Program-made: the position numbers and the translations under genes | In this document: in pieces, positions 1-64,000 of the stretch | Position numbering within the stretch: the stretch's first letter is position 1 | How the letters are laid out: the number at the start of each line of letters is the position of its first letter | Notes under the pieces: model-generated | The model's input: the letters and a program-made list of their open reading frames with translations, nothing else | Databases searched by the model: none | What the model was told of the DNA's origin: nothing | NCBI RefSeq assembly: GCF_000143415.4 | Contig: NW_003314271.1 | Location: forward strand, 1 to 64,000 | Source: Selaginella moellendorffii | Taxonomy: Eukaryota > Plantae > Lycopodiophyta | Direction: 5' to 3' | Length of the DNA: 64,000 nucleotides

Positions 1-696
1 CCCTGGTACTCGCATTTGCCGAGGGGATTCAGATGTTAAAGGTGATTGTTTCTATCATTGATTTTTGCAAGACCTGACGCGTGATAACAGGAAGCTGGGT
101 TTGAGACTGATCCTCTTGGAGACCTTGACACAGAAACTGAGAGGAGACTGGGACTTCTTGTGAAGGAGAGGTGAGTAGTTTGTTTAACCCCTCTCATGCT
201 CTTACGATTGATTCTTCTTCACAGATACAAGACTGATTTTTATATTCTGCATCGATATCCACTTGCTGTCCGGCCATTCTATACCATGCCTGCTGTCGAC
301 GATCCTAAATATTCAAACTCATTCGACGTTTTCATTCGGGGTTAGTCATCGTTGTTTCCTGTCGTTATTTGTTTGTTCTGATTGTCTTTTGTAGGCGAGG
401 AAATCATCTCCGGTGCCCAGCGTGTTCATGACAAGGATCTTCTTCTAAAGCGGATCGAGGAGTGCAACATTGATCCAAACGCTATTGGCTTGCAGAACTA
501 CATAAATTCTTTCAGGTGAATAGCGAAAACATTAAACTTTTTGTGTGACAAATTTCCTGTTACTGGCAGCTATGGTGCACCACCTCACGGAGGCATTGGC
601 GTCGGCTTGGAACGAGTAGCGATGCTCTTCTGCAATCTGGACAACATAAGGAAGGCCTCTTTGTTTCCTCGTGATCCTAATAGGCTGGCACCTTAG
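1..696 (+). CDS. Cytosolic aspartyl-tRNA synthetase, 3' exons (gene begins upstream of the window)
   Basis: Manual splicing across GT-AG introns gives ...[40 protein letters not shown]...[22 protein letters not shown]...[41 protein letters not shown], the class IIb AspRS C-terminus with motif 3; TAG at 694-696. Confidence 0.95.
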
Positions 697-721
697 GTCG
701 AAGACAACGGTGTCCTGATAA

Positions 722-1784
722 TCAGGCACCAGATTTTGCACAAGTGTTACAACCCATATTGACGCAAGGGATGTGACCACCAGGTTCTTCTTCTTCTTGC
801 TGCTTCTTGTTGATCTTTCTCTTTGGAAAGACAGGAGGCCTTTCGTCCCTGAGCAGTGGTATCTTCTGTAAGTTGTTGATCTTGTGAGGTACATTTTTGA
901 ACTTGGAAATGACAAATCTTTGCTTAGGCCTCGGCGGGTTCCTCCAGTAGAACCAGCGTATTATTCTCATGTCGGTGGTCTTGTTGTTCTTGACAGGGAC
1001 AAAGACTGGCCTGATAACTTGGAAGTCGTGATGGTGTTGGGTATTCATCCTGATGAAATCGTATCCATAAGCATAGCGAATGACTTCATCCATGCTGTCG
1101 CCCCTGTTTCAGGAAAAGAAGAACACGATCATATTAAGCAAAGATTGACGAAGACACCACTTTGGTTCAAACCTTTCGAGCGGTGTGCCGTAGACGTGGT
1201 CTGGATTTACTACCGATGGAAGTGGAGCAACGTTTGCCTGGTACAAAGCAAAGTTGTCATGGTGGAACTAGCAATTCGAGGTAAAGTTTACCAGTCTCTG
1301 CTTGACTTTGAGCTTGATTGGATGCTCTCTTCGGTACATTCTCTGTTCGTCTGCCCGTGTGACTTTCCTGAGAGAAGAAAGTGACGAAAAGAAGTAAAGT
1401 TTGAGTTTTGGAGTGTTGGATCTTACATTTTGGGAGCCTTCTTGTTCATAGCTCGCAGATCAGTGCCTTTGGCAGCGCTTGGGTCAGGGACGTTCTCTCG
1501 GAAGACCATCACTGCGAGGAACCAACACCGAGTTAGTGTTTCCTTCATCGAGTGATCGAACAGGCCTGGACTAACTTACGTTCTTTCACTGTAGGAGAAT
1601 ACTCGTTGAGCACTCCATAGATGAAGTTGTCGCTGGGAAGATTTCTGGTGGATCGTTTTCCCTGGAACGAGGACTGACATGAGCAAAGACAATGAAGAAA
1701 CTTGACGCAAGATAGAGGTACCGCTCCCAGCTTCGGTTTGATGAGAATCTCATCCTTTGCAGATGAGCTCCGGACATTCCCCAT
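722..1784 (-). CDS. CFAP77: CFAP77/FAP77-like (DUF4483) cilia/flagella-associated protein, 6 exons
   Basis: Six exons splice in frame: MGNVRSSSAKDEILIKPKLGA|GKRSTRNLPSDNFIYGVLNEYSPTVKE|LMVFRENVPDPSAAKGTDLRAMNKKAPKM|KVTRADEQRMYRREHPIKLKVKQRL|ANVAPLPSVVNPDHVYGTPLER|GDSMDEVIRYAYGYDF...; the LPxxxFxYG, DxxAMNKxA, QxxxRxxHxIxLK and PLPS...YG motifs match my recollection of CFAP77. In-frame upstream ATGs exist near 1814 and 1832. Confidence 0.72.
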
Positions 1785-2121
1785 TCTGGGATGATCCGAC
1801 TCGTCGTAAGTCATGTTGCCTGGATTCGACATCGCGGAACAAAGCTTGAAATCGATCCGCCAAAGCCGACTTCTTCGACCAATCAGCCTATCAAAATTTG
1901 AGAACGGGGGAATATGCCATTGCGCGGCAACCAATTGGCGCCCACTCGTAGGCGCGTCATCCGCACCGTCCACGTGTCCAGGTGTATCGAATTCAAAGTT
2001 TGAATAAAAGAATATACCTAAAACTGACCTATCTCTGTTCAAGGCTTGATATGCTATTTTGATTCTAGCAATGTGGGCTGGGAGAGAGGTGTAGGGTTCT
2101 TGGATTCTTATGATCCAAGAA

Positions 2122-3527
2122 ATGGGGAAGAGGCGGCACCGTCTCTCGCTGGGCGGCGTGATCTTCAGCGCCGGCGCCGTGGTTGCGCTCGTCGTTGTGC
2201 TGCTCGAGGTGTCGTCCGCCTCGAAGCCAAAGAAGGCGGCTTCCACTCGCCAGGTGCCGATCAATTCGGGATTTCGGATCGTCCGTGAGTATCCGCACGA
2301 TGCGAAGGCATTCACTCAGGTTCGATCGATCCATTTCGCTGCTGAATTTCCAGCTCAAAGAAGAATTTTTCTTTTTTTGCGATAAAAGGGGCTTTTGTAC
2401 CATGGAAACAATACACTCTATGAATCCACTGGGCTGCATGGAGAGGTACGCGAAAGTTTGGTAAAGTTCGTTCTGGTTCATTTACGAGGGTTTGGTGCTA
2501 ACAGTCGTCAGTACGTGAAGTTGATCTTCAAACGGGAGAGGTTTGTTTTCTTTCTTTTATCTTTTTGCAGAAAATATATGTTCCAATGTCTGTGCAGGTT
2601 AGAAGGATTTATCGTCTGCAAAGCAGGGATTTTGGAGAAGGATTGGCACTTTGGGAAAACAAGTAACCTCTTTTTAAGATTCGGTGATGGTTTTGTTAAT
2701 TCTAGCAGATTTTTACAGGTTATTTGGCAAACTAACAAAGGATATCTCTACGATGAGAAAACACTGAGTCTCGTAACTTTATACTGTTTCAGAGGTATAT
2801 GATCACGATACTTTGCATTTCTTTCCAGCTAGGAACATTCAAGCATCCCATGACGGATGGCTGGGGATTGACGCACGACAACAAGCATATCATAGGAAGC
2901 GATGGAAGCTCCACTTTGTACTTTCTAGACCCACACAACTTTGCAGGTTTGATGGTTTTTTCAGTGATAGATTTTGCAAGAAGAGTTGATCGCGCATTTC
3001 AGAGATAAGAAGAATCACAGTTAAGGACAATGGAGAAGCTGTGGAGCTTTTGAACGAGCTGGAGTATGTGAAAGGAGAGATCTGGGCGAATGTTTGGCAG
3101 GTACTTCGAAGCAGCGTATTCTCACTTTTCTATCGTTTTCTTTTCTTTTGACTCCGCAGATGAATTCTATTGCTCGAATCTCTCCCAAGGACGGTAGAGT
3201 CGTAGGATGGATAGTTTTGGATGCACTAAGGCAAGTTGCTACCGTTTGTCGTGTTCCTGCTTAACATTTCTTATCCCGCACGCAGGAAGAGCCTCATTTC
3301 TGCTGGAAACAGGGTATGAAAAGTTCCAAGTTTCTTTGTGTTTATCTCTGTTTTCTCCAGAATATAGACGTGCTAAATGGCATTGCTTGGGATGAGGAGC
3401 AAGACCGTCTCTTCGGTACGTGTTTGACACTCTTTGCACGATGCTGAATTCTTCCTTGATCGATACAGTAACTGGCAAGTGGTGGCCAAAGCTCTACGAG
3501 ATCGTCCTGTCCCCGGAACTCTATTAG
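2122..3527 (+). CDS. QCT: Plant glutaminyl-peptide cyclotransferase (glutaminyl cyclase, beta-propeller type), multi-exon
   Basis: N-terminal hydrophobic anchor, then EYPHDAKAFTQ|GLLY...LYESTGLHGE, FGEGLA, DGWGLT, GSDGSSTLYFLDP, LNELEYVKGEIWANVWQ, DVLNGIAWD, VTGKWWPKLYEI; TAG at 3525-3527; one GC-AG intron at 3231-3285. Confidence 0.93.
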
Positions 3528-3668
3528 ACACGCACAAAGTAGCACAAGCAACTGCTATGGACGGTGGTATTATCAATGTACAATTCTTTCCAATTTTTTT
3601 TTTTTTCTCTCTCGTTTGCTCTGCTTCACAGGAGGTTCCAAGATTGCATTTTTATCGATCCATCCAAG

Positions 3669-3941
3669 TCAGAATGACGCTTCTCTCCACGACGACGCCG
3701 GGAGCACCGAACGGACAGTCTTGAGGTCCCGAAGCCATTTGACGCGCTCGTAGCTATCCCCGGGCGCGTCGGCGTCGCGCAGCATGGATCGCACCAGCGA
3801 CGCCGTGACGCGCCAGGAGCAGAAGAGGAAGATCCAGCCCATTACCACCAGCCCCCACACGAAGAAATCCTCCGCCGCCACCAATCCATCGCCGTCCTCG
3901 TCGCCCATCATCTCCAAGACGACGCTCTCCATCTCCGCCAT
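3669..3941 (-). CDS. Putative small (90 aa) single-pass membrane protein of unknown function
   Basis: GC-rich intronless ORF: acidic N-terminus MAEMESVVLEMMGDEDGDG, hydrophobic FFVWGLVVMGWIFLFCSW, basic tail; lies just downstream of the P1BS/HSE cluster. No family recognised. Confidence 0.45.
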   Translation of the reverse strand: MAEMESVVLEMMGDEDGDGLVAAEDFFVWGLVVMGWIFLFCSWRVTASLVRSMLRDADAPGDSYERVKWLRDLKTVRSVLPASSWREASF

Positions 3942-4018
3942 TTGGGATTTCTTCTCTCCCTTCCTCGTCCCATGCCAACACGTTGCCTGGACAAAATTTA
4001 GGGCACACGCGGCACACG

Positions 4019-4133
4019 GCATATTCTGGGACGGGAGGAATATTCTAGAATATGCTTCTGTGCCGAGGCATATTCGGGGAGGCCTTTTAAAAGCAGTTTC
4101 TAGAATATACTTTATGGTTGGCGGGGCATATTC
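4019..4133. promoter_or_regulatory. Cluster of six P1BS (GNATATNC) motifs overlapping a heat-shock-element-like GAAnnTTCnnGAA
   Basis: GCATATTC 4019, GAATATTC 4038, GAATATGC 4048, GCATATTC 4068, GAATATAC 4103, GCATATTC 4126; GAATATTCTAGAA at 4038-4050. Confidence 0.6.
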
Positions 4134-5394
4134 GTATTTTTGACTTTTCCATTTCTTTTGTTCTTAAAGGTTTTTGTTGCTCATAGAGTCCACGCTCCTT
4201 TTTGTGCGATTTTGAATCATTGCATCGATCTTGACGAGAATGCAATGCATTTGAGTGGACGCAAGAGAAAAAGAGGCGAAGAAATTGATAGAGATTTATT
4301 GGTGGTCCAAGTTTTTTTCTGGTTTTTTTTTTTTCTAGCCTTTGATAGAGCTCTTGCTACAAGGCATTTCTAGTGGCGCTTCATGGTTCCGGAATCTCCA
4401 TTATTGGGGCAGGGGGGGAGGACTTTCGCAAATCGAGACTCAGCTTGGCTTTTTGACAATGGGGAAGAGCGCAAAATCTCTACACAAAATCAAAAGATTC
4501 GCACCGGATCAAAGCATCCAAGACTCTCCCCCTTCTTGGCATATGCGGCGAATCGCGCGGGGGACTTTTCCTCCCTCCCATTGTTCGTTATGATTGTTCC
4601 CCGGGACACAATGGGCGACCGCCACGTGTACGTCCGCCCGCGGCGCGGCGCGTCTGGCGATCGAGCGGTCAGATCCGGTGGACGGCCAGGATTCACTCTC
4701 CCGTGGATCCTCTTCTTTTTCGCGCCAGTATTTGATTGGGAAATGCACGATATGGACATTCGGGGCCACATTTTTTAATTCTTTTTCATGCATCCATCCT
4801 AGTGTTTGGAAATTAGGCGCTCTTTCGGTGGGCTCTAGGGATATTCCATGTCTCGCGTAGAAATTACTGTTCCAGCGATTGCCCACCCACAACACAACCT
4901 GTCAAGCCCTAAATTTAAAGACAAGCCTCCCAAACAAATGGGAAAGACCAGCCGGATTCCAAACGGGATATCAAATCCGGCTTTTAATACCACCATGGGC
5001 CAGCCGTACAAGTGGCCCAAAACCGCGTCTGTGTGTGTGTTTTAGCTGCCGTGGGGTTTCCGCCCGTCCGCGTTCTTCCCAGGGAGAGAGTAAGTGATGA
5101 TCAAGCTAGGGATTGCTCGTCCGCGGAGTGGCGCTGGCTGTAAATCCTTGCCAGGCGCCTCTTGTTTTGCCGGCATCGCGAGGTTTGCAGGAAATCTTGC
5201 GCGCTCGGGAAAATCCAGGTGCTAGAACACGCGGATTTCCAGTGCATGCGAGTAATGCAAGTTGTGGCGCCGGAAATTTCATGCTGGGAGGGAGGGATCG
5301 AGGAGCCAGTCCGGCGCTAGCGAGGAGCTTAGAGAGGGTTTCGTTGTTTCTTCTCGGCCGGCTTTAGAGCTTTTGGGGGTGGGGGATTTTTTGG

Positions 5395-7771
5395 ATGACA
5401 GTCTCCGTGAGGATGATGAAGGTCATGAGATGGCCGCTGCGGTCGCTCATGACGAAAAAGTTCTATGTGACAATGGTGCTGCACGGGCTGGACAAGCTGC
5501 TGGCGGCCGACGACTCGAAATTCGTGGTGGATGTCAAGTGGAAGGGGCCGAAACGATCGTTGGGGCCTCGTTTCCGGAGCGTGAAGAGGGAGCGAAGCGC
5601 TGAAGCTGCTGCTACCATGGACGGAGCGCTGGAGTGGGAGCAAGGATTTGACTGCGAGTGTACTCTGGCTCTTGCCAAGGAGAATGGGTTCTACCCATGG
5701 GACGTTTACCTGGTCGTGCGCAAGGTAAAGAAATCTTTGGTTTTTAACTCTCTCTCTCTCTCTCTCTCGACTGACGATTCGAATTTTGTAGATCACTCTT
5801 AATGGGGCCAAGGCCAAGGCGTCAGTCTTTGGCTCGGGATATCTGAATCTTGGGGAGTTTGCTCCTCTAGCTGGGAGTGCACGACATAGAACCAAAGTTT
5901 CCATTTTGGGGGGCGAAAGTGAGGAAGCGATTGGTGTAAGTTTGTGCTTGTTAGGAAAAGCTTTGTCTCGTGCAGCCTAGCTGACAAGAGCTGTGCATGT
6001 CGCAGGTCACTTTGAGCTTTGAGGAAGTCCCGGAACCTGTGGAGACCAACTTTAGGATCATGGCGCCGGCGATCCCATGCATCTCGCTGTGGGAGAGGGA
6101 TGACTTGGGGGATGGCGGAGATAAACCGATGCTGCGTACGAAGAAGTCGCGGGTGGAGGACGCTGCCATCGACATCAGAACAAGTGACGAGAGCTCGCAG
6201 GATTCCCCCGATCGCTTCGAATCCGATTCTGTTGACAACTTTGAGGACAGTGACGCTGTCGATGACGAGGAATTCACTTCTTTCCGCTATGGAAGAATCG
6301 CGGGGGCCAACCAGCTGATAGGAAAGAGCCACGATCAGAGGGCGTCGAATGACGAGGAGGTTTTGGTGTTCAATGGCGGGACAGCGCTAAAGCTGGCGGA
6401 GGAAACTTCATCGTCGGATTCAGACCAGGCGGCGTCCCAGTCGTCCATGAGAAGGATGTTGTCGTGGAGGAAGAGAAAGCTGAGCTTCCGATCCCCGCGG
6501 GCCAGGCGAGGCGAGCCACTTCTCAACAAGGCATACGGTGACAATGGAGGTGATGAAATCGACTGGGACCGAAGGCAAGCCGAGTCACCAGAAGAGTCTC
6601 TTGGAAGCATGGTAAGTGTGTTTCCTTTAATATCTCTTTTTCTTTTCTATCTGTTTCACGTGCTAACATGTGAACCTTCTTCCAGCTCCGACTGAACAAC
6701 GAGAAGAAGACGGCCATCGAAGGAACCTGGGATTTTGGCGAGACGTTTCAAGTAGGCAGCTGGGAAGCGAAAGAGCTGACGAGCCGAGACGGGCAGATGA
6801 TGCTCTCGGCCAGCGTCTTCTTTGCGTCCATCGATCAGAGAAGCGAGAGCGCAGCCGGCGAAAGCGCTTGCACCGCTCTGGTTGCCGTTATAGCCGACTG
6901 GCTCCACAGGTTCCCGGCGTTCATGCCAAGCCGAGCCGAGTTTGATCTGCTGATACGCGAAGGCTCGGCCGAGTGGAGGAAGCTGTGCCAGGACGCCACC
7001 TACAAGGACCGCTTCCCGGACGGGCATTTTGATCTGGAGACCGTGATCGAGGCGGCGGTCCGGCCGCTGACGGTCGTCCCGGAGAAGTCGTTCGTGGGGT
7101 TCTTCCGGCCGGAAGGGCTGGGGGAGTCGAGCGAGTTCCTCGAGGGGGCCATGTCCTTCGACAACATCTGGGACGAGGTGGAGCGGTCCGGGCCGGCGGT
7201 GTACATTGTCAGCTGGAACGACCACTTCTTCGTCGTCAAAGTTGACGAGCAGAGCGTGCACATCATCGACACGCTGGGGGAGCGGCTGTTCGAGGGGTGC
7301 GATCAGGCGTACGTTCTCAAGTTCAACGAGGCAGCGCGGCTGTCCTTCGTGCCACCGGCGGAGGCAGCGGCTCCAAAACAGGAGCAAGGAAGTAGCAGCG
7401 GCAGTGGCAGCGACAGAGAGAGCGACGATGGAAAGAAAGATGAGGCGGCAGCAGCAGCAGCAGCAAAGAAGGATGATTCTCAAAAGGAGTCCGAGGAAGC
7501 AAAGCAGGAAGAACAGGCTAGCGAGGAAGCGGAGAATAGCGAGAGGAAGATGAGGGAGTTCACCGGAAGGAACGCGTGCAAGGAGTTTGTCAAAGGCTTT
7601 TTGGCGGCGATTCCACTGGGGCAATTGCAGAGTGACGTGAAAAAGGGGCTGGTTGGAAAGGACCATCTCCACCGGCGGCTGCAAATCGAGTTCCATTACA
7701 CTGAATGCAAGGTACGTGAGAAAAATGCTAGTGCTGCTATTTCTATTGTCAACAGGGAAACGCAGGCATGA
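5395..7771 (+). CDS. Plant NT-C2 (EEIG1/EHBP1 N-terminal C2) domain protein, about 4 exons
   Basis: N-terminal ...VDVKWKGPK...LEWEQGFDCECTL...FYPWDVYL; middle SWRKRKLSFRSP...GEPLLNKAYGDNGGDEIDWDRRQ; C-terminal FFASIDQRSESAAGESACTALVAVIADW, FPDGHFDLETV, YIVSWNDHFFV, HRRLQIEFHYT, all typical of this plant family. Confidence 0.88.
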
Positions 7772-7969
7772 GAAAAGATAGCGAAGAAAAGAAAAAGGAA
7801 AGAAAGGCACAAAGGTGCTTACCCGGTACTGTAAAGAGATTGTCTTGTAATCTACATACACAGTTGTTGATAACTGCTTCTCTCTTGTCGCGAATTCTCG
7901 TTAGGTTCTCTCTCGTCTCGTCTCGCCTCGAATGGATCTTTTCATGGCCTTTCCTTCTCGTTTCGCTCG

Positions 7970-10329
7970 TCACGGCCTCCAGAGCTTCATCGTTGAATCC
8001 AAACTGTACGTGACGAGGAGGTTTCGATGCGGGTGGTGGCTGATCCCGATAATGTCCTTGTCGTGTGCCTGTTCATTAGGACTGTCAGGAACCAGACGAG
8101 CTCTCCAGGTGGAAGAGTGTTTTTGCAAGTCTCACCTTTAAGAGATGCTCCAGCTTCCCTGCTTGATTGCTAAAGCAGTAGACATTCCTGCACAGGGAAA
8201 AAGGAGAAAAAAAGGAGCATTAATACCACAGCTGTGAGGAGTGTGACTTGTGTAGTTTACATGTCTTCTCCAACGCAATAAATCCAGTCTCCTTTTGGCG
8301 AGACGCAGGCCGCGACGAAATCGCCACCCTCTCTTTTGCCAGACGAGAAGCTCTTGACAACCTGCCAATGCAAAGCCGGAAGGGAAAAATCAGGCACAAA
8401 GGAAAGGAGAAATGCACCTGGCCTTGCAAAGTCATCACGTATATAGACGACGATCTGCTGCAAACGACGATGTGTTCTGGGCTTTTTGGAAGCAGATGCA
8501 CGGAGTTGATAGCAGCGTCCCCTCCCTAAAACACCACCAAAATGTCAAAAGTGTTTGAGCAGAGGAAAAAAAAACACTTTCTTTTCCTTACCCTCAAAGG
8601 TGGGGGAGGTTTCAACGTTTGTAAGCAGTCAGTGGTTCTCATGTCCCACACCTGCATTATAATCAAACCAGATATCAAAAATAAACGAGAGAGGGATATC
8701 TCATAATGTAGAAAGCACCACCCACCTTGACAGTGCCGTCGCTCGAGGCTGTAATAATTCGATTCACTTCCGTTGCAAAGATGGCGTCGTTGACATAGGA
8801 AGTGTGACCGCGAAACTCTTTTAATTGCTTCCCAGACTTGAGTCCATGAATCCTGCAAATAATTGCCGCATGTGAGAGCGCACAAAAAAAATTAAAAATA
8901 AACAGTCTAAAACTCTGTAAGTTGACCTCGCAGTTTCATCGAACGAGGCACTAAGAATCTGGCTGTTGTCCCTTGAGAACGAAACCGTTGTCACGCCCAT
9001 CCCATGCGCTTTGTCAAAACGTTTCAGGCATTGGCCTGTTCGTATCCTCCAAACCTGCAATAAAACTGTGGTGATAACACAAGTCAAGCTTGGACATTCT
9101 ATACTCACCTTGATTTTTCCATCTTGAGCACCAGAGGCAAGCATTTCAGAGTCGCGGCTCACGGCAACCGTCAAAACTGCATCTTCATGCATCATAAACG
9201 AGTCCTCCGCTTGATACTGCAGGTCCTTTTTCAACTTTCCAGTGATATAATCCCAGACCTGGAAAAAATACAACGCTGAAGTAAGAGCCTGGCAATCACG
9301 ATAAAAAAAATCGAACCTCTATGAAGCCATCAACGGAGGATGAAACCAAAAATTGTCCATCAGGAGAGAAACAAGCACACTCGCAATTTTGCTTCCCAAA
9401 CTGTCATAAACAAAATCAGATTATAAAAACAGAAAAGAAAAAGAAAAAGAAAATAAAAGCTTTTCTAGTTTGAGAACCTTGATGGAGTGTTGCAACGTCG
9501 TTGGAAAAGTTTCTTCTATATCAGCCTTCGCAGCGGCAGTACCCTTGAACAAGTCGAACTGCGTCCCAGGAGGAAGCATGCCTGAAAGTTTAGAATGTAA
9601 GAACGCATGAAAAAACTGAAACAAAAGACCTTGATGCTGTTGCCACTTGAGAGCCTGGCCAATGAGCGACATTAATCTCGACGGTGGCACCACCTCGACT
9701 TCGGCAGCTATAGCTTGAGCAATTTGACTCCTTCGTTTCTCCTTGGAAGAATCCTGATATACCTGGTCCACGAAAAAAAGTAGTGGAAAAGAACCATGAG
9801 ACAAGGAAAACAATTACCTCTCGAGCATCGAAGTATGTCCTCACAAGGAGATGCTCTAAACGAAGGTACCGCTCAGGCTGTTCTTGCTTCATGTAATCCA
9901 TTGCCTGGGTCTGCCTCAAAATCGCCCTTGCGGTATCGAGCTCTCTCACTTCAATCATCTCTAGAACCACCTAGAGAGAAAAAGAGAAGAAGAAACATAA
10001 AAATTCTCCAGAGAACAAGGAGAGGAGTAGCAAAAATACCTGCTCGTATAAATCCTCCAGTTTTTTCTTTGGAAGCTTAAGCTGCGCGACTTGAGGCAAG
10101 ACAGCGTCCCAGCGGCCATCGTTCATGTCGGACACAAACGCATCGTAGTTCTCCACACTGTTGAGCGAGACCTGGCACTCGTTCTGGATCGTCTGGAAGG
10201 TCTGGTGGAGGGAATTCTCCTTGCAAAACTGGAGCATCACCTTGATCACGCTGGAGAATGCGGCGGCGCTCAGAGAATCGGCATTTACAAGGGAAGCGCT
10301 TACTCTCGTGCTTCGATCTCCAGCGCCAT
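7970..10329 (-). CDS. SMU1: WD40 splicing factor SMU1 (LisH/CTLH + WD40), many short exons
   Basis: MALEIEARD|[17 protein letters not shown]..., [51 protein letters not shown]|[29 protein letters not shown]...MKLWRP*. Confidence 0.95.
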
Positions 10330-10498
10330 AGCTACTCGCTCCCGCCTAAACCCTAGGTAGCCGAGTTTTAGGGTTCTTCAAAAAATTTGAAATTGAGCTC
10401 CATCTTTTAGGGTTCTTCCGAGAGGGGCGGAGAAGGCGCTGCTACTCCATGAATCTCTTGCGTTGAGGAGCGAATCTCCAGGTTCTTCTCCTTCTTCT
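10330..10498. promoter_or_regulatory. Short bidirectional promoter between SMU1 and the PPR gene with telo-box-like motifs
   Basis: Only about 170 bp separates the divergent ATGs; AAACCCTA at 10348 and TTTAGGGTT at about 10367 and 10406. Confidence 0.5.
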
Positions 10499-13156
10499 AT
10501 GCATGGCGCTCCTCTCGGGAGAAATGGCGCATCATCCACGAAGCTAAAGAGCAAAATTTTGGTCTTTCTCGAAGAACTCAAGGAATGTGGCCGATGTGGG
10601 GATCTAGACAGGGGCAGGAGGATCCATGCCGAGATCGTCCACAGTGGAGACGACTCCAATCTCTACGTAGCAAACGCGCTCATCCACATGTACTCCAAGT
10701 GTGGGAGCTTGCCGGAAGCGCGACGAGCATTCGACAGGATGGATCATCGCAGTGCCGTGTCTTGGAACTCCTTGATCCTGGGCTATGCCAAGAATGGTGG
10801 AAGTGGAATGAATGGGGGAAGTGGTGGAACGAGATCAAGGAACTTGGATGAAGCAAAGAGTGGTGGAAGTGGTGGAGCGAGATCAAAGAACTTGGATGAA
10901 GCGAAGAATGATGGAAGTGGTGGAACGAAATCAAAAAGCTTGGATGAAGTGAAGAATGGTAGAACGAGATCGAAAAACTTGGATGAAGCACGGATGATCT
11001 TCGAGAGAATGCCATGGCACAGTGTGTTCTCCTGGACGGATCTCATCCACGGCTATGCCGAGAACGGACGCGAAGAGAACGCGCTCGGCTTGTTCTCCTC
11101 CATGGCTAGCCGAGGCTGCGAGCCGGATGCTCGGACGTTCCAGGCAGCTTTCAAGGCCTTGGCGGGGCTCGCAGCGAAGGCCAAAGAATCTCACAGGTTT
11201 CTCGAGAGAGCCATCGCCCTCCACACTCAAGCTGCGAGTTCTTCGTCTTGCGAGTGGGACGTTCTTCTCGCAAACTCGGTGATGGATCTGTATGGGAAGT
11301 GTGGCGGCCAGGATCACTCCCGGATGGTTTTCGAGAGGATGCCACAGCACGACGTCGTGTCCTGGAACGCGGTGATGCTCGGCTACTGCGACAACGGCGA
11401 GGAAGAGGTGGCGCTGGAGTTCTTCGAGACGATGAGAGCTCGTGGCTGCGTAGCGGACGCCAGAACTTACGTTGCTGCGATCAAGGCTTGCGTCGCCAGC
11501 CTGGGAAAGCTCGATCGAGAGAAAGCTTTCGAGAGAGGGATGGAGATCCATTGTCGAGCTGGAGCTAGCGGCTGCGACTCCAACGTTTACGTAGCGGCCT
11601 CACTGGTGAATCTCTACGCCAAGTGTGGCAAGATGGTGGACGCTCGGCGAGTGTTTGACAAGATCTTCCAGCCGGACGTGGTCTCGTGGAGCGCGCTCAT
11701 ACTCGGGTATGCCGAAAACGGGCAACCCGAGCTGGCGCTGGAACTCTTCGCGCGGATGCAACAGCGGCAGGGAGCTGGATCTTCCGATGCTCTCGCGTTT
11801 GTTGCCGCGCTTAAGGCCTGTGCTCGTCTCGCAATCTCGGAAGAAGCTCACGGTGATCTCAAGCTCAAATCTATGGCGCTCGAGCAGGGAATGGCCGTCC
11901 ACGCTCAAGCCGCGAGGAATGGCTGCGAGCTCGACGTGTTCGTGGCGTCTACGCTGGTGGACATGTACACCAAGTGTGGCAGCTTGCTCGACGCGAGGAG
12001 AGTTTTCGATCGAGTAGCCGTCCACAACGCGGTGTTCTGGAACTCGTTGATGCTGGGCTACTGCGAGAACGAGCAAGCCGGCGTGGTGCTGCTGCTCTTC
12101 CACTTCATGCAGCTCGAGGGCTGTGCTCTAGACGCTGGATCCTTCGTTCCTCCGCTCAAGGCCTTGGCGAGTCTAGCATCGATCGAGAGGAGCCTGGAGA
12201 TCAAGCCCAACTTGCTCGTCTTGCGGAGGAGCACGGCCTCGCTCCACTCACAAGCGTCCGAGCGTGGCTTCGACTCGAATCCCCGAGTAGCGAGCAGCCT
12301 CGTCGACTGCTACTCCAAATCCGGGAGCTTGATCGAGGCAAGGAGAGTCTTCGATCGGATCGAGCAGCGCGATCCAGTGCTGTGGACTTCGCTCATCGTC
12401 GCCTGTGCCGATGCCGGTGAGTCGCAGCTCGCGCTAGCTTTGTTCTCTCGGATGAAAGTTGACGAGTCCTTTGCTCGTGCAGTGGACGCTGCTGCTCTGT
12501 CCGCGGCGATCAAAGCTTGCGCAAGTGGCCCGGCGGCGCTGCTCGAGACGGGGAAGCGCGTCCATGGCGATGCATGTCGACACGGCCTGGAAGTCGACCC
12601 GGGGGTGGTGGTCTCTCTCGTCGACTTCTACGGGAAGTGTGGCAGCATGGTCGATGCTCGCTGCGCTTTTGATGCAAGCTCGCAGCTGGGACTGGTGGCC
12701 TGGAACGCGCTCTTGGCTGGCTATGGGCGCCGAGGTGATAGCAAACTGGTGCTCGAGATGTTCCACAGGGCCACGGACGAAGGCTTGCGGCCGAATGCGA
12801 GTAGCCTTGTCTCGGTTCTCGCGGCTCTCAGCGGTGGTGGTCTTGTTGATCAAGGCCGGAGGATCTTCCAGGCGATGGAGTGCCGGTATGGTGTTCGTCC
12901 CGGGATGGAGCACTACGCGTGCTTGGTGGATATCTTTAGCCGGGCGGACAAGATGGATGAAGCTGTGGAGCTTGCGAGGAGGATGTCGAGTGGTGATCCC
13001 AGGAACTTCTCCGTTGGCGTGGCATGGACCAGCATTCTAGCGGCTTGTAGAAAGTGGGAGAACTTTGAGGTGGCAAAGGTTGCTTTCGAGGAGCTGAGAG
13101 ATGAAGCTCGTCATCCTGCTGTATACAATCTTATGGCAAATGCTTGCTCCACCTGA
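10499..13156 (+). CDS. Intronless PLS-like pentatricopeptide repeat protein, no DYW domain
   Basis: Repeated xYxKCGSxxxARRxFDRM...VSWNxLIxGY motifs; C-terminal YGVRPGMEHYACLVDIFSRA...WTSILAAC (E-like); first in-frame ATG at 10499. Confidence 0.9.
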   Translation: MHGAPLGRNGASSTKLKSKILVFLEELKECGRCGDLDRGRRIHAEIVHSGDDSNLYVANALIHMYSKCGSLPEARRAFDRMDHRSAVSWNSLILGYAKNGGSGMNGGSGGTRSRNLDEAKSGGSGGARSKNLDEAKNDGSGGTKSKSLDEVKNGRTRSKNLDEARMIFERMPWHSVFSWTDLIHGYAENGREENALGLFSSMASRGCEPDARTFQAAFKALAGLAAKAKESHRFLERAIALHTQAASSSSCEWDVLLANSVMDLYGKCGGQDHSRMVFERMPQHDVVSWNAVMLGYCDNGEEEVALEFFETMRARGCVADARTYVAAIKACVASLGKLDREKAFERGMEIHCRAGASGCDSNVYVAASLVNLYAKCGKMVDARRVFDKIFQPDVVSWSALILGYAENGQPELALELFARMQQRQGAGSSDALAFVAALKACARLAISEEAHGDLKLKSMALEQGMAVHAQAARNGCELDVFVASTLVDMYTKCGSLLDARRVFDRVAVHNAVFWNSLMLGYCENEQAGVVLLLFHFMQLEGCALDAGSFVPPLKALASLASIERSLEIKPNLLVLRRSTASLHSQASERGFDSNPRVASSLVDCYSKSGSLIEARRVFDRIEQRDPVLWTSLIVACADAGESQLALALFSRMKVDESFARAVDAAALSAAIKACASGPAALLETGKRVHGDACRHGLEVDPGVVVSLVDFYGKCGSMVDARCAFDASSQLGLVAWNALLAGYGRRGDSKLVLEMFHRATDEGLRPNASSLVSVLAALSGGGLVDQGRRIFQAMECRYGVRPGMEHYACLVDIFSRADKMDEAVELARRMSSGDPRNFSVGVAWTSILAACRKWENFEVAKVAFEELRDEARHPAVYNLMANACST
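10790..10989 (+). repeat. In-frame ~48-bp tandem repeat encoding KNGGSGGxRSKNLDEA inside the PPR gene
   Basis: About four units of aagaatggtggaagtggtggaacgagatcaaagaacttggatgaagc. Confidence 0.9.
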
Positions 13157-13258
13157 AAAAGTGAAATTTTTCCCGAGCGAATAGCTTGTTTATCTATTGA
13201 GAAGAATGGAACGAACGAGCTTACAGTACGTCAATGCGATCGAACTCCTTGACCTTTT

Positions 13259-13790
13259 TTACGCTGCCAGGCTCTTGGAGGCGATCTCAAACACATTCTC
13301 CGACAGGCCATCGGGTTTAGCAATGCGTTCCAGTTGGGCCTCACGATTGAGAAAAGATCTGGGAAACAAACACTGCTTCTCCAACCTTAGCCAGCGATTG
13401 TCTGCCTCGAGAAAGGATACCATTCGCAATGCCACCTGTGAGAGCAAGGTTAAGGTACACAAACAAGTGTTCTTGCAAGTTACCTGAAGATTCATTTTGT
13501 CTAGCTGCAAAGCCACTACAAAGTCTCCTCGACCAAAAATTTCTGCTAGAACACTGTTAACTTTCATGCTAAATCAATCTTTTAGCATGAAAGTTAACAG
13601 TGTTCTAGCAGAAATCAAAGGCACCAAGGACAGCTGTAGCTCCTGAGAAACCTTTGCTAAAAAGACAGAACCTTGTTCGGGTTCTTCATATCGAATGACG
13701 GATGATCTAGCAATTGCCTCATGTTCTTAACATTTCCAGGGATATCAGACATTGATTATGGATCTCCTGGCATTGTTTTGTGATCGAATG
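13259..13790 (-). pseudogene. Degenerate 3' fragment of the aminopeptidase N gene (copy 0)
   Basis: [26 protein letters not shown] and remnants of upstream exons, with deletions relative to 23055-23600. Confidence 0.85.
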
Positions 13791-13831
13791 TTTAGTGAAA
13801 TAGAGAAACAAAGACGAAGCTGATAACACCA

Positions 13832-14010
13832 CAGTACCCTCGAACGAGTTGAACTGCGTCCCAGGAGGAAGCATGCCTGAAAGTTTAGAATGTAAGAACG
13901 CATGAAATAACTGAAACGAAGACCTTGATGCTGAGCTTTAGCTTGAGCAATTTGACCCCTTCATTCATCCTTGGAGGAATCTTAATATGTGGAAAGAGAA
14001 CAATTATCTC
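13832..14010 (-). pseudogene. Duplicated internal fragment of SMU1 (exon plus intron)
   Basis: gaactgcgtcccaggaggaagcatgcctgaaagtttagaatgtaagaacgcatgaaa is near-identical to 9556-9612. Confidence 0.85.
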
Positions 14011-15319
14011 TACCAGGATGTTCTTGCTTTTGGCAGATACGATTTTAAAAGTTGGCAGAAAAAATGAAATTAACCGCAGGCAAAGTTTCAGATGCGAATG
14101 CTCTACCAATCTCGGAGGAGGATTGGCTCTTAGGACGTGCAGGATGCAAATGGGACGCGTGGGAGTAGAGATTGGGACCAGTCTAGGAGGCCCTAGGACA
14201 GGCTAGGTATGGCGAGCATCTGCAGGCACTTTGGGAAGCTTGGAATCACAAACACTTTAAGGGGCAAATTTTGGTCGACTCAAAGGGACAATGTTGCAAA
14301 AGCATGGTAAGAGAGAGACACTCAATGCATGGCAACACTGGATGGCAAAAGAATCAAATCCAGCCACCATAATGGAGGCAAGGTGAAGACATATAGCACT
14401 AGATGCTCTACAGAGGAAATGACTGCAGCAGCCCCTCCTGGAAGGCAAAGAGCACCGTTAGGCACGAGGTACAACAATGAGAAAGGGAACTTTTTGTGTA
14501 ACAGTCCCTAAGGGATAGCAAGTAATTTACATAGACGTTGCATGAACTCAGCAATAGCACACCTGGAAGCTTCTTGGATTTAGGGCCCGAATCCAATATG
14601 TTTCATCATGAAAATGTTGTCCCATTAGTTACCCATTATTCACCACTAACTTGTAAATAACCAAAAAAAATAGTTTGAAAAACAGTTTATAAAAGTTTGA
14701 ATATAGAAAGAAAGAATTTATTACACCTTATTTTTCAATTGGTTAAAAGTTGAAAAGGCCTATAATTAAAAGTGTATTTTCTTTTCCAATCAATTAAAGG
14801 TTTTAGAATTCTTATGGTTAAGCATCTTAGATCAGTTTCAGATGCGCATGGTCTACCAATCTCCAGACCTTCTCCGGAATCAAGGCAGCTGCCAGGGCAC
14901 GGATTTTAGGTCGCTGACTGCCAGAACCATCGCATCTTTGGGTCGATGGACTCTTGTGAAGACTGAACGTTTCGAAGTAACACTTCGCTCAAATGTGGCA
15001 ATGGTTACAGCTCGGCGGCTCTTAGACTACACTGATACAGGGTATGCTGAATGAAGCTGGCAGGATGTAAACGGGATTCCAGGTGTTACATCCCCGACCT
15101 TCTTTTGGCTTGCTCGAGTTTGGCAGCGGCTAGTGACACTCAAGCGCTTGGACAAAACCAGGATGAGGAATTCGCTCAGCAGTGGATTTGGGCTGGTGTT
15201 GTGTTGGAACATGAAAAATGTAACAGTGCTCAAGCATTTGTGTTCATGGCATATTGCTTGGTTTTGGTGGCTTTTTCATCTTCTGTTCTTCATAAGCAAC
15301 ACAGTTACACCACCTGTGT

Positions 15320-16430
15320 TGCCTCCAGGAACATCTTAAGATCATGGAACCGCGGGTTGTCGACCAGAGTCGTCAGCACCTCGACGATCACGTCCTCGTT
15401 GAACCTGAACACACGAATGAACAAGGACATGAACACGGCAGGAGGAGAGACATGAGCTTACGAATCAGCCTGAGAAGCAGATGCTTCATCCGTCTTGAGT
15501 GACAACTCGTTGCCAACCTGAAATTCAAGCTGTCAATAGACACGTACGCATTGAGAAGATCACGAATCTTGGGACAATCAACGAGCTCTTCCGCAAAGCG
15601 AGGTCCGAGGAGGATCTTGAGAGGCGACAAGTCCCCGTGGATGACACCCCTGGCATGCATCGTGGCAAGAGCCTCATGGGCAGGAACAAGTGCTGCTTGC
15701 ACGTCTGTAGCTACCGAGAGGTGTACCTTCATCGCTGGTCATCACGTAGACAAACATTGTCCCACACAAGAAACCCCACGAGACGAGGCGTGGTATCTGC
15801 ACGGCCTGCAGTTTGTGGAGCGTCTTGTACGCGTCCACCTCGGTGACGACCTTCCGGAGGTTGGTCGTCTCGGGGTCTGGAAACCAGAGAGTAGTCAAGT
15901 CCCGCACCTTGAGAACCACTTCCTTCTCCCTGTATTTGGCGGAGATGACGAATCAGTGTCTCTCGGCCACTTGCAAGAGACATCCTCCAAGTCTCCAAAG
16001 CTGAGATTCTCCATGCCCTGAACGATTGAATGATATGACCTGTGCTGTTTGGCTATGGACTTGAAGCTTTCGACCACACGGGAAGCCCTGGGAGTGAACG
16101 TGAACTTGGAAAAGCTTTGTGAGGAGCAGGAGCGGAAAGTTAAAGTTGTCCTCTACTCATATTGGCATACCGGATAATAAATCCACATTCCACCAGAGCA
16201 CCAAACGAAGTACCGGTGACCAGCATGTACGTGAAAAGCCTTGTGAAACACTTGGATGAGTGCAAGAAAAAGGAAAACACACACAACCAAGCCAGACCTT
16301 ACACATTCCTCTAGAGAGAAGTCGACAATCCCAACGATAAGAGGCCGATCGCCTGTTGCGTCCTTAACAAATATGTCAGGACGGCGATTGTGTTGGTTTT
16401 AAAGCAATAATTAATCTCCCCAGACTGGCG
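15320..16430 (-). pseudogene. REase-like + protein-kinase-like (Crinkler-type) pseudogene, copy 1, heavily deleted
   Basis: VLKVRDL...EVDAYKTLHKLQAVQIPRLVSWGFLCG and, after a frameshift, ALATMHARGVIHGDLSPLKIL; paralogous to 19964-21247. Confidence 0.7.
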
Positions 16431-16949
16431 GAAACCTTGGAGAGCAGCTGATAAAGGTTTTCAAAGACTATGTTGGACTTCCATTGACTATCATTGACAT
16501 TGACCTGTTGAGCTCAATTGTGGACCCTCCCCTCAAGATCGTCATCCGCGCAACGGGGTTGCCTTCGGGCTCGTCGATCAGGCACAAGTAGTGCTGGACA
16601 CTCTGGGCGATGCCAAACTGGAAACACTCCCGTCCCCGGTTGATATCTCCGGTTTGAGAGGAAAGTCTCGTCCCTCATTCTCTGGAACAGCAACAATGCG
16701 TGATCAGATCGAGCGTAGACGTTTATGCGGGAAGGCTGAAATGTTTCCAACAGCTTAGCTCGGAGTATCCTTCAATCGAGAGTGTTAGAACCTGAATTTC
16801 TTATGAATGTTAGCCAAATAGGAAGCTGGCTACAACGAGCCAACAAGGCACGGGTTCTTTGTATGTTGTTCACAATGTCTTCTGTTTTTAATGCTTCTGA
16901 TCTTAATGAACTAAAGGTACCATCTTCATAAAACCAGCTTTCGTATTGC

Positions 16950-17172
16950 AGGAAGCAGCCGAGCTGGTCTGCCAGGAAATGCTTTGACACTGTATGCTGA
17001 GGAAGACGTTCCTTTGCTGCAGAAAGCTTCTGGCTGTGATGTGCCCGAGTGGATGCTTTCCGTGCCCAGGATTCGCAAAAGGAACCAGAAGCGTATCAGG
17101 GTACCTAGAAAGTTTTCGCTTCTGCACCTTCCAGAGAACATTGACAAGTCAACTGGTTGTGAGTACCACTGA
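16950..17172 (+). pseudogene. Isolated last exon of a DEAD-box RNA helicase (DDX52/ROK1/RH57-like)
   Basis: After an acceptor (ttgcag): GSSRAGLPGNALTLYAEEDVPLLQKASGCDVPEWMLSVPRIRKR, resembling GRxGRAGxxGxAxTFYTExDxPxL...SGCxVPxW. Confidence 0.6.
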
Positions 17173-17399
17173 CAATCTAGGTAAGTTTTCAGGAAATTAA
17201 AAAAGCTTACTCTGCAAAAACAAATTTTTCATCGGGGCTTTTACCTTTGAAAACGGAGCTAGTGTCACGCTCTTTGTTCTCCAGACGCTTCATTGGTGTA
17301 AGCAGAAAAAGCTCGAGCACAGACAAATCTATATGAGCAACTATTAGATGAAATAGCTACCGGCAAGTGAGCGAAGTGTCGGTGGATGTTTTGGTGTTG

Positions 17400-18060
17400 T
17401 AGACTTAGTGTTTTTCAAGTTCATACATAGAAGTTGAGAGGCTATGAAATGTAATGAATAGCGTACTCACACTCAACCGATTTGTCAAGCGTGCAACAAT
17501 TCAGTGTTGCTTCTTGGGCCCCGGGCTGTACCCATTCTAGGTACATTGGTTTCTTTTGGTTTTAACGTTAGCAATCAAATGTAGGTGCTCGAGCACGCTT
17601 CGAAAGAAATTCAGGAGACTTTCGCAGATCGAATTTCGATCGTAAGGAAGATCTTTTGTTTGTTATCTCAGATATGATCGAAGTCTCTCGTTTTCACAAA
17701 TAACATTTTAAGTGATGTTGATCACGGGAGATTGCAAAACAATTATGCGTGGAACACGAGCTCGAGTTTTCCAAAGCTGTGAGTTGTTTGGAATGATTTT
17801 CGTTTTTTCACGCTCTTTCTCCCTGCAGGCACCCTTTGAGGACAACTTACGCTCTCTGACTGTCATTCTGGAGTACGTGCCTCTTTAAAGTGAACAAGGT
17901 TCCATTGTTATGTGCTCAAGAGCCGTTTGCTCTAGCTCACCAGGTTTGTTTGTTGAAACTACTCTGACCATGACCGATCGTGAAACCAAAGCCTTCTGTG
18001 CAACTTGCTGGATCTCTTGCAATTGCAGAGCTCCCTCTTTCTGAGCAGCTGTAATTGGCA
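17400..18060 (+). pseudogene. Run of short exon-like segments from an unidentified multi-exon gene
   Basis: AG/GT-bounded segments such as VLLLGPRAVPIL, VLEHASKEIQETFADRISI and APFEDNLRSLTVILE separated by T-rich ~50-nt spacers; no start or stop resolved. Confidence 0.3.
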
Positions 18061-19963
18061 TTAGCTGCAGACTGGTATATATCTTGTTTTGCAAACAAAC
18101 TCTTTTTTAATTATTGTAGAAAAACGAGTGAGATCTCATTTTTCACAGTGCAAGATCTTTTTCTTCCTCCTTCCACCAGGCAACCTTTATTCATCAACTC
18201 CTAGTGCATGTTACCTCCAGTCGAAAACCTGGCTTAGCATGCCCACCCTTTCAACGCAAAATATATTCGTAGGTGAAATGAGAGGAATCCCCCGTTGTTT
18301 GTTAGGCCTGGCTACATATGGAGACCACGAAAGAGTTCGTGAATAAGCTGGCAGAACTGGATCTTAGTCCAAGAAATATTATTGACTCCCTGAGAACACA
18401 GTTTACTGGAGAGGAAAAAATTCACATAGTGCTTGGAAACATGACGCTTGGAAATCATAAAGTTGGCAATGGTGTAGCAGGGATGTATATACCCAAGTGA
18501 GGTTTATAATAAAGCATTTCAAAGAGATATTCACCACTCATGGGAGGTTTACTTTTACCCAAACAAACTTATAATAACCATTAATATCAATGTTGCCAAC
18601 TCAAATAAGTTTATGATGTGCTTCTTTTACGAGTTCAAACATAAGCTCGTGCAAATGGTCTCAAATTCATTTAACGAAAGCAAAAACTTATACAATATGG
18701 TACAAAATAGTATGTGCTGAAAGGGACACATGTAAAGTTATAGCCACCAAACGTATATTGCATATGCAAAGATGAAATCAAAATGAGTGAAACTAGTTAC
18801 ACAATCTAATTGGATAATATTTGCCAAAACTAATTCTTTGTAATTTTACCCCATAATTGTAACCTTTAGATAATAGCAACAAAGTTGGGATTTGAATTTT
18901 AGAATTTTAAGACATTGAACAAAGTGATGAAATTAAATTCCCAAATATATAACCAATGAGTAAAAGAACATAACCAAATTTCCAAACATATAATCAAGAA
19001 GTGAAAAAAAGAAAACATCAAGTGTAAACGATTTATAAAAGTATAAATATTAAAAAAAACATTAAATGTTTAATCAATTAAAGGTGTTAGGAATTCTTGG
19101 GTTTGAACAATATTAGAACTGGTGACCTTTTGAAAGTCTAAATTCAAAAATTTATATAAAGTAACATTGAAACAATCTTATAATTTCCAACATCTCCAAC
19201 ATTAAAGTTAATACATAAAATAAAATCAAATGAAATTAGATGCAAAACAAAAACAAAGAGAGTCATATTATGTTTTCAATATTTAAAAAGAGGTGTTCTC
19301 TCCAATCTAGAGTTCATTTTCCATTTCAACCTCATTATAAATAATATTTTTTATTCAATCTAAAGGGAATAGTTTAAGAGATAGTTCAAATAAGGTTTAA
19401 TAAAAGTTTAAAGGTTTTGTAGTTAATAGGTTTATCTTAAAATCCAAGATTAATATTTGATATTTCAACTTTTATTCACAAAAATGTGAATTATAAGGAG
19501 AATTTTATATAACCAAATATAGTACTTTTAAAGAATAAACTAAAAAACTTATAACTCAATACCCCTATATTTCTTCACCTTCATTTTATTTCAAATGCTT
19601 TTTTTATAGCTTCACTCAATTACACTCCACCTAAACTACTCAGTTGCCTCCTTTCTGCCAGGAACCTCCTGAGCTTCTTCAAGGAGCTTGGGGTTGTCAA
19701 CCAGAGTCGTCAATGCATCGACCACCACATACTCTTTGAATTAGCGAGATAACCTGAAAACACGGATCAAAACGGATGAACACAGCAGGAAGAGAGACGT
19801 GCGCTTACATTTCAGATGCTTCAGACGCTTCGTCCGTCTTGGGTGATGACTCGTCATCTCCTTGCAGGTTAGCACCCAACCTGAAAACCAAGCACACATG
19901 TAACGATTGATTGCATCAGGAAGACACACGTATGTGTTGAGAAGATCACAAATCTTGGGGAGC

Positions 19964-21247
19964 TTATGGAAGACAATCGATGAGCTCTTCCGCAAGCAAG
20001 GAGGAAGCGATCCACTGCCCCTCCTCGAAACATTGCTGAAGCTTGGCCATCTCCCTCCCTGCAGCAACATGGATCTCCTTGGGGCCGACGTAAGAGGCAG
20101 AGGAGTAGCCGATGATCGTCACCCAGGAAGACTGGCTGCTGCGGCTTCCTCTTCTGACGAGGATCTTGAGAGGCTTCAAGTCCCCGTGGATGAGACCCCT
20201 GGCGTGAATCTTGGCAAGAGCCTCATAGGCAGGAGCAACGGCTGCTTCTATGTCTCGGCGGTGAACGTCAATAGCTACTCAGAGGCCAACCTTCGTCGCT
20301 GGTCATCACGTAGGCAAACATTGTTCCACACAAGAAGCCCCACGAGACGAGGCGTGGTATCTGAACTCCCTGCAGTTTGTGGAGCGTCTTGTACGCGTCC
20401 ACCTCGGTGATGACCTTCCGGAGGTTCGTCTCCACGTCCAGAAGCCAGGGAGTAGTCAAGTCCCTCACCTTGAGAACCACGGGCTGCTGCTTGTACTTCG
20501 CGGAGACGACGGATGACTTAGCGTCTCTCGGCCACTTGCAAGAGACATCCTCCAAGTCTCCAAAGCTGAGATTCTCCATGCCATGAATGATCGCCCCTGC
20601 ATGAGATGGCCTGTGTTGTGTGGCTATGGACTTGACGCTGTCCACCACATGGGAATCCCTGGGTGCGAGCTTGGCTAGGCTTAGCGAGTTATCTCCGATC
20701 GACTGCTGGGGTTCGTCTCTTGCCAGCTGAAGAACACACCCGAGAGCCCACCACGATGAAACTGGAGCGGAAAGTAGCGTGTCTCTTCTACTTATCTTGG
20801 CATACCGGATGGATTCACCATCCACCAGAACACCAAAGGAAGCACCGGTGAGCAGCATGTATGTGAAAAGCCTCCTGTAACACTTGGATGAGTGCAAAGA
20901 ACAAGGAAAACCAAGCCAGACCTTACAACGTCTTGTATACTTGATCACAGTCGACAATCCCAACGAGAAGAGGCCGATCGGTTGCGCCCCTGACAAAGAG
21001 GTCCGGCTGGCCGATTGTGTTGGTTCTAAAGCGGTAAGTACCAGGCTGGAGGAAGTTTTGGGCAGCAAACCGGAGAAATACCAGCGATTTCCAGCTGCTC
21101 CCCAAAATGTGGATTGGACTTGAGCCACTCTGCATGAGCGTGCTTGAATTCCACCCAGGGGCGCACACCATTGACGTTACACACCCAGCGCCGGGACTCA
21201 CGAACCAGCTGCAACGCGACGCTCCAAGCTTTTCCCTCCTCCGCCAT
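19964..21247 (-). pseudogene. REase-like (PD-(D/E)xK) + kinase-like gene of Crinkler type, copy 2, frameshifted
   Basis: VRPWVEF; GQPDLFVR...LLVGIVDC; spliced KTL|RLFTYMLLTGASFGVLVDGESIRYAKI; kinase VVLKV, EVDAYKTLHKLQGVQIPRL; +1 shift near 20270; then LAKIHARGLIHGDLKPLKILV...VTIIGYSSA. Confidence 0.72.
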
Positions 21248-21289
21248 TGCTAAATAACCCAAAACCCAAAACCCTTTGACATCTTCGCA

Positions 21290-22963
21290 GCAAATCTCCA
21301 GGTTCTTCTTCTATGAATGGGCCTTCTCTCGGGAAATGGCGCATCATCCACGAGAAAATCTTGGTCGTTCAGAACTCAAGGAATGTGCCCAAGATGGACG
21401 TCGTCCAGGGCTACGCGAAGAATGGTGGAAGTGGTGGAGCTAGATCAAAGAACTGGGATGCAGCCAAGAATGGTGAAAGTGGTGGGAGCGAGATCAAAGA
21501 AGTTGGATGAAGCGAAGTGAAGAACGGTGGAAGCGGTGGAACGAGATCAAAGAACTTGGATGAAGTGAAGAATGGTGGAAGTGGTTGAAGAATTTAGATG
21601 AAGCATAGAATCGATATTGAAGTAAATCTGACAACCAAAGCAGCTAGTCCAGTGGCAGGAGGTCCTGGGTTCAATCCCCAGTCTGTCGAAGCCCATTTTT
21701 CAACACATGACTTGGATGAAGCCAAGAATGGTGGAACGAGATCAAAGAACTTGAATGGTGGAACAAGATCAAAGAACTTGAATGCTGAAAGTGGTGGAGC
21801 GAGATCAAAGAATGGAAGCGAAGACAACGCTCTCGGCTTGTTCTGCTATAGCCGGGCTGCTAGCCGGATGTTCAAGCAGCTTTCAAGGCCTTACGGATCT
21901 GGTGAATGCTTGTAAAGGCCTGTGCTCGTCTCGCAAGCTCAGAAGAAGCTCACGGCGATCTCAAGCTCAAAGCTATGGCGCTCGAGCAGGGAATGGCCGT
22001 CCACGCTCAAGCCGCGAGGAGCTCGACGTGTTCGTGGCGTCTACGCTACATGTAAGTGTGGGAGCTTGAGGAGAGCTTTTGAGTTCTGGAACTCCTTGAT
22101 GCTGGGCTACTGCGAGAACGAGCAAGCCGGCATGGTGGTGCTGCTCTTCCACTTCATGCAGCTCGAGGGCTGTGGTCTAGACGCTGGATCCTTCGTTCCT
22201 CCGCTCAAGGCCTTGGCGAGTCTAGCATCGATCGAGAGAAGCCCGGAGACCAAGCCCAACTTGCTCGTCTTGCGGAGGAGCACGGCCTCGCTCCACTCGC
22301 AAGCGTCCGAGCGTGGCTTCGACTTGATCAACTGCTAGGGAGCTTGATGGAGGCAAGGAGAGTCTTCGACCGGATCGAGCAGCGCGATCCAGTGCTGTAG
22401 ACTTCGCTCATCGTCGCCTGTGCCGATGCCGGTGAGTCAAAGCTTGCGGGAGTGGCCCCGCGGCGCTGCTCGAGACGGGGAAGCTCGTCCATGGCGATGC
22501 ATGTTGACACGGCCTGGAAGTCGACCCGGGGGTGGTGGTCTCTCTCGTCGACTTCTACGGGAACATGGTCGATGCTCGCTGCGCTTTTGATGCAAGCTCG
22601 CAGCTCCTGGAGCGCGCTCTTGGCTGGCTATGGTCGCCGAGGTGATAGCAAACTGGTGCTCGAGATGTTCCACAGGGCCACGGACGAAGGCTTGCGGCTT
22701 GAGCGTGGTGGTGGTCTTGTTGATCAAAGGCCGGGAGTGCCGGCATGTGTTCGTCCCGGGATGGAGGACGGATATCTTGAGGGGGGCGGACGAGATGGAT
22801 GAAGCAGTGAAGCTTGCGAGGACGATGTCTAGACGAAGCGGTGGTGAATTCTCCGTTGGCGTGGCACCAGCGGCTTGTAGAAAGTGGAAGAATTGAGGTG
22901 ACTTTTGAGGAGCTGAGTGGTGAAACTGTATACAATCTTATGGCAAATGCTTGCTCGACCTGA
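21290..22963 (+). pseudogene. Deleted and frameshifted copy of the PPR gene at 10499-13156
   Basis: Collinear identity with the start, repeat array, FWNSLMLGYCENEQAG... segment and stop region (gcaaatgcttgctcgacctga); many internal deletions. Confidence 0.92.
21606..21710 (+). mobile_element. tRNA-derived (SINE-like) insert within the PPR pseudogene repeat array
   Basis: A-box TAGTCCAGTGG (21645-21655), T-arm/B-box CTGGGTTCAATCCCCAG (21665-21681), TTTTT (21696-21700); absent from the intact PPR. Confidence 0.5.
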
Positions 22964-23054
22964 AAAGGTGTGATTTTTCCCAAGCAAATGGCTTGTATAT
23001 CTATCAAGAAGAATGCAACAACGAGCTTACGATCGCGAACTCCTTGATCTTTTT

Positions 23055-26000
23055 TTACGCTGCCAGGCTCTTGGAGGCGATCTCAAACACATTCTCCGAC
23101 AGGCCATCGGTTTTAGCAATGCGTTCCAGTTGAGCCTACGAGGACAAAGTCACACACATTTGAGAAGAGAAGACCTGGAAAACAAACACTGCCTAACCTT
23201 AGCCAGCGATTGTCTGCCTTCATCAAAGCGTTTCCACCTCGACAATGACGATACCATTCGCGATGCCACCTGTGAGGACGAAGTTAAGATACGAAGAAAG
23301 TGTGCTTGCGAGTTACCTGAGGGTTCATTTTGTCCAACTGCAAAGTCACCTCTGCCAAAAACTCGTAGCCAGAGCCATCTTTAGCGTGAAAGTTGACAGC
23401 GGTTCGACAGAAAGGACCGATCAGAGAATACACCTGTGTAGCAAGGATGTTTTAGCTCCTGAGAAAGGTGATCTGAAACACAGAACCTTGTTTGGGTTCT
23501 TCATGTCGAAGGACGGATGATCTAGCAATCGCCTCATGTTCTTAACATTTCCAGGGATATCAGACATAGATTGTAACACCAGCCATTTGTTCACAACCTG
23601 CATGTTTTTGCTCAGTCTCCATGAAAAAAGAAGCAAAGGAAATTCTTACCAAAGTTTCGTCCTTCCACTGCTCGTAGAAGTTTGCCAAAGCTTCATCACG
23701 CACGTCCCCAGGATTCTGGCAAAGTGAAGAGAGGGCTGCAAATTGATCTGTCATGTTTGTTGCGCTTTTGTATTCGTTCAAAGCAAGCTCAGTAGTGTCC
23801 GCCTCGTCCAGAGAGCAGAGGTAGCCTGCAAATCACGCACTCAAGTCTAAGAGAACTATCAAGGAAGCGACTCACCGAGAGCGAGGTTTTTTAAGGATCT
23901 CCTGGCTTTGTTTTTGTGATCGAATGTGTAGTGCGGATCAGAACTTCGGTTTTCAGTCACCTGCATCAGAAAACGGATGTCATGGCAGAAACAAACACGA
24001 TAAGTCTATACTCACAGTTTTCAGGAAATCTTGCTTCAGTTTCGACGCAAGCTCTCTTATCACGAATTTTCGGACAGTATGTACTGCATCTGGATCTGCA
24101 ACCTCCATCAAGTCCATCAGTTCGCTTTCTCCAGGAAGTGTTAGTGCCTTTGCCACAAATTCCTGTAATATGTCCGTCAGCTAGAGCCTAGAAGCATGAG
24201 AAAAACATGCCTTATCTAACGAGGAATCGTTGAGAATACTGCGCATGCCTTCCACAAATGCGGATGGAACCGCGAGCTGTTCGTTTCTTTGTGCTTTCGG
24301 AATAAGATCCAGCATAAGTTTTCTTCCCATCGTCTGTCCAGCCTCCCATCTGTTAAACTCGTCGGAGTCATGCGCGAGCAAAAAGAGCAAATCGTCATCC
24401 GTCACAGTCGGTGTCACAAGGCGCACGGGAGCACTAAAGTTTCTTAGGAAAGATGGCACAGGTTTCTCAGGCAAATTGAGAAAAGTGAACTCTTGCTCTT
24501 CCTGCAAAAGTACACTGGTTAGAACACCAAAACCAAACAAGATGCACCCTCACCTTATCAACAAGAAGTACTGCTGTCTTTGCAGGTCCCCCCGCTGTGT
24601 CTTTCAATGACTTGAGTGATCCTCCATCAAGCAACTCGGTCAACACCATATCTTCGCCTTTTGAATTTAGTAGACCCACAGCCAATGGTATTAACGTCGG
24701 CTCCTTCACAGGTTGTCCAGGTGTAGAAGGAATTTCTTGCCTAAGGAGAAAACGCAGGAGAAATAAAGAATAGAAAGGCCACCTCTTACTTGCACTTTAC
24801 AGTATAGCTACGAGCTGCAGCATCATACGCTGTCGAAACAGTAAGAATGGGTGTTCCAGCTTGAGAATACCTGTAAGAACATGGTCAGGCAGGTGAACAC
24901 TCGTGCATTAGCTTACCATCTCAAGAAAACTGAAAGATTGGCGGAATTAGCGTCTCGCATAGCAGCAAAGAAATCCTCGCAAGTTACAGCTTGTCCGTCG
25001 TGACGTTCAAAGTACAAGTCCATGCCCTGTGCAACACCGTCTGCAAAGATATAAGAATACTGAACACAAACCTTCCGAAACCCATCTTTCCCAAGCAATG
25101 TTTGGTACATGCGAACGACTTCCGCACCCTTTTCATACACCTGTAGACATAGACGTAGAATTAAGACGCCTAACAATATCGTTTTCGAACTTCTTACCGT
25201 CACTACGTAAATAGTAAGGACAGATAACAAAATGTCAGTCGCGGCAAAACTACAATTCTAAAGCTCATACCCGTATAGAAGTTGTCCATCTGCAAATAAG
25301 CTCTTTTTTAGTAAGAGTTTTTGCAAATGAGGAGTACCTTAATGTAAGAATGCGGACGGACAGGGTGCGCCATGGGACCAGCGTCCTATTGCGGACAAGA
25401 AGGTCAGTGTGATTTGAAGAGAAAGAAGAAGAAAAAAACCTCTGGTACCTCTGAGAATTGTGCTGTTCTGAGAAGAGCGACATCACCGATACGTTTGACA
25501 GGTCGAGAGCCCATGTCAGAAGAAAACTCCTGTAACTTGGCATTTCAGTACACAAAGAAACCAACGCAAAAACTATACGCACCTGATCCCTGAAAACTGT
25601 AAGACCCTCCTTCAGACTCAATTGAAACCAATCACGGCATGTCACCCTGTATTACATGACTATATCAGCTAAAGCAGTGACAATGCGACGACGTACCTAT
25701 TCCCAGTCCAATTGTGGAAGTACTGCAAAGCAAACGTAGAGGTTAGTGGTTGTAGAACCTCTAATTCAGACCAACCTCATGACCAATCACACCCAAAATT
25801 GCCGCGTAGTCAACATCTGTAGCAGTTTCAGCAGACGCCAGAACAAGTTTCGAGTTGAATATCTGATACGAATAGAAAAATTAAGTGAATACAACAGCAA
25901 AAAAGACACACATTCAAGCTCTTGTTCTCCATAGCACCCCTACACCGTGCATCAGTTACCAAAAACGAACAAAAACAACGGCATCTTACATGTTGAAATC

Positions 26001-27584
26001 GGGAACAGCGACAATGTTAAACAGGTCAAGATCATACTCCAACCCATACACCTGTGCGAAGTTGAGATAAAAGAGAGAGAGAGAGAAAAGACTTCTACTT
26101 ACATCCTCATCCCACTTCATTGAAAGCTTGAGAGCATGCATAGCATGCTCTGTCTTTGGAACGTCTTGTGCAGGAGTCCAAATCCTCAGTTGAACATCCC
26201 TTCCTGAACGCGTTTTAAAAGTATCGTCTCTGGACGTGAGTTGCCCCGCTACCAAGGCAAAGAGGTAGCAAGGCTTTTTGAAAGGATCCTCCCACACAGC
26301 ATAATGAAATCCATTCTGACCACAGCACGTCGGGCTCTACACAATGCCAGTGAAGAAACAATGCCAACCTCGAGGTCTCCGGAGTCTATAAGGTTGCCAT
26401 TCGACAAAAGAACGGGATACTGTGCTTTGTCCGCTTCTATCCTGGTAGTGAACTTTGCCATAACGTCTGGCCGATCCTGTAATAGCTCGCCAGAATGTCA
26501 GCCAAACATTGTCACAAAAAAAGACCTGGTAAAAGGTTATCTTTCTAAAACCTTCAGCTTCGCATTGTGTACAAAACATGCCGCTGGAAGACTTGTAGAG
26601 CCCCTGTTGGAAAAAAAAAAGTAACCATTCTAAAAAACTTGATCCCACTTACTTCGAGAGACAAGTTAGTCTCCGGGTGTATCTCAGAGCCAATCTCTAA
26701 ATCAAAAGGCTGAACAGGAAGTGACTTCAACGTCAGATGACGGCTGGTCAGCTCAACTTCTTCCAGCTTCCGTTCTTCGCCGTTGATTTTAACAAAGAGA
26801 AGTTTCACGTCACGACCATCCAAAACCAATGGCGGGCTTTCACCTGCATGGCTTCTGGTTAATGACTACCAAGATAGCGGACGAAACAACGAAAGTGAAA
26901 AAGAAAATACTTGAGTTTCTCGGCAAAACCCGGATCTTAGACACCACGGTTGTCTTTTTCTCAGACAGAACAAATTTCAGCTCGACCTGGGTGGAAAAAA
27001 CGAAATCAGCATCCAAAATCCACACGGTGCGTTACCGTGTCAAAGTGATAGCCAGTGGGCTTGTAATCCTTCAAAAAAATCTCCTTGGGAGCCTCCTTGA
27101 CAGCCATCTCTTCAGCTACAGGAGAAGCTCCAACACTCGCTGTGGAGAATTGGCTAGACCCTGCAAAAGCACGCTACAGTTCACGACATGTGTTAGTCCG
27201 TAAGCTTCACGAAAATGAAAGAAAAAAAAAGTACCGGCAATTTCAATCGGCTTCCGCGCACGCAACCAAGTTCCTACATTTTTTGTTCGAAGATGAGAAC
27301 CATAAACAATGCTTGAAACATCTACCTTGAATTTCGAAGACAAGGCAAACGTGGAACTGGATTTACAGTACCGAGTGAAGCTCCTTGCCTGCAAAAGCAA
27401 GTAGCAAATTTAGAGGAAGTAAAATTGACATGAAAAGGAAGAACCGAGAGAGAACAAAAAGAAGAATCTGAAGCAAGAAGAAATAAAGCACCGGGAAAGC
27501 TCTGGTGGCTAATGACAGTCGCGAGGAGACGGCCAAGACGAAACTAAGCCCTGGTCTCTGGCAAGGCGCCATGACGGTGGCCAT
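23055..27584 (-). CDS. M1 aminopeptidase N (PepN-type, puromycin-sensitive), copy 1, apparently intact with N-terminal transit peptide
   Basis: Many short exons: [56 protein letters not shown]|[14 protein letters not shown]|YFHNWTGNR|[42 protein letters not shown]|[16 protein letters not shown]. Homologous to Arabidopsis MPA1-type enzymes. Confidence 0.9.
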
Positions 27585-27794
27585 TTCTCCTCTAAAACCC
27601 CTAAAATCCAAAGACACAACACAGGCAGCTCCATTCTTTTAGAATCTCTACTGCTGGAGATCATCAAAGCACGAATGCGCTGCGCACAAAATCACGAAAA
27701 ACCTCACCCGATCGGCGCCCACGCCCAGCGCCTCGAGCAAATATTATCGCTCGCCTCTTTTAGGTCAACACGGCACTAAAAGTTAGCGAGGTAT

Positions 27795-27855
27795 CTAAGG
27801 ATTAAAAGTTACGAAGGACTAAAAGTTACTACCAAGGATTTAAAAGTTACTACTC
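27795..27855. repeat. Short degenerate tandem repeat (TAAAAGTTACT-AAGGA) upstream of the aminopeptidase promoter
   Basis: About three units; a related array at 40296-40362. Confidence 0.7.
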
Positions 27856-28444
27856 GTGGCCCCGCGACCAAGACTGATTGGTTTAATCTTCCTTTGCCTG
27901 ACAGAAAGGATCGATCACCTCATTGATAAGATGATTTTCATTCAAGAACAGACCGAGCCTGGTCTCAAGGAACATTGTTTTCTCCACGACTTTTGGGAAG
28001 TACTAGACAACCTTCAAATCTGCTATGGCCAGTTCGCACAGAGCACCTTATGGAAACTGCTACTGAGCCTTACACCACCCATCTCTATGCTTGTCCCGGC
28101 TCCAGTCACGCTGCTCTACTTGCGAAACAGAAGAATGCGAGTAATGAGCTCATCGATTCCATCCTGGGAGTTCCATGGCGGTTCACGTTCCTGGAGCCAG
28201 CGCTAACTTTAGAAGGACGAGACAAAGACTAAAAGCAAGTTATCAAAGCGCTTACAGCATTGGGACTCCTATATATTATCTAAAAAAAAAGGACCTCCCG
28301 GAAAGTCTAAATTTAAGAATTTACACTACCCTAAATTTAGTACAAGCTCATTGTTTAGTACAAGAAAGGCTCTGCGTTTACTGTAACAAAAGCAAAAAGA
28401 TATTATTTTATATATAAACACAAGAAGGAATATCTTGTGATAAA

Positions 28445-29017
28445 TTAATCCATTACCGGCCTGTTGTCAAATTCATCCGAAAGGCAGTAAAAAAAGAAGT
28501 GATGGTTGATTGCAATTAGGATGTTATTCAATATAGCATTTCTAAAGAAGAAAAGACTAAAACTAAAAAAGAAAAACAAAAAGAAAATTTACCATTCATG
28601 AGTGACCCAAAACGCATCTTTTATTGCATTAGTGAATTCTGGTTTAGCACAATTTGGTAGAAACTGGACATTTAGTTTTATCCGTTGATATATTTGCTTG
28701 TTAGGTAAGGGGGAAAAGTTGCCTCCGCAGGCATATCCTCAAGCCGAGGAAAGTAGGCCCTTTGTCCCTAGAAATTATGCAAAGAAAAATAATATTACAA
28801 AGCCCGATACAAATATAAAACTTACACTTCTTTCCTAGAAAAACTTATCTATTGGATATTCTCCATGCTCTGTTTGCCTTTCTAACTGCTACATATGGAT
28901 ATGTAGTCTTCACTCGATTGATACCCCCTAAACAAAGTAAAACAGGAAAAGATCAAATCCATCTAATTTAGAACATTGCACACCTGAGAGAATTCCTAGA
29001 GATGATCTGGTTTTCAT
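28445..29017 (-). pseudogene. Orphan 4-exon gene family, degenerate copy A
   Basis: Homologous to 36899-37496; premature stop in exon 2 and deletions. Confidence 0.75.
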
Positions 29018-29299
29018 CACTGGAAAAAGCATTCACAGTAGAGCTAAGAGATGAAACTCAACATGCACTGGCAAACTCAGTAAAGACAAGAGAAAGAAAA
29101 AGCTTGCATAGTTAGATAGGGGAATCTTTGGCTGTCTCGTTGAGATTTGGCCTTCTCGACCTCCCAAAACACAACAAAGAAAGAAGCATCTTGGATGGAC
29201 AATTGCCAGCAAGGATTCCCTAAAGAAAAAGAGAAAAAAATGAGAGAAAACTAGACACAACAAACCTGGAAAGAACGGCCAGCGATGGCAGCCGGATCA

Positions 29300-29900
29300 T
29301 TTGGCTCAAACGATCCAACGGTGTGGATCGCAACTCCCCGATAACCTAAAACCTGCAAACTTCACTGGAACATGGTGGAGATATGCGACACCCCGAGCGA
29401 CCCAGAGAGTAGTCAAGCTTGTTGTCCTCCTTGTCTTTGAAGAGGTGTAGGCCATGGAGCTGGATGAGGTTGTCATGACACAAGAAAGCAATCTGTTGTG
29501 GAAGTCCCCGTCCTCTTGTTTATTTCTTCACAGCTAATATCATCTCCTCTGTAGACGGAGCCGATTGGCTTTCAGTTTTCATGAAGGAAAACTGGGATGA
29601 AGAACCACTGAGAGCTGCCCACAATGATCAGGTCCATAGTACTCTGGCAGTGATGCTGGCAGCTGGAAGACCATCTTCGTCACTGTTGGGAACTTGCATA
29701 GAGTTACTGGAGACCCTGCTTTCGAGCTTCTGCGCCTTCGATTCTCCAGAAGGGAAGAGCTTACCGCCACCATCGCTTAGCTTGGAGGATTGCACAAACA
29801 TATCTCTGGTGTCGTCGAGAAAGCCACGAACCTCTGAGCCCAACAGAGGCAAGAACAAATATCAGTAGCCGTAGTAACATTGAATCTAAAGACCAAGAGG
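29300..29900 (-). pseudogene. Scrambled receptor-like kinase fragments (recurring near 43440-43800, 46680-46900 and 57960-58580)
   Basis: HDNLxQLxG, VLVYEFL, VARGVAYLH motifs spread across copies. Confidence 0.55.
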
Positions 29901-30867
29901 CATTGATGTGTTCTGGGAAAGACCTCTCCCCTGAAAGGTCAAACCAATCAGCTATTTCTCTACTGATAACTAGTTATTAAGTAAACCAGTTTTGGTTCCC
30001 GCTACACTGAATGCTAGCGGACTGTTACTGCATCTGTACACTGCAGTCTTTGTTGCTTAAGCCGAGATGGTCTTGTCCATGGGTCAGAAATTCTGGATAA
30101 AAGTAAATGATACGCACCTGCAACGATTGAGAAGAAGTCGAGAGAGAGGTGAGGACCATGATTATGCTGAAATCCAAATTTTCCGCAACAAGCTATGAGC
30201 TGAGCACCTGAGCTCCCCAGAAAAACTATTCATCATTGGATACGTCTCTAGACGGTGATAGTAGAGTCCGTGAGTGCCAATTCCAGAAAGAATGCATCCA
30301 CAAGTAGATAGCTACAATTCCCTCACCTTTATCTGTTTTGATTCCAGCAACCTCCATAGTCCTATATCTGCTTTATAGAAGTAGAGCAGCGTAATTTTTT
30401 GTACTCCTATTTACCACCTTCCCATCCATCCTTGAGCATTTGCTGTTGGCAATCCTTCCTGGTGGAAAGCGTTCGTCCCACGCATGCGGTCCTTTAAAGT
30501 TTGTACTGAGGAGCAAAACTTGAGGAATCTATGCCTTTGCGTTTCTTAGGCACTGGAACTTTGAAGCATAGCCAGAGGCTTGAGTGGCTCGCTGAGAGAC
30601 TAGAGAGACCACTCTCTCTTGGATTCTTGATCGAAACTTTTCTAGTTTGCACTAATTTTAGTATGGATTATATCTAATTTCTGTAAGACTGGGAACTTCC
30701 TTCCTAGTAAGTATATCACTGGCCATTGCACGCAGAGTGAACCATATAGGAGACTTATGTGATGACTACCTGTTGGCTGCCTTTCTGAAGTAACAAAGTT
30801 TGGAAGGGGATTGCAAGAAGTTCCACCGGGTAAATGTGATTAAAATGGGCTTACATGGCATAGTGTT

Positions 30868-32718
30868 AGGTTGTTTTCTGACTTCATTCAACATAACATT
30901 CCCCTGGTTGCACAAATGATACATAATATTGCTTTCTATTTTGCTCAAGAAAAGAAAGATAACAAGGAAAAAATGAAAAAAAAAAAAGAATTAATGTACC
31001 TCTTGTTTGAAAATGAGCTTCTAGCAAAGCAGATGGCTTCATGCATAATAAAGCTGGGAAAAGAGCTAAAAACAAAACAAATAGCCCAAACAACACTGAG
31101 GCTAGCATAGGAGATAAGCACATGATAAAAGATTAGGAGAAACAACATAATCTACACCCACTAGTCTCCTACTTTTTGTTGGGCACTTACAAACCACCTA
31201 AATAAAAGAAAGTTGAGAGTATGGAGTAGGTAGGAGCGTGGAGGAGCATAAAAGAAGGGAGTAAGAGTAGTCCAAATCAAACTTGCAAAAATTTTGCTAT
31301 ACTTTTTAACAGATATCTAGACTACCAAAACAAAATAAACAAGATATGAAGAATGTTTGTGCTTTGGTTGGCCCAACTATGTAAATAGTTAATAACAAAT
31401 GAATCCATGCTACCAAAAGGTTCATCTAGTTAGGTGTTCTTCCAAATAAACTTCCAAGAGAAGTGTATTCAATTAAATTAAAGAAATACATAAAAGGAAA
31501 AAAGAATCTAAGAAAATCTAGCAATTTAATAATCATATGTGTTGAGATTGTAGATAGCATAATTAGATTCAATGATGTTGAGTAAGTTATTGTATGCTTG
31601 TCATTGATTTTAATTTGCCAATTAAACTCACACACAATATATATTATGAAAGGATATTATGGATCAAACATATTCATAAGCTTGTGGTTGATATAGTTTT
31701 ATGAATCTATATTGTATAACACAAGAATGTAGTCATAGCAATGCTCAAATACTTATGATTGATGATTATCAAAGTTTGTTGTTGAGATAGGAGTGCTAGA
31801 AACATTAGCCACTTCTCCTTGTGAAAATCTAAGTCATTTGGCTAAATGTTGTTCTAAATAAACTTTAAAAAGAAATGCATTCAATTAAATCAAAGAAATA
31901 TGTAAAAGGAAAAGAGAATCTAAAGGAAATCCAACAATTTAATAACCATATGTGTTGGGATTATGGATAACATAGTTAAATTCAATGATGTTGAGTAAGT
32001 TGTTGTATGTTTGTTGTTGATTTTTGATTTTCTAATTAAATTCATACACAATATATATTGTAAAAAGATATTATGGATCAAATATATTCATCAGCTTGTG
32101 GTTGACAAAATTTTATGGATCTACATCATATAACACAATAACATGATCATAATGATGCTCAAATGCTCATAATTGATGATCACCAAAGTTTGCCATCGGG
32201 ATAGGAGTATTAGCCACTTCTCTTTGCCAAAATACATGTTAATTGTTATCAGAAAGGTTTTAGAACATAGCTCTGTGGCATACCTATAAATTCAAATAAA
32301 CCAAGTGCAATATTTTATCCCCAATAGTTCACATAATTTGCAATTCTCCTTGCTTTACACACAACCATGAATATATAAATAAATATAGAGAAGATGTATA
32401 ATTAATTTAACCTTCCATTTGCACAAAGACAATTATTTACTACTAATGGGGTTGGATCGTTATTATTGTCTTTCAAAAGTGTCTTGAAAATTAAATGAAC
32501 CATTTCTATACTTTACCATTGTTTATATCAATATTTATATAAAAAGTGAAAATGGGGTTAGTTTATTTTTAACATAAAATGTTACATAGAACTGTTATAC
32601 CTCCCTAATTGTATTTCTATGGTGGAGTGGATGGAGAAATAAATGAAGCAATCACTTTTAGTATATATTATGTTTTGTAACTTTGTCTTAAATATTTTTT
32701 ATTTGATTTGATTATAGA

Positions 32719-32803
<85 letters not shown>

Positions 32804-35700
32804 CATATGTAAAACTGACCAACTTACAAAATATATTTCACATGGATGCCAATTATTTCATTTGTGATACAAATAAAACAATAATTATAACCCAACAATC
32901 ATAAAAGTAATAATTTCTTTTGATTTACTTTTAATAACTTATCTTAATCCCTCTTTTAATAATTTAAAGTCAATGTAGATGAGACTAAATTATGCCTTGA
33001 AAGCTATTCAAAGTATCCATGAATGTTAGCTCTATCCTTGAAAGATTTCAAGAGAAAAATGTTTAATTATAAATTTTCAATCTAGAATTGATGTGAGTTG
33101 TATTATGCAACAATTAAGATAGTGTAAGATTTGCAAGATCATCAATTCTTTGAAAAATACCACTAACATGACAAAAATAATAGTTGAAAAAAAATTATTT
33201 GAAAGCACAACCTTTAGATTTTCATAATGTTTGACAACACTTTGTACATTTCCTAAGGAACACCATGTGGAGTATACTTACAAATCAAAAAATAAAATTA
33301 AAGTACTTTAGAAAAATCTTATACTCATAGCTTGATTAGAACTCCATCTTTATCAACTATGAATTATTTGAGGAAAGAAATAAACAATTGGAAAGTAAAA
33401 CAAAATGAATTGGAGATTCTTTAAATTGCATCAATATCTTTAATCGAATTTAAAAATAACTTATAATACATGAAGATTCCGTTTTGTTTTTTTTTTTTTG
33501 CAACAACACAATGTGTAGTTGGTAGTTTTTCCTATATACTTCAGCGGTAAGTCATGAGAAAGCAAAAAGCCCTCAGGCACATTATCGGGTTGTTTCTTGA
33601 CTTCATTCAACATGCCATTCCCTTGTTTGTGTGAATGATATATGAAGTTGCTTTCTATTTTGCTCAAGAAAAAAAAGATAACATGGAAAAAAGGGCAAAG
33701 AATAAAGAATCAATATACCTCTCATTTAAAGATGAGCTCTTAGCAAACCAAATGGCTTTATGCTTAATAGAGCTGAGAAAATAACTATAGGTAAAACAAA
33801 CAGTCTAAATGACACTAAAACTAATGTGGGAGACAAGCACATGACAAAAGATCAGGAGAAACAACACAATTTACACTACTAATCTCATACTTTCTGTTGT
33901 GCACCTATAAACCACCCAAAGAAAGTTGAGAGTATAGAGTAGGTGGGAGTTTAGAAGAGCCTAAAAAGAGAGAACAAGAGTAATCTAAACCAATTTTGCA
34001 AAAGTTTGCCTATACTTCTTGACAGATAGTTAGACTGCTAAAACAAAATAAACAAAATATAATGAATGTTTGGTGCTTTGGTTAGCTCAACTATATAAGT
34101 AGTTAACAACAAATGAATCCATACTAGCAAATGTTTATTTAGCTAGGTGTCGTTGTAAATAAACTTTTTTTAAAAATGCATTCAATTAAATTAAAGAAAT
34201 ATATAAAAGGAAAAGAGAATTTAAAGGAAATCCAACAATTTAATAACCATATGTGTTGGGATTGTGGATGACATAATTAAATTTAATGATGTTGAGTAAA
34301 TTGTTGTATGCTTCTTATTGATTTTCAATTTGCTACTTAAACTCACACACAACATATATTGTGAATGAATATTGTGAATCAAATATATTTACGAACTTAT
34401 GGTTGCCAAAAGTTTATGGATCTACATCACATAACACAAAAATGTGATTATAGTGATGCTCAAATGCTTATGATTGATGATCACCAAAGTTTGTTGTTGA
34501 GATGGGAGTATTAGCCATTTCTCCTTGCCAAAATACAAGTCGATTATTATTTGGACAATATTATCGGAAAGATTTTAGAATATAGCTCCGTGGCATGCAC
34601 ATAAATTTAAATAAACCAAGTGCATTATTTTATCCCTAATAGTTCATATAATTTGCAATTCTCTTTGCTCTCCACAACCATGAATATAAATAAATATAAA
34701 GAAAATGTATAATTAATTTAACCTTCCATTTGCACAAAAACAATTGTTTGCTACTAATGAGGTTGGATCATTATTGTTGTCTTCCAAAAGCATCTTGAAA
34801 ATTAAATGAGCCATTTCTATACTTTACCATTGTTTGTGTCAATCTTTATATAAAACGTGAAAATGGGGTTAGGTTATTTTTGATATAAAATTTTATATAA
34901 AATTGTCGTACTTCCTTAGTTGTATTTCCATGGTAGAGTGGATGGGGAAATAAATAAAGCAATCACTCTTAGTGCATATTATGCTTTGTAACTTTGTCTT
35001 AAATGTTTTTTAATTGATTTGATTATTATTAAGATAAATGTACATGTATATATGTAAGACATATGTAAGACTGACCACCTTGAAAAATATATTTCACATG
35101 CATGCCAACTGTTTCATTTGTGATACAAATAAAGCAATGATTATAGCCTAGCAATCATAAAAGCAATAATCTCTTTTGACTTACTTTTAATAACTTATTT
35201 TAATCCCTCTTTTAATAATTTGAAGTCAATGTAGATGAAACTAAATTATGCCTTGAAAGCCATTCAAAGTATCCATGAATGTTAGCTCCATCCTTGAAAG
35301 ATTTTAAGAGAAAAATGTTTGATTATAAATTTTCAATCTAGAATTGATGTGAGTTGTATTATGCAATAGTTAAGATAATGTAAGATTTGCAAGATCATCC
35401 ATTCTTTAAAAAATACCACTAGCATGACAAAAACAATGGTTGGATAAAAATTTATAAAACTCTAATAGCACAACTTTTAGATTTCCATAATGTTTGAGAA
35501 CACTTTGTACATTCTCTAAAGAATAATACATAGCTATGTGGAGTATGCTTACAAATCAAAAATAAGATAAAAAAACTTTAGAGAAATCTTATATTTGTGG
35601 CTCAATTGAAACTCCATGTTTGTCATCCAGATCATTCAAGGAGAGAAATAAACAATTGGAAAGAAAAACAAAATGGATTAAAGATTCTTTAAATTGCATT
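30868..35700 (-). repeat. Tandemly duplicated AT-rich ~2.1-2.6 kb unit (30868-33430 and 33587-35700), possibly a decayed LINE; extra internal duplication at about 31400-32225
   Basis: Long collinear identity between the units; weak AIxFARxxxF motif like a non-LTR retroelement C-terminus; no long ORF. Confidence 0.6.
32724..32798. repeat. (TA)n microsatellite
   Basis: About 37 TA units; the paralogous site near 35045 is unexpanded. Confidence 0.95.
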
Positions 35701-36170
35701 AGTCAAGTTTGAAAATGGCTCATAATACACTAAGATTCCTTGCAACAACACAATGTGTAGTAAATAACTTATAAATTCAAGAAGAGAAAGTACAAATATG
35801 GTAACTTTTCCTGTATACTTAAGCAGTAGAGCCATGAGGAAACAAGAGGTTGTGAGCCATGGTGTAAGCTGAGTTGCCTTCTGTACAATTTCCATAAGGC
35901 GCTGAGCATCGCCCAGGTGCAAATTGGCCTAGCTGAGTGACAACTTGTGGCTAGTTCAAGGTTGTCCAGTACTTCACATGGTCACCGAAAGTCTTGAAAC
36001 AAAACTCTGGCAAAATTTGTAAAGTCTTTCCTGAAAAGAAAAGAAAACTAGCTTATCCTATTTATTCATAAAATACAGCATACACCTCGATTGCCTGTGG
36101 CAAGTCATAGTGATTGAGATTGGAATAAGGCTGGATCCCTTTCAGGAGCATGTAATCTATAACACTACTC
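35697..36170 (-). pseudogene. Glycoside hydrolase family 1 (beta-glucosidase) internal fragment
   Basis: IDYMLLKGIQPYSNLNHYDLPQAIE|...CFKTFGDHVKYWTTLN*PQ...FAPGRCSAPYGNCTEGNS...YTMAHNLL...H...GILVYYEP; the catalytic NEP glutamate codon is a stop. Confidence 0.8.
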
Positions 36171-36373
36171 CATAACATTCGCGGGCAAGGATCCCTGTCA
36201 GCGCTGAGCGAGATTAGCTCAAATTTGCCATCATCCCAGACAATATGAGGCGATCAAGAACACAAATCCCCCATCCAAATCCCATTTGGCCCAGCTCTCC
36301 AATTGCAAATAGCTGGATAAAGAACGCTATAATTTCCTCTCTTTAGTTAGCTAGTGTCTCAATACAGTGACGT

Positions 36374-36510
36374 TGAAGATTGGAATGGCTATCTGGATTG
36401 TCGATCCCATTGGCTTCATGCTCAGTGTTGCTGATTCTTGAGCTGTTGAGATTCGTATTTATCCTCTGCTCAAGCCACAGGACCCGTGTTTTGCACTTCT
36501 GTGATCTCAA
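36374..36510 (-). pseudogene. 5' remnant (promoter plus about 15 codons) of the DJ-1/PfpI gene
   Basis: Near-identical to 41088-41215 (MKPMGSTIQIAIPIF). Confidence 0.8.
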
Positions 36511-36898
36511 TTGCAAGAAACTATTATTGTTCCAAAAAGTTTGCAACATGAGTATGAGAGCTTTCTAGGTTTTTTCAGGGCTGCTGCACGGGATTGTGTT
36601 CTTTCTCTAGGGAACCAGCCGCCAAGGTTTGTTGTGTCTAGTTTTCTCTACAAGCTCTCGTTTTTTTCTCTTTTTCTTTAGGAATCCTCGCTGGCGGGAT
36701 TGCCATCCAAGCTGCTTCTTTCTAGGTTTGTTGTGTATTCCCCTGTCCAACTGTGCAAGCTTATTATTTTCTCTAGGTGAACCAGGGTGCTCCATCTTTA
36801 CTGAGTTTGCAGGGCTGTCTTTTACGTCTTTTCTCTTGTGGTGCAGGTTTGTTGTTGAGTTTCGTCTCTTAGCTCCACTGTGAACGCTTTTTCCAGTG

Positions 36899-37496
36899 AT
36901 GAAGACCAGATCATCTCCAGGAATTCTCTTAGGTGTGCAGTGTTTCAAACTGGATGGATTTGATCTTTTCCTCTTTTTCTTTGTTTAGGGGGTATCGATC
37001 AAGTGAAGACTACATATCCATATGTAGCAATTAAAAAAGCAGACAGAGAGCATGGAGGATATCCAATGGACAGGTTTTGCTATGAAAGAAATGTAAGTTT
37101 TATATTTGTCTCGAGCTTTGTAATATTGTTTTTCTTTGTGTAATTTCTAGGGACGAAGGGCGTACTTTCCTCAGCCTGAGGATATGCCTGCAGAGGTAAC
37201 CTTTCCCCCTTACCTAAAGGGCACGCGCTTGGAGGAGGCGCAGCAGGCATATCAACGGAAGAAACCAAATATCCGGTTTTTACCAAATTGTGCCAAAGCG
37301 GAATTCAGTAAAGTAACCAAAGGTGCATTCTGGGTCACTGTTGGACGGTAAATTTTCCTTTTGTTTCTCTTCTTTAGTTTTATTTTTTATTTTTTTCAGG
37401 AATTCTACCTTGGATAGCATTCCAGCTGCAATTAACCATCTACTCTTTTTTTACTGCCTTCCAGATGAATTTGACGATGGGCTGGCGATGGACTAG
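36899..37496 (+). CDS. Orphan 4-exon gene encoding a 143-aa protein, intact copy B
   Basis: Exons 36899-36932, 36989-37092, 37151-37347 and 37400-37496 joined by GT-AG introns of 52-58 nt give an open frame MKTRSSPGILLGGIDQVKTTYPYVAIKKADREHGGYPMDRFCYERNGRRAYFPQPEDMPAEVTFPPYLKG...FYCLPDEFDDGLAMD*. Confidence 0.65.
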
Positions 37497-37792
37497 TTTA
37501 TCACAAGGTATTCTTTATTGTGTTTATTTTTTTTCTTTTGTTGCAGTAAACATGAAGCCTTTCGTGGCTATTATAAATTTAAGGTAGTAAAGAAAGCATT
37601 TTTGATAAATAATATATAGGAGTCTCGATGCTGTAATCGCTTTAAAGTTAGCTCGCTTTGAGAGCCTGTGTTGCCTTTTTCCCATTGGCTATCACCTCGG
37701 TTTTGCCTCGTCTTGCTAAAATTAGCGTTGGCTCCGGGAACATGAACCGCCGTAGAACTCTTGGGATGGAATTGAGGAGCTCATCACTTGCA

Positions 37793-39177
37793 TTCTTCTA
37801 TTTCGCAGCCTTTGCCATGTGAAGGATTGGACAACCTTTAACTCAGCTCAGGTATGACAATGGCACACCATGGAAACTCATCTTGAATTGAAACTCAAAA
37901 GTTCCTTAAGACTAAAGGCAAACAATTGCTGGATCTCAAGCTCAGGATTGCCTTGGTAAACTTGGTTTTGAGAAAAAATTAATGCTTTCTGAGATCAAGT
38001 CATAGTTTAAGCATTAACATCAATGCTTTATTAAGATTAACTTGCTAGAGTTTGTTCTTTTGCAAGAGGTAAAATGGAAGTCTTAAAAAACTGTGTTGGA
38101 CTTCCATTGACTTCCGTTGACTTTGAGCTCTCAGGTCAGTTGGTGCATGTTCCCGAGTTTTCTTTTCTTTTTTTTTTTGTGAGACTCCTTTGATTTTGCT
38201 GCAGTGGTAAAAAACTGTCAGGTAGTGTGGTAGGCCATAATTGTTTATGTTTGAGGGATTTGCAAAAGCTTCCCACAATATTTGTTTCTCAAGGATATTA
38301 TCTATCTATCGTTTATAATCTTGTGGTGCCCAACCTGGAAGCACATGAAAAATGAATGCAAGTGTTTGTGAAATTTGCTAATACGAAAGAACAAGGATTT
38401 ACTTTGGCATTGATCAAATTTGCGAGAATAGTTCTTGGATGCTGCCCTTCTAGACGTCACCCACACATATCTGCGAGAAAGAGCTTCCACTGTTCTAAGA
38501 GAATCATCATCTGATCAGCAAGACATTTACCTCCACGATTTTCTCTGAGGCTTCCGGGACCAGGATCACTTCCACGAAAACTTCCGCGACCTGATCCACG
38601 AGCCACAAGACCTTTTAGATGCATGCTTTCCTGCTAGAGTTTCTTACCTTATTTTGACAATTATGGTTAATCACTAGGACTTATACTTACCTTCTCTTAT
38701 TTTCAATCTAGAGGCATATCTCTTATTAAATGGATATCTAAAGTCTCACAAGAAAGTATTTCATTTGTTCAATCATCAAGGGAAAAACCATAAGTTCCAA
38801 TGATGACCCAACATCAAAAAGCATGTAAGATGTTTAGTTAGTAAGACAATAAATTTTACTAGAAAATAATTCAAAGTAGTAGTTAATGCCGTCCGCAGGC
38901 AAGGATCCTTATCGGCACTGGGCAAGATTAGCTCAAATTTGTTGTCATCCCAGACAATATGAGGCGATCAAGAACACGAATCCCTCTAAACGCCCCATCC
39001 AAATCGCACTAGAAAATTCGGCCCAGCTCTCTAATTGCAAGTAGCTGGATAAAGAACGATATAATTTCCTCTCTTTAGTTAGCTAGTGTCTCTCTTGGTG
39101 AAAAGCTTAAAAGCCAAATGCCGGCCTGAGCTGAGGTTGACCAAGCCACGATAAGTCGAACACTTGGACTTTCTTAA
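37793..39177. repeat. Composite duplicated block (GH1 trace, 3' end of the Rossmann-fold gene, unknown segments)
   Basis: Near-identical to 62624-64000; parts recur at 48100-48950 and inverted at 55530-56300. Confidence 0.85.
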
Positions 39178-39277
39178 GTCACTAGGAAAGACAATAGCAC
39201 GTCAGAAACGCCCTCCTTATCACATTTGATCCATTCTTCTCCTGAAACGACCTCCTTATCACATCCAGAACCCTGAG

Positions 39278-40120
39278 AAAAGGCTGAACAGGAAGTGACT
39301 TCAGCATCAGATGACGGCTGGTGAGCGCAACTTCTTCCAGCTTCCGTTCTTCGTAGTTGATTTTAACAAAGAGAAGTTTCACGTCACGACCATCCAACAC
39401 CAATGGCGGGCTTTCACCTGCATGGCTTCTGGTTAATGACTACCAAGATAGCGAACGAAACAACGAAAGTGAAAAAGAAAATACTTAAGTTTCTCGGCAA
39501 AACCCGGATCTTAAACACCACGGTTGTCTTTTTCTCAGACAGAACAAATTTCAGCTCGACCTGGATAGAAGGTGGAAAAAACGAAATCAGCATCCAATTA
39601 GTACGGTGCGTTACCGTGTCAAAGTGATAGCCAGTGGCCTTCAAAAAGATCTCCTTGGGCGCCTCTTTGACAGCCATCTCTTCAGCTACAGGAGAAGCTC
39701 CAACACTCACTGTGGAGAATTGGCTAGACCCTGCAAAAGCACGCTACAGTTCGACATGCCTTAGTCCGTAAGCTTCGCGAAAATGGAAAAAAAAAAAACG
39801 TACCGGCAATTTCAATCGGCTTCCGCGCACGCAACCAAGTTCCTACATTTTTTGTTCGAAGATGAGAACCAAAAACAATGCTTGAAACGAATTTCGAAGA
39901 CAAGGCAAACGTGGAACTTACCGAGTGAAGCTCCTTGCCTGCAAAAGAGAGTAGCAAATTCAGAGGAAGTAAATTGACATGAAAAGGAAGAACCGAGAGA
40001 GAACAAAAAAATCAGAAGCAAGAAGAAATAAAGCACCGGGAAAGCTCTGGTGGCTAATGACAGTCGCGAGGAGACGGCCAAGACGAAACTAAGCCCTGGT
40101 CTCTGGTGACGGTGGCCATT
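39278..40120 (-). pseudogene. 5' fragment of the aminopeptidase N gene (promoter region continues to about 40290)
   Basis: Matches 26705-27584 with deletions: [30 protein letters not shown]...LPVQPF, then breaks off. Confidence 0.88.
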
Positions 40121-40410
40121 TTCTCCTCTTAAACCCCTAAAATCCAAAGACACAACACAGGCAGCTCCATTCTTTTAGAATCTTTACTGCTCGAGATCAT
40201 CAAAGCACGAATGCGCTGCGCACAAAATTGCGAAAAACCTGTCGAGCAAATATTATCGCGCGCTCCTCTTTTCGGTCAACACGCCACTGAGGTGATTAAA
40301 AGTTACTAAGGACTAAAAGTTACTAAGAAAAGTTACTAAGCATTTAAAATTTACTACTAAGGATCGATCACCTCATTGATAAGACGATTTGCATTCAAGA
40401 AGAGATGGGA

Positions 40411-41134
40411 TTATTTGGGATTATCGATCCACAGCTCATGGGCAAGCTTGACAATCTCCTCCCCGGCCTTGCAAGGAGAGCCAGCATCGTATGGCGGCTG
40501 CGGATCATACTCGATCATCAGCTGCACCGCTTTGGCAATCTTCTCATTCGTGATGATCGAGGCCAAGTAGATGGCCATGTCGATCCCTGAAGAAACTCCT
40601 GCAGCGGTCACGATCTTTCCCTGCTTGATGTACCTCTGGCTCGTCACCTTGGCACCATATTCCTTAAGCTGCGGATACGCGGCCCAGTGTGTCGTGGCTT
40701 TCACGCCCTTGAGCAATCCCGCTGCGCCGAGGATCAGAGCTCCAGTGCACACTGAAGTGGTGAATGTTGTGCATTCGTGAGCCTGGAAGATCGACACAAG
40801 AACAAGCAGGGCTGGATCGATCGAAATGGATGAAGAAACGAGCAATTACCTTGCGGATGTAGTCGAGGAGTGGCTTGTGATCTAACGGCAGGAGCTTGGG
40901 AGTGCCTCCTGGAACTAGCAGAATGTCAGGATTGGGCAGATCTTCAAAGCTGGCGCTTGCTTCAATCTTGAATCTGCCTTCGTCTGCAACAACGAGGCCC
41001 AGCTTGTCGCTCACGAAGGTAACGCTCACTCCCGGGAGGCGATGGAGCGCTTCATACGGCCCAATTGCATCCAACACAGTGATGTTGTTGAAGATTGGAA
41101 TGGCTACCTGGATTTTCGATCCCATTGGCTTCAT
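40411..41134 (-). CDS. DJ-1/PfpI family protein of the bacterial isocyanide hydratase (InhA/ICH)-like clade, 218 aa, one intron (40783-40849)
   Basis: ITVLDAIGPYE, DILLVPGG, TSVCTGALILGAAGLL, KATTHW, VTAAGVSSGIDM, AVQLMIEYDPQPPYDAGSP; exons 40850-41134 and 40411-40782 splice in frame. Confidence 0.9.
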
Positions 41135-41449
41135 GCTCAGTGTTGCTGATTCTTGAGCTGCTGAGATGGGTATTTATCCACTGCTCAAGCTGAACCAGGG
41201 GCCCATGTGTTGCACGTGTTTTCGTTCATAACCAAGTTGTAAGCAACACAATAACAGCTGTTATTCCAATTGTCAACATGAAATAGTTATATGCAAAATC
41301 AAAGTGGCAATTTGTATATTTTATAAAATGAAAATGACATGTACAAAAATCAAGTCTATTACAATGATTTTTAATCATATTTACTTTTATATAAGTAAAA
41401 GACAACATTAATATTAATTAATTTTAAACACTGACTAGTTTAGTCCTGA

Positions 41450-41690
41450 CCATGGCTCAAACAGAGGGGAAAGTTTACTACAGGCTCCTGAAATGCTAGC
41501 TATGACTTGCCAGAGTCAGGATGGCCGAGCCTGGTCTCCAAGGAACTTTGTTCTGTTTTGCAGGAAAGACCTTTACCGAGTTTCTTCAAGACTTTCGGTG
41601 ACAGTGTGAAATACTGGACAACCTTTAACTCAGACAATGACCAGTTCGCACTGAGCACCTTATGGAAACTGCTACTGAGTCTTATGTTTG
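41450..41690 (+). pseudogene. Heavily deleted GH1 beta-glucosidase fragment (related traces at 27950-28085, 37810-37880, 48115-48175)
   Basis: YYRLL, YDLP, FFKTFGDSVKYWTTFN and PYGNC remnants. Confidence 0.65.
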
Positions 41691-41845
41691 TCCTGGCTCC
41701 AGTCGCGCTGGTCTACTTGCGGAGGCTGCGAAACAAAAGAATGCGAGTGGAGTTCCACGGCGGTCCACGTTCCAAGAGCCAGTGGTGGAGGCTGAATGCC
41801 AAAAGTTGCGATGAAGCGGCTCAAGAGTGGTGGAGACGAAGCCAA

Positions 41846-42730
41846 TGTGATTGCCATTGGGATAGTGTTGAGATATACGCTCTCTATGACATGATCTTAG
41901 GTGGCAAGAGTGCTAGGCTAAATCCTGGTTTAGGCTAGAGGTGTGTCTCTTGATCATGTATATATAGCTATGATGTTATATTCAACTATCTTTCACGTCA
42001 TCCTTGTCCATCATAGCTTCTGCATATCTGTTTCATGGTATCAGAGCCTTGAAGGCTCCAGATCCTGGGACAATGGCGCTGGCCAAGGAGGAGGCCAACA
42101 AGGATGATGATGAGCCACCGGACGTGGCTGAGAGGTGCCAAGATTTGGCACTGTGCTGCACTAAGCGCCAAGATAACGGCACTAACAAGCTGAGCAAAGC
42201 ACTAGGGCATGATTGAGCAGAGACTGGCCCAGAGGTGCTGGCAAAGGCGCTGAGAGAGGGCTGGCGGCTAAGTGATGCGTGCTAAGGTGTGAGATAGCGG
42301 CCCTGAGGGATAGCACTGAGAGAGGTGCTGAGAGGAGGCACTGCACTAGGGTGTGAGAGAGCACTGGACACAGCCCTGAGGTGCTGGCAGAGGCATTGAG
42401 AGAGGGCTGGTGCGAGGCAGACTGCAATAGGGTGTGAGAGAGCACTGGAGACGGCCCTGAGGCGCTGGCAGAGGCACTGAGAGAGTGGTGTGAGGCACTT
42501 AGCAGAGAGACTGGCCAAAGGCGCTGACAGAGGTGCCGGGCACTTGACACTGGCCAAAGGTGAATGCCATGAAAGAAGAGTGGAAGCTATGATGGACAAG
42601 GATGACTCAAATGATAATCATATATTTAGCTATAATGACTCGAATGATAATCATATATTTAGGTATAATGTTATATTCTATTATCCTTCGAGTCATCTTT
42701 GTCCATCATAGCTTCTGCATATCTCCTTCA
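41846..42730 (+). mobile_element. Small non-autonomous LTR element (TRIM-like) with an inverted partial LTR
   Basis: TG...CA segment 41846-42035 followed by the tRNA-iMet PBS TGGTATCAGAGC (42036-42047); GC-rich internal repeats; inverted LTR end at 42565-42606; direct LTR end again at about 42660-42730. Confidence 0.65.
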
Positions 42731-42829
42731 GATAGAACAGGCAATGCAGACTCTCAAAGCGAGCTACATTGTCGGCCTATATATTATTTATCACATACAA
42801 GAAGTAATACTTTGTAATAAATTAGTCTA

Positions 42830-43266
42830 TTGCCGACTTGTTATCAAATTCGTCCGGAAAACAGTAAAAAAAGAATTAACAAGAAAAAATTAAACCTAAA
42901 GAAGAAAAACAAAAAAAAAACTTACTTTTGGTTGCTCTATTAAATTTTAGTTTGGCACCATTTTGTAAAAATTGAATATTTGGTTTCATTCATTGATATG
43001 CTTGTTATGGCGCCTATGAGGTAAAGGGGAAAGATTGCCTCTATGAAAGATTCTCTAAGATTGCTTAAAGTTTACATTTCTTTCATCGCAAAACCTGTCC
43101 ATTGGATATCCTCCATGCTCTCTATCTGCCTTTCTAACTGCTATATATGGATATGTAGTCTTCACTCAGATCGATACCCCCTAAACAAAGCAAAACAAAA
43201 AGATCAAATCCATCCAATTTAGAAGTACACACCTGAGAGAATTCCTGGAGATGATCTGGTTTTCAT
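42830..43266 (-). pseudogene. Orphan 4-exon gene family, degenerate copy C
   Basis: Homologous to 36899-37496 with deletions in exons 3-4. Confidence 0.7.
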
Positions 43267-43809
43267 CACTGGAAAAAGCGTTCACAGCGAAGTTACAGTA
43301 AAGACGCAATGCAATGGCCTCTTGCTGGTCTGGTTCACCTAGAGGAAAAAAATAAACTTGCAGAGTTCGTCTCCTTGAGATTCCGCTTTCTCAACCTCCC
43401 AAAACACAACAAAGCACAATCCTGACTAGCCCCGAAATAACCTAGAAAGTCCAGCGATGGGCTGGTTCGGACCGCCTCGTACTTCCTGAGCTCCGGCTCA
43501 AAGGTGACGGATCTCTTCTTGAGCACTCCCAAAGGCTGACGGCAACTCTTCCTTAATGCGATCGGCAAAGGATCTTCACACACAACCTCGTTCGCCCACA
43601 CAACATATGCTCGTTTACGAGTTTCTCCCAAACGTCCTCTTCGAAGACACGGAGGACCTGGAAGTTCCGTTTTGGTACAGCTCTCTGGGTATATCTCCAC
43701 CAGGTTTAAGCTGGCGGGATCGTTCTGCGTCTACTCTGGCAGTGATGCTGCCTGCCGGAAGACCATCCTTGTCACTGTTGAGAACTTGCGTAGAGTTACC
43801 TGAGTTCAG

Positions 43810-45420
43810 ATGGAGGTGATTCGCCACCTCCATCTGAACGAGAACGTTTGAGCTGCTTGCCCGTTTGATTTTCCGCAAGGGATTTGAAAACCTCGAGTTT
43901 TTCCAGAGCTTGTGATTTTGATGCCAGACAGAAAACAAAGATTTTTCTGTCGTGATCATCAATGAAACTCATGAAAAACCATGAACCTCCATAAGGGCCC
44001 CAAATGTCACTATGAACAAGTTCTAGTATTTCAGAGCCACGTCGTGCTCCTCGCTTTGGAAAAGGAAGCTTGTGTTGTTTCCCAAGCTGGCAACCATCGC
44101 AAAAGGAAAGTTTTGCAGTGGTTGTGAACTGGGAATCAAGGCCTTTGACAAGTCTGTCCGTCGTGAGCTGAGCAATGCGCCGTGTGCTCGCATGTCCGAA
44201 ACGGCGATGCCACAGCTCAAGCTCGTCCAGGGTAGAAGCCATGAACGTGAGGAACTGATGAGGGCGTTCAACCACTTCAGCAGCTCGTATTGGCTCCATA
44301 CAAAGCTTGTATAGACCTTTCCCAGCTTGTCAAATGCCAACAAATCCTAAGTCACCCGCGGGAGTGAGCAAAATGCATCCAGATTTGCCGAAACGAATGT
44401 CAAATCCAGATTCAGTGAGTTGGCCGACAGAGAGCAAGTTCGCACTTAAGTGTTGGAACAAGGTATACATCATGAATTGTGGTGCTAAAACCACTCTCAC
44501 GTTTGAGCAAGATGGTACCTCGACCAGTGACCTGGAGCTGTCTTCCATCCCCTACTGCAACTGTGGCTGGTGGATCAACATCTTGGAGCGTCTTGAACCA
44601 CTGAGCGTCGTGCGTCAAGTGATCCGTCACTCCTGAATCAAAGAAAAACGTTTCTTGATTTTTAGATGCGAGAGTGAACGTACTGAGCCAAAAGCTGTTG
44701 CATCAGCTTGATGAACCATCAATGCCTTAGCATTCGTCTTCAGTCATTTCTCTGGGTATTTGAACCAACAGTTGTGTTCAGCATGATTCGTTTTCTTGCA
44801 ATGTGGGCAAGGGTTGAATTTTCTGGTTGTGCTGGAAGAACTCCGACAGTTTCTTCTTGCTTGGCCGAGCTGTGGTATTGTAGGAAGAAGTCTCACTCTT
44901 TTCCATCGTTTTTCGTCGCAAGGCAGTGTTGTGTAACGCTGTCGTGACTTCTCGCTAGGAAATTTGACCACCGGGGACTGTGGGTTGAAGCGACTGGATG
45001 GTTGTATCGAAGGTGGAGGGGAGCAAGCTGAGGAGATGCTCATATTCCTCAGCTTCATCCATCTGTGCGCCCACAGCAACTAGGTCGTCCAAGATTTGTT
45101 TGATGACAGCAACATGGTCATCGGCCTTGGACATTGCCATGGAGTAGAGCTTTTGGTGAAGATGCATGCGATTAGCGGGTGTCTGCTGCTCATGAATTGC
45201 TGTAAGGGTTGCCCACACCTCACATGCTTTTGTGCAATGTGATACTACTCAAAAAGTTTCGTGTGTGTAAGGCTTGGAAAACCTTGCCAAGGGCTTTGCA
45301 ATTAATCACAGCCCATTTGTCCTGTCCTGCTCGTCTTGGGGAGCTGTTCAAGGTCTTTGTGGGGCATAGTCACACCCCATAGCCTTTGTTCATTCAGGTA
45401 GCATTTGATGTGAATGTGTT
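43810..45420 (-). mobile_element. Truncated Ty1/copia gag-pol (gag, zinc knuckle, protease, GAG-pre-integrase, N-terminal integrase)
   Basis: WATLTAIHEQ...LLSLLPSTFD; CPHCKKTNHAEHNC; DSGVTDHLT; LWHRRFGH...CDGCQLGKQHKLPF; LELVHSDIWGP...FIDD...RSDGGGE; frameshifted, no RT/RNase H. Confidence 0.9.
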
Positions 45421-45964
45421 TAAAATGTATAGTAGGGTGGTTATGGTTAACTATTTTAAGGCATAGTTTAGCTTTTGCTTACATGCTTATTTTTATTTTG
45501 TGGTTTAAGTTTAATTTCTATACCATGCTAGATTGATATTTTATATGGGCCATTAATACACTGAAATAGTCATTTTGCTCCATTTTACATGCTAATTATA
45601 ACATTAGGATGCTAAAAACTTTAGAACTGTTTAATGTCATTCCACATTCTTATCCCTTTTCTCCTTGTGAACACTTTTTGTGCTTTAGTTCTTTTGTTCT
45701 TTAACTGCAAGTTTGGGAATTTAACTTTATTCTTTCATTTAGTGGCCTATAGCCCTAAAATTTAAATTTTGCTCAGCTATATGGCATATATTTCCAAATG
45801 GAAAAATCACCTAAAACTCAAGTTTTGCTACGGCCAAGGCTCCTCCTAAGGATTTTGGGCTTGGAATCTCATTGGACAAATGGCATATATTTCCAAATGG
45901 AAAAATCAGGGATGAGAAGGGAGGGAGGGGGAGAATTCATCACCTTTGAAGGCTACTTAACCAA

Positions 45965-46238
45965 ACAATCAATCTCCTTGCCCTAATTCACCTTGTTTTG
46001 CTGTGTGCATTCTGATGCATCCTATGCTACTCTCTCTATCTCCTCATCATTCTAAATTATACTCCTCTGATACCATGTTATGATGTTCAATTGAGATTGA
46101 ATTGTTGAGCTTGAAATTCACAACATGGTATTAGAGGAGTATGATCTAAGATGACAAGGAGACCGGAGAGAGTAGCTTAGGATGCATCAACATGCTCATG
46201 CAGCACACACAAGATGAATTAGGGCAAGGAGATTGATC
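45965..46238. repeat. Long imperfect inverted repeat (arms about 125 bp) built from two head-to-head PBS+leader segments
   Basis: atactcctctgataccatgttatga versus tcacaacatggtattagaggagtat, pairing outward to caatctccttgccctaattca / tgaattagggcaaggagattg. Confidence 0.85.
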
Positions 46239-46379
46239 ACCATGTTTGTGAACAATCATGCCAAGGTCTCTGTCTGGGATAGGCTTGGGCCACACCAAGA
46301 GGGTGCAGCCAAAAATTGGAAGCGCAATGGGCAAAATGCCAAGAAAAAGAAGGACAAGAAGCACAAGGATAATAGCTTT

Positions 46380-46600
46380 TGTAATATTTGCAAGAAACCA
46401 GACTTGTAGTCATCTTTGTATTTTTGGCTATGCTTTTGTCACCAAGAAGCATGGCACCAAACTTGAAGATTGCAGCGTGAAGGCCATTCTCATTGGCTAT
46501 GGTGACTAGAAATGAAGGCTTACAAGCTCTACAGCCTTTCTAGTTCAAAGATCTTTCACAGTCATGATGTGATCTTTGATAAGTCTTAGACTTTATGCTA
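46380..46600 (+). mobile_element. Copia integrase C-terminal (SH3-like) remnant
   Basis: HLCIFGYAFVTKKHGTKLEDCSVKAILIGYGD...KAYKLY...IFHSHDVIFD. Confidence 0.75.
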
Positions 46601-47224
46601 CTCACAATCTTCCCACAGCAATCAAGCCCCCAATCAAGTGTCAATAGTTTGTGGCAATTGACAGTGATGGAAAAGAAGACATCTCTACTTCTAGGCTCTT
46701 GTTTATTTTTTCACAGCTACCATCGTCTCCTTTGTAGACAGAGCTAATCGGCTTTCAGTTTTCATGAAGGAAAACTGGATGAAGAATTGCTGAGAGCTGC
46801 CGTCAGCAAGAGACCCCCACAATGATCACCACAGCATGCCAGCATCATTGCCGGAGTATTGTGGACCTAATCATCGTTTGAGCCAAATGAGCGCGATCCA
46901 TGCCCAATATTATGGGAGATTTCTAGGTTTTTCCGGGGATCTAGGGAACCCGGTGGCTGTTCTCCCGGTTTGTTGTGTCTACAAGCTCTCGTTTTTCTCT
47001 CTTTTTCTTTAGGGAATCCTCGTGGATTGTCCATCCAAGCTGCTGCTTTCTTGGTTTGTTGTGTTTCGGGAGGTCAAGAAGGCCGAATCTCAAGGAAACG
47101 GCCAAAGATTCCCCTGTCTAACTGTGCAAGCTTGTTTTTTTTCTCTTGTCTTTACTGAGTTTGCCGGTGCAGGTTTGTTGTTGAGTTTCGTCTCTTAGCT
47201 CCGGTGTGAACGCCTTTTCTAGTG

Positions 47225-47820
47225 ATGAAGACCAGATCATCTCCAGGAATTCTCTGAGGTGTGTAGTGTTTTAAACTGGATGGATTTGATCTTTTCCTGT
47301 TTTTCTTTGTTTAAGGGGGTATCTATTAAGTGAAAACTACATATTCATATGTAGCAGTTAAAAAAGTAGACAGAGAGCATGGAGGATATCCCATGGATAG
47401 GTTTTGCTATGAAAGAAATATAAGCTTTATATTTGTCTCGGGTTTTGTAATATTGTTTTTCTTTGTGTAATTTCTAGGGACAAAGGGCCTACTTTCTTCG
47501 GCTTGAGGATATGCCTGTGAAAGTAATCTTTCCCCCTTACTTAAAGGGCACATGCTTGGAGGAGGCATAATAGGCATATTAACGGAAGAAATTAAATATC
47601 TGGTTTCTACCAGATGGTGCTAAAGCAGAATTTAGTAAAGCAACCAAAGGTGTGTTCTGAGTCATTGTTGGACGGTAAGTTTTCTTTTGTTTCTTTTCTT
47701 TAGTTTTAGTCTTTTCTTTTTTAGGAATTCTAACTTGGATAGCATTCCAGCTGCAATCAACAATCTATTTCTTTTTATTGCCTTCTGGACAAGTTTGACG
47801 ACGGACCGGTGATAGACTAG
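47225..47820 (+). pseudogene. Orphan 4-exon gene family, full-length pseudogene copy D
   Basis: Collinear with 36899-37496 but with in-frame TGA/TAA stops and the intron-2 donor changed from GT to AT. Confidence 0.8.
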
Positions 47821-48714
47821 TTTATCATAAAGTATTCTTTTTTATAAATGCGAAGCTTTTTTGTACAGATCGCAGCTATTATAAGTTTAAGATAGTCGAA
47901 AGAGTCTTTTTGATAAATAATATATAAGAGTTTCGATGCTATAATTGCTTTGATGATAGCTCACTTTGAGAACTTATATTGCCTTTTTCCCAATGGTTAT
48001 CATCTCGGCTTCGCCTTGTCCTACTAAAGTTAGTGCTGGCTCTGGGAACATGAACCACCATGGAACTCCCAGGATGGAATTGAGGAGCTCGTCACTCGTG
48101 TTCTTCTATTTTGCCGTGTGAAGCATTGGACAACCTTTAACTCAGCTCAAGTATGACAATGGTGCACCATGAAACTCATCTTGAATTAAAACTCAAAAGT
48201 TCCTTAAGACTAAAGGCAAACGACTGCTGGATCTCAGGCCCAGGATTGCCTTGGTAAACTTGGTTTTGAGAAAAAATTAATGCTTTCTGAGATCAAGTCA
48301 TAGTTTAAGCGCTTTATTAAGGTTAACTTGCTAGAGTTTGTTCTTTTGCAAGAGGTAAATGAAAGTCTTCAAAAACTGCATTGGACTTCCATTCACTGAC
48401 GTTGACTTTGAGCTCTCAGGTCAGGTTCCCGAGTTTTCTTTTTTCTTTGTGAGACTCCTTTGATTTTGCTGCAGTGGTAAAAAACTGTGGAAAGCATAGG
48501 AAATCATCAGGTAGTGGTAGGCCATAGGAGGAACGATCTAGTTGTTTATGTTTGAGGGATTTGCAAAAGCTTCCCACAATATTTGTTGCTCAAGGATATT
48601 ATCTATCCATCGTTTATAATCTTGTGGTGCCCAACCTCGAAGCATGTGACAAATGAATGCAAGTGTTTGTGAAATTTGCTAATACGAAAGAACAAGGATT
48701 TACTTTGGCATTGA

Positions 48715-50500
48715 TCAAATTCGCGAGAATAGTTCTTGGATGCTGCCCTTCTGGACGTCACCCGCGCATATCTGCGAGAAAGAGCTTCCACTGTTCTAAG
48801 AGAATCCTCGTCTGATCAGCAAGACATTTACCTCCACGATTTTCTCTGAGGCTTCCGGGACCACGATCGCTTCCACGCAAACTTCAGCGACCTGATCCAC
48901 GAGCCGCAAGACCTTTTAGATGCATGCTGTCCTGCTAGAGTTTCTTACCTTTGATCGACTGATACCACCTATGAAGAGCGAGTCGGCTGGCGTCATGACG
49001 AGAGCCTCATCCTGGAACAAAAAGAAACGTTATCTCTAAGAAACTTAGGAGAGAATAGCAACGTTTACAGCGGGTGCGTTCTCTCGTAGACCAGCAGGCC
49101 TTACGATAGTGTACTCAAGCCCCGAGCGTTGCAAAGCTCTGCCTGCCTTTTCCTGAGGAAGGATAAAACGAGTGAGACAACATTCTTGCGAAGTTAAAGC
49201 TTGTTTCGCTTACCACCACAGAATGGGGATTATCTGGAGGAATGACGAGAATCGACGTAACCAGTATAAACTGCGAGTTAAATGTCAGTCTGGATAGACA
49301 ATACTTTCCTTGCTACCTTTTTCACTTGTCCTTGGTTCTTGGCTGCCGAGATAAGGTTCACAACTCCTTCATACTCGATCTGGAAAAAAATCACTCAGTG
49401 TCAAAGAGAATGTGATTAACAACTTAAGAACCTGGTAAGTCTTCATAATATCCAGCGGCAAAAACTTCGTCCCAATGACACACACGACCGCATTACTGTA
49501 AAGCTTGCTTTAGACTGGAAGATGAGAAAGAGCCAAACGTACCTATCACCCAGTGCTTACTTGAGAGTTTCGTATTTACAAATGTCGCCACGGACAGCCT
49601 GCTTGTCCAGAAAGAAGACACGTTACCAGAAAACGCAGTGACACCAGCAGCACAAATTTCAACTTACAGTCACGTTGCCCTGCTCGTTGAATCGATTGGC
49701 CTTATCACTTTGGCACCTCCTTTCGAGAGCTTTTCCACCACGAGCCTGAGTTTAGAGAATCAAAACTTGGTTACAAAGGCAAAAACGAAAGAAAAAAGCA
49801 AGAACGGAAAAACGAACTCACGAACCTTCCAGTTCTTCCCGAGGCACCGGCCACGAAAACCTTGAGATCAGCAAACCGCCCTTGATCGTGCCGAGGTTGC
49901 TCCTTTGGTTCCGTGCCATCTTGATCGTGCCGGGGCTGCTCCTTTGATTTCTTACCATCTTGATCGTGCCGGGGATGCTCCTTTGATTTTGTGCCTTTAG
50001 ACGAATCCACGGGAGTGCTGCCAGAAACTTCTTTCGAGACTGCCTCAGCCCCAGCTTCTACGTTCTCTCTCAAATCTCCTCCCAAAGAAGAGATGCCCTC
50101 GAGCCGATCTCTCTCTTCTGACTCTTCCACTCCATCGTCAGCTTCGTTCTCCTCTCTCAAATTACCTGGCAAAGAAGAAACGGCCTCGGGCTCTTCCGAC
50201 TCCTCAACTCCATCCTCGCCATCATCCGACGCAGCATCCTCGTCGGAGATTTCTTCATCCAGCGCATTATCGAGCAAAGATTTCTCTTGCCGATCTTCCT
50301 CAGCCACGTTGGGAGTCGAGCTATCCAGGATGTGAGGCTGCCGGACGAGCTCTTCCTCCACCGGATACGCTTATTCAGGAGCTTCATATGCCCTGCACAG
50401 ACCGATGCGATCAACAACAGCCAAGACGCAAGAACAAGAGAAGAAAATTTCCACTCACGAGCTCGCCGATGCTTCGTCCGCGCCACAATCTTCTGCATAT
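48715..50500 (-). pseudogene. NAD(P)-binding Rossmann-fold (TIC62-like atypical SDR) gene with acidic repetitive N-terminus, frameshifted
   Basis: KVFVAGASGRTG, IEYEGVVNLISAAK, FILVTS, LQRSGLEYTIVRPAGL, GGISRSK, VAEVCVEAI...KIVE, ICAGDVQKGSIQELFSRI*; small deletions break several exons; 5' end abuts a PPR 3' fragment. Confidence 0.78.
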
Positions 50501-50504
50501 CGCG

Positions 50505-50758
50505 CTTGGTGGTGGTGGTCTTGTTGATCAAAGGCCGGGAGTGCCGGTATGTGTTCGTCCCGGGATGGAGGACGGATATCTTGAGCCGGGCGGACGAGAT
50601 GAGTGAAGCTTGCGAGGACGATGTCTAGACGAAGCGGTGGTGATTTCTCCGTTGGCGTGGCACCAGCGGCTTGTAGAAAGTGGAAGAATTGAGGTGGCTT
50701 TTGAGGAGCTGGGTGGTGAAGCTGTATACAATCTTATGGCAAATGCTTGCTCGACCTG
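50505..50758 (+). pseudogene. PPR pseudogene 3' fragment (another at 59137-59385)
   Basis: Matches 22705-22963, including that copy's deletions. Confidence 0.85.
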
Positions 50759-50849
50759 AAAAGGTGTGATTTTTCCCAAGCAAATAGCTTGTATATCTAT
50801 CAAGAAGAATGCAACAACGAGCTTACGATCGCGAACTCCTTGATCTTTC

Positions 50850-53800
50850 TTACGCTGCCAGGCTCTTGGAGGCGATCTCAAACACATTCTCTGACAGGCC
50901 ATCGGTTTTAGCAATGCGTTCCAGTTGAGCCTACAAGGACAAAGTCACACACATTTGAGAAGAGAAGACCTGGAAAACAAACACTGCTTAACCTTAGCCA
51001 GCGATTGTCTGCCTTCATCAAAGCGTTTCCACCTCGACAATGACGATACCATTCGCGATGCCATCTGTGAGGACGAAGTTAAGATACGAAGAAACTGTGC
51101 TTGAGTTACCTGAGGATTCATTTTGTCCAACTGCAAAGTCACCTCTGCCAAAAACTCGTAGCCAGAGCCATCTTTAGCGTGAAAGTTGACAGCGGTCCGA
51201 CAGAAAGGACCGATCAGAGAATACACCTGTGTAGCAAGGGATGTTTTAGCTCCTGAGAAAGGTGATCTGAAACACGGAACCTTGTTTGGGTTCTTCATAT
51301 CGAAGGACGGATGATCTAGCAATCGCCTCATGTTCTTAACATTTCCAGGGATATCAGACATAGATTGTAACACCAGCCATTTGTTCACAACCTGCATGGT
51401 TTTGCTCAGTCTCCATGAAAAGAGAAGCAAAGGAAATTCTTACCAAAGTTTCGTCCTTCCACTGCTCGTAGAAGTTTGCCAAAGCTTCATCACGCACGTC
51501 CCCAGGATTCTGGCAAAGTGAAGAGAGGGCTGCAAATTGATCTGTCATATTTGTTGCGCTTTTGTATTCGTTCAAAGCAAGCTCAGTAGTGTCCGCCTCG
51601 TCCAGAGAGCAGAGGTAGTCTGCAAATCACGCACTCAACTCTAAGAGAACAACTATCAAGGAAGCGACTCACCGAGAGCGAGGTTTTTTAAGGATCTCCT
51701 GGCTTTGTTTTTGTGATCGAATGTGTAGTGCGGATCAGAACTTCGGTTTTCAGTCACCTGCATCAGAAAACGGATGTCATGGCAGAAACAAACACGATAA
51801 GTCTATACTCACAGTTTTCAGGAAATCTTGCTTCAGTTTCGACGCAAGCTCTCTTATCACGAATTTTCGGACAGTATGTACTGCATCTGGATCTGCAACC
51901 TCCATCAAGTCCATCAGTTCGCTTTCTCCAGGAAGTGTTAGTGCCTTTGCCACAAATTCCTGTAATATGTCCGTCAGCTAGAGCCTAGAAGCATGAGAAA
52001 AACATGCCTTATCTAACGAGGAATCGTTGAGAATACTGCGCATGCCTTCCACAAATGCGGATGGAACCGCGAGCTGTTCGTTTCTTTGTGCTTTCGGAAT
52101 AAGATCCAGCATAAGTTTTCTTCCCATCGTCTGTCCAGCCTCCCATCTGTTAAACTCGTCGGAGTCATGCGCGAGCAAAAAGAGCAAATCGTCATCCGTC
52201 ACAGTCGGCGTCACAAGGCGCACGGGAGCACTAAAGTTTCTTAGGAAAGATGGCACAGGTTTCTCAGGCAAATTGAGAAAAGTGAACTCTTGCTCTTCCT
52301 GGAAAAGTACACTGGTTAGAACACCAAAACCAAACAAGATGCACCCTCACCTTATCAACAACAACTACTGCTGTCTTTGCAGGTCCCCCCGCTGTGTCTT
52401 TCAATGACTTGAGTGATCCTCCATCAAGCAACTCGGTCAACACCATATCCTCGCCTTTTGAATTTAGCAGACCCACAGCCAATGGTATTAACGTCGGCTC
52501 CTTCACAGGTTGCCCAGGTGTAGAAGGAATTTCTTGCCTAAGGAGAAAATGCAGGAGAAATAAAGAATAGAAAGGCCACCTCTTACTTGCACTTTACAGT
52601 ATAGCTACGAGCTGCAGCATCATACGCTGTCGAAACAGTAAGAACGGGTGTTCCAGCTTGAGAATACCTGTAAGAACATGGTCAGGCAGGTGAACACTTG
52701 TGCATTAGCTTACCATCTCAAGAAAACTGAAAGATTGGCGGAATTAGCGTCTCGCATAGCAGCAAAGAAATCCTCGCAAGTTACAGCTTGTCCGTCGTGA
52801 CGTTCAAAGTACAAGTCCATGCCCTGTGCAACACCGTCTGCAAAGATATAAGAATACTGAACACAAACCTTCCGAAACCCATCTTTCCCAAGCAATGTTT
52901 GGTACATGCGAACCACTTCCGCACCCTTTTTATACACCTGTAGACATAGACGTAGAATTAAGACGCCTAACAATATCGTTTTCGAACTTCTTACCGTCAC
53001 TACGTAAATAGTAAGGACAGATAACAAAATGTCAGTCGCGGCAAAACTACAATTCTAAAGCTCATACCCGTATAGAAGTTGTCCATCTGCAAATAAGCTC
53101 TTTTTTAGTAAGAGTTTTTGCAAATGAGGAGTACCTTAATGTAAGAATGCGGACGGACAGGGTGCGCCATGGGACCAGCGTCCTATTGCGGACAACAAGG
53201 TCAGTGTGATTTGAGGAGAAAGAAGAAAAAAACCTCTGGTACCTCTGAGAATTGTGCTGTTCTGAGAAGAGCGACATCACCGATACGTTTGACAGGTCGA
53301 GAGCCCATGTCAGAAGAAAACTCCTGTAACTTGGCATTTCAGTACACAAAGAAACCAACGCAAAAACTATACGCACCTGATCCCTGAAAACTGTAAGACC
53401 CTCCTTCAGACTCAATTGAAACCAATCACGGCATGTCACCCTGTATTACATGACTATATCAGCTAAAGCAGTGACAATGCGACGACGTACCTATTCCCAG
53501 TCCAATTGTGGAAGTACTGCAAAGCAAACGTAGAGGTTAGCGGTTGTAGAACCTCTAATTCAGACCAACCTCATGACCGATCACACGCAAAATTGTCGCG
53601 TAGTCAACATCTGTAGCAGTTTCAGCAGACGCCAAAACAAGGTTCGAGTTGAATATCTGATACGAATAGAAAAATTAAGTGAATACAACAGCAAAAAAGA
53701 GACTCACATTCAAGCTCTTGTTCTCCATAGCACCCCTACACCGTGCATCAGTTACCAAAAACGAACAAAAACAGCATCTTACGTGTCGAAATCGGGAACA

Positions 53801-55325
53801 GCGACAATGTTAAACAGGTCAAGATCATACTCCAACCCATACACCTGTGCGAAGTTGAGATAAAAGAGACAGAGAGAGAAAAAAGACTTCTACTTACATC
53901 CTCATCCCACTTCATTGAAAGCTTGAGAGCATGCATAGCATGCTCTGTCTTTGGAACGTCTTGTGCAGGAGTCCAAATCCTCAGTTGAACATCCCTTCCT
54001 GAACGCGTTTTAAAAGTATCGTCTCTGGACGTGAGTTGCCCCGCTACCAAGGCAAAGAGGTAGCAAGGCTTTTTGAAAGGATCCTCCCACACAGCATAAT
54101 GAAATCCATTCTGACCACAGCACGTCAGGCTCTACACAATGCCAGTGAAGAAACAATGCCAACCTCGAGGTCGCCGGAGTCTATAAGGTTGCCATTCGAC
54201 AAAAGAACGGGACACTGTGCTTTGTCCGCTTCTATCCTGGTAGTGAACTTTGCCATAACGTCTGGCCGATCCTGTAATAGCTCGCCAGAATGTCAGCCAA
54301 ACATTGTCACAAAAAAAGACCTGATAAAAGGTTATTTTTCTAAAACCTTCAGCTTCGCATTGTGTACAAAACATGCCGCTGGAAGACTTGTAGAGCCCCT
54401 GTTGGAGAAAAAAAAAATAACCATACTAAAAAACTTGATCCCACTTACTTCGAGAGACAAGTTAGTCTCCGGGTGTATCTCAGAGCCAATCTCTAAATCA
54501 AAAGGCTGAACAGGAAGTGACTTCAACGTCAGATGACGGCTGGTCAGCTCAACTTCTTCCAGCTTCCGTTCTTCGCCGTTGATTTTAACAAAGAGAAGTT
54601 TCACGTCGCGACCATCCAAAACCAATGGCGGGCTTTCACCTGCATGGCTTCTGGTTAATGACTACCAAGATAGCGAACGAAACAACGAAAGTGGAAAAAG
54701 AAAATACTTGAGTTTCTCGGCAAAACCCGGATCTTAGACACCACGGTTGTCTTTTTCTCAGACAGAACAAATTTCAGCTCGACCTGGGTGGAAAAAACGA
54801 AATCAGCATCCAAAATCCACACGGTGCGTTACCGTGTCAAAGTGATAGCCAGTGGGCTTGTAATCCTTCAAAAAAATCTCCTTGGGAGCCTCCTTGACAG
54901 CCATCTCTTCAGCTACAGGAGAAACACTCGCTGTGGAGAATTGGCTAGACCCTGCAAAAGCACGCTACAGTTCACGACATGTGTTAGTCCGTAAGATTCA
55001 CGAAAATGAAAGAAAAAACAAGTACCGGCAATTTCAATCAGCTTCCGCGCACGCAACCAAGTTCCTACATGATGAGAACCATAAACAATGCTTGAAACAT
55101 CTACCTTGAATTTCGAAGACAAGGCAAACGCGGAACTGGATTTACAGTACCGAGTGAAGCACCTTGCCTGCAAAAGCACGTAGCAAATTAGAGGAAGTAA
55201 AATTGACATGAAAAGGAAGAACCGAGAGAGAACAAAAAGAAGAATCTGAAGCAAGAGGAAATAAAGCACCGGGAAAGCTCGAAACTAAGCCCTGGTCTCT
55301 GGCAAGGCGCCACGACGGTGGCCAT
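50850..55325 (-). CDS. M1 aminopeptidase N, copy 2: catalytic region open, transit-peptide exon frameshifted (possible internal start at 54904)
   Basis: Collinear with copy 1; GAMEN and HEYFH retained; 37-nt deletion in exon 1; substitutions VYEKG>VYKKG and DFNM>DFDT. Confidence 0.7.
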
Positions 55326-55529
55326 TTCTCCTCTAAAACCCCTAAAATCCAAAGACACAACACAGGCAGCTCCATTCTTTTAGAATCTCTACTGCTGGAG
55401 ATCATCAAAGCACGAATGCGCTGCGCACAAAATCGCGAAAAACCTCACCCGATCGGCGCCCACGCCCAGCGCCTCGAGCAAATATTATCGCTCGCCTCTT
55501 TTAGGTCAACACGGCACTAAAAGTTAGAT

Positions 55530-55825
55530 AACGTTTCTTTTTGTTTCAGGATGAGATGAGGCCAGCCGACTCGCTCTTCATAGGTGGTATCAGTCGATCG
55601 AAGGTGGAAAGCATGCATCTAAAAGGTCTTGCGGCTCGTGGATCAGGTCGCGGAAGTTTGCGTGGCAGCGATCGTGGTCCCGGAAGCCTCAGAGAAAATC
55701 GTGGAGGTAAATGTCTTGCTGATCAGACGAGGATTCTCTTAGAACAGTGGAAGCTCTTTCTCGCAGATATGCGCGGGTGACGTCCAGAAGGGCAGCATCC
55801 AAGAACTATTCTCGCGAATTTGATC
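55530..55825 (+). pseudogene. Inverted 3' fragment of the Rossmann-fold gene (others at 38414-38640 and 63235-63470)
   Basis: MRPADSLFIGGISRSK...VAEVCVAAIVVPEASEKIVE...ICAGDVQKGSIQELFSRI*. Confidence 0.8.
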
Positions 55826-57015
55826 ACTGCCAAAGTAAATCCTCGGTCTTTCGTATTAGCAAATTTCACAAACACTTGCATTCATTTGTGACATGCTTCG
55901 AGGTTGGGCACCACTAAATTATAAACGATGGATAGATAATATCCTTGAGCAACAAATATTGTGGGAAGCTTTTGCAAATCCCTCAAAACACAAACAACTA
56001 GATCTTTCCTCCTATGGCCTACCACACTACCTGATGATTTTCTATGCTTTCCACTGCAGCAAAATGAAAAAAAGAAAACTCGGGAACATGCACCAGCTGA
56101 CCTGAGAGCTCAAAGTCAACGTCAGTGAATGGAAGTCCAATGCAGTTTTTGAAGACTTTCATTTACCTCTTGCAAAAGAACAAACTCTAGCAAGTTAACC
56201 TTAATAAAGCATTGACATTAATGCTTAAACTATGACTTGATCTCAGAATTTTTCTCAAAACCAAATTTACCAAGGCAATGCTGGATAACCAAGTTTACCA
56301 AGGCAATCCTATATTTAGAATCATCAATGAGAAACTGGAAGGTCTGGAGGCAGAAGATCTGGAGGAGTTCAGGAAATGGCTTTTCTAATTTGTCCTTATT
56401 GGCTTCTTGGTTTACATTTTAAAATTTGTCTTTATATGTTTCTTGGTTTTCTTAGTGTAAGTTATGGAATTGTGCCCAGTATTGATACATAATTCTAGTT
56501 TACAGATTTATATTTATATTATTTGCCCATACAGACATTTCAGGATGACCAACTCTATATATAGCAGTTGTTTGTCTTAGTCTTAAGGAACTTTGAGTTT
56601 CAACTCAAGACAAGTGAGTGAGGTGCCATTGTCATACTTGAGCTGAGTTAAAGGCTATTGAGTGTTTCACACAGCAGAGGCTGCAAAACAGAAGAATGTG
56701 AGTGATGAGCTCCTTGATTCCATCCCGGGAGTTCCACAGCAGTTCACATTCCCAGAGCCAACACTAACTTTAGCAGATGAGGCAAAGCCAAGGTGATAGC
56801 CATTGGAAAAAAAACAACACAAGCTCTCAAAATAAACTATCATCAAAGTGATTACAGCATCGAAACTCCTATATATTATTTATCAAAAAAGTTTTCTCTA
56901 CTACCCTAAATTTATAATAGCCGCAATTTATACAAAAAAAAGGCCATAAACTACCCTAAACTCATAATAACCGCAATTTATACAAAAAGAGGCCATAAAC
57001 TAATTCATTACCAGC

Positions 57016-57620
57016 CTAGTCCATCGCCGGCCCGTCGTCAAACTCGTCCGGAAGGCAGTAAAAAAAAAGTAACTCATTAATTGCAACTGGGATGTCATCC
57101 AAAGTACAATTCCTGAAAAATAAAATAAAAATAAAAATATAAAACTAAAGAGAAACAAAAGGAAAACTTACTGTCCAACAGTGACCCAGAACATGCCTTT
57201 AGTTGCTTTACTAAATTCTGCTTTGGCACCATTTGGTAGAAACTGGATATTTGGTTTTTTCTGTTGATATGCTTGTTGTGCCTCCTCTAAGCACACGCCC
57301 TTTAAGTAAGGGGGAAAAGTTACCTCCGCAGGCATATCCTCAGGCCGAGGAAAGTAGACCCTTCGTCCCTAGAAATTAAAGAAAGAAAAATAATATCACA
57401 AAGCCTGAGAGAAATATAAAACTTACATTTCTTTCATAGCAAAACCTGTCCATTGGATATCCTCCATGCTCTCTGTCTGCTTTTTTAACTGCTACATATG
57501 GATATGTAGTCTTCACTCGATCGATACCCCCTAAACAAAGAAAAACAGGAAAAGATCAAATCCATCCAGTTTAAAACACTGCACACCTGAGAGAATTCCT
57601 GGAGATGATCTGGTCTTCAT
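57016..57620 (-). CDS. Orphan 4-exon gene encoding a 143-aa protein, intact copy E
   Basis: Same splice sites as copy B give MKTRSSPGILSGGIDRVKTTYPYVAVKKADREHGGYPMDRFCYERNGRRVYFPRPEDMPAEVTFPPYLKGVCLEEAQQAY...FYCLPDEFDDGPAMD* with no stops. Confidence 0.65.
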
Positions 57621-59475
57621 CACTGGAAAAAGCGTTCACACTGGAGCTAAGAGACGAAACTCAACAACAAACCTGCACCGGCAAACTCAGTAAAGACAAG
57701 AGAGAAAAAACAAGCTTGCACAGTTAGACAGGGGAATCTTTGGCCGTCTCCTTGAGATTCGGCCTTCTCGACCTCCCGAAACACAACAAACCTAGAAAGA
57801 AGCAGCTTGGATGGACAATCCCGCCAGTGAGGATCCCTAAAGAAAAAGAGAGAAAAACGAGGGCTTGTAGAGAAAGCTAGACACAACAAACCTGGAAAGA
57901 ACGGGCAGCGATGGCGAGAGAAAGAACACAATCCCGGAAAAACCTAGAAATCCTTCTATCCAACAGCATGGATCGCGCCTCATTTGGCTCAAACGATCCA
58001 ACAGTGTGCATCGTGACTAAAACCTGCAAACTAACCTCTCTTGAGATCAAGCCGGTTGTCCTCCTTAGAAACTCGTAAACTAGCACTTTGTTGTGCGGGC
58101 CGCGGAGCTGGACAAGGTTGTCGTGAGACAAGAAAGGGATGTGTTGCAGAAGTCCCTGCCGCTCTTGTTTATTTCTTCACAGCTACCATCGTCTCCTCTG
58201 TAGACGGAGCCACTCGGCTTTCAGTTTTCATGAAGGAAAACTGGATGAAGAACCGTTGAGACCCGCCGTCAGTAAAAAACCCCCCACAATGATCAGGTCC
58301 ACAGTACTCCAGCAGTGATGCTGGCAGCCAGAAGACCATCTTCGTCACTGTCGGGAACCCTGCTTTGGAGCTTTTGCGGCTTCGATTCTCCAGAAGGAAA
58401 GTGCTTACCGCCACCACCACTACTAGCTGTTTAGCTTGGAGGATCGCACAAACATATCTCTGGTGTCATCAAGAAAGCCACGAACCTCCCAACCTAACAG
58501 AGGCAAGAAAAAATATCAGTAGCTGCAGTAACATTGAATCTAAAGACCTACAGCACCAAGAGGCATTGACCCTGGACTGAAAAGACCTCAAACCAGCCAG
58601 CTGTTTCTCAATTAATAACTAACTATTAAAATAGACCAACTTTGGTTCCCGCTATACGAGATGTCACTGAATGCCAGCAGACTATTACTCTTGTCCATGG
58701 GTTAGAAATTCTGGAGAAAAATAAATAATACGCACCTGCAACGATTTAGAAGAAGTCGAGAGAGCAGTGGGGACCATGGTTATGCTGAAATCCAAATTTT
58801 CCGCAAGGAGCTCCCCAGAAAAACTATTCGTCATTGGATATGTCTCTAGACGGTGATAGTAGAGTCTGTGAGTTCCAATTCCAGAAAGAACGCAGGAGGC
58901 CATCCACAAGTAGATAGCTATAATTCCCTCACCTTTATCTGTTTTCTTCCAGGATGTGAGGCCGCCGGACGAGCTCTTCCTCCACCGGATCATACAGATT
59001 ACGCTTAGTCAGGAGCTTCATATGCCCTGCACAGACCGATGCGATCAACAACAGCCAAGATGCAAGACCAAGAGAAGAAAATTTCCACTCATGAGCTCGC
59101 CGATGCTTCGTCCGCGCCACAATCTTCTGCATATCGGGTGGTGGTCTTGTTGATCAAAGGCCGCGAGTGCCGGTATGTGTTCATCCCGGGATGGAGGACA
59201 GATATCTTGAGCCGGGTGGACAAGATGAGTGAAGCTTGCGAGGACGATGTCTAGACGAAGCGGTGGTGATTTCTCCGTTGGTGTGGCACCAGCGGCTTGT
59301 AGAAAGTGGAAGAATTGAGGTGGCTTTTGAGGAGCTGAGTGGTGAAGCTGTATACAATCTTATGGCAAATGCTTGCTCGACCTGAAAAGGTGTGATTTTT
59401 CCCAAGCAAATAGCTCGTATATCTATCAAGAAGAATGCAACAACGAGCTTACGATCGCGAACTCCTTGATCTTTC

Positions 59476-62400
59476 TTACGCTGCCAGGCTCTTGGAGGCG
59501 ATCTCAAACACATTCTCTGACAGGCCATCGGTTTTAGCAATGCGTTCCAGTTGAGCCTACAAGGACAAAGTCACACACATTTCAGAAGAAAAGACCTGGA
59601 AAACAAACACTGCTTAACCTTAGCCAGCGATTGTCTGCCTTCATCAAAGCGTTTCCACCTCGACAATGACGATACCATTCGCGATGCCATCTGTGAGGAC
59701 GAAGTTGAGATACGAAGAAAGTGTGCTTGCGAGTTACCTGAGAATTCATTTTGTCCAATTGCAAAGTCACCTCTGCCAGAAACTCGTAGCCAGAGCCATC
59801 TTTAGCGTGAAAGTTGACAGCGGTCCGACAGAAAGGACCGATCAAAGAATACACCTGTGTAGCAAGGGATGTTTTAGCTCCTGAGAAAGGTGATCTGAAA
59901 CACGGAACCTTGTTTGGGTTCTTCATATCGAAGGACGGATGATCTAGCAATCGCCTCATGTTCTTAACATTTCCAGGGATATCAGACATAGATTGTAACA
60001 CCAGCCATTTGTTCACAACCTGCATGTTTTTGCTCAGTCTCCATGAAAAAGGAAGCAAAGGAAATTCTTACCAAAGTTTCGTCCTTCCACTGCTCGTAGA
60101 AGTTTGCCAAAGCTTCATCACGCACGTCCCCAGGATTCTGGCAAAGTGAAGAGAGGGCTGCAAATTGATCTGTCATGTTTGTTGCGCTTTTGTATTCGTT
60201 CAAAGCAAGCTCAGTAGTGTCCGCCTCGTCCAGAGAGCAGAGGTAGCCTGCAAATCACGCACTCAACTCTAAGAGAACAACTATCAAGGAAGCGACTCAC
60301 CGAGAGCGAGGTTTTTTAAGGATCTCCTGGCTTTGTTTTTGTGATCGAATGTGTAGTGCGGATCAGAACTTCGGTTTTCAGTCACCTGCATCAGAAAACG
60401 GATGTCATGGCAGAAACAAACACGATAAGTCTATACTCACAGTTTTCAGGAAATCTTGCTTCAGTTTCGACGCAAGCTCTCTTATCACGAATTTTCGGAC
60501 AGTATGTACTGCATCTGGATCTGCAACCTCCATCAAGTCCATCAGTTCGCTTTCTCCAGGAAGTGTTAGTGCCTTTGCCACAAATTCCTGTAATATGTGA
60601 GCCTAGAAGCATGAGAAAAACATGTCTTATCTAACGAAGAATCGTTGAGAATACTGCGCATGCCTTCCACAAATGCGGATGGAACCGCGAGCTGTTCGTT
60701 TCTTTGTGCTTTCGGAATAAGATCCAGCATAAGTTTTCTTCCCATCGTCTGTCCAGCCTCCCATCTGTTAAACTCGTCGGAGTCATGCGCGAGCAAAAAG
60801 AGCAAATCGTCATCCGTCACAGTTGGCGTCACAAGGCGCACGGGAGCACTAAAGTTTCTTAGGAAAGATGGCACAGGTTTCTCAGGCAAATTGAGAAAAG
60901 TGAACTCTTGCTCTTCCTGCAAAAGTACACTGGTTAGAACACCAAAACCAAACAAGATGCACCCTCACCTTATCAACAACAAGTACTGCTGTCTTTGCAG
61001 GTCCCCCCGCTGTGTCTTTCAATGACTTGAGTGATCCTCCATCAAACAACTCGGTCAACACCATATCTTCGCCTTTTGAATTTAGCAGACCCACAGCCAA
61101 TGGTATTAACGTCGGCTCCTTCACAGGTTGCCCAGGTGTAGAAGGAATTTCTTGCCTAAGGAGAAAACGCAGGAGAAATAAAGAATAGAAAGGCCACCTC
61201 TTACTTGCACTTTACAGTATAGCTACGAGCTGCAGCATCATACGCTGTCGAAACAGTAAGAACGGGTGTTCCAGCTTGAGAATACCTGTAAGAACATGGT
61301 CAGGCAGGTGAACACTTGTGCATTAGCTTACCATCTCAAGAAAACTGAAAGATTGGCGGAATTAGCGTCTCGCATAGCAGCAAAGAAATCCTCACAAGTT
61401 ACAGCTTGTCCGTCGTGACGTTCAAAGTACAAGTCCATGCCCTGTGCAACACCGTCTGCAAAGATATAAGAACACTGAACACAAACCTTCCGAAACCCAT
61501 CTTTCCCAAGCAATGTTTGGTACATGCGAACCACTTCCGCACCCTTTTCATACACCTGTAGACATAGACGTAGAATTAAGACGCCTAACAATGTCGTTTT
61601 CGAACTTCTTACCGTCACTACGTCAATAGTAAGGACAGATAACAAAATGTCAGTCGCGGTAAAACTACAATTCTAAAGCTCATACCCGTATAGAAGTTGT
61701 CCATCTGCAAATAAGCTCTTTTTTAGTAAGAGTTTTTAAAGTTTCGAGTTGAATATCTGATACGAATAGAAAAATTAAGTGAATACAACAGCAAAAAAGA
61801 GACTCACATTCAAGCTCTTGTTCTCCATAGCACCCCTACACCATGCATCAGTTACCAAAAACGAACAAAAACAACGGCATCTTACATGTTGAAATCGGGA
61901 ACAGCGACAATGTTAAACAGGTCAAGATCATACTCCAACCCATACACCTGTGCGAAGTTGAGATAAAAGAGACAGAGAGAGAAAAAAGACTTCTACTTAC
62001 ATCCTCATCCCACTTCATTGAAAGCTTGAGAGCATGCATAGCATGCTCTGTCTTTGGGACGTCTTGTGCAGGAGTCCAAATCCTCAGTTGAACATCCCTT
62101 CCTGAACGCGTTTTAAAAGTATCGTCTCTGGACGTGAGTTGCCCCGCTACCAAGGCAAAGAGGTAGCAAGGCTTTTTGAAAGGATCCTCCCACACAGCAT
62201 AATGAAATCCATTCTGACCACAGCACGTCAGGCTCTACACAATGCCAGTGAAGAAACAATGCCAACCTCGAGGTCTCCGGAGTCTATAAGGTTGCCATTC
62301 GACAAAAGAACGGGATACTGTGCTTTGTCCGCTTCTATCCTGGTAGTGAACTTTGCCATAACGTCTGGCCGATCCTGTAATAGCTCGCCAGAATATCAGC

Positions 62401-62623
62401 CAAACATTGTCACAAACAAAGACCTGATAAAAGGTTATTTTTCTAAAACCTTCAGCTTCGCATTGTGTACAAAACATGCCGCTGGAAGACTTGTAGAGCC
62501 CCTGTTGGAGAAAAAAAAGTAACCATACTAAAAAACTTGATCCCACTTACTTCGAGAGACAAGTTAGTCTCCGGGTGTATCTCAGAGCCAATCTCTAAAT
62601 CAAAAGGCTGAACAGGAAGTGAC
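59476..62623 (-). pseudogene. M1 aminopeptidase N, copy 3: zinc-binding exons deleted, 5' end interrupted
   Basis: At about 61738 the sequence jumps roughly 525 bp relative to copy 1, removing the HEYFH...LKEG exons; homology ends at 62623. Confidence 0.9.
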
Positions 62624-64000
62624 TCATTCTTCTATTTCACAGCCTCTGCCGTGTGAAGCACTAGACAACCTTTAACTCAACTCAGGTATGACAATGGCGC
62701 ACCATAGAAACTCGTTTTGAATTGAAACTCAAAAGTTCCTTAAGACTAAAGGCAAACGATTGCTGGATCTCAGGCCTAGGATTGCCTTGGTAAACTTGGT
62801 TTTGAGAAAAAATTAATGCTTTTTGAGATCAAGTCATAACATCAATGCTTTATTAAGGTTCACTTGTTAGAGTTTGTTCTTTTGCAAGAGGTAAAATGAA
62901 AGTCTTCAAAAACTGTGTTGGACTTTCGTTGATTTCCGTTGACTTTGAGCTCTCAGGTCAGCTGGTGCATGTTCCCTTTCTTTCTTTTTTTTTTTTGTGT
63001 GAGACTCCTTTGATTTTGCTACAGTGGTAAAAAACTGTCAGGTAGTGTGGTAGGCCATAATTGTTTATGTTTGAGGGATTTGCAAAAGCTTCCCACAATA
63101 TTTGTTTCTCAAGGATATTATCTATCTATTGTTTATAATCTTGTGGTGCCCAACCGGGAAGCACGTGACAAATGAATGCAAGTGTTTGTGAAATTTGCTA
63201 ATATGAAAGAACAAGGATTTACTTTGGCATTGATCAAATTTGCAAGAATAGTTCTTGGATGCTGCCCTTCTAGACATCACCTGCACATATCTGCGAGAAA
63301 GAGCTTCCACTGTTCTAAGAGAATCGTCGTCTGATCAGCAAGACATTTACCTCCACGATTTTCTCTGAGGCTTCTGGGACCAGGATCGCTTCCACGAAAA
63401 CTTCTGCGACCTGATCCACGAGCCACAAGACCTTTTAGATGCATGCTTTCCTGCTAGAGTTTCTTACCTTATTTTGACAATTATGGTTAATCACTAGGAC
63501 TTATACTTACTTTCTCTTATTTTCAATCTACATATCTCTTATTAAATGGATATCTAAAGTCTCACAAGAAAGTATTTCATTTATTCAATCATCAAGGTTA
63601 AAACCATAAGTTCCCATGATGACCCAACATCAAAAAGCATGTAAAATGTTTAGTTAGTAAGACAATAAATTTTACTTTAGTCGAGAAAATAATTCAAAGT
63701 AGTAGTTAATGCCGTCCGCAGGCAAGGATCCTTATCGGCACTGGGCAAGATTAGCTCAAATTTGTTGTCATCCCAGACAATATGAGGCGATCAAGAACAC
63801 GAATCCCTCTAAACGCCCCATCCAAATCGTACTAGAAAATTCGGCCCAGCTCTCTAATTGCAAGTAGCTGGATAAAGAACGATATAATTTCCTCTCTTTA
63901 GTTAGCTAGTGTCTCTCTTGGTGAAAAGCTTAAAAGCCAAATGCCGGCCTGAGCTAAGGTTGACCAAGCCACGATAAGTCGAACACTTGGACTTTCTTAA
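62624..64000. repeat. Second copy of the composite block at 37793-39177
   Basis: Collinear near-identity through to the window end (...cacttggactttcttaa). Confidence 0.88.

What the first reader, a model, noticed from the sequence alone, without database searches (positions are those of the whole stretch)
36899..37496. Hidden multicopy orphan gene: a 4-exon, 143-aa ORF inside what looks like a dispersed repeat
Seen: the repeat at 28.4, 36.9, 42.8, 47.2 and 57.0 kb (both orientations) splices through three canonical 52-60 nt GT-AG introns with matching phases. In two diverged copies (36899-37496 on +, 57016-57620 on -) it gives the same-length open frame, and homopolymer runs keep the frame in both. 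Three other copies are broken. No exon is long enough to appear correctly in the ORF track, and I recognise no family. Inference: either a lineage-specific gene undergoing birth-and-death amplification, or the cargo or 3' part of a mobile gene. Upstream AG/GT-bounded segments may be 5' UTR exons or lost coding exons.
Basis: partly seen in the sequence, partly recalled or inferred. Interest (0 to 1): 0.8.

Follow-up and report, generated by a model that had tools for sequence, protein, structure and literature searches.

The report
Spikemoss-only small gene, locally copied
The four-exon reading frame is real and shows signs of being kept by selection, but it is an uncharacterised spikemoss-only gene that public databases already list as a hypothetical protein, copied within one rearranged gene cluster.

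Summary
Observation confirmed. Positions 36899-37496 (+) splice through three GT-AG introns (56/58/52 nt) into a 143-codon frame. Copy C (57620-57016, -) gives the same length. Copies at 47.2, 28.4 and 42.8 kb are broken.

The window is Selaginella moellendorffii, and the gene is not hidden:
- Copy A is SELMODRAFT_409113, modelled with a different 3' splice.
- Copy C is RefSeq LOC112345813, modelled with a longer N-terminus and stopping after exon 3.
- Two relatives, SELMODRAFT_407076 and 407073, lie on a second scaffold, probably the other haplotype.

Exon 3 searched against 1.8 billion representative proteins found only this family. Pfam and PDB give nothing, and AlphaFold2 gives no confident fold (pLDDT 34).

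Between the two intact copies, synonymous changes are in excess: 24 against 14.9 expected under a mutation-spectrum-matched null (P about 0.003). There are no coding indels, against 19 in the non-exonic parts. The broken copies look neutral by the same test.

I found no transposon hallmarks. The roughly 2.1-kb unit lies in a duplicated, inverted and recombined block that also holds M1 aminopeptidase and isocyanide hydratase paralogues.

Verdict: a species-restricted orphan gene family evolving by birth and death. Function and transcription are untested. Interest is modest.

The parts
36899..36932 (+). Copy A, exon 1 of the 143-aa frame. ATG is at 36899; the exon itself probably begins at the acceptor at 36896/36897.
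   Evidence: The ATG and the first 11 codons are conserved in all five copies.
36989..37092 (+). Copy A, exon 2 (start phase 1).
   Evidence: Identical residues in P0001. 2 % divergence from copy C.
37151..37347 (+). Copy A, exon 3 (start phase 0, 65 codons).
   Evidence: Synonymous excess between A and C: 15 of 27 differences against 8.6 expected, P=0.003.
37400..37496 (+). Copy A, exon 4 (start phase 2), with the TAG stop at 37494-37496.
   Evidence: The same frame is used in P0002 and P0005. 9 of 16 differences are synonymous against 5.3 expected, P=0.03.
36579..36846 (+). Copy A, three upstream exon-like segments (36579-36626, 36682-36725, 36777-36846), each bounded by AG and GT. Probable 5' UTR exons. 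The JGI model P0001 uses the first and third as coding.
   Evidence: Sequence read directly. P0001 mapping. This part differs in structure between A and B/C/D.
36589..38650 (+). Whole repeat unit R, copy A. It continues to 39277 in the form shared with copy F.
   Evidence: Self-BLAST. Identity profile.
57016..57620 (-). Copy C, intact 4-exon 143-aa frame: exons 57620-57587, 57530-57427, 57368-57172, 57112-57016. This is RefSeq LOC112345813.
   Evidence: The P0004 sequence is identical through exon 3.
55606..57936 (-). Whole repeat unit R, copy C.
46972..48951 (+). Repeat unit R, copy B, a pseudogene (ORF equivalent about 47225-47820). It has six in-frame stops, a 1-nt frameshift in exon 4 and the intron-2 donor changed from GT to AT.
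   Evidence: Neutral substitution pattern.
28121..29289 (-). Repeat unit R, copy D, a pseudogene with a 2-nt and a 22-nt exonic deletion plus stops.
42797..43367 (-). Repeat unit R, copy E, a fragment: exons 1-2 at 43295-43066 plus degraded pieces of exons 3-4.
62625..64000 (+). Copy F, only the non-coding 3' part of R (equivalent to 37791-39177 at 94 % identity). It is lodged inside a coding exon of aminopeptidase copy X3.

Best explanation
The ORF is the conserved core of a small, taxonomically restricted ('orphan') protein-coding gene family of Selaginella moellendorffii.

The gene is a short multi-exon transcription unit. It has two or three small upstream exons that are probably 5' UTR, then four coding exons split by 52-59-nt introns. 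It lies within a roughly 2.1-kb DNA unit.

That unit was copied at least five times, in both orientations, inside one block of segmental duplications. The block also holds three copies of an M1 aminopeptidase gene and copies of an isocyanide-hydratase-like gene. The copies then evolved by birth and death:
- Patchy gene conversion kept some stretches 94-98 % alike.
- Strongly transition-biased mutation, probably deamination of methylated cytosine, eroded the rest.
- Two copies (A and C) kept the frame under moderate purifying selection, and three decayed.

The product is a hydrophilic protein of about 16 kDa with no detectable relatives and no confidently predicted fold. My inference is that it acts as a small, largely disordered protein through short conserved blocks, such as ...TTYPYVA.KKADREHGGYPMDRFCYERN... 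and ...FFYCLPDEFD..., rather than as an enzyme.

Shown here: the anatomy, the copies, the species restriction within the databases, and the selection signature. Inferred: transcription, translation, the start codon and the mode of action.
For: Anatomy:
- Canonical splice sites and phases in A and C.
- Exon GC is 39-51 % against 19-36 % in introns.

Independent gene models:
- JGI and RefSeq models use the same exons 1-3, and P0002 and P0005 use the same exon 4 frame.

Selection between A and C:
- 24 synonymous and 22 nonsynonymous differences, against 14.9 and 29.8 expected from type- and CpG-matched random mutation, P=0.002-0.004.
- Of six frames, only the proposed one shows the excess.
- Exons 3 and 4 each show it separately.
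- Nei-Gojobori dN/dS is 0.22. My spectrum-corrected estimate is about 0.44.
- The pseudogene copies B and D look neutral under the same test.
- There are 0 indels in 429 coding nt against 19 in about 1360 non-exonic nt. That predicts about 6 in the coding part, Poisson P about 0.0025 (my arithmetic).

Restriction:
- The exon-3 search of 1.84 billion representatives returned only P0001 and P0002, plus one low-complexity chance hit.
- The word search with P0002 found four proteins, all S. moellendorffii, on two scaffolds.
- No short models were found.

Local context: self-BLAST map, aminopeptidase domain and exon reading.
Against: - No transcript or peptide evidence could be consulted.
- The three database models disagree on both ends of the CDS.
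- The frame staying open in A and C is not itself significant: the probability of no stop is 0.22-0.25.
- The selection signal rests on 43 differences in exons 3-4 of a single pair.
- Exons 3-4 (14-17 % divergent) are no better conserved than intron 2 (12 %), and far less than the non-coding 37951-38640 stretch (2-6.5 %).
- Structure predictions are very poor: pLDDT 33.7 and 0.30 for the Atlas model. That fits disorder but also fits a non-protein.
- Transitions make up 41 of 46 exon differences, which suggests repeat-type methylation, more typical of silenced DNA.
Confidence: 0.58

Rival explanations
1. A relic: the unit was once a gene, or is merely transcribed, and all copies are now decaying as methylated repeats. 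On this reading the synonymous excess between A and C is left over from an earlier period of constraint, and no functional protein is made today.
For: - Three of five copies are clearly dead.
- Transition bias is extreme: 41/46, 50/57, and 31/31 in exon 3 of B-C.
- Exons are not better conserved than nearby non-coding stretches.
- Intactness is expected by chance in about a quarter of cases.
- No fold is predicted.
- The RefSeq model of copy C stops after exon 3.
Against: - The lineage-specific changes of A and C, polarised with B and D, still lean synonymous: 7 of 13 and 6 of 14, against about 4 expected each.
- There are no coding indels in A-C despite frequent indels around the exons.
- All splice sites are intact in both copies.
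- A third copy, on the other scaffold, is open through all four exons (P0002).
Confidence: 0.22
2. Cargo or part of a mobile element: the unit R moves as, or with, a non-autonomous transposon (Helitron or Pack-MULE-like, or another kind), and the ORF is a captured or passenger sequence.
For: - Copies occur in both orientations and in different flanks.
- A 1.4-1.5-kb piece of R (37791-39277) sits inside a coding exon of aminopeptidase copy X3. The same 23 nt lie on its left in F and on its right in A.
- A roughly 350-nt direct repeat (36015-36360 and 38734-39092) brackets copy A.
- A copia-type integrase fragment lies nearby at 43796-44296.
Against: - The piece that moved into the aminopeptidase exon does not include the ORF.
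- No terminal inverted repeats, LTR ends, poly-A tail or Helitron ends were found at any boundary.
- No transposase or reverse-transcriptase similarity was found in any exon or database model.
- Introns are retained, which argues against retroposition.
- Copy boundaries differ from copy to copy, as expected of ectopic recombination.
- Protein relatives exist on only two scaffolds.
Confidence: 0.1
3. Artefact: an accidental open frame, stitched together from GT and AG dinucleotides in a T-rich repeat by both the reader and the gene finders.
For:
- The three database models differ at both ends.
- No homologue, domain or fold was found.
Against: - The frame-specific synonymous excess is absent from the five control frames.
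- There is an indel deficit in the exons.
- There are 0 stops in 143 codons against 5-8 in the other frames.
- The exon/intron GC contrast is sharp, and intron lengths are uniform at 52-59 nt.
Confidence: 0.07

Closest known systems
Taxonomically restricted (orphan) genes of plants, e.g. Arabidopsis QQS (from general knowledge, not tested here)
   Same: A short protein, no homologue outside one lineage, no Pfam domain, a poor or disordered structure prediction, and a location in a fast-rearranging region.
   Different: This one has a multi-exon structure with four coding exons, and five local copies with birth and death. Neither expression nor phenotype is known.
Database models SELMODRAFT_409113 (EFJ30312.1), LOC112345813, SELMODRAFT_407076 (EFJ32999.1) and SELMODRAFT_407073
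   Same: They are the same loci or their close paralogues or alleles, with identical exons 1-3.
   Different: - 409113 uses an earlier donor in exon 3 and so reads exon 4 in another frame.
- LOC112345813 reads on into intron 3 and stops.
- All four models add N-terminal extensions from upstream exons that are not conserved between copy A and the others.
Tandem or segmental gene clusters evolving by birth and death with gene conversion (the general model known from multigene families)
   Same: Intact and dead copies sit side by side. Identity is mosaic, at 2-3 % against 14-22 % divergence within one unit. Neighbouring genes were co-duplicated.
   Different: The family is tiny and species-restricted, copies lie in both orientations, and one fragment landed inside a neighbour's coding exon.
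Gene-fragment-carrying transposons (Pack-MULEs, Helitrons)
   Same: Repeated units that contain exon-intron structure and lie in varied flanks.
   Different: No terminal repeats, no characteristic ends and no consistent boundaries were found. There is no donor gene elsewhere in the protein databases.

Membership tests
Taxonomically restricted (orphan) protein-coding gene | No homologue outside the lineage | tested here: met
   phmmer of exon 3 against 1.84 billion representatives found only two S. moellendorffii clusters plus one low-complexity chance match. The word search found four proteins, all S. moellendorffii. Pfam, PDB and the Atlas gave nothing. Limit: unannotated genomes of other Selaginella species could not be searched.
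Taxonomically restricted (orphan) protein-coding gene | Intact ORF with functional splice signals | tested here: met
   Copies A and C.
Taxonomically restricted (orphan) protein-coding gene | Evolutionary signature of translation (purifying selection in frame) | tested here: met
   Synonymous excess with P about 0.003, in the proposed frame only. Exonic indel deficit. The effect is moderate and comes from a single pair.
Taxonomically restricted (orphan) protein-coding gene | Transcription and translation | not testable with these tools
Transposable element or its cargo | Terminal repeats (TIR or LTR) or characteristic ends with target-site duplication at consistent boundaries | tested here: not met
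   No TIRs or LTR ends. Copy boundaries differ between copies. The only duplication-like feature is a 23-nt sequence around the ORF-less 3' fragment, and both its sides could not be seen at one locus.
Transposable element or its cargo | Transposase, reverse transcriptase or integrase coding capacity in the unit or a longer parent | tested here: not met
   No Pfam hit in any exon or database model. No longer relative was found.
Transposable element or its cargo | Dispersal over unrelated genomic sites | tested here: inconclusive
   All copies in the window lie in one duplicated cluster, and protein relatives occur on two scaffolds only. The genome itself could not be searched.
Any Pfam or PDB protein family | Significant sequence or fold match | tested here: not met
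   The model's pLDDT of 33.7 is too low for a fold search.

The most novel reading that the evidence does not exclude
A very young protein-coding gene, born in S. moellendorffii or its close kin, has been caught while its family is still being sorted. Two copies are kept by selection and three are dying, inside a cluster where pieces of the same unit are also inserted into neighbouring genes: an aminopeptidase coding exon is split by its 3' part. This would give a tractable case of how a new gene spreads and is pruned in an early vascular plant.
Probability: 0.3. Interest if true: 0.45.

Novelty: new member of a known kind. Interest (0 to 1): 0.27.

Why it matters
If it is expressed, this is a clean small example of orphan-gene birth and death in a lycophyte. 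It has live and dead copies side by side, and the corrected gene model (143 aa, four exons) differs from all three kinds of database model. It does not open a new kind of biology. The practical value is a better annotation of SELMODRAFT_409113 and LOC112345813, and a candidate for studies of new-gene evolution. The side observation of an aminopeptidase paralogue interrupted in a coding exon by a piece of the same unit shows how actively this locus rearranges.

Tried and rejected
- Pfam on exons 2, 3 and 4 by reference, and on the four database proteins: no hits.
- PDB sequence search with P0002: none.
- ESM Atlas with exon 3 and with P0002 residues 98-231: only scores of 0.82 or less, the level that shuffled proteins reach.
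- AlphaFold2 on P0002 with the small family alignment: pLDDT 33.7. I therefore ran no fold search, since it would be meaningless.
- P0003, a 436-aa repeat protein hit at E=2e-6: a 22-residue Pro/Glu-rich match repeated six times, rejected as chance.
- Rfam at gathering threshold on the whole window: nothing. In E-value mode on 36000-39400: only two weak C/D-box snoRNA-like matches at 38693-38785 (-), 21-23 bits against a threshold of 45.
- tRNA scan: none.
- RNA folding of the highly conserved 37950-38650 stretch on both strands: z-scores +0.23 and -0.77, no structure signal.
- A possible minus-strand small ORF at 38457-38624 was read by eye. It runs into a stop after any plausible splice, so I rejected it.
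- Search for short gene models with exon 3 (36-114 aa range): none.
- Literature search for the four accessions: no paper.
- The bacterial promoter/terminator scan is irrelevant to a plant gene.
- One Pfam call failed on a frame with stops. I replaced it with direct translation.
- Earlier-findings look-ups by words and by sequence were blank.
Searches were made exon by exon by reference, and with database proteins that contain the joined reading.

Full report
**Organism and setting**

The window is from Selaginella moellendorffii. I confirmed it independently: the proteins encoded here are GenBank and RefSeq entries of that species. Short introns of 50-60 nt are normal for this genome.

**Checking the observation**

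Joining 36899-36932, 36989-37092, 37151-37347 and 37400-37496 gives 432 nt, which is 143 codons plus TAG. The introns are 56, 58 and 52 nt, all GT...AG, and the exon start phases are 0/1/0/2.

On the minus strand, 57620-57587, 57530-57427, 57368-57172 and 57112-57016 give a 143-aa product of the same length. Its introns are 56, 58 and 59 nt.

The other five frames of the spliced sequence hold 5-8 stops each. Exon GC is 39-51 % against 19-36 % in the introns.

Self-BLAST and a MAFFT alignment confirm the further copies:
- Copy B (46972-48951, +) has six in-frame stops, a 1-nt loss in the exon-4 T-run and the intron-2 donor changed from GT to AT.
- Copy D (29289-28121, -) has 2-nt and 22-nt exonic deletions and stops.
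- Copy E (43367-42797, -) keeps exons 1-2 and scraps.

A, B and C share about 36589-38650, roughly 2.1 kb. A sixth partial copy, F (62625-64000), holds only the non-coding 3' part (equivalent to 37791-39177 at 94 % identity).

Upstream of the ATG, copy A has three further AG/GT-bounded segments: 36579-36626, 36682-36725 and 36777-36846.

**It is already annotated, and it has no relatives**

I searched exon by exon by reference. The joined 143-aa product was not sent to any search or folding tool.

- Pfam finds nothing in exons 2, 3 or 4.
- phmmer of exon 3 (65 aa) against 1.84 billion representative proteins gave three hits. P0001 (218 aa, 95 % identity) and P0002 (231 aa, 83 %) are real. P0003 is a repeat protein whose 22-residue Pro/Glu-rich match is chance.
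- P0001 is SELMODRAFT_409113 (EFJ30312.1) on a 3.09-Mb scaffold. P0002 is SELMODRAFT_407076 (EFJ32999.1) on a 3.97-Mb scaffold.
- A word search with P0002 added P0004 (RefSeq LOC112345813, 198 aa, on the 3.09-Mb scaffold) and P0005 (SELMODRAFT_407073, on the 3.97-Mb scaffold), and nothing else.
- No shorter models exist.

Mapping back to the window:
- P0001 is copy A. It has an extra first exon at 36080-36151, an earlier donor in exon 3 (after 37322), and therefore another frame in exon 4.
- P0004 is copy C. It has an N-terminal extension through the upstream exons and a stop where intron 3 is read through.
- P0002 and P0005 come from the other scaffold. The published assembly holds both haplotypes of the sequenced plant (PMC3095285), so they are probably allelic or near-allelic copies.

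No paper mentions any of these accessions. So the gene is not hidden, but it is wholly uncharacterised and, as far as the databases reach, confined to this species.

**Is it a protein-coding gene?**

The decisive test I could run was the substitution pattern between the two intact copies.

Nei-Gojobori dN/dS for A-C is 0.22. However, 41 of the 46 differences are transitions, which inflates that method's dS. I therefore drew random mutations of the same type and CpG context on the same sequence.

- The null expects 14.9 synonymous, 29.8 nonsynonymous and 1.3 stop changes. The observed counts are 24, 22 and 0, with P=0.002-0.004 in either direction. My corrected omega is about 0.44.
- Repeating the test in all six frames, only the proposed frame is significant (P=0.0026). 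The others range from 0.07 to 0.98.
- The same test on pairs that include the broken copies (B-D, C-D) gives neutral values, which calibrates the method.
- A and C differ by no indel in 429 coding nt. They differ by 19 indels in about 1360 non-exonic nt of the unit. That predicts about six in the coding part, Poisson P about 0.0025 (my arithmetic).

Several points weigh against this reading:
- The mere absence of stops is not significant (P=0.22-0.25).
- All the signal comes from exons 3-4 of a single pair.
- Exons 3-4 (14-17 % divergent) are not better conserved than intron 2 (12 %), and much less than 37951-38640 (2-6.5 %).

That mosaic is best read as patchy gene conversion: 2-3 % divergence over 36850-37092, 12-22 % over intron 2 to 37950, and 2-6.5 % beyond.

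**What the protein is**

It is about 16.3 kDa and hydrophilic (GRAVY -0.5), with a pI of 8.7 in A and 5.9 in C.

AlphaFold2 on P0002 with the family alignment gives pLDDT 33.7. The Atlas's own model scores 0.30. PDB and the Atlas give no relatives. I ran no fold search because the model is too poor.

My inference is a small, largely disordered protein working through short conserved blocks. This is not shown.

**Is it mobile?**

I found no terminal inverted repeats, LTR ends, poly-A tail or Helitron-type ends. There is no transposase or reverse-transcriptase similarity. The boundaries are not consistent between copies. Introns are retained.

All copies lie in one block whose other parts are also duplicated:
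- A 5-kb segment X occurs at 22705-27854, 50509-55527 and 59137-62624, at 97 % identity. It encodes an M1 aminopeptidase on the minus strand (DUF3458_C; N-terminal exon read).
- The isocyanide-hydratase-like gene lies at 40411-41134. Per earlier notes, a second copy lies just beyond the window's end.
- The basic order is X, hydratase gene, R(-), then Y (29450-30347 and 58098-58952).

One event does look like movement. The 3' part of R (37791-39277) lies inside a coding exon of aminopeptidase copy X3. The junction is at 62624/62625 and splits ...SLPVQPF|[13 protein letters not shown].... The 23-nt AAAAGGCTGAACAGGAAGTGACT lies on its left in F and on its right in A.

That piece does not carry the ORF. 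The second junction of F lies about 100 nt past the window's end. I read this as ectopic insertion or recombination within a rearranging cluster, not as transposition, and the question stays open.

**Other checks**

- The well-conserved 37950-38650 part shows no RNA structure signal.
- It has no Rfam match above noise.

**Verdict**

- The best reading (0.58) is a species-restricted orphan gene family with two copies under moderate constraint.
- The rivals are a decaying relic (0.22), transposon cargo (0.10) and an artefact (0.07).
- Interest is modest. The kind of thing is well known, the loci are already in the databases, and nothing here points to a function.

**Limits**

- No plant genome or transcriptome collection was available.
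- Genome-wide copy number, expression and methylation remain untested.

Noticed in passing
window 62602-62700, 39260-39310 and 26690-26740: Aminopeptidase copy X3 is interrupted inside a coding exon (...SLPVQPF|[13 protein letters not shown]...) by at least 1.38 kb of the non-coding 3' part of the repeat unit. The same 23 nt (AAAAGGCTGAACAGGAAGTGACT) lie left of the insert in copy F and right of it in copy A. The right junction of F is about 100 nt beyond the window's end.
   Followed up: partly
window 22705-27854, 50509-55527, 59137-62624: Three copies, 97 % alike, of a roughly 5-kb segment encoding an M1 (PepN-type) aminopeptidase on the minus strand (DUF3458_C hit at 50945-51427). Only its N-terminal 1.1 kb is present at 39278-40358, next to the isocyanide hydratase gene.
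   Followed up: partly
window 37951-38640 (and 48250-48932, 55606-56283, 62780-63451): The non-coding 3' part of the unit is much more alike among copies A, B, C and F (93-100 %) than the coding exons 3-4 (83-86 %). It shows no ORF, no Rfam match and no RNA structure signal. This is probably recent gene conversion, but it remains unexplained.
   Followed up: partly
window 36015-36475: Directly upstream of copy A lies a mosaic. Positions 36015-36360 duplicate 38734-39092 (77-95 %), and 36360-36475 duplicate the 5' end region of the isocyanide hydratase gene (41072-41190, 91 %). The JGI model SELMODRAFT_409113 takes its first exon (36080-36151) from this mosaic.
   Followed up: no
window 36899-37496 versus its copies: Substitutions between copies are almost all transitions: 41 of 46 in A-C exons, and 31 of 31 in B-C exon 3. 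About half of the polarised ones are at CpG. This suggests deamination of methylated cytosine in repeated DNA.
   Followed up: partly
window 30869-35761: A very AT-rich stretch (27-36 % GC) made of two tandem copies of a roughly 2.3-kb unit (80-82 % alike) with internal 400-nt repeats.
   Followed up: no
window 43796-44296 (-): A Copia-type retrotransposon fragment (GAG-pre-integrase domain E=1.6e-13, weak integrase core) next to the fragmentary copy E.
   Followed up: no
window 10463-13153 (+), 21415-23572: An intact 897-aa pentatricopeptide-repeat gene without introns. Partial diverged duplicates of it (74-84 %) lie at 21.4-23.6 kb, reaching into the start of segment X.
   Followed up: no
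window 38693-38785 (-): Weak C/D-box snoRNA-like matches (snoR64 at 22.6 bits, SNORD59 at 21.2 bits, gathering threshold 45, E about 0.7). Probably chance.
   Followed up: no

What the first reader, a model, noticed from the sequence alone, without database searches (positions are those of the whole stretch)
40411..41134. Bacterial-type isocyanide hydratase-like gene with an intron: candidate horizontal transfer into a plant
Seen: an intact single-domain 218-aa DJ-1/PfpI protein with LDAIGP, SVCTG, AAGVSSGID and QLMIEYDPQPPYDAGSP, one 67-nt intron, flanked by plant genes. Established: the Asp in LDxxGP, the Cys in SVCTG and the C-terminal EYxPxPPF/YxAGSP extension define the InhA/ICH clade, unlike the usual plant tandem-domain DJ-1 proteins that have Glu at that site. 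Inference: it resembles actinobacterial sequences as I recall them, so it may be a domesticated transfer that detoxifies microbial isocyanides or other electrophiles.
Basis: partly seen in the sequence, partly recalled or inferred. Interest (0 to 1): 0.78.

Follow-up and report, generated by a model that had tools for sequence, protein, structure and literature searches.

The report
Ancient bacterial-type isocyanide hydratase gene in spikemoss
This is an intact, transcribed spikemoss (Selaginella moellendorffii) gene for a bacterial-type isocyanide-hydratase-like enzyme; mosses, liverworts and clubmosses carry the same gene with the same introns, so any transfer from bacteria was very old and not specific to this plant.

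Summary
On the minus strand, 41134-40411, two exons (95 and 123 codons) are split by a 67-nt GT..AG phase-0 intron. It is identical to NCBI XP_024528909.1 (LOC9631145, "uncharacterized") of S. moellendorffii scaffold GL377575.1. Contigs from three studies skip exactly this intron.

The closest solved structure is Pseudomonas fluorescens isocyanide hydratase (ICH). The Cys101, Asp17 and Thr102 equivalents and the C-terminal EYDPQPP extension are all kept.

- **Not Selaginella-specific:** homologues occur in liverworts, mosses and lycophytes. They form one clade (UFBoot 99 / SH-aLRT 95).
- **Shared introns:** all eight genes examined share the intron position found here. Six also share a second intron, which the window gene and its copy 25 kb away have lost.
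- **Vertical descent:** the gene therefore descends from a common ancestor of bryophytes and vascular plants.
- **Bacterial origin:** the nearest relatives are mostly Actinomycetota. One ancient transfer is the best reading, but nesting inside the bacteria is not significant (AU p = 0.12).
- **Gaps:** no fern, seed-plant, hornwort or algal member was seen, and this absence is weakly tested. Enzyme activity is inferred.

The scan noted the neighbouring paralogue (s1-433278) and a trihelix fusion (s1-398770) elsewhere in this genome.

The parts
40850..41134 (-). Exon 1 (95 codons, start ATG at 41134). N-terminal half of the DJ-1/PfpI domain, with the LDAIGP motif whose Asp22 aligns with ICH Asp17.
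   Evidence: PF01965 positions 2-72, 28.5 bits; ICH 3NON family, E 1.2e-8, Asp aligned.
40783..40849 (-). Spliceosomal intron, 67 nt, gt..ag, phase 0, between Lys95 and Ala96 (..IRK|AHE..).
   Evidence: sequence; contigs of 3 runs in 3 studies skip exactly 67 nt; same position and phase in Diphasiastrum, Calypogeia, Marchantia, Sphagnum, Ceratodon and two other Selaginella genes.
40411..40782 (-). Exon 2 (123 codons plus TAA at 40413-40411). Carries the nucleophile elbow SVCTG (Cys107 = ICH Cys101, Thr108 = Thr102), AAGVSSGID (Ala156 and Val158 at ICH Gly150 and Ile152) and the C-terminal EYDPQPPYDAGSP extension.
   Evidence: PF01965 positions 96-160, 47.6 bits; ICH E 1e-28, aligned over 112 residues; site conservation.
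40380..41167 (-). Approximate extent covered by spliced transcript contigs, including short 5' and 3' UTRs. Contigs cannot fix the true ends.
   Evidence: table 8: records 9, 10, 11, 12 and X1 record 8.
37791..41329 (.). Duplicated block, 94.8% identical to scaffold positions 62625-66159. It carries this gene plus the start of an M1 aminopeptidase gene. The other copy holds paralogue LOC9631597 at 65247-65970, just outside the window.
   Evidence: blastn of L001 against the window; gene calls in L001.

Best explanation
The locus is LOC9631145 of Selaginella moellendorffii. It is one of at least four loci in this genome that encode a single-domain, ICH-type DJ-1/PfpI enzyme.

Shown:
- The gene is intact, spliced and transcribed.
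- It has the ICH fold and the ICH catalytic set: the Cys107 nucleophile, the Asp22 general acid, Thr108 and the C-terminal EYDPQPP extension.
- It belongs to one clade of liverwort, moss and lycophyte genes that share two intron positions. It was therefore inherited vertically from an ancestor older than the bryophyte-vascular plant split. The window copy and its 25-kb neighbour later lost intron 2 and arose by a local segmental duplication.

Inferred:
- The clade began with a single ancient transfer from a bacterium, most likely an Actinomycetota-like one, into the stem of land plants or earlier. It may have been lost in ferns and seed plants, for which no member was found.
- No N-terminal extension precedes the domain, so the protein is probably cytosolic.
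- It hydrates isocyanides (R-NC) to N-formamides by the ICH mechanism. Asp22 protonates the isocyanide carbon, the Cys107 thiolate attacks to give a thioimidate, and water releases the formamide. This would detoxify isonitrile metabolites of soil bacteria and fungi.
For: - Gene model and identity.
- Splicing: (67-nt skip in 3 studies).
- ICH kinship: (PfICH is the best PDB sequence match, E 1e-28 and 1e-8). AF2 model pLDDT 93.5, and the top 17 Foldseek matches are all PfICH (TM 0.81, E 1e-22).
- Catalytic residues. Asp is 28/28 and Cys 27/28 in the plant clade, and both are 50/50 in the bacterial ingroup. Roles of Cys101, Asp17 and Ile152 are taken from PMC12570138.
- Plant distribution: (Calypogeia, Riccia, two Marchantia species, two Sphagnum species, Ceratodon, Diphasiastrum, Selaginella). 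Genomic context is eukaryotic.
- Single plant clade: 99/95 in the careful tree, SH-aLRT 95-97 in the quick trees.
- Shared introns.
- Bacterial neighbours are mostly Actinomycetota. The plant clade lies inside that radiation in the ML tree, 27.6 lnL better than outside it.
- Composition: CDS GC is 0.53-0.55 against a median of 0.71 in the bacterial homologues, as expected for an old resident.
Against: - Nesting within the bacterial subfamily is only moderately supported (87-88 UFBoot). The AU test does not reject plants lying outside it (p 0.123), so donor and direction are not proven.
- Absence from ferns, seed plants, hornworts and algae rests on the named rows among the 120 best of a word-based search. 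Divergent members could be hidden; Selaginella P0317 itself scored among the bacteria.
- No member of the plant clade or its actinobacterial sister group has been assayed, as far as I could find. They are only 37-39% identical to PfICH over the structural alignment.
- The Gly150 and Ile152 positions read Ala and Val here.
- The Ma et al. 2022 catalogue of land-plant HGT was not available, so prior description cannot be excluded.
Confidence: 0.7

Rival explanations
1. Recent horizontal transfer from an actinobacterium into the Selaginella lineage only, followed by gain of an intron.
For: Exon 2 is 65-71% identical to the best actinobacterial and metagenomic proteins, but only 61% identical to the Calypogeia protein.
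Against: All plant genes form one clade at 99/95. The intron lies at the same codon boundary and phase in liverworts, mosses and Diphasiastrum, and a second shared intron is present in the divergent Selaginella paralogue P0197. CDS GC is far from the bacterial values.
Confidence: 0.03
2. No transfer at the base of land plants. The gene is older in the green or eukaryotic lineage, or entered streptophyte algae earlier. It survives only in bryophytes and lycophytes after many losses.
For: The AU test does not reject plants branching outside the bacterial ingroup (p 0.123). Absence from algae and hornworts was not tested exhaustively.
Against: No algal, fungal or other eukaryotic protein was named among the 120 best hits of three searches, while thousands of bacterial ones were found. 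The one cyanobacterial homologue fetched (Nostoc) falls in the distant outgroup, so there is no plastid signal. The ML tree nests plants among Actinomycetota.
Confidence: 0.15
3. The enzyme fold and catalytic dyad are ICH-like, but the physiological substrate in plants is not an isocyanide. It could be another electrophile, a glyoxalase III or deglycase-type reaction, or a regulatory or sensor role.
For: Activities in the DJ-1 superfamily are hard to predict from sequence. NCBIfam gives only sub-threshold hits to FtrA and GbdR regulator amidase-like domains and to DJ-1 glyoxalase III. The plant clade is about 38% identical to the assayed PfICH. Another note of this scan reports a Selaginella paralogue fused to a trihelix regulator (s1-398770; not tested here).
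Against: Asp, not the Glu of DJ-1 and glyoxalase III, sits at the acid position in all 82 sequences. The Cys-Thr elbow and the EYxPxPP extension that mark ICH are near-invariant. All top structural matches are ICH.
Confidence: 0.3
4. Bacterial contamination or an assembly artefact in the Selaginella assembly.
For: None beyond the bacterial-type sequence.
Against: The gene has a spliceosomal intron. It lies about 40 kb into a 3.09-Mb scaffold between multi-exon plant genes. Spliced transcripts occur in independent studies. There are allelic and paralogous copies on other scaffolds and orthologues in chromosome-scale assemblies of six other plant genera.
Confidence: 0.01

Closest known systems
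Pseudomonas fluorescens isocyanide hydratase (ICH; PDB 3NON and many mutants) and P. putida InhA, EC 4.2.1.103
   Same: It has a single DJ-1/PfpI domain of about 220 aa. The SVCTG elbow is identical, with the nucleophilic Cys followed by Thr. Asp stands at the general-acid position. The C-terminal helix and EYxPxPPF/Y..GSP extension are present. PfICH is the best sequence and structure match.
   Different: Identity is only 37-39% over the structural alignment. The gene belongs to a separate, Actinomycetota-dominated subfamily, split 100/100 from the proteobacterial and cyanobacterial ICH-type outgroup. Ala and Val replace Gly150 and Ile152. The gene is eukaryotic, with an intron. Activity is not assayed.
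Marchantia polymorpha proteins annotated 'cyclohexyl-isocyanide hydratase' (P0135, P0242) and unnamed orthologues in Riccia, Calypogeia, Sphagnum, Ceratodon and Diphasiastrum
   Same: They lie in the same plant clade and share intron 1, and all examined outside the window pair share intron 2. Their catalytic residues are the same, except in P0242.
   Different: The window gene has lost intron 2 and has very short introns, as is typical of Selaginella. It is one of a recently duplicated pair. P0242 has Gly in place of the catalytic Cys.
Canonical plant DJ-1 / glyoxalase III proteins (AtDJ-1A-F; e.g. PDB 4OFW, AtDJ-1D)
   Same: They belong to the same superfamily and fold (PF01965).
   Different: Those are tandem two-domain proteins with Glu at the acid position and no EYDPQPP extension. 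The match to the window protein is weak (E 1.5e-5 for exon 2). PMC3160306 and PMC8170915 describe that family; PMC8170915 mentions neither Selaginella nor Marchantia nor isocyanide.
Gene families acquired by early land plants from bacteria (e.g. Yue et al. 2012, PMC3493653; DNA-3-methyladenine glycosylase, PMC5570899)
   Same: The pattern is the same: a plant clade closest to bacterial sequences, later gain of introns, and presence in early-diverging land plants.
   Different: This family is not in the main text or tables of Yue et al. 2012. It appears to be missing from seed plants, whereas many such families persist there.

Membership tests
DJ-1/PfpI superfamily (Pfam PF01965) | Sequence match above the Pfam gathering score | tested here: met
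   exon 1 scores 28.5 bits and exon 2 scores 47.6 bits (cut-off 26.6), on complementary parts of the profile.
DJ-1/PfpI superfamily (Pfam PF01965) | Flavodoxin-like alpha/beta fold with a nucleophile elbow | tested here: met
   AF2 model pLDDT 93.5. There are 227 PDB matches at E<=0.001, and all 50 listed are DJ-1/PfpI/ICH-type proteins.
Isocyanide hydratase (ICH/InhA type, EC 4.2.1.103) | Nucleophilic Cys (PfICH Cys101) followed by Thr102 in the elbow | tested here: met
   the alignment shows SVCTG identical in query and PfICH. Cys is 27/28 and Thr/Ser 28/28 in the plant clade.
Isocyanide hydratase (ICH/InhA type, EC 4.2.1.103) | Asp (PfICH Asp17), not Glu, as the acid next to the Cys | tested here: met
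   LDAIGP aligns with LDLTGP. Asp is present in all 82 sequences. The role of Asp17 is taken from PMC12570138.
Isocyanide hydratase (ICH/InhA type, EC 4.2.1.103) | C-terminal extension EYxPxPPF/Y..GSP beyond the core DJ-1 domain | tested here: met
   aligned without gaps to PfICH residues up to 209. E186, Y187, P189 and P191 are invariant.
Isocyanide hydratase (ICH/InhA type, EC 4.2.1.103) | Gly150 / Ile152 loop that gates helix motion in PfICH | tested here: inconclusive
   Ala and Val stand at these positions in the plants and in all ingroup bacteria. In the outgroup, Val is in 4 of 4 and Ala in 2 of 4. PfICH G150A has a solved structure (6NI5). The effect on activity was not looked up here.
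Isocyanide hydratase (ICH/InhA type, EC 4.2.1.103) | Catalytic conversion of isocyanides to N-formamides | not testable with these tools
   Needs recombinant protein and a p-nitrophenyl or cyclohexyl isocyanide assay.
Canonical plant DJ-1 / glyoxalase III | Tandem duplication of the DJ-1 domain with Glu at the acid position | tested here: not met
   The protein has a single 218-aa domain with Asp22. The match to AtDJ-1D is only E 1.5e-5.
Recent, lineage-specific horizontally transferred gene | Restricted to one plant lineage and nested next to a specific donor group | tested here: not met
   orthologues with shared introns occur in liverworts, mosses and both lycophyte orders.
Ancient bacterium-to-land-plant transfer | Monophyletic plant clade nested within bacterial sequences, with no other eukaryotic homologues | tested here: inconclusive
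   Monophyly is supported at 99/95. Nesting has 87-88 UFBoot but is not significant by AU (p 0.123). Absence from algae and other eukaryotes rests only on the named top hits.

The most novel reading that the evidence does not exclude
The ancestor of land plants captured an actinobacterial isocyanide-detoxifying enzyme. Bryophytes and lycophytes have kept and repeatedly duplicated it: at least four loci in Selaginella and at least five gene models in Ceratodon. It would act as a chemical defence against isonitrile antibiotics and metal-scavengers made by soil microbes. Ferns and seed plants would have lost it.
Probability: 0.35. Interest if true: 0.55.

Novelty: new member of a known kind. Interest (0 to 1): 0.4.

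Why it matters
Isocyanide (isonitrile) natural products are common bacterial and fungal toxins and metal chelators. ICH is so far studied as a bacterial enzyme and as a model for enzyme dynamics. A conserved, expressed ICH-type gene family in liverworts, mosses and lycophytes would give non-seed plants a defined counter-measure to such compounds.

It would also add a dated case, before the bryophyte-tracheophyte split, to the list of bacterial genes taken up during the move onto land. It can be tested directly in Marchantia, which carries an orthologue.

For the scan itself, the result corrects a tempting reading. A bacterial-looking gene in one plant genome is not evidence of a recent transfer until the sister lineages have been checked.

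Tried and rejected
- **Contamination:** rejected on the intron, scaffold context, spliced contigs and orthologues.
- **Selaginella-specific transfer:** rejected by the tree and the intron map.
- **P0245:** this 436-aa metagenome protein scored above most plant proteins with the plant profile. I suspected a bacterial member of the plant clade or a donor. It is a bacterial gene call that fuses part of a GlxA-like regulator with an ICH-type gene, and its ICH part is 77% identical to a Rokuibacteriota sequence. The high score is the sum of two domains.
- **Conserved linkage with M1 aminopeptidase:** suggested by JGI's name 'aminopeptidase N' for P0150 and by the Selaginella neighbour. No such neighbour was seen at the Calypogeia, Marchantia, Sphagnum, Diphasiastrum or Ceratodon loci, so I dropped it.
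- **Literature:** eight full-text queries found no paper describing plant ICH-type genes or this transfer. Ma et al. 2022 (Mol Plant) is not held.
- **ESM Atlas:** feature search returned only Actinomycetota-dominated DJ-1/PfpI clusters.
- **Exhaustive search not run:** The search of protein representatives reads the same underlying proteins without names, and sensitivity was not the limiting factor here.
- **No joined model of my own:** the two exons were searched separately by reference. The full-length sequence used later is the database record P0123.

Full report
**What is there**

The minus strand of the window carries an ATG at 41134. An open frame runs to a gt at 40849, a 67-nt intron ends in ag at 40783, and a second open frame ends with TAA at 40413-40411. 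The exons translate to 95 and 123 residues.

Each exon alone passes the Pfam gathering score for DJ-1_PfpI. Exon 1 covers profile positions 2-72 and exon 2 covers 96-160. NCBIfam gives only sub-threshold hits.

The full-length sequence used later is the database record P0123, returned by a cluster look-up. A script confirmed that it is colinear with the two exons once the intron is removed.

**Where it comes from**

The word search with exon 2 returned a 100% match to a Selaginella moellendorffii protein. Fetching that locus showed that L001 11971-20724 equals window 64000-55247 at 100% identity. The window is therefore positions 1-64000 of scaffold GL377575.1, which is 3.09 Mb long.

The protein first found (P0001, LOC9631597) is not the window gene. 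It is a paralogue at 65247-65970, 25 kb away. The window gene is LOC9631145 (XP_024528909.1, P0123), which NCBI annotates as "uncharacterized protein".

The two copies lie in a 3.5-kb duplicated block that is 94.8% identical and also holds the start of an M1 aminopeptidase gene. Further copies sit on another scaffold (P0121, P0125, probably the second haplotype). Two divergent paralogues, P0197 and P0317, lie on other scaffolds.

Neighbouring genes are ordinary multi-exon plant genes. Contamination is excluded.

**Expression**

Contigs of three public runs from three studies, laid at >=98% likeness, skip exactly 40782-40848 (CT..AC on the plus strand, which is GT..AG on the gene strand). They cover about 40380-41167. 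The runs are only guessed to be RNA, but an exact intron skip is what spliced mRNA gives.

Some contigs carry G at 41001. This turns Leu45 into the Pro seen in P0121 and P0125, so allelic or near-identical copies are transcribed too. X1 and X9 carry the window's own base there.

**What kind of protein**

The best solved relatives of both exons are Pseudomonas fluorescens isocyanide hydratase entries: E 1e-28 for exon 2 and 1.2e-8 for exon 1. The next are two uncharacterised ThiJ/PfpI proteins. Arabidopsis DJ-1D reaches only E 1.5e-5.

In those alignments the Asp of LDAIGP falls on ICH Asp17, and the SVCTG elbow is identical to that of ICH (Cys101, Thr102). The C-terminal EYDPQPPY..GSP stretch aligns without gaps to EYAPAPPF..GSP.

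An AlphaFold2 model of P0123 is confident (mean pLDDT 93.5). Its 17 best Foldseek matches are all PfICH entries, with TM 0.81 and E about 1e-22. The large rmsd presumably reflects the placement of the C-terminal helix in a monomer model; I did not check this.

Cys101 is the nucleophile and Asp17 the probable general acid, with the Ile152 loop gating water entry, according to PMC12570138. Across 28 plant-clade sequences, 50 related bacterial sequences and 4 outgroup sequences, Asp is invariant. Cys is missing only in one Marchantia paralogue, and E186, Y187, P189 and P191 of the extension are invariant. The Gly150 and Ile152 positions read Ala and Val in plants and in all close bacterial relatives.

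By every sequence and structural criterion I could test, the protein is an ICH-type enzyme. Activity itself is inferred.

**Is it a transfer into this plant?**

No. A search with the liverwort hit, and then with a profile of plant sequences, found homologues in three groups:
- liverworts: Calypogeia fissa, Riccia fluitans, Marchantia polymorpha and M. paleacea;
- mosses: two Sphagnum species and five gene models in Ceratodon purpureus;
- lycophytes: three gene models in Diphasiastrum complanatum and several in Selaginella.

The Marchantia proteins are already labelled "cyclohexyl-isocyanide hydratase". These genes lie on chromosome-scale assemblies, and where neighbouring genes were called they are eukaryotic.

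I derived exon-intron structures for eight of them. All eight have a phase-0 intron at the same codon boundary..(R/Q)K | (A/V)H(E/D).., which is the position of the window's intron. Six also have a second phase-0 intron at ..Q/E | GK(I/V)..: Selaginella P0197, Diphasiastrum, Calypogeia, Marchantia, Sphagnum and Ceratodon. Only the window gene and its 25-kb paralogue lack it, so they lost it. Sphagnum has one extra intron.

Two shared intron positions across liverworts, mosses and both lycophyte orders are hard to explain except by common descent of an already intron-bearing gene.

**Phylogeny**

The tree used 82 sequences and 224 columns under LG+C20+F+G4, rooted on four proteobacterial and cyanobacterial ICH-type proteins taken from plasmid records. 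It puts all 18 named plant sequences, together with 10 unnamed metagenome or Logan sequences, in one clade. Support is UFBoot 99 and SH-aLRT 95; the quick trees gave 95-97. The bootstrap had not fully settled when the search ended, so these values are rough.

At least one of the unnamed sequences (P0249) is an intron-less, mRNA-like 1-kb contig. Inside the clade, liverworts, mosses, Diphasiastrum and Selaginella each group together.

The clade sits within a radiation of bacterial sequences that are mostly Actinomycetota: Acidimicrobiia, Thermoleophilia/Solirubrobacterales, Streptomycetaceae and Pseudonocardia.

That nesting has only 87-88% bootstrap. Forcing the bacteria together with plants outside costs 27.6 log-likelihood units, but the AU test does not reject it (p = 0.123). 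A bacterial, probably actinobacterial, origin is therefore the best reading and is not proven.

No fern, seed-plant, hornwort, algal or fungal protein was named among the 120 best hits of any search. Only a quarter of database proteins carry names, and only the best 120 rows are shown, so this absence is weak evidence. CDS GC (0.53-0.55) is far below the bacterial homologues (median 0.71), consistent with long residence.

**Local history**

Between the window gene and its neighbour, the differences are distributed very unevenly:

| Segment | Differences |
|---|---|
| Exon 1 | 13 (10 codons changed nonsynonymously, 3 synonymously) |
| Intron | 0 |
| Exon 2 | 2, both synonymous |

This suggests gene conversion over the 3' part, or relaxed or diversifying change in the N-terminal half. 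The numbers are too small to decide.

**Literature**

I found no paper describing ICH-type genes in plants or this transfer. It is not in the text or tables of Yue et al. 2012. The large catalogue of Ma et al. 2022 is not held, so prior listing cannot be excluded.

The scan itself has noted the neighbouring paralogue (s1-433278) and a trihelix-ICH fusion elsewhere in this genome (s1-398770). I did not test the latter.

**Verdict**

The family assignment (ICH-type, not plant DJ-1-type, with actinobacteria-like relatives) is supported.

The evolutionary reading needs correcting. This is a vertically inherited member of a bryophyte-plus-lycophyte gene family. Its bacterial origin, if real, predates the split of those lineages.

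It is a new, undescribed member of two known kinds of thing, ICH enzymes and ancient bacterial genes in land plants. It is of moderate interest, mainly because it is easy to test in Marchantia.

Noticed in passing
window 37791-41329 versus scaffold 62625-66159 (window 62625-64000 plus L001 9812-11970): A segmental duplication at 94.8% identity carries the ICH-like gene plus the 5' part of an M1 aminopeptidase gene. More aminopeptidase-derived repeats, 97-98% identical to L001 13347-17023, lie at window 22707-26726 and 50324-54522.
   Followed up: partly
window 40850-41134 versus L001 10001-10285: The two neighbouring paralogues differ at 13 nt in exon 1 (10 nonsynonymous codons), 0 nt in the intron and 2 synonymous nt in exon 2. 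This may reflect gene conversion of the 3' part or relaxed or diversifying change in the N-terminal half.
   Followed up: partly
window 41001: Transcript contigs of two runs read G instead of A, which changes Leu45 to Pro. That matches the copies on the other scaffold (P0121, P0125). Two other runs carry the window's base.
   Followed up: partly
P0242 (Marchantia polymorpha, second paralogue): Gly replaces the catalytic Cys (SVGSG) and the branch is long. It is probably a catalytically dead paralogue, although it is annotated as cyclohexyl-isocyanide hydratase.
   Followed up: no
P0146 (Ceratodon purpureus M758_7G146300): It carries an N-terminal extension of about 35 residues with a hydrophobic stretch ahead of the domain. 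This may be a signal or targeting peptide that the other family members lack.
   Followed up: no
L092 4911-6221 (JGI metagenome contig, P0245): In a bacterial contig the ICH-type gene directly follows, and is called as fused to, the remnant of a GlxA/AraC-type regulator with its own DJ-1-like domain. P0254 and P0265 carry AraC-type HTH Pfam domains (PF12833), and P0255 is of similar length without one on record.
   Followed up: partly
L083 5179-6350 and 8001-9085 (Marchantia polymorpha): Two ICH-type genes lie in tandem about 1.6 kb apart. Diphasiastrum P0130 and P0132 also carry adjacent locus tags, so tandem duplication recurs in this family.
   Followed up: no
window 31001-36000: This is a strongly AT-rich stretch (GC 0.24-0.31) in a window that averages 0.44.
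   Followed up: no
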